Assembly: GCF_001194135.2 (NCBI RefSeq)
Contig: NC_068986.1
Location: 114,642,563 to 114,706,562 of the forward strand
From: Octopus bimaculoides
Lineage: Eukaryota
DNA length: 64,000 nt
Direction: 5' to 3'
The position numbers and the translations under genes are program-made. Numbering within the stretch: the stretch's first letter is position 1; every line of letters starts with the position of its first letter. This document shows positions 1 through 64,000 of the stretch, in pieces. Below the pieces are notes generated by a model, which searched no databases, was not told the origin of the DNA, and saw nothing but the letters and a program-made list of their open reading frames with translations.

Positions 1-177
1 TCATTGGATATTTAACTAAGAATACTTAGTGACATACATGTCATACAAAAGTATGTCGCTTTCCTCCAGTTTACCCCCCCATTTTACTCTCACACAGGCA
101 CTTCATTCTCTTCACATCCCTCCTCTTCCTTTCATTCTCCTTTTTCATTGTTTCTCTCCACTCATTGTTTCTTTTTC

Positions 178-440
178 ATTCTTCTCTCTCTCCTCATTCT
201 TCTCTCTTTCTCTCCTCATTCTTCTCTCTCTCTCTCTCCTCAGTCTTCTCTCTCTCTCTCTCCTCAGTCTTCTCTCACTCTCTCTCTCCTCAGTCTTCTC
301 TCACTCTCTCTCTCCTCAGTCTTCTNNNNNNNNNNTCTCCTCAGTCTTCTCTCACTCTCTCTCTCCTCAGTCTTCTCTCACTCTCTCTCTCCTCAGTCTT
401 CTCTCTCTCTCTCTCCCTCTCTCCTCATTCTTCTCCTTCC
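178..440. repeat. CT-rich minisatellite, 26-bp period
   Basis: Unit cagtcttctctcactctctctctcct recurs at 265, 291 and 317, with a 10-N gap at 326-335. Confidence 0.9.
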
Positions 441-3406
441 CTTCAGCTTTTATCCACTGCGTGTGTGTTTGTGTAGTAAATTCTTACATACAAACGTACG
501 TAGATGTCGTACGTAGATGTCGTATTGTCTGTATGGGCATCTCATAAAATATGCATACAAAGCTGTGTGATAACATCACCATAAACACAATATCAATATT
601 ATGTTATAAAATACACCCTCCAGAGATATCAGGAAAGTGTAATGAAATCTTGCAATATACTGATAACAATATGTTGATAACAAACCACTAAAGAAACAGG
701 AGTTATCTGATGAAGCAGGCATGGCTGTGTAGTTAAAGTCACTCCATAGCCACATGGTTCCAGGATCAATCCTACCACATGGCTCCTTGATCAAGTTTTT
801 TTTTTTATTATAGTGGAATTTGGCAGAGAGAACTGCGGAAGCCATATGTGTATGTGTGTGTGTTTGTGTGGTAGGGTACCAAAGTACTCTCAAAGAAACA
901 CACTTTGATAATTAAATTCAAAAGGACTCCAAATTAAAATTAAAAATGGGATTATTTCGTAGGTATGTAGATTCCAGCAGTTTTAAAAAATACAATAACA
1001 TCAGCATAACCACTATCATAGGGTTCACTTCCATGTGGTGATGGAGAAGTGTATGTTACACACAAATTTCTGATAGAAGCCTAGATCCCTGTCCAACGGA
1101 AATATATATATAGAATATATTTATTTTCATGTCTCTTGATTTCCAAGTGCCATTCTGTTAACACTATTTTTATCTATTGTATATTGTTCTGAAATTTGAA
1201 TTCTCTCTTTTTCCTTGAGCCCTTTGTTAAACTCTTGCACAAAGAAATATTTTTGTTATATCTTCAAAATATTTTTTTATCACAGACGTATATATGTATG
1301 GGTACCTTTTGTGATGTATGTATATTGGTGAAGAAAACTGAGATGAAAACAATGCTTTTAAAATCAAGTCCTTGCTACATGTTCTGCATTAACTTACTGG
1401 TACTCCCTTGTTACTGACATCATCATACATGCAGTGAACTAGTGATTAGCACCTTGGAAACCTGCAACCAATGATGGTTTCATTCGCAGTATGAATGATA
1501 AAAATAAATAATGCAGATCCATTTTGAAGTGGAGCCAGATGTACCAGATTTACTTTGTTCTGTATTCATTACCCTTCATTAGAAAGTGTGCTTCATTGTT
1601 GAGCTGGGGGGGGGGAGTTGTCTGCCCCTGAGGATTTTTATTTATTTATTTAACTGTGCATAATATGAGTAATACACCCTGAAAAGTTATAACTACTGAA
1701 CTGGATAATGTCATTTATGTTTAGCCCCAGGTTAACTCTGAGTGGGCTGACCTATGATGATCAAAGGCATTCTGCCCAAGATCATTCTGTCTTACATCAT
1801 CCAATGTGTCCCCTTCCAATGTGATGATGGATTGTGGTTTAAGGGGGATTTAGTTGTTATTTCTAACAAGTAATTCTTAAAAAATTGTTTTAACATGTTT
1901 AATGAAGTCACAATAAAAAGGGTTTAATTAGAAAATATTACATAAGAAACTTCTAATATTGTTCAGCTCAGCAAACATGGGAAGACAACTGCAGACATGT
2001 TTTGGTCTTAGTAGACCTCATCTGTGAATCGTGAACATCACTGTACTTCCTGAAATAGTGACGGCTAAATCAGTCAGTAGACATATAATACTATACAGGA
2101 GTAAATATGAATAATTTGAATATTTACAAATGATAAATCATTAATGTTAATTGTTCTTTTTTAGCCCTAGGCTAATCTTAATCCATCAAACCTATCATCA
2201 AAGCTATTCCAGCCGTGTGCATTTTGTATTCTATTCAAACATAGTATACACCATACAATGTAACTTTTGATGCTATTTATTTAACCCCCAGATGAATCCT
2301 AATCAAGCAGAGCAATGATCAAAAGCATTCCAAGTGTGGCCATTATATCTGTTACTTGTATTGTGAGAAGTCAGGGTCACATTAGCCAATGTATTCTTCT
2401 TTTTTTTTTAAATGTTGAAGGATGATCTGAGGGAGACTTGACTGTTATTTGTAACAGATTGAGACATAATGTAAAGGTTTCCTTGTTGCCAACATTAAAC
2501 TAGATAATAACAATGATGCCTTGAGTTTAATTGTCCCCAAGTTTTCTAAGTACAATACCTGCTGTTGCTGACATCAAGGACAATGTCTTCAGTCAAGTTT
2601 TGTAAAAGCAAAATTTTTTATCATACTTCTGTCATTTCACCTCTCCAAGAGAACCTATTATCTCTAAAATATTGTGCTCTCACTCTCTTCTTCATTCTCT
2701 TTTCTCCTTCCCTTCCTCTATATCATGCAAGGATATGTGCAGCCCTGAAAATGGAAAAGTTCTCTGACCTTGCTAAATGCACCCACTTCAAACCTCTTGA
2801 GACAAAGAGAAATCTTCGCTGATGAATGAAAGTGGTCTCCATATAAATCCAGCTTATTTAGTTGCCTGCCTACTTCACTCATATAAACCCTACATTTAAC
2901 AATACCTAATCCTTGCATCTCATGTATGTACTCTCCTTGACTCCATCTTTACTAACAATGTATCAGATTTATGATTACTATATTTCCTGTTTTCTTACAG
3001 TGGTATAAAAACAAAAATTGTTTTTGTTTATGTAAAGAGCTCATTGAACTAATCTCAGTATACAACTTCAGTCAACTGAAAATTTAGATACAGAAAAATG
3101 TAGCCAACTACTTTTAGGCACTGTCGTTCCTATAATCATAATTTGCTTGTTGATATTGTTACATCATAAACACCAGTTATAACTTACATCCCCACACTGT
3201 ATCCTAACACGCATCCTTACACTGTATCGTATCCCATATTTTTATATTGTATTAGACTTCACATCTTTACATTGTATCATGAGTGAGAGCAACCATAAAT
3301 TTTATCTTAATACTGACATATCACTATGATTTAGCAAAACTCCTGTCTGTTATATATTGTAATTAAGACCTGTTATAATTCTCTTGTTTATATTATGGCA
3401 TTGTAA

Positions 3407-3442
3407 GACTAAATATATATTTTTTATTTTTTTCAGGTGAGT
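3407..3442 (+). promoter_or_regulatory. Candidate recursive splice site (ratchet point)
   Basis: gactaaatatatattttttatttttttcag|gtgagt: branch-like ACTAAA, U-rich tract and CAG, abutted directly by a consensus GTGAGT donor. Lies in a long sense-strand intron. Confidence 0.5.
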
Positions 3443-3490
3443 GTCACACTAAAAACAAATTGGATTTTAACACCTACAACAACAGTATGG

Positions 3491-3548
<58 letters not shown>

Positions 3549-3906
3549 TTGCTGTTCCTGTCTGTGTTGTGTATGTATTTCAAATCAAATTAATACTCAC
3601 CTAACTATAAAAGGGTAGATACATTTACTTATTTGTGCATGAGAGACAGAGGGAGATAAGTACATCATGCAAGGTTAAACTTCCTTCAAGAAAGCAAGTA
3701 CCTAATACACTTGTAGAGCAACAATTTCATTATGTATCCAAGGATTTCTACACAGGATGAATTTAGTAGTCCCTGTGAGGTACTGAATTTCTCAATACCC
3801 ATAATAAAATATACATGGCTGACTATATGTACTGAGTCCCTGCCTCCTGTTAAAATTTCTTGTGGATGTTTTATCTTAGAGCATTTCCTTATATATTGGT
3901 TCACAA

Positions 3907-4400
3907 GCATCATAACCATTTAAACATCTGTTTTCCCTGCTGGCATGGGTTGGATGCTTTGGCAGGAGTTGACCAGCTGAAGAGCTGCCTGGGCCCCATG
4001 TCAGTTTTGGCACAGTTTCTACAGATGCATGCCTTTCCTAAACTCAATCACTTTGCATAGTGTATTGGGTGTTTTTACGTGGCACTGGCTTAGGTGCTTT
4101 TTACATGGCACCAGCACCCATGGGCCCACAACCATGATGTTACTTAGCTTCACAAGTCTTCTCAAGCACAGCAAACTGCCAGAATTCTCAGTCCCTTGTC
4201 ATCCTCTCTGTGAGGTCAAACATTTGAAGATCCTTTCTAAATACTTTATCCCACACCTTCCCTCCACAATTAGAGATTGGCACTTCTTGATGCAGCTGAC
4301 CTCATCCAGAAATTTCTGGAGAAGCTGCTACATAAGCTTGTTATCTATCCAAGAGATTTGTATCTTCACATTACTGAAACATGTTGGCCACTGATACATG
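3907..4400 (-). mobile_element. RTE-clade LINE 3' end (ORF C-terminus plus 3' UTR), 5'-truncated
   Basis: Minus strand encodes IVEGRCG/DKVFRKDLQMFDLTERMTRD*EFWQFAVLEKTCEAK*, an RTE-type C-terminus. It continues into the abundant TTAGGAAGGGCATCCAGC-core repeat and a degenerate ATG-repeat tail. Confidence 0.65.
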
Positions 4401-5346
4401 AACCGCTAATGTTGAAGCATTACAGACTATAAGTGTGGCAGTGAGGCTATGTTGTGTGGCAGTGAGGATGTGTTAATGTGGCGAGGCAGTGAGGATGAGC
4501 TGTTGTTGTGGACTGTCAGGAAATGTAATTGCTAAGTAGAAATGAGGATGTTTTTCATTATTTTTCTGTTGGATGTGATTTAACTCCCTTCCCAGTATGC
4601 TTCTACAAATTCAATCCAGAAATACATGACACCTGCTACTTGCTAGAAATACAAACCAAATCTTCTTCAAATGTACATGATTCCCTTTTAAATTAGGAAA
4701 GAAACAAGGGAGAACATTACCTGAGTAATGTTGAATAAAAGATGAGGTGGTTACAGTTGAAATACCTTTTATGATATATAAGCTGATTCAAGGCTAACCT
4801 GAGGCCACACAGCAACAACTCTAAACACAGGCAAGACTCCTTATTTCTTTCTTCCTATCTATGCTTTGGCACAAAGCATAGACTTATTTGTGCTGAGAGG
4901 GTAGTAACCTTTCTTCACCATATTATTGCTACTAATCTAGGCATCTTGGAATGGGACACAATTAATTGTCTATAAAGTTTGAATGGATTGGAAGAATATT
5001 ACAGCTATTTATTCCTGCTGTCAGCTCATTCTCTTGTCAGCAGCCAGTCTGTTAGGACAGACACCAATAATAATAATAATGATGATGTCTTGATAGTAAT
5101 ATTAATGCCTTTATTATAATAATAATTCTTTCTACTAAAGGCACAAGGCCTGAAATCTTGGGGGAGGCAGTAGTTGATTACATCGACCCCAGAGTTTCAT
5201 TGGTACTTATTTAATCGACTCTGAAAGTATGAAAGGCAAAGTCGATCTCAGCAGAATTTGAACTTAGAATGTAAAGATGGACAAAATGCCACTAGGCATG
5301 TCACCTGATGTGAGCTCACTGCCTTTAAAAAGTGTGTGTATGTGAA

Positions 5347-5464
5347 ATGCTTACAGCACCAAGGTTTCCCAAGCAGTCACCCATCTAAGAACTAACTAGA
5401 CTCAACATTGTAACTTCGGTGAATCAATGAGAACTGGTGCATTCAATGTGATATGACCAAATTT
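5347..5464 (-). pseudogene. 5S rRNA pseudogene (or 5S-derived SINE head)
   Basis: Minus strand reads ggtcatatcacattgaatgcaccagttctcattgattcaccgaagttacaatgttgagtctagttagttcttagatgggtgactgcttgggaaaccttggtgctgtaagc, collinear with metazoan 5S rRNA. Differences are mostly CpG->TpG/CpA, with damage in box A and box C. Single copy, no array. Confidence 0.82.
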
Positions 5465-8400
5465 GGATCAGTACCGAAGAGCTGCAGTCAATTTAACCAA
5501 TGCCAGTATGTGACCAATATATATTTTATCACACACTACTCCCCCACTTTGGAAGGATGTATATCAAAAGTTGACCCGAGTTGGATTTGAACTCAGAATG
5601 TAAAAGACAATTTTTTTAAATGTCTACTGTTCTCCTATTTCTACTAATTGCTTCTAATAGGAGCACAAGGCCACAAATATGAGAATAGCATATAGCCAAT
5701 TGAATTCAAGCCCCATTAGGCATATCTTTTACCATAGCTACACATTGACCAATCCCTTGAGTGGAATTTGATGGATAGAAACTGTGCAGAAGCCCGTCAT
5801 GTGTGTCTATCATTATAGGTTCACACTGATGCAAATTGCAAGTGAAGGAAGTACTCAATATCATTAGGTAGAGTGGAATAACATACACATGTGTATGTGT
5901 GAATGTTTGCGACTTCTTGTCTTCACATTGCATGATAGTAGTAAATGAGTGTCACTACCATACAAGGCGCTGGAAAGAGTCCTGAGCATTGTCTTCTTCC
6001 CTAAGTGATTAAAAAAAAAAGTCCCCCAAAAGGATTATAGCTCAAAATAATAATTATTTTCTAGTATAGCTGGTTAGGTTAGGTTTAATGCAGGCATGGT
6101 TGTGTAGTTAAGAAACTAACTTTGAATCTACAGAGTTTTGAGTTCAATCCCACTGCAGGACATGTTTGGCCCATATCTCTGAGTTGAACAAAGCCTTATA
6201 AATGAAAATACATGGATAGCAAATGTATGGAAACCCTTAGCATTACCTTTCCTGTTTTGAGAACAGACTCGATCTATCACCTGGTTTAACACCACCACAT
6301 GGCCCTTAGGAAACTTTAGCAGAGTCCACTTTGTCACAAGTACTCAGACCTGGTGTGTGGTCTAAGAATAGTTTACTTCCAGTCTCCCACCAGTCTCAGA
6401 GGTTTTGCAAAGGGTCATAGGCACTTCCCCACATCCCGTATCTTAAGTCTGGTGTAAACATAAAGGCTCATTAGGCCAGAACTGATCTCAGTTTCCAAGG
6501 CATATAATCAACAGAGAGTACAATAGTCTCACCTATAATGGGACACCAGTCAGTCCCAGCTGAATAGACTGAAGCAAAATGAAATGAAGTGTTTTGCTCA
6601 AGACCACAACATGCTGCCCAGTCTTTATGATGAGTCAAACACCCTAACAACAAGAGGCTTTTCCTCTGAGTAAGCCATGGGGAAAAAAAACTGATCCTAA
6701 AGCAAAATCCACTTCAGTGAGAATCAAACAAAAATTTCTTACAATAGTGGGAGCAAGTAATGTTTGCGGAAAGATGGGAATGAAACTGTTGGTTTTGGTG
6801 ATAGTTCACTTGTTCAGTCAAATGAACACTTCCCTTATTTAATTAGCATATAAGTGGTTGAGTATGCCACAGACATGTGCATATACCCTTAATGTGGTCC
6901 TCAAGTAAAAACAGGGTGACATGGTAAGCAACAAAACTGGACTTTTGAAATACAAATATAATCCATCTAACAGTCTTCCATACAGTTTCTATCAATACAT
7001 TTTCAATCACAAGATTTGAGTTGACAAGAAGTTGTGGTAAAATAAATGTATTTGCACAAGATATTATTACAAAGTGAAATAAAACCCACTCTTTGTGTTT
7101 GTAAGAAGGTGAATAATTGAATCAAAACATATGTAGATTACTGGTATTTATATAAAACAAAGGAACTCAGTACATTCAATAAGCCAAGCCTCTTTTGAAT
7201 CATGATGATCTGAAGGACATTCGGCTGCTGTTTCTTGCAGTTTGAACAGTTATGTAGAGACTGATAGTGTATGATAGATAAATTGTGTTGTTGTTTAACC
7301 CTATATCAATTATGATGTAACAGGTCTATAATCAAGGCCATTCCAATTTTCTTTTTAAGTAAACTCTTGAAAATCTTGTCTTTTTAAAACAGTTGGGTGA
7401 GGTTTGAAAGAAATTTGACTGCTATTTTCAGCAGGTGCAAAGACTACATACAGAGGTTCCCTTGATAGCTGCTCCTTAGAAAGAGGTGTGTTGTAGGTGT
7501 AGTACATTTTTTTTTTCTTTTACTTAGCTGAAGATCAACTCTATTTGAGTAGTGATTAGTTAGACTTCCAAGACCTGACCATCCCATCTGGTTTGAAAAT
7601 ATACATTATTTCAGCTGTCTTTTTTTTTTTTTCAATTCACTAGTGTGTGAACCAAGATAGATTTAGTTGCTTTTTCTAGCTAGCTGATGCCCACAGTGGC
7701 TCCTGTGTATGAGTGTGTAGTGTACACAGAATATATCTCTAGGGTATCATAGTAACCCTGTTTGGATGACCTTATTTCTGGACTGACCCAGATCATATGG
7801 CTGTTCACTAGTTGGTTGGTTGGCTGGTTGGTTGGTTAGCGAAGGGGAAGGGGCAGAGTGAAAGAGATAGAACAGTTGTGGAGAAATGGAAGTAAAGATA
7901 GTGCTTGTGTGTGTATGTGCATGTGTATACCTCATTATGTGTACTTCTTAATAGGTGTGTGTGTGTGTGTTTAGGTGTGCTTCTTAATCAGGGTGTGTGT
8001 GTGTGTGTGTGTGCTTGCTTGTCTACATGCTGAGAAAAGGAAATGTGAAAAGAAAAGCTTACATTCCTTATTGCTTGACCTTTCACTGACCCAGCTGATA
8101 GGGAAAGGGAGGGAGAGAAAGAGAGTGGTAGCAGGAAGAGGGAAAGACATTTTCAACTCTTCTCTAAATGCACTTACTAACTGCCTTGATGATGGTAGTG
8201 ATGATGATCTTGTCCTGTTTACAAAGCAGTTTTATACACACACACACCCCTTCTACTCATTAACACAGCTTCAAATATTTTGTTTGTTGGGTTGTGATGG
8301 CCTTACCCAGCCTTAATTCCACAGTAGAATACCTACCTATATATACTCACTGTTAATACATATATATACACACAGACACACACACACACATATACATCAA

Positions 8401-8519
8401 AGGTCGAACAGAAAGAACCCAAAGAGAAAAAGTTAGCCGAAAACAGGATCTTTTTCCATCTCAAGCACAGATTTTGGATTTTTTCCATGTCAAGCACAGA
8501 TTTTTTTAATTGATTTTTT

Positions 8520-8643
8520 TTTAATTAAACACTTTGAAACTTTGGATACTGGTTGAATGTGTCATGTAGAACAGGGTTTACTCTTAACGTTTTTGACAAA
8601 ATTTTGTATTTTAGAAGTTATTTCGTGTTAAAGTTGTCATATT
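8520..8643. mobile_element. Fragment related to the 46875-47503 element
   Basis: aaacactttgaaactttggatactggttgaatgtgtcatgtagaaca...gttatttcgtgttaaagttgtcatatt matches the reverse complement of ~47335-47460. Confidence 0.65.
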
Positions 8644-8689
8644 GATGGAACAGATCCCAAAAACATATAGATATGTATATATATTACTC

Positions 8690-8873
8690 TTTTACTTGTT
8701 TCAGTCATTTGACTGTGGCCATGCTGGAGCACCGCCTTTAGTCGAGCAAATCGACCCTGGGACTTATATTTTGTAAGCTTAGTACTTATTCTATCGGTCT
8801 CTTTTGCCGAACTGCTAAGTGACAGGGACATAAATACACCAGCATCGTTTGTCAAGCAATGCTAGGGGGACAA

Positions 8874-8915
<42 letters not shown>

Positions 8916-8926
8916 GNNNNNNNNNN

Positions 8927-8964
<38 letters not shown>

Positions 8965-9075
8965 GACGGGCTTCTTTCAGTTTCTGTCTACCAAATCAAC
9001 TCACAAGGCTTTGGTCGGCCCGAGGCTATAGTAGAAGACATTTGCCCAAGATGCCACGCAGTGGGATTGACACGC
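8690..9075 (-). mobile_element. tRNA-headed SINE with internal (CA)n/(TA)n microsatellite
   Basis: Two conserved blocks (TTTCAGTCATTTGACTGTGGCCATGCTGGAGC... and GACGGGCTTCTTTCAGTTTC...GCCCAAGATGCCACGCAGTGGGA) separated by microsatellite and a gap. Head copies of this family (CATGGCTGTGTGG...CCACATG.TTC.GG.TTCAATCCC) lie near 717, 6091, 42803, 46465, 57640 and 61240. Confidence 0.75.
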
Positions 9076-9503
9076 AGATATATATTTATACATACACACA
9101 CACACATACACACACACACACAGATATATAAATATGTATCTCCAGTCACTATATGGATTTAAAATATTAATTAATACTATTAACCTGCACTCAGTACTAA
9201 TTGTAATACCTGTCAACACACACACACACACACACACACACTATAGATAACCTGTATATGCAAACGCCAAATTTTTAATACTGTGTATGTGTGTGTATAC
9301 TCTCCAAATTTGAATTGGCTGTTTGCATTATTGGACTTTGTGCCAATGGATGTAACACACACACACACATACCTGTGGAGGTACTGTCTGTGTATGTTTA
9401 GTCTACAGCCATGCCACAGCAGACTCTAAACTATAGTTTCTAATAGTTCTGGTAAATGTTTACTGATGGCAAATGAGCTTTCAACTTACACAACTACACC
9501 TAA

Positions 9504-9506
<3 letters not shown>

Positions 9507-9580
<74 letters not shown>
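9507..9580. repeat. (CT)n microsatellite
   Basis: Uninterrupted CT run. A similar run lies at ~3494-3542. Confidence 0.95.
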
Positions 9581-9582
<2 letters not shown>

Positions 9583-12078
9583 CCTGCCACTATTCACCTG
9601 GAGCTATTTGTGGGAGCTTCTATGATTGATTCAATCCACTTGCTAGAAACAGTAGTAAATAGCCCACACTCCACCATCTCTAAAATAGGAACAACATCAG
9701 ATAATGTAGTTTGAGATAGATTGTCTGAATAAATGACAGATTGGTTAAGACTGGCCTTAGTCAATAACAACAACCACTAAATAGTTTCTAAGGCATGTAC
9801 ATTCACTGCAAAACACTCCAACACCACCAGACTAAAATACACTATACTCCAGGTATTCAATCCGCTCTATGTAGCAACCAAAATTCTCTTCAAATCATAC
9901 TGTTAATAAAAAAAAGACTCAGTTAAATCCACTGCAATCTACTTTATATATATTATCCAAATATTTCAATCAATTGCTCTTATTGGAGTTATCTGCCTTG
10001 CTTGTTTTTAGGTTTTAAGCACACTTTAATGAAGTTTTTAATTACTAATTGCTTGAATAATCTCAGTTGATGGAAGTTTTTCAGTTGACAATATTACATA
10101 TGTATTATGTAATACTGACAATATTACATAATACAATTTCCATGTGGTTCTGAGTGAATATTTTTGGATCTAAAAAATAATTATCAACAGATTATATCCT
10201 GCATGATATTGCCAGAACACAATTATTAAAAAGCAAAACTTTCTATCTTTGGCGGGCATGCAAGTAGTCAATTGGCACTTCCAGAATATATGCCCCATAG
10301 CCTCAGACTGACTAATGCCTTGTAAGTGGAATTTAGTAAAATCCCCCCCCCCCCACACACACACATACACATGAGGATAGGTACTTCAGACATTGATATT
10401 GCCAAGTTTTTCTGTTTGAGGTCATCAGGTATCATTACATGTTAATATAAACGCATGTGTTGGGGTTAGGGTTCTGCGTTATCCTTGTGTCAATGTCTAC
10501 TTTTGTTTCATACCTTACAACTATGATGAAACAATGTAAGACAAAATACCTGGGTAAATGTAAAACATGAAGATAGTGGCCTCACATGGCTACAGTCCAA
10601 TAACTCCAAACCAGCAAAAGCAGGTGTAATTAAAGAACCACAAGACATTTTGTCAGGTGCTCTAAGTCTACTCATTAACCAACCAACTTTAATAATAAAA
10701 TAAATTGTTTTTAGCAAAAGTACAAAACCAGAAATTTAGGGAAAGTAATAATTGATTATAATGACATAATTTCTTAACTAATACTTTGAGACCCAGAAGG
10801 ATAAAAGAAAAAGCTGACTTTAATAAAATTTGAACTCAGAACATAAAAAGCCCAAACAAACACTACAAGACAATTTGTCAACATTCTAACTACTTTACCA
10901 GTTCAGATATAGCTACAAGGCCAGAAATTTTGAGGGAAGGAACAATCGGTTAGAAATGACAACTTAATTGGTAATTATTGCACTGATCCCTATAGAGATA
11001 AAAGGCAAAGTTGGGACTGTCAGCTTAAGAAGTAATTCTGGTTCAATCCCCTTCCATGGCACCCTGTTTTGCTGCCTCATCTTATTCCACAAACACTATT
11101 TTGCAAATTTCTAGACCTCTTTTTCCACATGGATACCCCAATCATTGTTTTCTTTATCAAGTTTCTTTTATTTCTCCATCTCACCCAAATTCATTTTTTG
11201 TACTTGCCCTCTCTTCTGCCTCTGAACAATTGGAGAAAACTAGAGCAGCAAAGAGCCCCTTCTGTCTTGCAGGGCACAAGGCAACTTCAGTAGTGCTGGT
11301 GCCATGATAAGATATATCTAGTACATTTAGTAAACTGATTGGCAAATAAATGGAAACAGAAGAATGGAATTGAGAGGGGATCCTAAGTCTCAGCTCGTCT
11401 TGTAGACACAACAGTCTCTTGAGTGCTGGTACCATTGAAAAAGTGCTCAGTACACTCAGGAAAGTAACTGATATTAGGAAAAGAATCCAACTGTAGAAAA
11501 ACAACAAGACCCAGGAAAGCACTAGCTCTGAATAAGGATTGCCTTGAAACATGATAACCTGTTCAACCCATGTCAGTAGTTGTAAAATGATGGTGTATGT
11601 GTGTCTTTTTGGTGATGCATACTGACAAGAAACCAAAATAATCTGAACAATTCCTTGTAGAGTGAACAGGTGATTGATTTGTTGGGAACCTGTAACCGAA
11701 GACACTATTGTTCATCAATTGCAATATAATATGAGTACTCTCTACCCATCCCCATAGGAATAAAATTTACAATGAAAATGGTTGTAAGAAAATACTGAGC
11801 ATCAATTTGTCCATCTGATGAGCTACTGATTCTGCTTGCCACCTATCAGCCTAAATGATAATGTTGATGATGTTGCTAGTATATTTTGCTATAATAGAGA
11901 AATATTTTCCTTGTATAACTATAACTCTCCCCCACCATATGCATAGAGTTTGATGCAGGTGTGTGAGTGAGTGTAAGTCTCTCTTGTAAACTTGTGCAGC
12001 AATGAGAGGCAGGGGTGGTGGTGGTGCTAAGGTACTCAATGCACACAGTTTATTCATCTATTCAAAGATGAGACTTTT

Positions 12079-12109
<31 letters not shown>

Positions 12110-12842
12110 CACAAATTGTTTGTTTGCCATTGTCTTTTAAATAGTAGTTTTTGTTATTTCTATTTGTTGTTGTTGTCATTGTTTTATTGTTATTGTTATT
12201 ATCATTATTGTTACAAGTGACATTTTAGTCTGTTAACAACCCAATTGTGTGAGGTTGTTTAGATTGAAAAGGTTATAGTGTCTGTCTCTGCTACACAAAG
12301 GGGAAATTACTATTTTGTTGACCTCTATAAGAAAACCCACCAATCACAGAGTGGAGATGTTGTACAGTTGAGGCCTGAGTGTGTAGTGGTTGGTGAGTAT
12401 ATGTGTTATGTGTAGTAGCTGGTGTTTGTATGCATATAGTGTGCAGTGGATAGTAAGTATATAGTATTGTGTGTGTGTATATGTGAGTTGTGGCTATGTG
12501 TGTATTGGGGTGTGTAGTGGTATACTGTTTAAGGGATAAGGACAGTTGCAGTGAATGAGAAAGAGGAAACAACAAACAAAGAAGAGAGTGAGTGAGCTGT
12601 GTCAGGTGTGTGCAAATTACTAGTGTTTCAAAGTTAATTACCTGGAATCATATATCTGACCTGCCACTTGAGTTGAACTGTAACAATGACCCCTTCTTAT
12701 CCTTTCTATAAAAACAAGATCACTATTTTATAATAGATTCATACATAGTAGTGATAATGATTGCTATTGAGATTTAGCCTGAGGTCAGTCTCATGAGAGC
12801 AGGCCTGTAATCAAAAGTGTTCCATGATATCTTCATTTTTAA

Positions 12843-13047
12843 CCCTTTAGTATTCTAACCAGCCTTATCAGACCCACTGGTTTATGTTCAAACTTACCAG
12901 ATTGGGCCTCTCACACCTATCCTACAATGTCATTCTAAAAGTAAACAATCATATCGTTGAAATTTTATAGCTGCATGATAATGCATGATTAATTTAAAAC
13001 AATGTCAATAAATAAGCATTATATTTGGTAATCAAAATGCTAAAGGC
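12843..13047. mobile_element. piggyBac-type MITE (family 1), opposite orientation to the other two copies
   Basis: TTAA|CCCTTTAGTATT ... AATGCTAAAGGC|TTAA. Internal sequence is the reverse complement of the 49139 and 61974 copies. Confidence 0.8.
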
Positions 13048-13260
13048 TTAATACTTAATGTACCGCCTTCAGTATTCAAATGTGATATCGTTGTTGAGTC
13101 CAAGGTCAACACTAATCATTAGAGCTTTGATCAGAGGTATTTCAATCATGACCACACAATGTGATATGTTTCAGGCAATATCTCAAGAGCTTATCAAACC
13201 ATCCAACCCACACCAGCATGGAAAACAGACATTAAATAATTATGACAATTTATATATAGG

Positions 13261-13262
<2 letters not shown>

Positions 13263-13336
<74 letters not shown>
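13263..13336. repeat. (GT)n microsatellite
   Basis: Uninterrupted GT run. Confidence 0.95.
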
Positions 13337-13339
<3 letters not shown>

Positions 13340-13875
13340 CCTGGAACCATGTGGTAGAGAAGTGAATTTCTTAACCATTTTATATGCCTACATCTGAATG
13401 AGGACACACACACACTAAAGTGAACACATTTCCTTACAACCTAATACTGAATGGACCAATCAAGTAATGACTAAGCATTTAGGGAACCTACCAGAAACAG
13501 CAGCCATATCTCCCATATCATGCTGCCACCTAAATAAAGAAGCCTCTATTGGACAATGTAGTCTATGATATACAAAAAGATGGGATGATAACAACTGGAA
13601 TACTATGCATATTTTTTAAACAAAAGTCAGCTGGCTCAGTGCGAATCTGGGGCTAAACAATATTACATATTGAACACTGTTAATATGTACAAACAAGATA
13701 ACCATATAAAATATACATTGACCATTATAGTCCTTTTTACTTTATTTTATGATAATAATTCCATTAAATATGAAAGTCTTTCATCAAACACTTAAAACCT
13801 GGTCACTGATACTCTATTCCACTCATGCAGCAACATACGTCCGGCCCTGTTAAGAATACACCTGATGCATCAGGC

Positions 13876-14210
13876 GATGCGATATGATATGCTTGAGAAA
13901 ACTTGAGTCAAGTAAAACCAATATCATAGCTGTGGCCAGTGCTCCCTGACTAGCACCTGTGCCGGTGGCATGTAAAAAGCACCATCCGAACGTGGTCAAT
14001 GCCAGGTCTGTCTAACTGGCTCCCGTGCCAGTGGCACATAAAAAGGCACCCACTACACTCTTGGAGTGGTTGGCATTAGGAAGGGCATCCAGCTGTAGAA
14101 ACATTATCACATCAGATTGGAGCCTGGTGCTGCTGCTGGCTCTCCAGACCTCAGTCAAACCGTCCAACCTATGCTAGCATGGAAAGCGGACATTAAACGA
14201 TGATGATGAT
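13876..14210 (+). mobile_element. RTE-type 3'-end repeat (GGAAGGGCATCCAGCTGTAGAAAC core, (GAT)n tail)
   Basis: Has the ...GCTTGAGAAAAC..AAGTAA ORF end, the core and the tail CATGGAAAGCGGACATTAAACGATGATGATGAT. Other copies lie near 19565, 19941, 24795, 35586, 39870, 43450, 52120, 56411 and 57900. Confidence 0.8.
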
Positions 14211-17090
14211 ACAGTATCAGTTTTATCATCTGCATAAGAGTGTCATACATGTTTTCCACTTTGATACAAGACCATCAGTTTTGAGGGAAGGTGGTTAGTC
14301 AATTTAATCAACCCTAGTTCATGAGTAGTTACTTAGCTTTATCGACCTGGAAAGAATGGAAGGCAAAGTTGCTGTTAATGGGATTTGATCTCAGACTATA
14401 AAGAGCTAGAATAAATACTGTAAAGCATATTTTGTCTGACTTTCTAATGATTCTGCCAATCCCTTCATATATATGTAATATTAATAGATTTAAAAAAAAA
14501 TAACTTTCAGTATAGGAAAAAACTCTGAGCGTTTAAAATCTAAAAGCAAGAGAGAACTGGGGAAGCGGAATGGAAACACCGTTCTCTCTTGTTTCACTGT
14601 TTTGCTAGTTTTTAAATAGCTGATACTATCTGTTTGTCATAACACCTGGCAGAAATGTTGCTGTTTTTTGGTGATGGGACAGGATTTTAACTCAGAATGC
14701 ACAGGGCTGGAATAGATATTCTATCAGACAATCCCGGTAATTTACTGCTCAAGAGTGGTACTTGTTTTATCGACTCCCAAAAGATGGAAGGCAAAGTTGA
14801 TCTTGGCAGGAGTTGACCTCAGAGTACAGAGTATACGTAACAGCATTTCCCAACCTTATCACACTTGGGGCAATATTTGAAATTCATTTTATGTCTCAAG
14901 GAACTCCTACATAAAAATCATTATATATCGATGTAAATATTCTTCTGTCAAAGTTAAATTTCATGATTGATTGAACAAATCATAAAACTGGCTTTGAATG
15001 GTTTGACAGTGATAATTCTATCAAACATCACAAAGAACATCTTTCTTAGATGTTCTTTGTGATGTTTGATGTCTGAACCAAGATCTTGTTTTGAGCTAAT
15101 TCCTCCACAATTACCTATTAGAAGGTTACTTTTCAGCTATGGTCCCCTTACTACCAACAGATGCTTGCATTTTGAATATAAAGTGTGTATTATAAAATTA
15201 AACACAAAAATGACTTTAAAATATATCTACATATAACTATCACTATTTCTCACAGAAGCCCTTGTGACCTCTAATAAAGCCCAAGGGTTCTGGGGAAATC
15301 TTAGTTGGAAACACTGATACAGAAGGGTGCAAATATTTATTAACTGTTCATTAGTGCAGATTGTGAAATCTAGATATTTCTTATTTATCCAACTTTCTGT
15401 AGCGCCAAGTGAAATCTGATAATCATCGTTGCCCAAACCTAGGAGGACACTAATCACAAGCAAGAACTCACTCAAACTGATAATCTGTTCATTTTACTCC
15501 TTTCCAGCCTCCAAATATCCTATGTTTTGCTACCATGCATTATCTGGCTTCGCACACGGGTATCATGCAATTTACCCTTTGCTCAAAGTTAGAACTTGTT
15601 TGTTACAAACAGTCAACAGTACCCTGTCCTACTCCACAGTAAATAGGTCATCTCAGTAACAAAAACTTTCACCTGTTTTTATGGAACCTTCCAATCATTT
15701 GCCAATTTATTTCACAACCACTCTCGTGCTTAACTACTTTTGTGTTCTTACCAGTCCTTATTCTTTCCATGTCTGCCTCTAATTCAGTTACAATATTTGT
15801 ACAGCCAAGGTTTGCACTGGGTACACAGCATAGAATTTCTGTCCTTTTTCTGCATATCAAGCACAACCATTTCCCTGATAGTAATAGAGTCCTGTCTTCT
15901 TTTCAGTTGGCTAAAACTTATTGTTGTTAGATTTACTTCAAGAACTTATGATTCTAGGCTTTGTTTCTGCATTTCAAATTTTTTTCTAAACTTTTGGTAA
16001 ATCAAGTGATGAGAACTAGGTCAATAGCATTCAGGAGTTTGTATGTACAACCAGCCTTAAACTTCCATTTTGGCTGAGAGAATTACAACAAACTGTGTTA
16101 AAAGAAAATTTAGTTTAAGGAAGTAAGAGAATCTCAAAGAAACCCTGCAACCACCATCAAGGTGTGAAATGTTTAACCATTAAATAAGTCTCCTTTATAT
16201 GGCAATGCTCCAACATGATGTTAGCCATGTTTAAAACAGAGTAATTAATGAACACCAAGCTTTAGTTTTTCAGTCTTTTGTTGTCTCTTTTATATTTTCT
16301 ACCAAGGTCAAGCCCATGCAGAAATATCACCTTAACAGTTGCCTATTCTGTATTTTTTGTTGCCTTTCCTGCATATCCAGTCATTTTGCTGGGTTTACAG
16401 AGTATTCCTAGTTGATAGATTAATGAATTGATAGAGGCGACTCTACTTTAGGTGTAGCATTTTGGTTATTCCTGTTATGTTAGAAATATATTTAAATATT
16501 TTATCAAAAATTCTTGGGGTCAACTTTAGGCCTGTTTAATAAACTTTACAGGTGAAAGTGGTACAATTTTCTGTGTATTTAGGCCCTCAATTCTTGATGG
16601 AGTCATATGGCACTGTCATGACATATGGCATGTCTGGGAACATATTGAGAACTACTAGAGATCATCTTTTACCAGGTCTGAATATAGCTGAATTTTTTTT
16701 CCAGTAAGAGATAGAGGAATGATATTTATCGATCTCCAAAAGGATGAAAAGCAAAGTAGACTCACAGTGTAGAGAGTTAAAATATATAATGTCAGGCAAT
16801 GTATCTACTGTTTTAGTGACTTGGCCAATTCACCACCTTAATTGGAATTGTTGCCACCCTGATACAAGAGTTTAAGGAAACAAGTGCTGAGATATGACTG
16901 GTACTCCCAATCCTCTTCTGTTTTTCTCTCTCCTATGCCAAAGTTTGTAACAAGAATTTTCAAAAGATTATAGACATAATAGCCTGAATAGTTTTAATGG
17001 CTGTCTAGCTTGTACCCGTGATTACCACCAACTATACAACTGCACTGCAGATATTATGGGGTAATTATGATGATGATACCAGTAACAAAG

Positions 17091-17126
<36 letters not shown>

Positions 17127-17874
17127 ATATGCACATCTGTGTTTGTTGAGGCCCAGAGTATCTGAGGTGTGTAGATCAGCTTGGAAAAGTGATTCCTGGA
17201 ATGATGATGATGATGTGAATTTGGTACATTCTTGAAGTTATATACACACATGCTAACTCACACCACACAGAAAACACTCTCTAAAAATGTTTTGGTTGTT
17301 TCTGATTTCATAAATATCATCCTTTTACTTTGTGGGTGAGTGTATGAGTGTCTCGTTTATGTGTATACATGAAATTTCAGTATATGTATAGTATTTGGAA
17401 ATGTGTGTCTCTTTATATACGTAGGATATACACACATACATACGAGTGTCTGTGTTGCAGGTGTGTGTATTTATGTGTATTTACTTCTGTTTATACTAGG
17501 AAAATCAGAAGGCTTCTACACATATGTCTGCCTGTGTGTATATACCAGGCTGCTTTGTTATGCATGCACAAGCCAACTACATGCATACTCACATATATTC
17601 ACACACTTTTTCATTCACTCACTCACTCACACACACACCTACACACAAGAGTGTGTGCAAATATGCGTATACAAATTATAATGTATGTGTGCGTACATTC
17701 AGGTGAGCCTATGTTTGTATTTGCTCCAATGTGTTGTGTTCCCCACCCCAAATCAACCGCTCACCAAATCCTTATATGGCAATATGACAGATCTGAATAG
17801 ATTTCCGACATGTTAGGTTGTCTGGAACACACTTTGGCATCCATCATTGCTCTGTGGATGTTGTATATACATTA

Positions 17875-17875
<1 letters not shown>

Positions 17876-17945
<70 letters not shown>
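17876..17945. repeat. (AT)n microsatellite
   Basis: Uninterrupted AT run. Confidence 0.95.
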
Positions 17946-17954
<9 letters not shown>

Positions 17955-19881
17955 ATACATCAATATGTATCTCGTATTTTACATGAGATGGGTGTATAGT
18001 TGGTAAAATCTATACTACATTTTTGGTATGTAGTATATCATATGTATAATGTGGGATGCAGATTATGTGTTTTGTATCAATACATGTATGTGTATGCGTA
18101 TAAATGTGTGTAGAAATTTTCTTTGAATTTTTGTGATGTGGAATTATTATTATACACTAACTAATATATTAAGGCTAATGTCAACTTGATTCTTATAATC
18201 GCAGTGTTTTGGCCATTGCATTCTCTGACCTTCTTCAGATGCCTGCCATATTCAGTAATATTCTTGGAATTTGAAATTAAACTTTTATTTAGCTCACTGG
18301 AGAAGATTGTTCTCATTCTGTTGTCCACACCAGGGGTAATGTCTAATGTACTTGTGTGGCAGCTAGTTCATTATGCTTGAACTAAGGTGTATGTAAATTG
18401 ACTGACCAAAGGACCAAACTCACACCTACTCGCTAATATAAGCCAATAAAGGTTTTTGACTGTAATATAGTGATTAGACAAGGGTTCCATCCCTGGATTG
18501 TTTGCACTATATATACTCTGATTGAAGCCCACATTGCCACTTCAGTAGCAATCTTGCTTGTAATGTACTGAGAATATTTACCATAGGTGCAGATAGCCGT
18601 AACTCTCTGGGGACCCACAGAGCCGTATTCTCTGCTGGTGGAGTCTTGGTTCTGCCATGCTGATGTATGGTTGGTTACCATGAGAGTTGATCTTTAAAAA
18701 AGGGGACACAAAAGGTGATAGTATTTGGTGTGTCATAAATAGATATACAGATAAGCATTACCAGTATACGATTTATAAAATATGTGAGTTCATGTGTCTA
18801 CATATGTATGCATGTTTGTACATGCACATGATTGTAAGTATATAAATGTCTGTGTGTGTCATTCCTTGGGCAAGTGTCTTCTTGTGCTCGTACCAACACT
18901 GTTTGAGCAAAATTAGTGATGCTTGTATATGTTTCCTGTAGACAATATATCACATAGTGCAGCAGTTTTGTTGGTTTCAATATTTGAAGACTAGAAGAAC
19001 GAAACCTCCTTACTTGAAAAATGAATAAGAGTTGGCAACCGGAACGATATCTGTAAAGTACTTCCACACAAGATATTATTACTGAATTCATGTCAGAATA
19101 GAAAAAGCACATAAAAAGAATGGTGGATGTATGTATGGATTCATGGATAGATGTGTGTGCCTATATGTATGAATGTATATTTTTCTGTGACTGTTTGTGT
19201 ATGTAGTATGTACATGTAAGCACATATATGTAACATGTATATGCAGTGTGTTCACACATGCATGAGTGTGTGTGTGTGCATATATATATATATATATATA
19301 AAATAGTCTGTGTACATGTATGTATGTCTTTATCTATATATACATTTATGTACATATGTATATGCAATATATGTGTATGCATCATTTAACATCCATGCTC
19401 CAGGCTACTAGTGGTTTTATGCTAGGTGTTGAAATTAAAGTATGAAAGAAGTGACAGAAACAGGTTTCTTGGTGTTAAGATGTATGGTTACCACTATATA
19501 TATATATGTGTGAGTGTGTGTATCTATCTATATATATATGTTTGTATATGTATATATGTGTATAACATCCACTTTCCATGCTGGCATGGGTTGGACAGTT
19601 TGAGAATTGGTAAGCTGGGAGGCTGCACCAGGTTCCAGTCTGATTTGGCAAGGTTTCTACAGTTGGATGCCCTTCCTAACGCTTTTTACCTACCACAGTC
19701 AGGGGGCTCTGGCATTGGCTACACTCAAATGGTACTTTTTATGTCCCACCGGCATGGGTGCCAGCCAGATGGCACTGGCATCAGCCATGCTCATATGTAT
19801 ATGTATGTATGTGTGTGTAACATCTATGTATACATATATGTATATATACACATGTGTATACATACAAGTACAGATACATAA

Positions 19882-19916
<35 letters not shown>

Positions 19917-20146
19917 GGTGTGCATGTATTACATATATATATCATCATCATTTAATGTGTTTTCCAAGCTGGCATGAGTTGGACAGTTTGACAGGAGCTG
20001 GTAAGGCTGGGGTTCACACCAGGTGCCATTGTCTATTCTGGCATGGTTTCTGAGTGGGTGTCCTTAACACCAACCATTATTACAGAGTGTACTGGGTGCT
20101 TATTACATGGCATCAGCACCGGTATTATATATATAATATACACATA

Positions 20147-21667
20147 CATATATATAATATATACATACACACTGATACACACACACACACAGAGGCATAC
20201 ATATTATGTAATAGGTATAAATGTATGTTTGTGCATATGTAATATGAATGTACATATACAAATATATGTTTACACCTGTCCAAGTCTTTCAATTCTCTAA
20301 TCTAGGTAATACTTTATATGAACCTTTTATTCCTATGCGCACGTACATAGAAACACACACTTCAAAAAGAGACGTGCATGCATTGACACATCACATGTAG
20401 AAATACACTCACATACACAAACACAGGTACATACACACAAACACAAATACACTCACACAAACAGACACACACACACAAGTNNNNNNNNNNNNNNNNNNNN
20501 NNNNNNNNNNNNNNNNNNNNNNNNNNNNNNNNNNNNNNNNNNNNNNNNNNNNNNNNNNNNNNNNNNNNNNNNNNNNNNNNNNNNNNNNNNNNNNNNNNNN
20601 NNNNNNNNNNNNNNNNNNNNNNNNNNNNNNNNNNNNNNNNNNNNNNNNNNNNNNNNNNNNNNNNNNNNNNNNNNNNNNNNNNNNNNNNNNNNNNNNNNNN
20701 NNNNNNNNNNNNNNNNNNNNNNNNNNNNNNNNNNNNNNNNNNNNNNNNNNNNNNNNNNNNNNNNNNNNNNNNNNNNNNNNNNNNNNNNNNNNNNNNNNNN
20801 NNNNNNNNNNNNNNNNNNNNNNNNNNNNNNNNNNNNNNNNNNNNNNNNNNNNNNNNNNNNNNNNNNNNNNNNNNNNNNNNNNNNNNNNNNNNNNNNNNNN
20901 NNNNNNNNNNNNNNNNNNNNNNNNNNNNNNNNNNNNNNNNNNNNNNNNNNNNNNNNNNNNNNNNNNNNNNNNNNNNNNNNNNNNNNNNNNNNNNNNNNNN
21001 NNNNNNNNNNNNNNNNNNNNNNNNNNNNNNNNNNNNNNNNNNNNNNNNNNNNNNNNNNNNNNNNNNNNNNNNNNNNNNNNNNNNNNNNNNNNNNNNNNNN
21101 NNNNNNNNNNNNNNNNNNNNNNNNNNNNNNNNNNNNNNNNNNNNNNNNNNNNNNNNNNNNNNNNNNNNNNNNNNNNNNNNNNNNNNNNNNNNNNNNNNNN
21201 NNNNNNNNNNNNNNNNNNNNNNNNNNNNNNNNNNNNNNNNNNNNNNNNNNNNNNNNNNNNNNNNNNNNNNNNNNNNNNNNNNNNNNNNNNNNNNNNNNNN
21301 NNNNNNNNNNNNNNNNNNNNNNNNNNNNNNNNNCATATATATAATATATACATACACACTGATACACACACACACACAGAGGCATACATATTATGTAATA
21401 GGTATAAATGTATGTTTGTGCATATGTAATATGAATGTACATATACAAATATATGTTTACACCTGTCCAAGTCTTTCAATTCTCTAATCTAGGTAATACT
21501 TTATATGAACCTTTTATTCCTATGCGCACGTACATAGAAACACACACTTCAAAAAGAGACGTGCATGCATTGACACATCACATGTAGAAATACACTCACA
21601 TACACAAACACAGGTACATACACACAAACACAAATACACTCACACAAACAGACACACACACACAAGT
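20147..21667. other. Assembly gap (853 N) flanked by an exact 334-bp direct duplication
   Basis: 20147-20480 is identical to 21334-21667. N-run spans 20481-21333. Other gaps: 326-335, 8917-8926, 22460-22544, 34150-34367, 47283-47292. Confidence 0.95.
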
Positions 21668-22285
21668 ATGAACATGTGTGCGTGTGTGTGTCATTACATG
21701 TATCTCCTGATATTTATTTTTCTAATGGTAACTGTGTTGTTGCTGCTACCAACACCACTAACTTCATCTCTTCACATGCCACCCTGTTGTTTTTGTTGTT
21801 GCTACTGCTATCCTACCCCACCCTACACTGCACTGCTGCCACCCTGTTCCTTTGACTTCACTTATTCTATATATCCCATCCACTGTTCTCTTAACAAGCT
21901 ATTGATTGGGTTTCTCTGTAATAGAGGGCAGAAGCGGGGTGGAGGAGAGATAGTACTGTAACTCAGGGTGGAGAAAAGAGTGAGAGACAGTGAGAGTGTG
22001 TATATGTATGTGAAGCTCTGAGTGTAAGAGATTGTGTGCAGAGTACAAGACTGAAATATGGAAGGGATTGTGTATGTAACTCAGGGTAGATGGATGTGTA
22101 TGTAGGGGAGGTTAGTGTGAGCATGTGTGTGTCTGTGTAGCTCCAAGTTGGCAGGGAGAGAAAATGAAATATGTTGCAGGAGAGAGAGATGCTGTGTAGA
22201 GTATGGGTTCTGTGTATGTGTAAAGCACGACATGTTATATGAGTGTGTGTAGTATGCCACATGCTATGTCTGTGTAATCATGAGA

Positions 22286-22331
<46 letters not shown>

Positions 22332-24240
22332 TGGGTGTAAAATATGGTTTTCTTCACTTTAAAAATTATGTAATATAGTGGAGAGAGAATGTGTATGTAC
22401 ATAAGTCACTAACCCATGCCAGGATGGAAGACAGACGTTAAATGATGATTATATATATANNNNNNNNNNNNNNNNNNNNNNNNNNNNNNNNNNNNNNNNN
22501 NNNNNNNNNNNNNNNNNNNNNNNNNNNNNNNNNNNNNNNNNNNNATATATATATAAATAAATATATGTATGCATATAATGTAGTATATATGTGTTGTGAA
22601 CAACAGGTTAGAATGTATGTGTAGCACAATTGGGGAAGTGTGGATGAGTATATATATATATATATATATATGTGGATGCATGCACCTGTGATACTGAGTG
22701 CATGTGTGTATATGTGACAAGTGAGCGAGTGTGTGTGTTAACTAACACAGCACAATTGTGTACAGTACTCCATAGAAGGTTGGTTAGTGCAACATCATAT
22801 ATTCCAGTGCAACAGACCTGCATTGGTTAGAAGTAGAGACAATAATATTGGGGAGGGGGTGCAGAGGTTGTCTCTATCCCCATCTTACCTGCAACCCCCC
22901 CTCCAACTGTCTACACCTACCTTCTATCCCACTCTCTTTCCTCCCTATCTTCTCTCAACTGATCACTCATAAACACACACACACACACACAACCACCCAC
23001 ATGTCACTACTCTTACTCTCTCTAACCTCTGTACTCCCCCCTCTATTCACATCCAACTCCATCCCACCACAGCACCATCTCTATTAATATTCCCCACCAT
23101 CCACCTGTACATAACAAACTGTTCGTTAGGTAAGACTGAAATCAATAACAGTGAAACTTGTGTTCTTGATGTGGGTTCCTCTCTGCTAGCATGGGGTTGG
23201 AGTAGAGGATGGTGGCAGATGATGTCGGTGATGATAATGGTGGTGGTGGTGGTAATGATGATGGTAATGATCATAGTGATACTCATGATAATCGTGCTTA
23301 TCATCACCATCGTCATTGCAATCATCTTCACCATAACTATCATCATAATCAATCATCTCCATTAATACTACCACCATCATCAACACAACTATTGCCCACT
23401 TCGACACCACTCTCATTAGCACCATCATCAGTTTTACTACTAAAAGATAAAACTCTCCAGAGGAGGGCTAGGAAAAAAGTTTAAACATTTTTTGCAAAGA
23501 ATGCGGTACAAACTAATACAAATAATTCTAAAGACCCAGTGTTCAGCAACACTGGTAGTGTTAATAATTCTGAGGTCAACAACACTGCATAATATATACA
23601 TACATTGAGGATATATATATATACGAGTGTGAGTGTCCTCTCTCAACTATGTGGTTTCAGGTTCAATCTCATTGTACAGTACTTGAACAAGTGTCTTCTA
23701 CCATATTTTTAGGTTTGCCAGAGGCTGTGTCCCTGCATAGCCATAGTCCAGTCTCTAAAACCTGCAAAATACACACACACACACACAATGGTTATATATG
23801 CATGTGTGGGAGTGTACATACACAAATGTATGCACATATTTACACTGATATAATTTGCACATATGCACAAAAGTATGTATACATGCCATTATATAGATAT
23901 ATACACACACATACACATGTACCCCTCCACATACAGAATAGTACAAGTATGTTATGTACAGTTTAACAATGCAAATATTGAACAGATGTTAGTACTACAC
24001 TGTTGCATCCAAAGCTGCACACACATGCACACAAACATAGCAAACACAAGGGCCAATGGCAACATCTTTAGATAACAGAAATAGCAGCTAACTCTCCCTC
24101 AACTCTCTGCACCATCACAATAAACAAAAAAAAAAAAATTGTTTATATAATGTCTGAAAAAAGTGTGGTCATGGTTGGATTGCCTTTGATAGATCTGCTG
24201 GAACAGAGTTCACCTAGGGCCAAACAAGTACAACAAGCAT

Positions 24241-24629
24241 GTTGTTGTTGGCACTCCGTCGCTTACGACGTCAAGGGTTCCAGTTGATCCGATCAATGGA
24301 ACAGCCTGCTTGTGAAATTAACGTGCAAGTGGCTGAGCACTCCACAGACACATGTACTCTTAACGTAGTTCTCGGGGATATTCAGCATGACACAGTGTGA
24401 CAAGGCTGGCCCTTTGAATTACAGGCACAGCAGAAGCAGGAAGTAAGAGTGAGAGAAAGTTGTGGTGGAAGAGTACAGCAGGGTTCGCCACCATCCCCTG
24501 CCAGAGCCTCATAGAGCTTTTAGGTATTTTTGCTCAATAAACATTCACAACGCCCCGGTCTGGGAATCGAAACCGTGATCCTATGACCGCAAGTCCGCTG
24601 CCCTAACCACTGGGCCATTGCGCCTCCAC
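24241..24629 (-). mobile_element. Full-length tRNA-derived SINE, little CpG decay
   Basis: Minus-strand head GGCGCAATGGCCCAGTGG (A box) and GGTTTCGATTCCC (B box), with a (CAA)n tail at 24241. The body (GGTTCCAGTTGATCCGATCAA..GGAACAGCC) recurs near 54510, 54170 and 6860. Confidence 0.85.
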
Positions 24630-27600
24630 GCAATAAGCATGTGAGATTATGCTATTTAGTATTGTATTGTTGCATCATCAAGCAGCTATACACAAGGGCA
24701 CCTGTTTTTTAATCACTTGATCAGCAAGAGATAGCAACAAAATTGCTGACATCATTCTCTGATGCCTTAGAAAAAGAAAAGCACATTGTCTTGTGTGCCA
24801 GTGGCACATAAAACACACCCAGCATGTTCTGTAAAGTGGTTGGCATTAGGAAGGACATCCAGCCATAGAAACCATGCCAAAACAGAGAATTGTAGTCTGG
24901 ACAGCTCTCTGGCTGGACAGCTCCTGCCAAATGTCTAACCCAAGCCAGCATAGAAAACAGACTTTAAATAATGATGTGCATGCTGAAAAAAAATGTGATG
25001 GCCATGGTTGAAATGTCTTTGAGCATAGATATGCTCAATTAGGACACACCTTGGGCTAAATAACAACATAGACCTTTAATACTATATGTATATAGTACTA
25101 TGCAGTACAACCATCACAGTACATATCCACACAGACAATACTATAGAAGCATAGTATTGTACTGTACTATCACCATCAATTGATTCTCTCTCTCTCTCTG
25201 ATACACATATTGTTATGGCTATTTGAGACAAATGAAGGAGCCTACAGAGTTATTGAATGGGCTGAAAATAGCAGTCAAATCTTCCAAGTCACGTATTTCT
25301 TAGGAAAGATTCTTGGATAATGTGATCCTAAGCTCTCTGCGCACAGGAAAAAGACAGGATGGTTACCACTATAATGTCTTTGGTCTGCATGATTAAAATT
25401 ACCCAGGTACTAAACAACAATGACTACTATAGGTATTTAATGTGAGTTCCACATAGGCGCTTGTGATTAATTCTTCCTCTTCCTCCCATACGATGTTACA
25501 CTCCCAATGCCAGGTCCTAAAACAGCTTTCTCCTGTCCGTTGTTACCGGAGCATCTCCCTCCCAGCCCATGTTTTTCTTCAATCTTCGCAGTCTTCAAAC
25601 TTTGAAAGCCATAACCACAACCCCTAATTCCTATATTTATTATACTGCAGTTAGGGAACAACAATGTTGTTGGATACAGGTTTTCAATGAACCATTAGTT
25701 CACTGCATGGGATTGAACCTGAAATATGACTGACTGTAAAGCAAACTACTTAACTGCTCAGCTATGTTGGTATCTAGGCAAACTATTTCATAAAAAACAA
25801 AAAAATATGTTTACTTGGTGCAAGATGTCTATGCATGTGTTATGAATTTAGTTTTGACTCTAGTTTCAATTTTGAGCACTGTTTATTAGTAAATATTCTA
25901 ACCTTACAATCCCTTTCAAATAACTCCAAAATTGACACACATATATACACATACATATATAGAAATAGATATGTAAGAGATAGACAAGGGATAATGTATT
26001 ATACATTCAGGATTGAGTATGAGCATATGTACATTATACCCAGGTGTGTCTGTGTAGATGCTTTTCGTGTACCTGTTTGTATGTGTACCCAACAACATCC
26101 TCTTTCAATAAACAAATACCCTACTACTTTGTTAAGTCTGCCTTTCCTTCCCTTCCCACACCATTCTAATAAATTTATTGTTCCAGCACTTCCTGTAACC
26201 ATAATGTTTCTTTTGCTTTCCTATCTTATGCCTCTCTGCTATTTTGTTTTCCTGCTGTTCTTGTTCAGCAGACTGCCCCATCACACCACCACCTCTACCT
26301 GAGTGAAGGTATCTCTGATGTTGTATGTAGGTTAATGGGATTTGATATATGTTACTGTCAGGTGATGTAGTGTTTTATTGCTTGTCTGTTTGTCCTTGGT
26401 CAGCCAAAATTTCAGCCATGTGTATTTATTTAGACATAGTATACCTAGGGGTATATTAGCCAATATGTAATATGAAGAAGGCGGGGCCCCTTTTTGGCTT
26501 GTAGTGCACTATAATTATGGCTTTAAAAAAAAAAATTTTGCTGTTTAGCTCTAGGTCAATCATGATACATATAGTGGGCCTATGATGAAATTTTTTTTCC
26601 AGCCCAAACCATCTCTTCAATTATTTAGATAGTAAATCTAGGATCACCTTATACAATGTTATTTTCTTTTATAGTGTGGGTTGAGGGAGATTCAGCTGTT
26701 ATTTTTAGCATGTCAAGCAACCATGTATAAGTTCCCTCAGACATTTAGTTTTGAATCTCACTTAATGGTAACTCACATTTTTATTGCTGTTGAGACTGGC
26801 ATGACCATCACATGCATCAATGCCGTATATATATGGGGACCCCTCAGCTTTATTCAGCTTTATTCAGTATTTAATACTCTTAAGAGAGCCTTGCAAATCA
26901 AGCAATGGTGGCGTCTTAATATTCCTTCGAAATTATTTCAATATTCCTGTTTGATGTTATCTCCCTTATTCTCTCTCCATTGTGTATCTTTAAACCAATC
27001 ATAAACTTCTAGATGGATGAAACAGCAGCCAAATCACTTCCATATGTGTTTTAAATATGGAAAAGACACACTAGATGGTCATAGCTGGAATGCATTTGAA
27101 CATAAAAGTTTGCTGAATCTAGCTAAATCTGAGCTAAATAGTAATAATAAAAGATACATTGAATCATGTAGTCCTTGAAACATTATGACTAAACAATGAG
27201 ATGGTCATGATAAGAACTTTGATAATAGAGCTCCTTGATGAGAGCTGGCCTGGGATTATACAACAGCATGTGTTTCTGAATCATTGAGATATGGGGACAT
27301 TGAGATATCATGTTCTACTCTTTCTACATTGGGGTGGAACATAATATAATTTCTCTATACATTTGGGAAGTTAGAATTTAGTGATCATTCAGTTGATTGC
27401 ATCTGTGTGGGTAGTGTGTGTATGCATACACACATGTATTTAACTTCCATATAGATGTTATTTTCATGCTAATTACAAAATTTATAACCATTTTTGGAAA
27501 AATTAACTATAAAAATGTTACAAACTTTCAAAGGACATTTTAAAAAATTTCATCCACAAATGGCTACTCCCTTGTTTCTACCATGAGTATTTCAGTTGTT

Positions 27601-29434
27601 AAGCTACCTACTTATTGGATTATAATAGAAGTGGCTTAGTATTCTACATGTATATCCATTATGGAATCCACAGTTGAATCAGCAAGGCTGAATTACATAT
27701 GCAGTCCATTTATCAGGCTTCCACAAAGTTTCCGCCTCAGTTTCATGCAGTTTTGGTCAATCTATGGTATGTTAGAAGTTACATGTGCATGAAGTCACAT
27801 GGGGAAATCAAGGACTTCTTTAAAATACATGATTATGCCACAATAGACAATCATTGTTTCAATATCTACTTTTTTTATGCTTGCATGGGCCCCACAGAAA
27901 TTATGATCTTGAAGAGAGAAAGACTCTGACAAGTTTAAATCCCCCAAGACATATTCATGAAGCTGTCGCCATGATTTCACCAGGAGTTAAAGAGCCCAAC
28001 GAAAGGGATGACTAAATTATATAAACACATCATACACACCCATAGACACTGATATGTTGAGGGTGTTTACCCTCAGAAAATATATATTTTTTTAAAATTT
28101 ATATTTACTTATCTGTAATAGTAAACGTTACCTTAAACTACCATTGTCATAATGACCACCATCACCCCACTCAATAGCAACATAAACACCTACTTATTAC
28201 TCTAACCTTGAAATCACCCACACCTGCTATTTCTCTCTTTTATTTCCGGTTTCTTCAGACATACACACACACACACTTACCTGTCCACGACACCATGACC
28301 ACTCGACTATGATCGGTGTCAATGTCCTAATCAGTTCAACTATTCTGTTATTGACAATCAGTTACCATCACCATCATCACTCTTAACACAGTCAACGCAA
28401 ATAGATCATCCATAACTACCATCTTGATCCACTCCTCACTACTACAACTACAAGTAGTGGTTAGAATAGTTAGAATAGACACAAGGACGGCATCCCTACG
28501 TGGTCGCTTGACATGCTATATATTGCAGCCATATCTGCAGCAAATCACTCTTGATAGTTTTAAACAAGGATATATTGAACAATGCATTCCATAGTATATA
28601 AAAAGTATGCGATTTAAAATTTTTTTTAATGGTTTCAGTCATGGAACTGTGGTCATGTTAGGGCACCGCCATTCTGAGATTTCTTTGACCATATATTTCT
28701 TGATTCAAGGTTGACTTAGGGCATACCAACGAAGAAGTCTTGCTAGTAATAGCAGGTACAACTATCTCAAAGAGCACCGAACTCTTTCATGAAAAGAATA
28801 CATGGCATAATGTATAGTGAATGAAAAAGGATGGATGGTCATAACTAGAATGCCTTTGACCACAGGCTTACTTGTTCAGGATTGACTTGCAGTTAAATAT
28901 TCACAACAGCTACAATTACTACCATAAACAACCACTACTATTTTGTTCGTACATATTACTACGACTACTATCATCACAACAACCAGAACTTGAAAACAAA
29001 AATATTTTCAAGGAGTGTTAATGGGGCTGTTTTCTAATCTCCCTAACCTACATGCTGACCACTGGTCGTCTCTTCTCCACCCCTAACACACCCCAGCCAC
29101 TGTTCATCTCTGCTACCGCCAAGACTGACCCCACTCCCAGCCCCAGCCAAAAGCTATTCTAACCTCATCTATTCTACAAAAACAATTTATTCATCTTTCA
29201 CCCCTCACTACACTACCATTCAGTCCAGTTTTTGACCAATAGAATTAAAGGTCCAGTTGGCTGATTAGGAATAATCTTACTTATATTTTTAGGTGTGGCC
29301 CCTTCCCTTGCCCCCATATATCACATGGTACAATCCCGTAGCCTTTTCATTCCGACCAAATACTTCTAACTAGTTGCTTTATCCATCCAACTATTTTGTT
29401 TTTTTTCCTCTTTTTCTCTCCATATATTTTGTAG

Positions 29435-29563
29435 AAAACGTGAAGATTTATATACATATATTTTTTAAGTTGAAACTAAAATATCGAGAACTGAGGAGGC
29501 TTTCAAACACATTCTGATATTATCGACAATTCGGTATCCTGTGATAAAAAAAAAGCCAGGTTG
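29435..29563 (+). other. Putative 5' UTR portion of the Pro-rich exon
   Basis: 129 nt between the acceptor (AG 29433-29434) and ATG 29564. Contains no ATG and four stops in the ORF frame (29441, 29471, 29477, 29492). Confidence 0.55.
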
Positions 29564-30352
29564 ATGGAGACCATTAATAAGGAACCCAACCACCACACGA
29601 GTGCTGAAGCTACTTCTAGTGGAACCCAAACTTTACCACAAGGTGTGGGCCAGCCGGCTTTACCAACACTCAGACATAACATTCAAGAAGTAACAAGGGA
29701 TAGAATGCCAGATTCTTTCCCATTCAGAGTCCGAGACGAGAAGAATAATTCGCAACCAATTGTTGTTACGCAGGTACAATCCCAGTTACCATTAAATACC
29801 ATGCTAGGGTATCATGAGCCAAGGCCAAGTGGTTACACGTCTAACGTAATGCTACCTCCTCCGCCATCTCCACTTCCATCACAGTCGCCCCAAACAACGA
29901 CGACTCCATCAGCAAGTGCTGTTCCTCTTCCACTTCCCGTTAGCATGGATAGCAACGTTTTACGCATGAGAACTGACCCTACGAGACGAGTTAACTTCCA
30001 TCAGAACCCGTTGTTCGTAACTCCGAATTACGAAACTACATATGGAGCCGTCCCAGCACCAGTTTCGCTCTACCCTCGCTTACCAATCTCGGACGATAAC
30101 GCAGGAATGACTTTCGGATTTCCCCGACCTGTTCAGATGATGCAACCGCCTCCTCTGATGTTGGGCAACGACTATCCTCTCCCAAGCCCTCTCATCGACA
30201 ATAAGCCCTATCTCGTTCCTACTCCGATGCCGGAACTACCCCACGAACTCCACCCTACTGCTGGTGGCGGCGCTATTCTATCTAGCCCTATACTGAGTTT
30301 ACCTTCTAACCCCTCCCCTATTGCCACATCTCCATCATTACATCAGCATGCT
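29564..30352 (+). CDS. msi: Candidate alternative N-terminal coding exon of Musashi (263 aa, Pro/Ser/Thr-rich, predicted disordered)
   Basis: Longest non-low-complexity, gap-free ORF in the window (ATG 29564, METINKEPN...SLHQHA). It ends at a phase-0 donor GCT|gtaagt (GT at 30353) just before its stop codon, in phase with the msi acceptor at 38850. A strong acceptor (ttttttcctctttttctctccatatattttgtag) lies at 29434. Linkage to msi is inferred. Confidence 0.72.
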
Positions 30353-31461
30353 GTAAGTTGAAAGTTTACCTGTCTTTCTAACAGATTATATTAATACTTG
30401 CTACTCATTTTTTTTCTAAATTTTTCTTTTCTTCATAACCCTTTTTGCATGGGTTGATCCCGTTGTATCCAGTTTCTTATTAACCCACTTCTTGTTGATT
30501 TCATTGTTTTGTTAAGAATGAATGAATAATGAGGCCAATATGAACTCTCAACATTGGCATAAGACTATGTATGAAATATGTGTTCGTCTCTATTGCTATA
30601 TAACCAGTAAAATCATTTAGTTTTAATTCATTAGGAATATTTTACCAGCATTTCTGTCGAGCAGTTTTTAAAAAAAAAATTATTTCATTGTTCACGGCAA
30701 AACAACTCCAGACTTTCTTACACGCCATACACACATATAATGTATTTGCGTTCATTCTTGAATTGTATTTAATTCAAACAGCCATGTGTGTCACAACATA
30801 TATGCCATATATTTATACTCCACTGACAAAAAATCGGGAAGCATGAAACTAGAGAAGCAAGGAGAATCTCAGTTTAAATAAATATATGCATGAACTTCAT
30901 ATCACATGTAATATTATCTTACACTCTTGCTTAGAAACACATAATATATAACGTGCACTCACATGTGGGTTGACATGGAATATATATGCCGTGTGTGTTT
31001 ACTCGTGCGGATAATGTTATCAATACCCTCTAGTTAAGTCGTCAATTACAATTTCCCACTAATTAATAGTTTTTACCTCATTGATTATCACAACCTTACC
31101 ATATATGGCAGTACTATTAATTGCACCACCACCACCACCACCACTACTACTCAAACCACCATACACACCAAGCTTCTCTCTCCAACAACAATCTATGGCT
31201 TATTTAAATTCTTTCTTCTCAGATCTAGTTCCAGTGTGTTTTATAGTTTTTAATCAATAAACAAATTTGGCATATTATTTTTATTGCTGTTATCATTGAA
31301 ATCATTATTATTGATGTTAGAAATCATTATTATGGTAATTATTATTGTCATTATTATTATTACTATTAATAGTAGTAGTATATTGATCATCAGCTGTTAT
31401 ACCCAGTGGAACAATAATCAGATTAAAAAGAAACGCACTCTTTAATGTGTGTTATTGATTT

Positions 31462-31737
31462 CTAAGTTAGATATAAGGCTGTAGATATTAGGGAAAGGTA
31501 ACAGTCACTTATATAATAATAAACTATTAGGTACACGACTGGTACATTTTTATTTCTCTCGGCATCTTTGTACAGAACTGTGCCTCTCACCACTCGATTT
31601 TGCTTCTGGCGATCTTTCGGTATGAGTCCTAAATATCGGCCTTTTCCGTAAAAAGTGTCTTCGGCAATCTTTACCAAAGTTCGGCCTTGCTTCTTTATAC
31701 AATACGCATTTTCCAGTGAAATTTCTTTGCAATACAT
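31462..31737 (-). mobile_element. Possible degraded piggyBac transposase C-terminal fragment
   Basis: ISLENAYCIKKQG...GRYLGLIPKDRQKQNRVVRGTVLYK...YYISDCYLSL resembles, by eye, the LNAY helix and the GRHFP-IP-KQN-RC cysteine-rich tail of piggyBac/PGBD4-type transposases, with Cys residues lost. Confidence 0.4.
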
Positions 31738-34700
31738 TTTAGATAATGTAGATAACGATTATATGAAGGAAAAAAATTAAAACCTTTTTTTAAATATCCC
31801 CACTCCGACTTTCCATCCTTCGTTAAATGCATATTTGTTATGAATTTTTCCGAGATAGGTTTTCGGGGGTGTAGATTATGATTATCCTGATAAAATTTTG
31901 GTGGGGGAACATGGAATTTTGAATAGTTTCATCCCCACCAACCCGGAAATGAACAAATATTCATTGTTTGTGTTGTAACTTGAATCACTCGCCACCTTTT
32001 TTGTTTTGCTCAGAGAAATTCACTGAAATAAATTTTTCGTGCAATGCTAAACAATTTGATTATTCAATTCATATTACATAATAAAGCTGGCAAAGTTTTC
32101 AGTAAAAAATACAGTTATTGAAGTCGGAGGAATTAGCCGAAACGTCTCCGTACCTATATCATTAAAAAAAACAAAAAAAAAACATGCATTTTAAAGAAAG
32201 ATGAGGAAATAGACCAGCGGTGGAACAGACTTCAGTAATTATACCCTTCTCAAAATTACCAATACCCGACGCCACGGCTTCTCGAAGGAATAATGTTCGA
32301 CCTTCATCTCCAAATTTAAAGCGCAAGGCAATGTTAGGAAGATTCTTTTTTATTCTCTACTGAAGTGTTACTGTCTGAAGAAACCGAAGAGACGGCACCA
32401 GTCTCAATCAATTGTTAGAATTATTAAGTAATTATGAATAACGGAAACGGTTGATATAAGCGGAGTTCCTCAGTTTTTCTTCGTCCGCCAAGAAGCAGAC
32501 GATACTTTTGCAGTGACAAAGAATACAAGAAATACTTGTGTTTTAATGTCTCAGTTAGTCTTACTTTTGAACAGAATATGCACATTTTCCAATTATTAAG
32601 AAATAATTATTAAGAAACAAAAATTTCCATCGACTCACCTTATTTAAATTAATCTTCCTTGTAGTTTAGATTAAATCGATCCAGTACTTAACTCAGCCAA
32701 GCTCGGATTAGGCACTGCACCCCACACACCTCAAGGGAAATCTTTTATACATTAAAAATTTTTTTTTATTTATTATCACTGATATTATTTTTTGTAGTAT
32801 TCCTGTTTCAAATAACGGAAATTACAATCGATTCTGAAAAAAATTCTCTTTCGAAATTTCAATTTTTTTCTATTTACCCCCTCCCTCCCTTCTTTACTCC
32901 TCTAACTTTTTCATTTCCTATGAGGTATGAGGCATCTTAATCCAAAATACAGACCATGGCTGGTTGATTTTATTTATTTATTGTTTTCGATCTTGAAAGA
33001 ATGAAAGTTTAAGTGGACATCGGCGACACGAAGATTCATGCATTACAACTAAATATACTACATGAAATTTTGTCCGTCGCTCATCAAATCCCTTCTTTTA
33101 ACATTAATGATTTCATTATTTTGGTATATATTGGTAGAATGATATCCCCAATACGTTTCTATCAGCCTCTTAAACATGATCGATATAATAACTAGGTCAT
33201 GTTTTTTTTAACAGGAGATGTACCATCAATAAATAATAAAATAGTGGATGGAAATGGTCACACTTTTCCTTATATCCTGTTTCATTTAATTACTACAAAT
33301 AAAGAAATGTAATATTATTTAATTGAATAATATTACATCACTTAAATAGAAATTTTACAACACAATATATATTAAAATAACTACCATTTTATTCAATATC
33401 TTTAAATGAGAATGCAGACGTAGTCAAGGAATTGAGTGATTCTTCTTCCCCACGCCATTTTTCCTTTGTGTTTCAGATAACGGTGATTACGATTCTGAAA
33501 AAAATTAATTTTTACATTTTGCTCCCATCATCTAATCTCTTGCCCTTTTTCTTATTCATGGGGTGGTAATAGTTCTTCCAAAATTCCATCCAAAAAACAT
33601 TAAGCTAGTTATTGAAATATTCTTGTGACATTTTTTTCTCGAATTCGATAAAATGTTTTATACACACGCAGTGACATTTAGTTCTGGGGCGCCCATCACG
33701 ACGCAGATTCGCAGATTTATAATCATAGGCATTACAGCCGGCACCATTCCGTCTTTTTTGGTGATATGTAGGACTCCTTTGGGGACTAATGCAGAATCGC
33801 ACCTCTCCTTGAAAAATGCATTTTTTTAAAGAAATTTTTATGATTCCTACGTTTTAGATGTTGGAGATTACGAATATGCAAAAAACAACTTCTTTTAAAT
33901 CCACCCCCACCTCCATTTAAAATTTTGAACTTTTTCGAAACTTTTTTTAAAACCCACCTTTTCCAAATTTAAAATCCCCACCTCAACATTCTCTTTCCCC
34001 AAATTTAAAATTTTTCAAATTTCACCCCACCTGAGATAGAGATTATAGAGAGATAGATATACTGAGATAGATATATTGAGATAGATAGATATGAATAAAC
34101 GGATAGGGATAAATAGACAGACAAATAAATGGATGAAAAAGTTTAAAATNNNNNNNNNNNNNNNNNNNNNNNNNNNNNNNNNNNNNNNNNNNNNNNNNNN
34201 NNNNNNNNNNNNNNNNNNNNNNNNNNNNNNNNNNNNNNNNNNNNNNNNNNNNNNNNNNNNNNNNNNNNNNNNNNNNNNNNNNNNNNNNNNNNNNNNNNNN
34301 NNNNNNNNNNNNNNNNNNNNNNNNNNNNNNNNNNNNNNNNNNNNNNNNNNNNNNNNNNNNNNNNNNNATTTTTCTACGTATTTCGAAAAAAAAAAGAAAA
34401 TTACTGAAAAAAGGGAAAATTGAAGAATTGGGGGAGGGGGAGGGAATTAAAATTTTTTTTGCAGAATCAGAATCTCCGTACTCGAAAGTGGGGGATTCTG
34501 TAAAAAAAAAGAAAAAAAAAACGAAAGCGGGTGCGGTCCACATTGTTTACGTCTGCCCATTGTCCAACCAGTTAAACCCCGATAGCGTGATTTGGTTGTT
34601 ATTTCTAAAAGGTTGTAGAATTTTATCAGTCATCAAACTTTCTGAATGACACGCCAAAAGAAAGAAAAAAAGAATGTCTGCTCCATCCAGGCTAACCTGG

Positions 34701-35062
34701 AACAACATAATTTACAATAAACACGTTTCTTCAACATGGCCTTGGCGATGATGACGAAAGCAAACTCAAGAATTTATAGGAAATAATTTTTTAAAAAATT
34801 GTTACTAAGGTGATAATGTCAAATTTCCTTCAAGTAATTGAATTTTTACTGGTGGCAAATAGTTGACAGTGGCCATGCTGTGACATTGCCTATGGGAAGA
34901 AACATGTAATTGATATTCTGGTTGATAATTTACTTCATTAACTATTCATTTCTCATAAAATAAAATTCCTTTGTTTGTTTGTATGTATGTATGTATGTAC
35001 GTACGTACGTACGTATGTATGTATGTAAAGGAAATCTCTCTCTCTATATATATATTATTATT

Positions 35063-35581
35063 GAAGGCTGCGAGCTGGCAGAATCGTGAGCACGCTGGAC
35101 GAAATGCTTAGCAGTATTTCACTCGTTGCTCCGTTCTGAGTTCAAATCCCGCCGAGGTCGACTTTACCATTCATCCTTTTGAGGTCAATAAAATAAGGGT
35201 ACTATTCAAGAAGAGTGGGCCCGGTGCGCGTCCTCGCGTATTTGCGCATCCGCGCTAGCTAGTCGTGACTAGTCGATCTTACAACGACTATCTAGCGCGA
35301 ATGCGCAAAACATGTAAGAGGGTTTTTTAAAACAAAGTAAATCATTTTTTTTTTAAACAAAGTAAATAATATTTTGTGCAAAAAAAGTTATTTACTTTGT
35401 TTAGAAAAAACTCTCATAGGATCCACTAGGTACGACTAACTAGCGCGGATGCGCGAGTGCGCGCACCGGGACCACTCTTGAATAGTACCAAAATAAGTAC
35501 CAGTTGAACACTGGAATCGATGTAATCGACTCATCCTCACTTCCCCCCAAGTTGCCCTCGTGGCAAAAATTTGAAATAATT
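35063..35581 (+). mobile_element. SINE (GTCGATAAAATAAGTACC family) interrupted by the 35198-35489 MITE
   Basis: Head GAAGGCTGCGAGCTGGCAGAATCG and B-box-like GAGTTCAAATCCC. Resumes after the MITE as TACCAGTTGAACACTGG. Related copies lie at ~35953-36150, 5127-5326 (-), 49570-49780 (-), 50500-50690 (-) and 59165-59390. Confidence 0.8.
35198..35489. mobile_element. Non-autonomous DNA transposon (MITE), Merlin-like, 292 bp, inserted in a SINE
   Basis: ~60-bp TIRs starting GGTACTATTCAAGA. Exact 8-bp TSD AAAATAAG at 35190-35197 and 35490-35497. GG...CC termini. Confidence 0.85.
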
Positions 35582-35880
35582 ATTATTCATTTAGCGTCCG
35601 ATTTCCATGCCGTCATGGGTTAGACGGTTTGATTGAGACTGATAAACAGGAGGGCTGTACCAGGCTCCAGTTTGATTTGGCCTAGTTTCTACAGCTGGAT
35701 GCCCTTTCTAACGCCAACCACTCTAAGAGTTCAATGGTTGCCTTTTACGTGTCTCCTCAAGCACAGCAAATCGCCAAAGGTCTCGATCACTTACCAATCA
35801 CTTCCATGAGATCCAACATCCGAAGATCATGCTTCATCACCTCGTTCCATGTCTTCCTGGGTCTATTATTTTATTATTGT

Positions 35881-35882
35881 TA

Positions 35883-35923
<41 letters not shown>

Positions 35924-35951
35924 TGTAGTAGTAGTAGTAGTAGTAGTAGTA
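35881..35951. repeat. Compound (TAT)n-(GTA)n trinucleotide microsatellite
   Basis: TAT run switches to GTA run at ~35924. Confidence 0.9.
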
Positions 35952-36229
35952 AACAGTCTGACAAAACTGCGTTGCGGTTGTTCCCCCTCTCTTCGTTTGT
36001 CTTTACGTTCTCGTTCAAATTCCGCTAAGGTCGCCTTTGCTTTTCGTTCCCCCGGGGGTCGATAAAATAAATACCAGATGAACACTGCGATCGATCTAAT
36101 CGACTTACCCACCGTTCCTTAATTGCTGGCCTTGTGTCAAAATCTGAAATCAATATCAATCAATAACCCCCTCATGTACGTTTGGGTTATCTCTCTTTGG
36201 TGCCTTTAATCCCGGGCCTCTTTCAGTTT

Positions 36230-36312
36230 TGCTGCTCGTCGACGTCATTTTGCGCGAAACATTTTTTACACAAAGGATGTCGGTTTCTTTGGCGGGAGAA
36301 AAAAATGTATGT
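36230..36312 (+). promoter_or_regulatory. CpG-rich promoter-like motif cluster (CRE-like core and two E2F-like sites)
   Basis: GACGTCA 36241-36247, GCGCGAAA 36252-36259 (TTTCGCGC on minus strand), TTTGGCGGGA 36288-36297, followed by donor-like AAT|gtatgt at 36307. Confidence 0.35.
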
Positions 36313-37310
36313 CCTTACTTCATTAAATGGTTTTAACAAAAAATATTAAGACCAACTTTGTTCAATGATTCGTCTGTATTGCTGTTCTCTTACACTGACA
36401 TTATGCAGTGCTTCAAGCACACTACATCACTAAAGTGCGTGTATATATGTGTTTGTTATATTAAGTATATAAAACTGTGTGTGACTAACGTTCCAAAGTG
36501 GAATAAAAAGATTTATTGAAAGGAAGAGGAATAGTTTAATGGCCTGGATAGAATCCTTCCTCAGAAGGAAGAGTGATGCTGCCTAATGGCTTTCTACTTG
36601 TTTCCACTAACTTCTCACAGACTATCGCTAGTTCCCTCGTAAAAATAATAGCCCATGAGAAGAAAAAAATTTAAGATGTTGCCAAGTTAGATACTTTTTA
36701 TCTTATACATTTGTGTGAATTCGTGTATGTATTTGTAAATGTGTTTTCGTATTTGTATGATTATTTGTGTGGATTTGTGCGTGAATGTAACTTGTTTGCT
36801 GGTATTTCTATGATCTTGCTCACGTATTTATGTCTTTATATATGTGTATTTGTACATTATTTTCTAATTCTTATCAATTTAATCTCATTAATTACTAAAT
36901 AATAAAACCAACTTTGTTTAGATGACAGTTATATAACCTCTCTGGTTAATTATTCCTTAATCTGTTTATACTGCTAAACCTAACCAGATTATTAATGCAG
37001 TACACTTAAACACGATATCGATACATGTTTGTGTTCATATGAGTAATTTACACCTATGTGTATAACATGTGATTTACTTATTTACATGGATAATTACACC
37101 CGTTTGTCTTTACATTGGTTATTGGGGATGTTTGTTTTGTTGACATTAATTTACTCGTTTAAGTTAGTTTACACCTTCATGTGTTTTCATCTACGAGTGC
37201 TTGTGTTCTCCTTGCCATGTATTTTGTGAATACTTCGGTTGCCATTTTCATGTCCCCTACACATTCATGTCTTCTTATTTTACTTTATAACGTAGCAATC
37301 TGTAGAAGGC

Positions 37311-37519
37311 ACCCTTGCCAGTGACACATAAGTGGTGCCGGTTACACAGAAGAGGCACCCACTACAGTTTTGCAGTGGTTGGCATTAGGAAGAGCATCCA
37401 GCTGTAGAAATCCCAAATCAGCCTGGAGCCTGGTACACTTCTCTGGCTTACCAGTTCCAGCCAAACTGTCTAACCCATGCCAGCATGGAAAACAGATGTT
37501 AAATGACGATGATGATGAT
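37311..37519 (+). mobile_element. RTE-type 3'-end repeat copy
   Basis: Core GGTTGGCATTAGGAAGAGCATCCAGCTGTAGAAAT and (GAT)n tail. Confidence 0.8.
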
Positions 37520-38390
37520 ATATGGATATCCTTCCTATCACTCACCCAGCACAAACTTTGTACATTTGATAGTACCACCAACATTAGAATGTTTGTCTGA
37601 CTGAAAGCTACATAGTTCTCTATTCTGTATCTGTATTTTTTTTTTTTAAGAATTACTTCTCTTGATAGATTGCTTGCACTGTGGCTTGTGGAATACACAT
37701 CTAAATCATAAGTTTATGTAGTAGGTATTTAGTCTTGCCATACCAATACATCCCTTAGTACTCTTACTCCAGAATGAACCAAAGAACAGTTTGAGTAGTT
37801 TCACTCGGTCATTCAGTATCAGCTCATACATGGATTTATTTTTGCTTGTTCCCCAGAGAGACAGACTGAGAATATGACGAGCTTACAACTGCTTGTGAAA
37901 AATGCTTATTTATGAGTAACAAGCATAGCCATAAATAGTTGTAAGCTACTCTCTCATCATTATGACTGATTTGCTGGTAATGATTTGTGAAACTTGTCAA
38001 GTTATTCTTCATTTAATTCTGCCAAGAGAAACATGTCATTTACTAACAGCAAGGCTAAGTCTGTGTTAAAGATAAGTAAACAGATTTATGATTTATTCCA
38101 CATACACTGTCTCAGTATAAATAATAAGGATTAGTGACAGGAAAGGCATCCGGCTGTAAAACAATGCCTCGGTGGCATCTCCAATCCATGCAAGTATGGA
38201 AAAACAGATTTAGAAACAAATGTGTGCATGACAAATGTACATTTTATTTATTATATATAAAAGCAATGAAAGGAATAATTATAATGGTATCACATTTATT
38301 AATCAGTTAACAATTATTTTAATAAACAGTGGGATTACTATAGCAATCAACATGTTGGATCTTATACAAAAATATGCAAGTCTATGCAAT

Positions 38391-38690
38391 CATCATCATC
38401 GTTTAACGTCCGCTTTCCATGCTAGCATGGGTTGGACGATTTGACTGAGGACTGGCGAAACCAGATGGCTACACCAGGCTCCAATCTGATTTGGCAGAGT
38501 TTCTACAGCTGGATGCCCTTCCTAACACCAACCACTCCGAGAGTGTAGTGGGTGCTTTTACGTGCCACCGGCACGAGGGCCAGTCAGGCGGTACTGGCAA
38601 CGGCCACGCTCAAAATGGTGTATTTTATGTGCCACCCACAAAAGAGCCAGTCCAGGGGCACTGGCAACGATCTCGCTCGAAAGTCCTTAC
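38391..38690 (-). mobile_element. RTE-type 3'-end repeat copy, 160 bp upstream of the msi acceptor
   Basis: CATCATCATCGTTTAACGTCCGCTTTCCATGCTAGCATGG...GTTTCTACAGCTGGATGCCCTTCCTAAC (reverse orientation). CpGs retained. Confidence 0.85.
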
Positions 38691-38849
38691 ACAAGTGCCA
38701 GAAAGACGATGCACAGGTGCCATCATGATTTCAAAATCCCACCAGTAATCTTATCAAAATTGTTAAAATAATACTATGCTTTTTACTACACACACATACA
38801 TACATACACACAAATGCATTTTATAATAATGTTTGTCTTCTTTTTTCAG

Positions 38850-38942
38850 ATGGTGACCCGTACAAAGAAAATATTTGTTGGTGGATTATCAGCATCTACT
38901 ACTGTTGATGATGTCAGAAATTACTTTAATCAATATGGCAAG
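38850..38942 (+). CDS. msi: Musashi-family RNA-binding protein, coding exon for first part of RRM2 (93 nt, phase 0/0)
   Basis: Acceptor tttgtcttcttttttcag|ATG and donor AAG|gtaagc. Translates [31 protein letters not shown], matching the Musashi RRM2 start ([14 protein letters not shown]) including RNP2 IFVGGL. Confidence 0.97.
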
Positions 38943-39028
38943 GTAAGCAGAGTTTCTTGTAAGCCTTGGAGAAGTCTGTGTGGTGTTAGGACTGTGATGT
39001 AGTTTCTTACAATTGTATTACTACTTCT

Positions 39029-39274
39029 ACTAACTTCTACATAACTAACTGATGCAATTACTGATTTTACTGCCTCTTACATTTACTAACGTGAGCCAAT
39101 GGGAAGCCACTACATAGTCGATCAATTTGCTAGAAATAGCAACTATATCTTATTATATCCTGCTGGGTTGAATACAAAAAAGACACATTAGACAGTGTTG
39201 TGGCTTGAATACCTTATTTGATCAATAAGTCTGCTTAATCAGAGCTGGCTCCAGGCTAAACCGCTATAACTAAC
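39029..39274 (+). promoter_or_regulatory. Intronic ACUAAC (STAR/QKI-type) motif cluster downstream of msi exon
   Basis: ACTAAC at 39029, 39044, 39085 and 39269. The first three start 87-143 nt downstream of the exon end at 38942. Confidence 0.4.
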
Positions 39275-40039
39275 CATGCAAATATATTTGATATACACAC
39301 AAGTATATTTACTATCACTGCCATTGCAGTTCACCACTACACCAACTAGTAACACTACTGCTACCGTCACCGCCACCACCACCACCACCACCTATCGCTG
39401 CTGTTATGATTAACATCTGCTATAGTAGTGGTGGTAGTGATTCTAGTTAAAGTTGATAGTGAATATGTTGGTATTGTTTAGCCTCGGGTCAGACTTCAAT
39501 GAGCAGACCTATCTTTAATCGAAAACATTTCAGCAGAGACCTTCCCTTTTGTTTTTGAGGCAACAAACCTTGTTATCCAACATGCTTTCTTCACCTTTGT
39601 AAGAATAGGGCCCACACAAGATGAGGGTCAGCCAGTACATTAGTTAGAGGTCTGTGAATATGACAAATAAGCCCCTCCACAAAACTAAAATAAACCATGC
39701 TCCCCAGTTTAAAAAAAATAGTCTTGTTTCACTTTGCACAAGTTATCTTCAAGGACCTGTGTAAGATAATAGTGTGTAATTTGAGATTTAGTTACTACTT
39801 CTTGCAAGTCAGGTAACTCTATTGAGTAGATTCTGCCAACCGTTGTGCCATGATTTTTTTTTAGGTCAACATCAATTTTAATGTCCGCTTTCCTTTGCTG
39901 GCATGGGTCAGACAAAATTTGTTTAGGTAGAGTTTAGATGTCCTTCCTGTTACCAACCCTCACATAGTAATATTTCCCCATGGCTAGACATGTTTTTCAG
40001 AGCATCGGGCCTCATGGAGGCAAAGTGGCTGATGCCAAT

Positions 40040-40340
40040 GGCATGTGAAAAACTCCTTGGGCCTTACAGACGTAATGACCAAGACCTTTGGCATTATGCC
40101 ATGTTTGAGAAGACTTATCAAGCCAAATAAAATCTCAGTTGTGACAGATACTAGTGTCATGCAAATGGCACATAAAAGCACCCATTACACTTTCAGAGTG
40201 GTTGGTGTTAGGAAGGGCATCCAGCCATCGAAACTATGCCAAATCAGACGAGTCTGGTGAAGCCTTCCAGCTCGCCAGCCCTGGTCAAATCGTCCAACTC
40301 ATGCCAGCATGAGCAACAGGCGCTAAATGATGATGATGAC
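40040..40340 (+). mobile_element. RTE-type LINE 3' end copy
   Basis: LGLTDVMT/DLWHYAMFEKTYQAK* ORF end followed by the core and (GAT)n tail. Confidence 0.75.
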
Positions 40341-40767
40341 TGGGAACAAATGACATCATATGTGTCATGGTGACACTTGTTTAGAACAATCATGATTTCA
40401 AGACATGAGGAAACACATGCATGTACATATACACACACACACACACACACATGTATATACTGGAAGAGTGTCCAGCAATAGAAGACCTTCCTCAACAAAG
40501 TCCACCCAAGCCATACAAGAATGTAGAAGTGGAGATTAAATTATATGTATGTGTGCATGTACACACACACACACACTCACTCACTCACTCACTCACTCAC
40601 ATGTATACATGCAGCACTTTTGACCAATACCTTATGAGCAAAATTTGGTAGGCAGAAACTGCAAAAGTCCCGTCAGATGTACATGCATGTGTGTGTGTAT
40701 TTGTTTAATGATTTCCTGTTGACTTTTTTGTTTTTTTATGCTAGCATAATTTGGATAGAGACTTTAA

Positions 40768-40973
40768 ACTTTTTTGTTAACCATATTTTCCTTGAAATAC
40801 ACCTTTGTTTCAGTGGATTTAAGAAATAATAAAGAATCTAGTGAAATGATTCTGTCATTATTAACAAATGTTCAGAACATAAATTAACGTGAAATTTTAA
40901 TAGGAAACTTTAATTTATATTACTTAAAAACAGAGAACCAAGGTTAATTTTGGGCAGATTAGTATCAAAAGGG
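40768..40973. mobile_element. piggyBac-type MITE (family 2), old copy
   Basis: TTAA at 40764 and end ...CAAAAGGG|TCAA. Internal similarity to the 44410 and 47630 copies (ttgaaatac, ataataaagaatctagtgaaat, gaacataaatt). Confidence 0.55.
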
Positions 40974-41030
40974 TCAAGTCAGAATTTTATGGATGGATGC
41001 AATTTTCACACACACACACACTTACATATA

Positions 41031-41154
41031 CAGGGTGTCCACAAGGTCTGGGTGCATGGAGTAAATAAAATCATAACATAAACAATTAAATATAAGAAAT
41101 AATTATTTCTTAAAGTATGTGTTAATCCCCATGTACCCAGACTTTGTGGACACC

Positions 41155-41157
<3 letters not shown>
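41031..41157. mobile_element. Tc1/mariner-type MITE, 127 bp
   Basis: TA|CAGGGTGTCCACAAGGTCTGGGTGCATGG ... CCATGTACCCAGACTTTGTGGACACCCTG|TA: 29-bp TIR with 2 mismatches and TA TSD. Confidence 0.88.
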
Positions 41158-41192
<35 letters not shown>

Positions 41193-41196
<4 letters not shown>

Positions 41197-41480
41197 TCAT
41201 CATTTAACATCTGTTTTCCATGCTGGCATGGGTTGGACGGTTTGACTGAGGTCTGGAGAGCCAGTGGCTGCACCAGGCTCCATCCAATCTGATCTGGCAA
41301 TGTTTCTACAGTTGGATGCCCTTCCTAACACCAGTCACTCTGAGAGTGTAGTGGGTGCTTTTTACATTCCGCCAGCACAGGAGCCAGTCATGGGGTACTG
41401 GCATCGGCCACATTCAGATGATGCATTTTACATGCCGCTGGAACAGGAGTCAGTCAGGGGGTAATGGCCACAGCTACGAT
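41193..41480 (-). mobile_element. RTE-type 3'-end repeat copy
   Basis: ATCATCATCATTTAACATCTGTTTTCCATGCTGGCATGGG...GGATGCCCTTCCTAAC in reverse orientation. Confidence 0.8.
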
Positions 41481-42764
41481 TTTGTATGTATATATATATA
41501 CCCACACACATGTATGGTCAAGTTTTTATCAACACCACCATCATATGTTTTCTTGCATTGGCTTGGGTTGGAAACATCTAAGGCTTACTATATGTCCAGA
41601 CATGTTCATATTAGCATACATGCCTGTTTACCACATGCACGCACGCACTCCCCTCTCTCTCTCTCTCTCTCCTATCTTTCTCTCTCTTTCTCTCCTCTCT
41701 CCCCTCTTTCTCTCCTCTCTTTCTCCCCTCTTTCTCTCCCCTCTTTCTCTCATCCCTTTGTCTCCTCTCTTCCTCTCTCTTTCTCCTCTCTCTCCTCCCC
41801 CCTCTCTCTGTCACATGCATGCACACGGAATTTAAGAGCACACAGAAATGTGAAGAACTTTCCCTACATGTCTGACTGCCTTACATCAAAGAAAACATGT
41901 GCAGTGTTGTCTATTCTGCAGATATGCGTACACAATTACATGTGGAGCCTTGGTGAACGAACTCATTTGCCGACACAGCAATTGAACAGTGACCTAGTTT
42001 CTCAAAGATGCATGTAAAAGATGCAATGACCTAGTTTTGCCCACATATATGAACACATGCACACACTAGACGTGTAATGCATATAGTTGTTAAATGTATA
42101 AACAACATAAGCACATACATATGAACCAACTAGTGATTCTTCTATGTAGTTGCTCAATTTACTAGAAATAGCAGCCAAATTCCTGCAAAATGTATCTTAC
42201 TGTTTTAAAAGAGGAATGAAATGAATAAATTAGGACACATTTGATCATATATTAGTTTAATAAGATCTGACTTTGGGCTAAACAGAACAGACAATATAAT
42301 GTAACATGGTTTAGAGCAATTATTTTCTCTGTTTAGTTGTAGTTTCTGTGTGTGTAGTCAAACATGATCACAGTTGTTGATGCTATTACAAGTGCATGCA
42401 TGCATACACATACATGTTTCTATAGGAACACAATAACCTTGTTTCCTGCATGCAGCATATATCAACGACTACAGATGCATATGGCATAGACATTGACCAA
42501 ATTTATAGTACACATTCACACATAGACACATACATGCAAGTGGACGCACTTTGGGACTTGATTTATATATATACATTAGGGATTGTATGTATGCAATCAG
42601 ACACACACACAGAGTTAACTGAAGGAGAAGAAACTCGGTGATTGTCCACTTACGAAGAAATATCAGTTACATCTCGATTACAAACCTACCAGTGGACATC
42701 AGCTTATAGTGTCCATGCTATGGAACAAAACCACATGGTCCTAAAGTAAACTTTACAGCCATGA

Positions 42765-42800
<36 letters not shown>

Positions 42801-43988
42801 GGCACAGGCATGGCTGTGTGGCAAGAAGCTTGCTTCCCAACCACATGATTCTGGGTTTGATCCCATTGCATGCCAACTTGGCTAAGTGTCTTCTACTATA
42901 GTCCCAGACTATAACAGCCTGGAGTGGGGGAATGACAAAAGACTAAGACAATTGCCAATTTGCTGTTTGAGAAGACCCATCAAGATAAAATTGAGGCCAT
43001 GAAGACATCCTTTATGTCCATGCCTCCCACCATCTCACTTTTCCAATCCATAATCACCACCCTGTATTCCTCTTCCTTCTCTGACTCTCCTTCACAGACC
43101 TACTTCATGCATGTTCCTGTCAAATCTCTTCCCCACAATATATCTTCCTAAATAGCCCCTACCTCTACCCAGTCACTATATTTTCCCTTCCATCTGCCAT
43201 TCTCCTTTGGTGATCTCATAAGCTCACCGACCCTTTCCAATCTGTTGTCCACCTCACTATATTACATACACCTCACTGTGTGCTTGGGTGTTCACCCTGT
43301 CACATCTTCACCATCTTATCTCTCACTTCACTTTCTCTCTCTCCACCTGAGGTAACCCTGTTTCTTCTCTACTGCAGGACACATCTTTCTTCCTCTGTAC
43401 TACCCTCCCCAACTCAGTTGATGGGTCTTGTCTTGCAAGTTGACAACCTCACCAGTTCTGGCGCCACATAAAAAGAACCCAGTACACTTCGTAAAGAGGT
43501 TGACATTAGGAAGGGCATCCAGCTGCCAAAACTATTGCCAAATGGCCTGTAGAACTTGGCACAGTCTTCCGATTTGCCAGCCCCTTTCAAATTTTCCAAT
43601 GCTTACCAGCATGGAAAATAGATGTTAAATGATGAAGATGTATACTACAATGTACTGTGCAATTTCAAACATCGTACAACACACACTTTTTGTGCATAAA
43701 AATTTGTAATATATTTTATCTTTTTAAGTAAAATGCTACCCACAATTTTTAGTTGCTCAAGTTTTGTATTAAATTTCTTGCACTCGTAAAACATGCTATA
43801 TACATCTCAAACACACACATATAAATACATACAAACATACACACACACATGTAGTGCATGTTTTTATATGTGTTGCCTGTAAACGGTCTGTGTCATGTGA
43901 TTGTATTTCTAAAATTCATCTGTGCACGATAGATTTTCATTGTTTAAAGTGATGTCTCAGATTACATGTGTGTTTGTATGTGTGTGTG

Positions 43989-44020
<32 letters not shown>

Positions 44021-44409
44021 GTTGGAGTGTCTGGTCCTATCATCTGATAATGCTAGGTGTGTGTGGCTTATATATATATACTTTCAGTCAAATATATTTC
44101 TGCACTGATGGTTAGCTTCATGGTTGAATGGTTGAGAAATGTTCCACTTCACATTCTTAGTGGATGGGGAAAGAAAACGAATCAGCAAAATAAGAAACAT
44201 GTCACTCACTGTAACTTGTTTTTGTATAAAACTGCAAATTTATGCCATAAATGTATCTTGGAAGGAAAAGTAGTGCAAGATTTTAAGGTTGTTTATAGAT
44301 CCCACTCAGTTCTTAATGGCAGGTCTGTGCACAAAGACTTTCCAGTCGTATTGTTTTATTCAGTCATTGGTTAGTATCTCTCTGTCTGTCTGCTGAGAAA
44401 AACACTTAA

Positions 44410-44617
44410 CTCTTTTGTTATTATATTTCTGTTGAAATACACTACTCTTCTTTCAATTAATTTTGTACATAATGAAGAATTTAGTAAAATAATTCATTAT
44501 TAAGCTGGTATAAATTGACACGAAATTTTGAAAGGTTTTAATTTAGATCGCTTTGAAATAAGAAGTTTGTTTCATGGCACTAAGGGGCCCATCTCAGGTG
44601 AGTCAGTAACAAATGGG
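44410..44617. mobile_element. piggyBac-type MITE (family 2), diverged copy
   Basis: TTAA flanks at 44406 and 44618. Internal GAATTTAGTAAAATAA shared with the 47630 copy. Degenerate TIR. Confidence 0.7.
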
Positions 44618-46874
44618 TTAAGAGAGATATATATATGTATAAAATTGCCACCTATGAATAAACTGAAGAGTCATGTAACAAAATACATGCATCTATACAA
44701 TACCACACCATGAGCCAATGGTTGACCTACAAGAAACAGCAGTCAGAGTTTCAAATGACATAACACCCTACAGCTTGGATGGTTTTGACATCTGCTTGAT
44801 CAGAGTTGAATAGGGGCTATACTACTGCTACTATCTAAAATAATCATTATTCCATAATATTAAATGAGATGTCTATGGTGGTTTTTATTTTTATCATCAC
44901 TCCACCTTTTTTTTTTCCCATTATCTACGAGGAATTATATAATCTAAAGTCTTTCCCCTCTCCTTTTTCTGTTTCGCTAAGATAGTAGTTTATAATTTGA
45001 GAAAACTTTCGGAGTTATTTCTAGCAGTCTGAATGACAGCATAGGGGCTTCTTTCTTTAGGTTGTGTGGGACTAATCTTCAGGAACTCGTAAAGGAGTCT
45101 AGAAGGTTAATAAGGCTGAGGTGCATATATATATATATATGTACACACGCATTCACATATATACACACACATACATATACACACACACATATATATAAAC
45201 TCATAAAACAGGGAACTAGCAGTGAATATATTTACTGAAGAAGAAACTGAGCCAATAAGGAAGTCAGGGAGAAAATAGTAAAAAGAGGCAAGACACTCCC
45301 CCAACACATACTCAATAAAATACACACAATTGTTCTTTGTTAAGAATGTCTGACCCCTAAGGGACCAGCCGCTCTCCCATCTATCTCTACCCCCCCCCCC
45401 TTACAAAACTACTGTTGTACTCAGCAGTAGTCTCCTTCCTTCTCCTGCTGCTGTGGTCTCTGTATATCTGTTCAGTGTTTGTTTGTAAAGACAATAGGCC
45501 TGGCAAGAAGACATGAATGAATATTGGAAGAAGAGTGCAAGGGGCTGAGAGAATAAAAGAATAGGTTAAAAAGAACGATTGGTATGAAAGAATCCCTACA
45601 AAAAAAGGAAAGAGTGGCAGGAGTTGTGGTGGGAGAGACAGTTATATTACACTTAAATCTCTTGTCTCTTCTTCCTTCCCTAGCTTCAGGGCTAGATGTG
45701 TGTGTATTTGTTTTGTGTCAGTGGGAGGTTTCTGTATGTGTCAAATCTACACACCTGTCTTGTGTATACTTGCTGGATGTGTATGTATGTGTGTGTGTAT
45801 ATACACATATACACACGCACACATATACATGCAAACACACATGCATATATGTGTGTATATCTATGTTTGAGGTTTGTGTGTGTGTGACAGGGTTTGTCAG
45901 TCTGTATGTGTGTGGTGAGGATATATCTGGTTTCTGTTCCTCTGTGTGTGTGTGTGTGTGTGTGTTATTGGGTTTCCTGTAGACTACATCTCTGTCTTAA
46001 TTGTTCTAGAAAGTCCTGTGGCTTGTTTTAACTATCCCCCCTGCCTCCACCACTTCTTACTCATTTTCTGCCTTCCTGTCTGCTTCTTCCTTTACCTCTT
46101 CTATTTCTTCCTTCCACCACTGTCACCACCTCCACCCCTCCCCACCTTCCACATCTCACTCTATTACTTTCTCTCTCTCTCTCTCTTTTCCCCCACCTCA
46201 CTACCACACTGACAGCATCACTTCTTATCCACCTTTTCTCTGCCTCACCCACTCCACTTTCTCTTTTATTCTCCCCCTTCCTTACCTCTGCAGTGTGTTC
46301 TATCTCTATGGTTCCCATTATAATGGCACATGCAGTGGATATCTAGTTCATTACTGTTGCCTGGCCTTCTTCTCTCCCCTTGACCAGAAAGGGCAGGTAG
46401 TGTCCCTTCACCTCTTAGCTTTACAGTGGACAAGGCTGGAAGGATTAATCACAGCATAAGCATAGGTATGGTTAAGAATCTCACTTTGCTACCACATGGT
46501 TTGGGGTTCAGCCCCACAGCAAGACACCTTGGACAAGAATCTTTTTTAGCTCTGGCCAATCAATGCCTTGTGAGTGAATTTTGTAAATGAAAACTGCATG
46601 CAAGCCCATTGTGTGCATGTGTGTCTTTGTGCACGTGTCCCCACTCCACCAACTGACAACCAGTGTTGATTTTTGTACCTATAACCTATAGAATAATTAT
46701 GAGGCTTGCTTTGGGGGCAATTTATCTAACTATATAACCCTCTAAGGCAGCACCTCAAGCATTGCCACAGTCCAGTAACAGAAGCAAGTAAAAGATAAAA
46801 CATAAAATTAAAACTAATGTTTTGAACATAACTTCACCAAAAGTTGTGATATAAAATTTGAAAGCAAAATTTCA

Positions 46875-47503
46875 GGATCTATTTTAAAACCGGGGCGCCA
46901 GTTTTCATTTATGTTTTATGTAGTGTTTTTGGTACGGAAAGACTTTCAAACTTCGTATACTTATCTATTTTGTGTTATAGAACAGAAAAATATTTTTGTA
47001 TTCGAATTTATTTCATGTAAAAAATTGTCTTATTTCGATAATTTCTACTAATCACTGACGTCTATTCAGTTGAAAACAGTTAGCACTGTAACGGTGTATA
47101 TCGTATTAATCTCCTAACCCTAACCCTAACTAGACTGTTAACCGTAACCCTAACCCTAACTCTAGAATCCAAACTCTAAAATTGTTACACACGTAGATAC
47201 GCACAGCGTAATTTATTATATAAACAATATATGCATATAAATTACAATTAAACCGGATGAAATATGTCACAGGGAATAACATNNNNNNNNNNCCATTGAG
47301 CTGAATAGACGTCAGTGATTGGTTGAAATTACAGAAATACGACAACTTTAACATGGAATAACTTGCGAATTCCTTTTTTTTGTTAAGAAGACTAAGAGTA
47401 AAAGATGTTTTATATGACACATTCTACCAGTGTCCCAAGTTTCAAAGTGTTTCGTTAGTGTTTCGTTAAGAAAATACTGGCGCCCCCGTTTTAAAATAGA
47501 CCC
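46875..47503. mobile_element. Foldback-like non-autonomous DNA transposon with 8-bp TSD
   Basis: TIR GG(A/G)TCTATTTTAAAAC(C/G)GGGGCGCCAGT. Exact TSD AAATTTCA at 46867-46874 and 47504-47511. Has an inner inverted pair (AATCACTGACGTCTATTCAG) and TAACCC repeats, and contains a 10-N gap. Confidence 0.85.
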
Positions 47504-47629
47504 AAATTTCAAGTTAAATATAAAGTTTGACCTGATCAAGACAACTTATGCTCAGAAGATGTTCCAGCAATAACCATCTCCCTTTTTTTGTACATCTGAG
47601 ACTACATTATTCAATATGTCCTGTTTTAA

Positions 47630-47841
47630 CCCTTTCGTTACCGTATTTATTTTGAGATGCTGTGTGTTTCTTTGAATTACTTTAAATATAACAGAATTTA
47701 GTAAAATAACTTAGTTATCATTCAGCTAGTGTTAGGAACATAAATTGTGACTAAGGTTTGGTAGAAGATTTTAATTCAAAACTTATTAAAACAAGACACT
47801 TGTACTCAGAGCCGGTTTCAGCCGGGTTGGTAACGAAAGGG
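47630..47841. mobile_element. piggyBac-type MITE (family 2)
   Basis: TTAA|CCCTTTCGTTACC ... GGTAACGAAAGGG|TTAA: perfect 13-bp TIR and TTAA TSD. Confidence 0.9.
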
Positions 47842-48207
47842 TTAAGACTGTATGTGTGATTTGCAGAATGTGATGGCTATTTAGGGACTATGGAGAGTCT
47901 CATTCATTGGCTATGTTAACAGAAGTGGTCTCCTGTAGATTGGCATTGAAAGGTTAGACTTCAGTGTAAAAAATTGACTAATAAACTTTCACTATTTGGT
48001 CCCTACCAGTGGCAAAGCTGTCACCCTGACTAATCTTCATTAAAAGAATTTTAAAGCGTCTTCAATGGAGTAAAAGGTTTATTTCGGCCAGTTTGTTCTT
48101 TCACCTTTATACAACCCACAATCATGCATTCTCTTTGCCTTACATTCAACATGTCATCTGTTCTTTATCATCATATTAAATACCATTTCCCTATCTATTC
48201 CTCTCAG

Positions 48208-48256
48208 GTTGAAGACGCTATGCTTATGTTTGATAAAACCACAAACAGACATCGAG
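48208..48256 (+). CDS. msi: Musashi-family RNA-binding protein, next RRM2 coding exon (49 nt, phase 0/1)
   Basis: Acceptor ttccctatctattcctctcag|GTT and donor CGAG|gtatgt. Translates VEDAMLMFDKTTNRHR(G), the Musashi segment leading into RNP1 RGFGFVTF. In frame with 38850-38942 across a 9265-bp intron. Confidence 0.96.
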
Positions 48257-48811
48257 GTATGTAGGACTTCTTGCGTTTTCATTTTAGATTTCTTTGTTGT
48301 TTGTTTGCTTCTATTTTTGTGTGTCAAGACCTTATGTTTTCTTAAAAAGAAAAATATTTGTTGTGTTGTTGTGAATGTTCAGATACAAAACCCTCCTTAA
48401 ATATATCAAAATATAGTAGTGTATTGAAAAAAAGAATCTATTTAATATGACCCTTGGTAGTAAGAGCTCAAGGATTTTAAAGAATTTGATTAGAGCCTTT
48501 GCAATGAGGGGCTGTGTTAATCTATGACAGCTGGTGATTTTGTAGTATGGAATGTAAACTTCCATACTTTTGGTAACGAGAAATGATAGGAAAGAGTTGC
48601 ATATGAACATACCAAGTGAGAGTTATCAACACTGGGTCCATCTCATTGCTGAAGACTAGGTGTTTGGATTTTTATGCCCTGTTCTTCCTGGGGTACCACC
48701 AATATACTAAGTTTGTCTTTGAGAGCATTTAGGTATCTTCATAGGAAAAAAAGTTAATTTCCATCAAATATGAAGATATTGTAAAGAAAAGGTATTAACA
48801 TGACTATAGAG

Positions 48812-48998
48812 CAGTGCTTAGCAACCTTTTTTCACCTGTAGTACACTTATATTCTTTTCAAAATCTGGCAGCACACTTGAACTAAAAACATAACTAAAAG
48901 AATAGAGGAAAAAATTATATTCAGGTTACACTGTGACACATCTAAGCATCGTCTTGTGGCACACCAGTGTGCCACGGCGTTCCGATTGCGGAGCATTG
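48812..48998. mobile_element. hAT (Charlie-like) MITE
   Basis: CAGTG...CATTG termini, near-perfect 8-bp TSD CTATAGAG/CTATAGAT, and subterminal palindrome GTGGCACACCAGTGTGCCAC. Confidence 0.7.
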
Positions 48999-49138
48999 CT
49001 ATAGATGGATTATCTTAGATGACAGGCATTTTGCAATGTTTCCACTGACATCACTATCGTTCTGCCACTCTCACTAGTTGTGTGGTTTCTTTCTTTGTAT
49101 TGTTGTCAGCTCAATTAAAAAGTCTTTAATTACTTTAA

Positions 49139-49359
49139 CCCATTAGCATTCAGATTATTCTGTCAAATGTAATCCTTATTTATTCACATTGTTTTGAATT
49201 AACCATGCATAATCTCATAGCTTCTAAATTTCAATGATGTGATTGTTTATTTTTAGAATGACATTGTTGGGTAGGTATGAAAGGCCAGATCTGACTGGTT
49301 TGAACATAAAACATATAGGAATATTTGGGTCGGGTTTAGCTTGTTTAAATGCTAGAGGG
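49139..49359. mobile_element. piggyBac-type MITE (family 1)
   Basis: TTAA|CCCATTAGCATT ... AATGCTAGAGGG|TTAA. Confidence 0.85.
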
Positions 49360-52300
49360 TTAATCACAGATGATTTACCTGTGATGGTACTGTGTCTAAC
49401 CTGAGAGAACAATTTTCTCATTCGTTTATCACTAGAAAAACCATAATCAAGTACTCGTTACTCATGTTGGAGAGCATGAGTCACAGGAGAAGAAAGTTTG
49501 AGAGGAAGTTGAAAAATTAATATTGTTGCTTTTGTAAGATAATCTTTGTCAAGAATAATAATGGTTTCAAATTTTGGCCCAAGGCCAGCAATTTGAAGGT
49601 AAGGGATTAATCAGTACCATTGACCCTTAGTATTTTATTTTATCAACCCTGAAGAGGTGAAAGGTAAAGCTGACTTCGGTGTAATTTGAACCAAGAACTG
49701 GAAGCAACACTACAAAATATTTTAAACATATTTTTCTGACTTTCTAACAAATCTGCCAGCTCGCTACTTCAACGACCCTTGTAGTAATAATGATAATAAC
49801 TGATATATGCCCAAGGCCTCACTGATGGGGGTCTGGTTGTCAACTATGTCACTCTCTGTATTTGATTCTATTTATCAGCTTTGGGAGAATCTTTTGATAT
49901 TTTTAAAGTATTTTTGCATCGTTTATTCAGAGGGGGAAGGGCAGACCCTATGGCTCTTTTTAGGGTCCCTGACACTGGTTGTAGGGAAGGAGTAAGTTGT
50001 CCTCACATCAGAGACCAAGCCCAAATCATTGCAATGAAGTGGACTTTGTTAGAAGTACCCAGGATCCAGGTGATCTTGTTAAACCAGGCATCAGATTAAA
50101 TCTACCACCCAAAACCAGAACTTCTTTCAACAGGCATTCACAGTTTCCATTTACAAAATTTCACTCACAAAATTTTGGTTAACTTCAGCTGTGATGTGAG
50201 ACCCTCAAGGTGCAACCTGCTGAGGATTGAACCCAAAATTATGTAGTTATGAAGCATGCTTTTACTCACACTACTACATCTGCCCACCACTTAGTAAAAC
50301 CAAGTGGAATTTGAATTCTGAACATATAGACATAACTAAACACAAAGTATTTAAAAGCATTATTCTTTAAAAAGAAAAAGGTATTTGAAATAATGTCATA
50401 ATTCAGGCCATAATGTGCCTTAATAAGACATGACTCTTGTAGCTGAATGCCTCTAATCAACGTTTATTGTCTGTAACAGTGCTGCCAACTTGGAGTAGTA
50501 CTCTACTAGTAATTTCTAACAAGAGCACACAAGAACCGGCAAAGTCGGGTGGGATATACATTAGATTTAATTGTCCCAAATACTTTAAGTGACATTCTAT
50601 TTCATCAATCCCTGAAGGATGAAAGACAGTCCACCTCAGCAGGATTTGAACTAAGAATGTAAAGGAATGTAAATACTAACTAAACATTTCTACCAATTTT
50701 ACCTGATATATATATCATCATCATTTATATGTATATATATTTATATATACACACACATGCAGACAGTGTTATAATGAGGATTAACAAGAAATACTATTGG
50801 AAGCTTTGTTTGCTATTTTTTGCATATCATGTGACCATATAGCTGTTCTCTCATTGGCTTGATCACCCCTCACCTGTTGTCCTAAATGGAAGGTGGTCGA
50901 GTTTTATTTTTTTCTAACTGTTCTTTATGAATTTATTAAAACATTGCATGGTTTGTCTATCTGTGTGTGTTTGTGTATCTGTGTTTGGATTAGCCAGGTG
51001 TGTCTGGTAATGTCTGTATTCTATGTTACCTGCAGATAAATGAGCAATGGCTCCAGCTGATGTCAGTACAATGTATCAGTTGTTATTTAATCCCAGGTCA
51101 AATTTGATCCAGCAGATGTTTGATGAAGGGTGTTCCAGATGTGACCACCCTGCCTGTTTAAAATACAGTGTTCTCATCATTGAATTATCTGGAACACACG
51201 TGTAGCCGTCCCTTTCTAAGATGGTAGGGTGAGATTTTGAGTGAGATCTGGATGTTATATTTAGCTGGCTTTGGGCACCTTGTGGTCATGGACAGAGTGT
51301 ATGTCACTAACGCCAATACCCTATGCCAAATGTATACACATTTTCACACATATAATTTATGTATATATTCGCAACTAATTTACCATTGCATGTGTAGATG
51401 CTTGCATTTTGTCTGTTCATGCTCTGCAATTATAAGGTGCGTATTGCAGGAGTTCTCTGCCACTAGCTATATATACATGTGTGGCAGGGGTATAGCATGG
51501 GTTCCCTACTTCTAGCCATATGAAAGCTACTGTGTTTCAACAAAAGCTGTGTTTAAAGTGGCTGCAACACATGCATCATCATCATTATTTTCACTACTGC
51601 CATGGCAACCACCACTACCCTCTTCCTTTACCCTTGGCCTGTGTGTGTAGCAGTGGTAATTACCACTACTCGTGGCTGACCAGTCTCCTACTGCAGCCTC
51701 TTGGGACAACAAACCTTCACACTATTGGGTTACTACAACATATTGCCACTAAACTACTACCACTACTACTACCATCACCTTTACAACTACTATGACAATT
51801 ACAATTACACCCCACCTCCAATTATAACCACGAATGGTATTACTACTGCTACAGCATAGCCACCACCATCTTCACATGACTCCCTACATAAATTATGATC
51901 CAATGGTTTAATTCTATGTGCCCATAATATTCTTACAGACTCATAAAAAAGACAGGATGCTCACAAATGGATTGCCTTTGATCACCAGTCAGTTCAAAGA
52001 TGTGTATGAATGTGTTTATGTCTCCTTGACAATGCATGGTTATTGTAAATGAATGTTATTCATTTTCATTATCCATGTCTAGCCATGGAGAAATATCACC
52101 TTTCTTGGAAACAGCTAAGGGTTGGTGACAGAGGGCATCCAGCTGAAGAAAATCTGCCTCAATAAACTCCATCTGACACATACAAGTATGAATAAAGTGG
52201 GTGTTCAAATGATTAGTTTAGTTATATAAATATACAAGAAAATATATATTCACGAGAACATCTGTACAAGGTCAGACCTATGACTAAAAATATTCCGCCC

Positions 52301-53332
52301 ATGACCATCATGTTTTTTTTTGTTTAGATACAACTTGGGTCTATGTTATTTACATGTCTAATTTTCTAAGATTGTAGAGTAAGATTTCAAGGAGATTATG
52401 ACAACTGCTTCAAGGGAAATCGAATGACTGCTTGGAGGCTCCCTTGATACCCTGAGTTAATGTAGTAAACATTAGAGATGTGGGGGGGGGGGCATTGAAT
52501 AGACGGTGGTGATGGTAGTGAGATATTGTGGTGGTGGTGACTTATAGTCTTATGATAATGATAGTGATGATGGTGTTTAGGTAGTGCAGTGAAATATTGT
52601 GATGATGATGATGATGATGATAATGGTGATGGTGGTAGTGATGATGATGATGATGGTAACAATTTCCTAATATCACTGTAGCTGAATCAATAAGGTATCC
52701 AATCAGACTTCCTTGTAGACAGGAAGAAGCTGGTTCAAGTTCACCTCACAGTAGGGGATTCATTTCAATGACTTAGCAGAAAGCATGGAAGATGGGGTGA
52801 ACAGGAGGTGCATGTGGTTTGGCGTAAGGGTTGGGGTTAGGCTGACATCATTATAGTCTCTCCCCACAAATATGTTTGTCTCTACTCTCCTCCCATCCCT
52901 AACTCTCTGGATACATACACATGCGTGTATTTATGCAGACATGATTAGTCAATAACATACATTACATCAATATGTGCAAGCGTATTTCTGTAGACATACA
53001 TTAACGCAGGTCTTTCTGTCTTCAAATTTACTTCCCATTCACACATACACACACTTACTCACTATTACCTGTTCTATATAGATGGAGAAAATTAATTTGA
53101 AGAGAAAGTCTCATTTCGTGCTTTAATTTAATATTCAAATGACATATCACATTAGCACAATTTCAATGATTTGCCTTTTACATATAAATATATGTTTTTC
53201 AAGTATGTCTTATGAACAAGTGTGCATGCACATCTATCTATTGATATAATAATAATAATAATAATAATAATGATAATAAAGTGACAACAAAAGAATGAGA
53301 CCTTAATATTAGGTAAATAAAGGATATTTATA

Positions 53333-53728
53333 TATATGTATAGCTTAGGACAATCAGTAAGTTGTCATAATAGTACTGAGTTTCAAATGCCGGAGCTAAA
53401 GAGCTACGATGCATTCTCATCAGCTATTAATAGCAATAGATGCATATATGTTTGTGTGTGTGTAGACATGTACATATACATGTTTGTGTGAGTGTGTACA
53501 TATGTAGACGTTATGAACGCAGGAGGTTTTATGTCTATGTGTTGTGAGAATATGGCTGCGTGTATTTTTTATCCTTTATATTTTTTCCTACCTTTTAGAG
53601 TAACTTCTCTTTTATAGCGTCTATTACCATTGATAGCCAATGAGAATGCATCGTAGCTCTTAGCTCCGGCATTTGAAATGCTGAGTACTATTATGACAAC
53701 TTACTGATTGTCCTAAACTATACATATA
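53333..53728. mobile_element. Long-TIR (~110 bp arms) non-autonomous element / inverted repeat
   Basis: 53333-53442 is the near-exact reverse complement of 53618-53728 (TAG(C/T)TTAGGACAATCAGTAAGTTGTCATAATAGTACT...). Termini are embedded in TA-rich sequence, so the TSD is ambiguous. Confidence 0.8.
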
Positions 53729-53736
53729 CACAACAT

Positions 53737-54014
53737 TCGAGCATGGTCGTTGCCAGTACCACCAGACTGGCTCCCATGCAGGTGGCACATAAAAAACACC
53801 TTTTGAGTGTGGTTGTTTCCAGAACCGCCTGACTGGCCTTCGTGCCAGCAGCACGTAAAAGCACCCACTACACTCTCAGAGTGGTTGGCGTTAGGAAGGG
53901 CATCCAGCTGTAGAAACTTTGCCAGATCAGATTGAGCCTGGTGCAGCCTCAGTCAAACTATCCAAGCCATGCCAGCATGGAAAGCAGATGTTAAACGACG
54001 ACGACGATGATGAT
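53737..54014 (+). mobile_element. RTE-type 3'-end repeat copy
   Basis: GGTTGGCGTTAGGAAGGGCATCCAGCTGTAGAAAC core and AAACGACGACGACGATGATGAT tail. Confidence 0.85.
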
Positions 54015-56959
54015 ATATATTTATCTGTTTATATATACAACACATAAGGTCCCAGATTTAATTTCACTGAATGTTGTCTTATGTTGATGTCATTTAACAT
54101 GTCTAGAGATCAACCCAAGCCTTGTGGGTAGGTGGTAACTGTTTGGAAGCCTCCTTTGATAGATTGCACCTGTAATTCAAAGGTCAGGCCTTGTTGTGCA
54201 CTGTCATACTGCTTCTGACTGAGGACTGCATTAAAGTTACTTGCCTGTAGAGTATTCATCCACTTGTGCACTAATGAGTAGATAGTGTATTTGATCGAAC
54301 AACTGAAAACTCATCAGCATGGAATGGAAATCTATTTTCTTTGTGTATGTGTGTGTGCGCATGTGATGTATTGTGAGTAAACATCTCATAATTTTAGAAT
54401 ATAACAGTAAAATTATTATTTAGGAGAGCATTTTGATAAATAAAATGCTAAATAAAGAAATTCACAAAATAAAACAAGTATTAATGATAGATATTCAAAG
54501 TAGACCAAACTATTGGTTCCAGTTGATCCGATCAATGGAACAGCCAGCTTGTGAAATTACCATGCAAGTAGCTGAGCACTCCACAGGCGTGCATACCCTT
54601 AATGTAGTTTTTGAAAGATTCAGCTTGACACGAAGTGGCAAAGCTGGCTCTTTGAAATACAGGTAGTTCTTGCTTTCGCCAGCTTAGTAGACTGGAGTGA
54701 TGTAAAACAAAGTGACTTGCTCAAGAACACAATGCTCTGCCAGGATTTGAACTCCTGGCCTTATGATCGTGAACTGATTACCCAAACTACTAAGCTGTGC
54801 CCCTTTCACAGAGACAGACATACAGAACTGGAAAAGGACAAAAATATCCCTCACCATTATCTGTTTTGCTTTAAAATTTTTGGATGATTAATTTTTAATT
54901 TTGGATGCAAATAGAAACTATTCAAATATATTCTTCTACTAAATGATACCAGGCACAAGTTTATTCTTTGTAATTTTCCTTAATGCATATAGAATATCTT
55001 ATGTAGTACGAGGAATTTTGAGGAAAGTCAATGAACCTACAAAACTAAAGGAAAATGCTAAAAACAGGGTATATGAATTTTTTACAATAAAATCTATGCT
55101 GATTTTTGTCAAGTTCACAGAAATAGATTACTTAAGCCAAAATATAATTAAGGCCTGCAACACCTGCTACAAAACTAATAATAATGATAATAAAATAAAT
55201 ATAAAGCTACAGAATTCCAAGTGTGGTGGGAATCGACAATGAATAAAGTTTACTTTGCATCAGTTGCTGATATAAAATATGCACAATTTCACGATTATTT
55301 ACGACTTTTACTAAAACCATCTCTTTTCAGTGTGTTTTTTTTCTTTCTTTTACCTCTTACGGTGTATGCATGTATGTGACATAAATTAATGTTTAGTGAG
55401 ACGTATCTTTAGTTTTAAATGAAACCTGTCTACTTTGATGGAAGATATCACTTTGTATGGAGCAGTAAATTCTAAAATGTATTAAAAATTAATATTTACT
55501 AAGTATTATGAAGCAAACACTTGATAAGTTATATAAGGTATTGGTTTTTGGGTTCTATTGACTTTTCGTAGTTTTAATTTCTTTTCTGTTATTCAGTCTC
55601 ATTATTGGAAATATCACTGCCGAGAACTCTTTTGTTTCATGATTTCAACAACATTTTTACTTTTTTTGAATTTATTTGCTATATACTGAATAACTTGGAA
55701 TTTTTATTTGACTTTTTTGAAGTTAAGAGTAATATATTAAATGGAATTCCTACATGCCATATATAGCCTCATCAAATTACACCAATCAACCAGCATTTTT
55801 ATAGATATCATCCCTCTCACATGACTATTAAAAAGTCTGTTCTTAGTCTCAAGCAATTTATATGAATTTATGTGGTGAGACTTGTTTAGAAAGAACGAAT
55901 TCAGTATATTTGGCAATAATTTACATGATGTTAATATATGGAAGTCTGCTTAATACTTTTTGTAATAAAAGCTTTTGAAATTATTGGTATATTACAAAAT
56001 GGTAACAGTCTATATTTCCAATAATGAAACACAAAAAGAAGGAAAGTTTGGGACTGCAGAAATTCAGTAGCTTTAATGAAAGTATACGATGTTAACAGAC
56101 TTAAAGCTTTATTGTAAATGAAAGTAATGTGTGTATGCAATAATAATAATATACTTTGATCTTTTGACAAAAGGCCAAGATGTGATGTGTGTTTGTATAC
56201 AATGATAAAAATATTAGTGCTGTTTCATTATGGTCATCATCAACAGCCATCTTCCATACTGAAACATGCACTAAAGGAAAATAAGATAATGTGGATTTAA
56301 TCACATGGCCCTGGGTGCACCTGCACACAATAGTTGAAGTGCTGTTTAACCCTGGGTTGGCTCTAGTTAAGTGACCTGTGGTGTGACTTAACCATCCTGC
56401 AGTTTCCTATCATCATCGTCATCGTTTAACATCTGCTTTCCATGGGTTGGATGATTTGACGGAGGACTGGTGAACCAGATGGCTGCACCAGGCTCCAATC
56501 TGATTTGGCAGAGTTTCTACAGCTGGATGCCCTTCCTAACGCCAACCACTCCGAGAGTGTAGTGTGTCATTCTTTTATTTATGATTTGAGTGAGATTTAA
56601 TTGCTATTGTAGATCAAATAACTGCATAGAAGCTCATTTTATTGGTTGGTTGCAGTTTAGGTAGTAGTGCTGTTAATATATCTGATAATTGGTAGTGGTA
56701 AGTTGGGATACAACCGGGATTGGGGTGGTAGTGTTGGTAGGAACTGTGGTAGTACAGGTGGTTGTAGTGTAGTGTAACTGGAAATAATGCTTGTATGTGT
56801 TGTAGTATAACAGTAAGAGCAAAATAAATTGGGAGAAATGAGTTGCTTGACAAGAAGTGGTGGAGATGGACTCAGGGACAGGGAGAAGGCAGAACAATGA
56901 TTCCAGCCCACTGAACACACACACACACACACACGACTTCCTTTATCACCACCTTCAGT

Positions 56960-57360
56960 ATTGTTGTGGGCCACCAGCAGCAGCACTATTGCCACCATTA
57001 CCTCCATCACCACCATCATCACCAGTACCAGCTTCATCAACATTACCATCACCACTGCTACTAACAGCACCATCATCATGACTGTCATCACTGCTACCAG
57101 CACTACCACCACCACCACCACCACCACCACCACCATCTTTCCCATCACCCAAGGAGGGGATCTGTGTATGGTCGGTAGGAAGGAACTAATAGCAATGAAG
57201 ATCAAGGAGATTGCTGCCTTTTCCCAGCACATTCCACTCTTGTTAATGTCTTATCTTCTCTTATTAAGATTGATTATGGTGGTGGTCATGATTGTGGAAA
57301 GGATGGTAGTGCGGGTGATGTGGTGATGGTGGCAATAGTAATAGAGATGAATGTGATAAT
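56960..57360. repeat. Degenerate (CAC/CAT)n then (GTG/ATG)n low-complexity tract
   Basis: Trinucleotide-like runs that generate spurious Thr/Val/Gly-rich ORFs. Similar tracts lie at ~23200-23420, 51580-51870 and 52500-52660. Confidence 0.8.
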
Positions 57361-60300
57361 GAGTTAACCTAGTTTTGCCCTCTTTTCGTCAATCTTCCCA
57401 ACTTTGTTATCCCTTACAAGAACCAATATTAAACTACCTTCAGGCAGCAAGTTTGTCAGAGCAGAATTGCTCCAGCACCAGACATGATGCCTGAGGGCAA
57501 TGAATTATCTCTCCCTCCACCACCTGTGTGTGTATGTATGCATGTGTATATCTTCCTTTTTTCCCCCTACAACCAATCTCTCTCTTTCTCTCTCTCTCCC
57601 TCCCCACCATCTACCTATTGTTTCCACTACAGATTCCAACATGGCCTTGTGCTTAAGAGGTTTGCTATCCAACCATACGGCTTCGGATTCAGCATTTTAG
57701 GCAAGTGTTCTCTATTATAGCCCCAAGTCAGACAAGGCCTTGCAAGTGGATTTGGTGGGCAAAACTTGAAAGAAGTTTCTGTGTGTCTTTATCTTGACAC
57801 TACATGATTATTGTAAAGAGTGTTACTTCAGTGTTATTTGTTTCCGACCCTTCATGAAAATATGTCTGTCCATGACGGAAAATTACCTTGTGTGAAAACA
57901 GATAAAGGTTAGCAACAGGAAGTACATCCAGCAGTAGAAAATGCACTCCAGTGAATTCTGTCTAACCCTTGTAAGCATGGAAAAGTGAATATTAAAATGG
58001 TGATGACGAGTACTTATACTAGGGACCAGTTTGATAAATAATTTGCCCATAACATCTTTGACCCAATAAGAATTAACTTTAGCAAGTCAAGACAAAACAC
58101 CCTGACCACCTTTTTATCACTTCCGTCTCCATTTAGAGTTTAAAACCATGCAATAGAATAACTAATGTTCACCTTTATTCTACCATCTCTAGAAAGAAAA
58201 AAAAACAATAATTTACTTCACATCTATGTTTCCATGTTCAATCCCAATGCATGGCAGTTTGTACAAATGGAAGCCTGTTGGATGGCCTACGCCTGTCTTT
58301 GGTTGATCAACTTAATCCATGATTTGGTTCTTGGATAACTTCAGCAGAGTTCACTTTTGTTGTTTGTATCAAGGTCGGCTTTCTTGTTGTGATGGTAATT
58401 TGCATCCCTGCTGCCAGTTTCAAATGCCCTATGGCATGTTTACTGCCCTTGTCATTTGACAAAGCCACAATATACATATAAGCATAATGTGTGCACACAC
58501 ATATGCATGTGTACATGTGCTTTTGTGTGTCTGTGAGTGTGTATAAGTGTGTTTGCATCTGTGTACTTGTATGTAAATATTTCTGCATCACACAAAATGC
58601 CTAAAGGCATTGTATAATCTTTCTCTCTTTCCCTCCCTCTATATTCATACTCCTTCTCTTTATTTACTCCCTCTCTACTTTTCTCTCTTTCCCCACCCCA
58701 CTTTCTCTACCTTCCTCCCCTTACAACAAATTCTAGTATTTTCCAGTTTAATTTTTTTTTATATGTCTTTTTGAAATTCTTAAAAAAATATACAAATTCT
58801 TAAAATATAGAAGTTACAAATATACAACTGTAAAGATATTTTGTCAGTTGGTGTGTTTGTGTGTGTGTGTGTGTGCACATAGACACATTAGAGTTTGGTT
58901 CTGTATATCTTTAAATACAGTGACTGTCTGAATGAGAAGAGTATCGATTGAAATGCCATGTGGTATTTAGTCATGTTTCTGTACGTCCTCAATTCATATC
59001 CCATCAAGGCTGACTTTTCATATTTAATCTTTCCAAGGATTATATACCATTCAAGTGTAGGATTTGATAAGATTGACCATCACCCTCCCTTAAAAATACA
59101 TGGCTTTATGCCAAGTCTAAAAATAATCCTTATCAAAATCATTATCGTTATAAAAGAAATCATTATTGCAACGGCAGTAGACTGGCAAAATTGGTAGAGC
59201 ACCCCATTGAAATGCCTTGTGGTATTTGCTTCATCACTTTACTTTCTGGATTCAAATCTCAAGTTCAACATTGTTTTCATCCCTCTTGGATCAATAAAAC
59301 AAAGTACCAGGTTAATACTGGGGTCAATGTAATCAACTAACATCCCCTTCCGCTGAAAATTGCTGGCCTTTATACCCTAAATTAGAAACAATCATTACTG
59401 CATAGGGTTTTGGGATCTTAACATTCTGATTTCAAATCACACCTAGGTCAACTTTGTCTTTCATTCATCTAGAGTCAATATGATAAAGTACCAGTGAAGT
59501 ACTAGAGTCCATCAAATAGACTGACCCTTCTAATATTGACAGGATCACTAGAGCATCAGACAAATAGCTAGAGGTGATTAGTTTCATACCTCAGTATCTG
59601 AGTTCAAATTACATCGCGGTCAATTTGCTGTTTCATCCTTCAAGTTTTAATGAAACGAAGTACCTGTTAATTATTTGTTTAAATGCTTTCTGAAAAATAT
59701 AAAACCATGTGACCATGTTAGAAATTATTAATGCATAAAATTCAGTAACTGAAACTGTTGAATATATTCTGCTTAAAGTTATGCGTGTTCAAATCCCAGC
59801 AGACCCTATCATTTAATGTGGATGCCCTCTCTCACTTTTATAACAAATCCACTTCTACAATAACTTAACCCATTCTCTCTTCTTTTGGCTTATTTTTGTT
59901 GCTAATGTTTTTGTTGTTGTAGTTTTAAACTATTTTTTTGTATTTGATTTTTATTTTTGATTTGTCATTTTAATTCATTTGTATTTTTTTATACGTTCTC
60001 AAACTGGAAAGATAAACTTGGAAAAATGAAATCATCCTGTATATATTATTTTACATATAGATTGTATAAATAGCATATTGTGTGTTATATATACATGTTT
60101 TACATATATATATTATGTAGCATACAATATGATGACTATATATTATGTAATATATAGTATGTATATATATTATATATCACATCACATAATATGTGTGTGC
60201 GTTTTATATGTACATATATTATACAATGCTATATATCATAAATATGTATATATTGTGTGTATGTTTATGTATGTGTGTGTGTGTGTGTATATATATGTGT

Positions 60301-61973
60301 GTGTGTGTGTATATATATATAGTTTGTGTGTGTGTGTAAATATAGAATCTCTGATTTTAATTTTTTGAAATTTCTTTTGCTGTTTGACATTTGCTTTTTA
60401 TTTTATATTGTAATATATCTACATCATTATATATACATAACCTTTTTATTCCATATTCATATCTATATCTATTAAGGAGTGTATATAGTATTTAGATGTT
60501 AGAAATCAACAAAGGAAAGATAAGAAATACAAACAAATTGAATTGATTAATCATAAACTGGTGAGTGTATAAAATAAGACACTGTTTACTAGTACTACTA
60601 CTGTTATTATTATTATTATTATTATTATTACCTGTACTAGTAGTAGTTGTAGCACTAGTGATAATTGTACTAGTTTAATATTTGAATGTTCTTAATAAAC
60701 TAGTTCAAGACTCTTATCGCAGCTTTATGTATTATCCTAGTTTGTGACAGTTTTGTACTAGAGTTGTTTTGGATGTTTGAAAGAGATTTAGCTGCTAATT
60801 CTAGTAGATTAAGCAGTCCAGTCACAAGGTCCCTCAAGGGCTTCTTTTGCGTACTTTCTTTAAAGCGTTGTGGGTTTTCTAGTCACACTTGTTTCTATTG
60901 GAAACACAGCTGGTCAGAGATTTCATGGTATCAAGCAGATGGGCTATATTACAATAGACATTTGAGTTACTAGTTATATTATACTCACTCTAATGGTAAT
61001 TATAGTACATATTATCTTCACTATGTGATAGTAAACTACAATACTAACCTTAGTACTGAGCAGAAAGTTCCACAACTTTTGCATAGTAGTTACAGAAATC
61101 TAGTTGTGGGAATTGAACCAATGACTGCGTGTGACTGTGACTTGACTACATAGCCATCTATACAGAATGAATCGTCTGGTAATTTATGCTATAAGAAAAA
61201 TATCCCATTCTCCATTGAGAATTGGCTATTCTTGGTCTAGGCAGGAGCATTGCTATTCAGCTAAGTAGTTTCAGGTTCAATCTCACCAAGCAACACCTTA
61301 TTCAAATGTCTCCTTCCATAGTCTCAGATTAAACCAAGTTTTATGAGTGAAATTTGGTGTACCAAAACCACGTAGAAATGTGCTGAAGGGGCCATTTTCA
61401 CTGGATACTGAGCTTAGCACCACTACCTGGTCCTTGGGTGTCTGCTCTCTTGTAAACATTGAGGCCAGGTGTCTGACATAAGAGTAACTTCCTACCACAA
61501 GTCTAGAAAACTCTGAAGTGGGGTCTTCTTGTAATATAAAAAGAAATAAATGTCTAGATCTGTTTCTTACTCATTGATCCCCTTTTCCCACAGATTCTGC
61601 CAAACCCCTAGTTTCATGGAAACAAGTTTTGAGAGGTTTTGTACATAAAAAATAAGAGTGGCACCAATCTTGCACTTACTCATTGCTGATTCTGAGAGAG
61701 GGAGAAAATTGGGCCCTGTATTTCACAGGTACTTTACCAATCCTTGAAAGATGTAAGTCAAAGTTGACTTACATAGGGTTTTAACCCAGAGCATAGAGTA
61801 TTAGAACAAAAACTACAAAGCATTTTCTTCGATGCTCTAATGACTTTGTCAAGCTTAAAACTGCAATGTCATCCTCATTGACTCTTGTTCAGCTTCACCA
61901 TTGTCAAACTGTTTATCTCTTCTAATAAAGTGTAATCAATCACTAAGACAATAAGCACTTGACACTCCATTAA

Positions 61974-62184
61974 CCCTTTAGCATTCAGATTGTTCTGTCC
62001 AATGTAATGCTTATTTGCATTGTTTTGAATCACCCATGCATTGTCTCATAACTTTTAGATTTCAATGTTAAGATTATTTATTTTTAGAACGACATTATAG
62101 GGTAGGTGTGAGAGGCTGAATATGGCCAGTCATAAAATTGACTGAATATTTTGGCTGGATATGGCTGGTTTAAATGCTAAAGGG
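61974..62184. mobile_element. piggyBac-type MITE (family 1)
   Basis: TTAA|CCCTTTAGCATT ... AATGCTAAAGGG|TTAG. Collinear with the 49139 copy. Confidence 0.85.
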
Positions 62185-62599
62185 TTAGAGCATGTAAATA
62201 CATAACTGGACCTTGTCATGAGTGGGTTGAGATTACAACTTTGGCTGAGCTTACTGACCGAGCTTCTTAAATAGAATTGGAGTAATTGCCTGATTGTTAT
62301 CACTTAAAAACAACAGGTGTATTTTGTGTTCCTAGCTTGAATGAATGGCCTTGAGGAAACAAAGGATGTATTGTTCTGTAACTGAAGCTTGGTAACAAGG
62401 GACATACTGTTCTAAGACCGTAGCTTGGAAATGAAATGCATTGTTGCAACATAGCTTTGAATGGGCTTCAATTCATATCTTTTTCTTACTAATGCAATAT
62501 TTCAATGCACCCATTGACACCATTGCACTTCTAAAGACCATTTCATGTGGTATAAGGTCAAAATCCATGGCACTTCTATATGCTTCAAATATAAGAATA

Positions 62600-62880
62600 T
62601 ATGATAAATGCAGTTTTGTTATGTGAATGTGAGACTGAACATATGCAAAACAAGCACTCAAGATGAATTGTATTTGAAATAAGATGCTTTTGCAGAATGT
62701 TTGGCATAACATAGAAGGATTACCAAGCCAATAAGTTAGAATTCAAGACTCAGTAAGACAACAAATACAGTGGGTTGGTCATGTCAGTAAAATGACTGGG
62801 TCACGTGCAAATACAACCATGTTCACTTCTTTGGAAGGCAAAAGTAGGTAACCAAAGAGAGGCTGGATGAATCACATGAC
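62600..62880 (+). mobile_element. Degraded RTE-clade LINE ORF2 C-terminal fragment
   Basis: Frameshifted motifs FEIRCFCRMFGIT*KD, RQQIQWVGHVSKM and LEGKSR*PKRGWMN correspond to RTE consensus FEMRCLRRILGISWKD, RRLRWxGHVxRM and GKRxRGRPKxRW. Confidence 0.7.
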
Positions 62881-63476
62881 ATAGGTCGGCATGAAAATAT
62901 CTGAATGTATAAAGTCCAAGACAGGTGTGGAAAACAAAGAGAAAAAATTCAGGTACCTCAGTGGCAGAAGTACTATGATGTCACCTGCATAAGTATGGAA
63001 CAGGGGGCGGGAATGGCTAAGTGCATAGGGTATTGGACTATTTTCATAGTGGAGTCATGTATTCAAATTTGCATTTCTGACAACAATGAATTTGACATTT
63101 CCTTGCACTGCTTAACATTCAATAACAAGAAATGCCAATTTAGTTTAGGAAAGTGACATTATCTGAAGAGATCAAACATCTTAGCCAGGTGTATATTTAT
63201 ATCTCATCTGCTTCACGTCATGAAATTAATCGCAGGGGTCCTTAACTTGTTGGAACTTAGAGGGGACCTTCATCTCTTCATTTATTGTTGCCTCCTGAAG
63301 GTCAGTCGTTACCTATTAGCTAATAATACTATGAAATTCAGAGCAAAGATGGTCTTCTTACACATATACACATGCAGACAAACAGGTAGCTAATTTTAGT
63401 GAGAGATCATTAGGTAAATAGAACAGCAGTTAGATATAAATAGATGCTGATAAGCTATTAGATAGACAAGCAGATA

Positions 63477-63548
<72 letters not shown>

Positions 63549-64000
63549 TTAATAAATAGGCAATAATAATGATAAAAATGATAACTATTGATCTTAGAAA
63601 TTGCGAGTTCCGAAATATTGACCTCTCCAAGGACATTTCTTTTCAGATAAAACCCCTTCCAAGCTGTCTGGGAGCTGAAAGGGTCACTTGACCATTATAT
63701 GTGACCAGAGTTTATTTCTACTGCTACTACTACTACTACTGCTGCCAAAACTACTGTTACTATTTGGCAATACATTCGCCAAATTTCCTCCTCCTCCTCT
63801 CCATAATTCTCTCTATCACCCCACGACCGCCACACTTTGGTAACAGTATCTCAGAGTAAACCCAAGATGCAGAGGTCCAGGTATGAACACACAGACACAC
63901 ACACTCACACATCTGTACATGTGCATGTTTATATATATATATATATATGAACACAGACATGTACATATACGAATCTTTCTATAACCCTACAAAAACACAT

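What the first reader, a model, noticed from the sequence alone, without database searches (positions are those of the whole stretch)
29435..38942. Candidate Musashi isoform with RRM1 swapped for a 263-aa proline-rich disordered N-terminus
Seen: inside the msi intron that precedes the RRM2 exon is a 789-nt complex, non-repetitive ORF (ATG 29564). It ends exactly at a consensus phase-0 donor (CATGCT|gtaagt), 9 nt before its own stop. The msi RRM2 exon at 38850 starts in phase 0, so splicing gives ...[20 protein letters not shown]. Known: Musashi proteins use tandem RRM1+RRM2, with RRM1 giving most (G/A)U1-3AGU affinity. Inference: this is a single-RRM Musashi with a long Pro/Ser/Thr-rich IDR carrying many SP/TP sites (PPPPSP, LPSP, PTPMP, SSP). 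It could act as a dominant-negative, a condensate-forming or a kinase-regulated variant, possibly lineage-specific.
Basis: partly seen in the sequence, partly recalled or inferred. Interest (0 to 1): 0.9.

Follow-up and report, generated by a model that had tools for sequence, protein, structure and literature searches.

The report
Conserved coding exon inside Musashi intron
A real, evolutionarily conserved protein-coding start exon sits in the long intron in front of the second RNA-binding domain of an octopus Musashi gene. It probably makes a one-domain Musashi variant like the short forms already annotated in the fruit fly, but no transcript could be checked.

Summary
There is a 263-codon ORF (ATG 29564 to 30352), and a perfect GTAAGT donor starts at 30353, the only one in 12 kb. 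The Musashi RRM2 exon at 38850 starts in phase 0.

The ORF is truly coding. An orthologue in a second octopod (dS 0.22) keeps it open. All 5 indels are 3 nt, while the flanks have dozens of other lengths. dN/dS is 0.36, and 0.14-0.21 in the core. ORF GC is 49% against 31-37% in the flanks. Stops in all three frames upstream force translation to start at its own ATG.

It has no Pfam, PDB or transposon relative and is predicted disordered.

Splicing to RRM2 is frame-compatible and has a precedent. Drosophila Rbp6 has the same 93- and 49-nt exons and four annotated RRM2-only transcripts. No transcript data could be reached here.

A rival acceptor at 31223 lies in a ~99% conserved block. Using it would end the protein after one more codon, giving a 264-aa stand-alone product.

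SP/TP sites are no more frequent than composition predicts. RRM1 exons are not in the window. The assembly gap touches no exon, but continuity across it cannot be tested.

Verdict: real coding exon about 0.9, Musashi fusion about 0.5. This is a new variant of a known kind.

The parts
29194..29340 (+). Conserved upstream block, about 95% identical to the orthologue. It holds CCAAT (29236-29240) and a TATA-like run (about 29282-29291). Candidate promoter of its own; this is inferred.
   Evidence: Alignment and sliding identity; sequence read.
29435..29563 (+). 5' untranslated part of the exon. A strong pyrimidine tract plus AG ends at 29434 in the window but is deleted in the orthologue. The AG at 29468-29469 aligns with an AG in the orthologue. 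All three frames have stops here, and the in-frame stop at 29492 is conserved.
29564..30352 (+). Coding part of the exon: 263 codons, Pro 18%, Ser/Thr 18%. No known domain; predicted disordered.
30353..30381 (+). 5' splice site GTAAGT (30353-30358) and the intron sequence just downstream. The stretch 30347-30381 is 100% identical in the orthologue.
30990..31125 (.). Conserved non-coding block with transcription-factor-like motifs (CCATATATGG, TAATTA). Possibly an enhancer; this is inferred.
31190..31580 (+). Conserved block, about 99% identical over 31190-31345. The rival 3' splice site ttctttcttctcag|ATC TAG puts the first exon base at 31223. AATAAA lies at 31256 and 31518. No conserved strong donor follows. 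It is not a structured RNA.
34150..34367 (.). Assembly gap (N) in low-complexity intron sequence. It touches no exon, and continuity across it cannot be tested here.
38850..38942 (+). Musashi/Rbp6 exon of 93 nt encoding [31 protein letters not shown] (start of RRM2). Phase 0 at both ends, with a strong acceptor.
   Evidence: same size as Drosophila Rbp6 exon 7.
48208..48256 (+). Next Musashi/Rbp6 exon, 49 nt, encoding VEDAMLMFDKTTNRHR(G). It ends in phase 1.
   Evidence: same size as Drosophila Rbp6 exon 8.

Best explanation
The stretch from about 29435 (or a start site near 29310) to 30352 is a real start-codon-bearing exon of an octopod gene. It encodes a 263-residue disordered, Pro/Ser/Thr-rich peptide.

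Most likely it is an alternative first coding exon of the Musashi/Rbp6 gene. It would be transcribed either from an internal promoter or after skipping of the RRM1 exons. Its phase-0 donor at 30352|30353 would join the phase-0 acceptor of the 93-nt exon at 38850.

The product would read ...[20 protein letters not shown].... It would keep RRM2 and the Musashi C-terminal region and carry the new disordered N-terminus in place of RRM1.

Shown: the exon is coding, starts at its own ATG, ends at a non-chance donor, and matches the RRM2 exon in frame.

Inferred: the junction itself, the promoter, and any function. On established knowledge RRM1 carries most of Musashi's RNA affinity. Such an isoform would therefore bind UAG-type sites weakly. 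It would have to depend on partners recruited by its disordered regions, or compete with full-length Musashi for C-terminal cofactors.
For: Coding status:
- The orthologue P0001 on contigs L001-L004 is collinear with window 28594-33397.
- Inside the ORF all 5 indels are 3 nt. The flanks show 4-17 indels of mixed length per segment.
- dN/dS is 0.36 overall and 0.14-0.21 for codons 40-180. dS is 0.22. Mismatches by codon position are 24/16/42.
- No other open frame in 28594-33397 behaves this way.
- ORF GC is 49% against 31-37% in the flanks.

Start codon: stops in all three frames lie between the candidate acceptor and the ATG, and the in-frame stop is conserved.

Donor: GTAAGT at 30353 is the only copy in 28-40 kb, and 35 nt around it are 100% conserved.

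Link to RRM2:
- Same strand, with phase 0 on both sides.
- 38850 is among the three strongest acceptors in the next 8.5 kb. It is the only strong acceptor there followed by at least 45 nt of frame-preserving open frame and a strong donor.
- The last indel, 9 nt before the donor, is in frame.

Precedent: Drosophila Rbp6 has exons of 93 and 49 bp like the window's. It has four transcripts encoding only RRM2, and Rbp6 protein is still detected when the 5' part of the gene, which leaves those four short transcripts intact, is deleted (PMC3507872).
Against: - No transcript, junction read or annotated protein with this exon was found. These collections also lack the canonical octopus Musashi, so this is absence of data rather than negative evidence.
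- The acceptor at 31223 scores as high as 38850 and sits at the 5' edge of a ~99% conserved block. Its use gives ...HQHA-I-stop.
- RRM1 exons are not in the window, so it is not shown that this is an intron of a two-RRM gene.
- An assembly gap lies between the two exons.
- All 23 Musashi isoforms fetched from other species, about 18 of them molluscan, keep RRM1.
Confidence: 0.5

Rival explanations
1. It is a stand-alone small gene nested in the Musashi intron, or an intronic-polyadenylation end. The donor at 30352 joins the acceptor at 31223. Translation then stops after one more codon (ATC TAG), giving a 264-aa disordered protein. The conserved block 31223 to about 31545 would be the terminal exon and 3' UTR, with AATAAA at 31256 and 31518. 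The peptide would never be fused to RRM2.
For: - The acceptor at 31223 scores 14.19, equal to 38850, and ranks second to third of 377 AGs.
- It sits about 30 nt inside the start of the best-conserved block of the region: 96-99% over 31190-31345, staying raised to about 31580 and then collapsing.
- No conserved strong donor follows, which fits a terminal exon.
- Poly(A) hexamers are present.
- The block is not a structured RNA or a known RNA family.
Against: - The canonical Musashi transcript must itself skip this acceptor to reach RRM2, so it is demonstrably skippable.
- AATAAA/ATTAAA occur 15 times in 3.7 kb here, so their presence means little.
- The neighbouring conserved block 30990-31125 has no splice site and carries transcription-factor-like motifs. 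The whole zone may be an enhancer.
- Same-strand nested genes with a working poly(A) site would truncate the host transcript.
Confidence: 0.25
2. It is an unspliced single-exon gene. The GTAAGT is a coincidence, and the protein ends ...HQHAVS at the TGA at 30359-30361 (265 aa).
For: The orthologous contigs carry the ORF ending AVS-stop, collinear with the genome. If those runs were RNA-seq, this would be the observed transcript form.
Against: - The chance of GTAAGT falling within 12 nt of the ORF end is about 0.002.
- The contigs start in an (AT)n repeat, have no poly(A) tail, end at arbitrary points, and are 100% identical across runs. They look like genomic DNA, so they say nothing about splicing.
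Confidence: 0.07
3. The donor joins an exon that is not visible here. That exon could be hidden in the 34150-34367 gap, too small to detect, or belong to a different gene. Alternatively, the scaffold join is wrong and the exon does not belong next to Musashi.
For: The gap is unresolved and its continuity is untestable. Cross-species data stop at 33397.
Against: No other candidate exon between 30400 and 38850 combines a good acceptor, at least 45 nt of frame-preserving open frame and a strong donor. No coding-like conserved frame exists up to 33397.
Confidence: 0.13
4. The ORF is a transposon-derived or chance open frame with no function.
For: It has no homologue outside one related species and no known domain.
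Against: - It is single-copy in the window, and only one homologue cluster exists.
- It shows purifying selection and frame-preserving indels.
- It is a GC island and the longest ORF of the window.
- The abundant SINE-like repeat of the window does not overlap it.
Confidence: 0.03

Closest known systems
Drosophila Rbp6 short transcripts C-F (RRM2-only isoforms of the Musashi-1/2 orthologue; Siddall et al. 2012, PMC3507872)
   Same: The gene family is the same, and so are the 93-nt and 49-nt exons that open RRM2. A very long intron lies in front of the 93-nt exon. The isoforms encode only the second RRM. Rbp6 protein is still detected when the 5' part of the gene is deleted, a deletion that leaves the short transcripts intact.
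   Different: Whether the fly short forms carry a long coding first exon was not checked here. The octopus exon adds a 263-aa disordered N-terminus with no detectable relative in flies or anywhere else. The octopus junction is unproven.
Human MSI2 alternative-first-exon isoforms (MSI2-328 and MSI2-324; bioRxiv 10.64898/2026.05.16.725683)
   Same: Alternative transcription starts give Musashi proteins different N-termini, and the disordered regions set activity and localisation.
   Different: Only the short N-terminal disordered stretch (22 residues) differs between the two. The candidate here would drop RRM1 altogether.
Oyster Musashi isoforms with a cassette between RRM1 and RRM2 (Ostrea edulis X13 and X24)
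   Same: They show that the intron at ...AQPK|MVTRTKK is at the same place in molluscs, must be phase 0 there, and hosts alternative coding exons.
   Different: The oyster exon is a 23-residue in-frame insert that keeps both RRMs. The octopus exon cannot be read into from upstream, because stops lie in all frames.
Lineage-restricted (orphan) genes nested in introns
   Same: There is no homologue outside close relatives. The product is disordered. The candidate unit is compact: promoter, coding exon, and a possible short terminal exon at 31223.
   Different: It lies on the same strand and in frame with the host's next exon. Its own 3' end is not demonstrated.

Membership tests
Musashi/Rbp6 gene (the host) | RRM2 signature sequence [15 protein letters not shown]...DAMLMFDKTTNRHRG | tested here: met
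   tblastn with human MSI1 (sequence recalled from memory) and with P0062 hits 38847-38945 and 48205-48258. 46 of 48 residues match P0062.
Musashi/Rbp6 gene (the host) | Tandem RRM1 upstream of RRM2 | tested here: inconclusive
   No RRM1 exon lies anywhere in the 64 kb window on either strand. It may lie more than 38.8 kb upstream, as in Drosophila, where the intron is 35.9 kb.
Musashi/Rbp6 gene (the host) | Conserved exon structure at the start of RRM2 (93-nt exon then 49-nt exon) | tested here: met
   38850-38942 is 93 nt and 48208-48256 is 49 nt. Drosophila Rbp6 exons 7 and 8 are 93 and 49 bp.
RRM2-only Musashi isoform (Rbp6 C-F type) | First exon lies in the intron in front of the 93-nt exon, on the same strand | tested here: met
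   The exon ends at 30352, which is 8.5 kb upstream of 38850 on the + strand. This is subject to the scaffold join across the gap.
RRM2-only Musashi isoform (Rbp6 C-F type) | Reading frame carries through the junction | tested here: met
   789 nt is 263 whole codons, so the donor is phase 0. The 38850 exon starts in phase 0.
RRM2-only Musashi isoform (Rbp6 C-F type) | Transcript that joins the first exon to the RRM2 exon | not testable with these tools
   No octopus transcript data could be reached. Exact look-ups and homology searches returned nothing fused, and the canonical octopus Musashi is also absent.
Protein-coding exon | Open frame kept across species, with frame-preserving indels and dN/dS below 1 | tested here: met
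   All 5 indels are 3 nt. dN/dS is 0.36. Changes are biased to the third codon position.
Intrinsically disordered region | No folded domain, low-complexity-like composition, low structure-prediction confidence | tested here: met
   No Pfam hit and no PDB hit. AlphaFold2 mean pLDDT is 43.8 with essentially no secondary structure, although the alignment had only 2 sequences. Pro is 18%.
Proline-directed kinase substrate region | SP/TP sites enriched and conserved | tested here: not met
   9 sites against 8.6 +/- 2.4 in composition-preserving shuffles. Only 4 of 9 are conserved.
Transposon-derived ORF | Transposase, reverse-transcriptase or other mobile-element domain; many copies | tested here: not met
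   No Pfam family. Only one homologue cluster in 1.84 billion representatives. Single copy in the window.
Nested gene with its own terminal exon | Acceptor plus poly(A) site used inside the host intron | tested here: inconclusive
   A strong conserved acceptor at 31223 and AATAAA hexamers are present. The hexamers are common here, and no 3'-end data exist.

The most novel reading that the evidence does not exclude
An octopod-restricted coding exon, kept under purifying selection, replaces RRM1 of Musashi with a 263-residue disordered N-terminus. It would create a single-RRM Musashi whose targeting depends on the new disordered region rather than on tandem-RRM RNA recognition. The conserved block at 31223 would act as a switch between this fusion and a truncated, peptide-only product.
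Probability: 0.4. Interest if true: 0.55.

Novelty: new variant of a known kind. Interest (0 to 1): 0.4.

Why it matters
Musashi proteins are central regulators of stem-cell and neural fate, and their activity is normally explained by tandem-RRM recognition of UAG-containing sites.

RRM2-only forms are annotated in Drosophila Rbp6 but have no assigned function. A second, independent case in a cephalopod would argue that single-RRM Musashi isoforms are a recurrent, selected feature of this gene. This case carries a long N-terminal extension that is conserved at least between two octopods. It would also give a concrete construct to test.

If the exon instead makes a stand-alone peptide, it is one more lineage-restricted gene nested in a long neural intron. 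That would be of modest interest.

Tried and rejected
Homology searches:
- A word-index search and a full HMMER profile search of the ORF found only one orthologue and no fused protein.
- A fused query (ORF plus RRM2) again found no fusion and showed that no octopus Musashi is in the collection at all. The absence is therefore uninformative.
- A 48-aa RRM2 query returned only short fragments.
- Exact look-ups of the window's ORFs found nothing on record.
- The type and species of the SRA runs behind the orthologue could not be found in papers.

Rival identities for the ORF:
- Pfam and PDB gave no hit.
- There is no similarity to Musashi C-terminal regions; the best E-value was 0.05 without composition correction.
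- The Takifugu hit P0061 is a mis-annotated internal duplication, not a relative of the ORF.
- The oyster RRM1-RRM2 cassette has no counterpart in the window.

Conserved block at 31190-31345:
- Rfam gave only sub-threshold hits at CA-repeats elsewhere.
- The block folds worse than shuffled sequence on both strands, so it is not a hairpin or snoRNA.
- It holds 4 Musashi-type (G/A)U1-3AGU motifs, 10 per kb against 3.6 per kb in the window. That is too few to weigh.

Other checks:
- SP/TP sites are not enriched.
- Recursive-splice-type sites were searched. The donor at 30353 is not one.
Full report
**Observation.**
- An ATG at 29564 opens 263 codons that end at 30352.
- The next bases are GTAAGT (30353-30358), followed by TGA (30359-30361).
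- At 38850, after ttgtcttcttttttcag, an exon starts ATG GTG ACC and encodes [31 protein letters not shown]. It ends AAG|gtaagc at 38942, so it is 93 nt with phase 0 at both ends.
- A second Musashi exon, VEDAMLMFDKTTNRHR(G), is 48208-48256, 49 nt.

The open frame is the longest N-free one on either strand of the window, 288 stop-free codons against 221 for the next. It is a GC island of 49% against 31-37% in the flanks. It has no tandem repeats and is unique in the window.

**The gap.** The N run at 34150-34367 lies in low-complexity sequence between the two exons and touches neither, so no reading frame depends on it. Its flanks do not overlap each other and are unique in the window. The only related sequence I could obtain stops at 33397. 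Continuity, order and distance across the gap therefore rest on the scaffolder and could not be tested.

**Is the ORF a real coding exon?** A homology search found one protein, P0001. It is 260 aa, 80% identical, and comes from Logan assemblies of runs SRR11869384-91.
- Its contigs (L001-L004) are collinear with window 28594-33397.
- They are 100% identical to each other, start in an (AT)n repeat and have no poly(A) tail.
- I read them as genomic DNA of a related octopod. I could not confirm the run type.

In the pairwise alignment the ORF has 5 indels, all of 3 nt. Every flanking segment has 4-17 indels of mixed length. Nei-Gojobori dN/dS is 0.36 (dS 0.22), falling to 0.14-0.21 for codons 40-180. 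Mismatches by codon position are 24/16/42, and the other two frames hold 11-20 stops. No other open frame between 28594 and 33397 shows this pattern. I take the exon to be protein-coding and under purifying selection, with probability about 0.9.

**Where translation starts.** Between the candidate acceptor at 29434 and the ATG there are stops in all three frames. The in-frame stop 72 nt upstream is conserved in the orthologue. No upstream coding exon can therefore read into this ORF; it must start at its own ATG.

The 5' edge is unresolved. One option is its own promoter: a 95%-conserved block at 29194-29340 holds CCAAT at 29236 and a TATA-like run near 29282. The other is a 3' splice site. 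Pyrimidine tract plus AG lies at 29434 in the window. That AG is deleted in the orthologue, where the same tract abuts the AG that aligns with 29468-29469. Either way the protein is the same.

**The donor.** GTAAGT occurs 9 times on the + strand of 63 kb, and 30353 is the only copy between 28 and 40 kb. Of 96 open frames of at least 80 codons, only this one ends beside one. The chance expectation is about 0.002. Thirty-five bases around it (30347-30381) are identical in the orthologue. I take the donor to be real.

**What the peptide is.**
- It has no Pfam family and no PDB relative.
- A profile search of 1.84 billion cluster representatives found only P0001.
- AlphaFold2 gives mean pLDDT 43.8 with essentially no secondary structure, though the alignment was shallow.
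- Pro is 18% and Ser plus Thr 18%.
- There are 9 SP/TP sites against 8.6 +/- 2.4 in shuffles, and only 4 are conserved. The 'kinase-regulated' idea has no specific support.
- The best-conserved parts are residues 41-100 (57 of 60 identical) and 141-200.
- It is not related to Musashi C-terminal regions and is not transposon-like.

**Where the donor goes.** This could not be observed. Two acceptors stand out in the next 8.5 kb under a crude score.

- *38850 (score 14.19).* It is the only strong acceptor there followed by at least 45 nt of frame-preserving open frame and a strong donor. Joining it keeps the frame and gives ...SLHQHA-MVTRTKK....
- *31223 (also 14.19).* The site is ttctttcttctcag|ATC TAG. 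It lies about 30 nt inside the start of the best-conserved block of the region. That block is 96-99% identical over 31190-31345, stays raised to about 31580, and then collapses. Joining it ends the protein after one more codon.

Around 31223, no conserved strong donor follows. AATAAA lies at 31256 and 31518, but such hexamers occur 15 times in 3.7 kb here. The block is not a structured RNA and not a known RNA family. A neighbouring conserved block at 30990-31125 has CCATATATGG and TAATTA motifs and no splice site. The zone may therefore be an enhancer rather than an exon.

**Weighing the two acceptors.** These points favour the fusion:
- Same strand and matching phase.
- The canonical Musashi transcript must itself skip 31223 to reach RRM2.
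- The last indel, 9 nt before the donor, is in frame. That matters only if translation continues past the donor.
- There is a direct precedent in Drosophila Rbp6, the fly orthologue of Msi1/2. It has exons of 93 and 49 bp behind a 35.9-kb intron. Two of its transcripts encode both RRMs, and four (C-F) encode only the second RRM. Rbp6 protein is still detected in eye, brain and testis when the 5' part of the gene is deleted, which the authors attribute to the short forms (PMC3507872).

The strength and conservation of 31223 favour the stand-alone product. I put the fusion at about 0.5, counting the case where both products exist. A product that is never fused gets about 0.3, through 31223 or read-through. 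The rest goes to unseen exons or a wrong scaffold join.

**Limits of the negative evidence.** No fused protein exists in the collections. The same searches also return no octopus Musashi at all. The best RRM2 match, P0062, is 46 of 48 aa but only 77-91% identical in DNA, so it comes from a more distant animal. Cephalopod absence from these collections therefore says nothing about expression. It also says nothing about how old the exon is. All 23 Musashi isoforms fetched from other species, about 18 of them molluscan, keep RRM1. Two oyster isoforms carry a 23-residue cassette between ...AQPK and MVTRTKK, so that intron is at the same position, must be phase 0, and hosts alternative exons in molluscs.

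**How it would work (inferred).** On established knowledge, Musashi RRM1 contributes most RNA affinity and RRM2 adds recognition of a UAG core. The C-terminal disordered half binds cofactors; human MSI2 work shows that this half drives translational activity. A protein with RRM2 and the C-terminal half, but a new disordered N-terminus, would bind RNA weakly on its own. It could be recruited through partners of the new region, or it could compete with full-length Musashi for C-terminal cofactors. None of this was tested.

**Novelty.** The isoform class, RRM2-only Musashi, is already annotated in Drosophila. New here are a long, conserved, apparently lineage-restricted coding first exon and a possible conserved switch at 31223. 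I rate it a new variant of a known kind, with interest 0.4.

Noticed in passing
window 31190-31580 (core 31190-31345): An AT-rich block about 99% identical between two octopods (dS 0.22). It starts with a strong 3' splice site at 31223, followed at once by an in-frame TAG. A canonical Musashi transcript (phase 0) spliced here would also end at once, giving an RRM1-only product. It holds 4 Musashi-type (G/A)U1-3AGU motifs and folds worse than shuffled sequence.
   Followed up: partly
window 30990-31125: A second conserved non-coding block, about 92-95% identical, with CCATATATGG (CArG-like) and TAATTA motifs. It may be an intronic enhancer.
   Followed up: no
window 3415-3444: Pyrimidine tract + AG|GTGAGT (ATATATTTTTTATTTTTTTC AG GTGAGT) in the long upstream intron. 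This is the form of a zero-length recursive splice site. One or two such 8-mers are expected by chance in 63 kb.
   Followed up: no
window, at least 14 copies, e.g. 14025-14211, 35587-35752, 37301-37720, 38389-38574, 41179-41358, 53861-54018, 56408-56567: An interspersed repeat of about 180 nt, in both orientations, 72-89% identical between copies. It gives the recurring pseudo-peptide ...FLQLDALPNANH.... None overlaps the coding exon.
   Followed up: partly
L001 1-195: The orthologous contig starts with (AT)n and a 195-nt stretch that has no counterpart in the window. Homology begins exactly at a conserved GTATATAAAAAG (window 28594). This is a lineage-specific insertion or replacement upstream.
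   Followed up: no
window 45100-45900, 40400-40600, 41016-41169: Sub-threshold Rfam hits (mir-297, mir-466, mir-3149 and others), all on CA/TG-type simple repeats. They are artefacts of low complexity.
   Followed up: yes
window 326-335, 8917-8926, 20481-21333, 22460-22544, 47283-47292: Five further assembly gaps, of 10 to 853 N. Several long listed 'ORFs' are only runs of N.
   Followed up: yes
P0061 (Takifugu flavidus 'RNA-binding protein'): This public protein model repeats the segment [31 protein letters not shown] twice. It is probably an annotation or assembly duplication.
   Followed up: no
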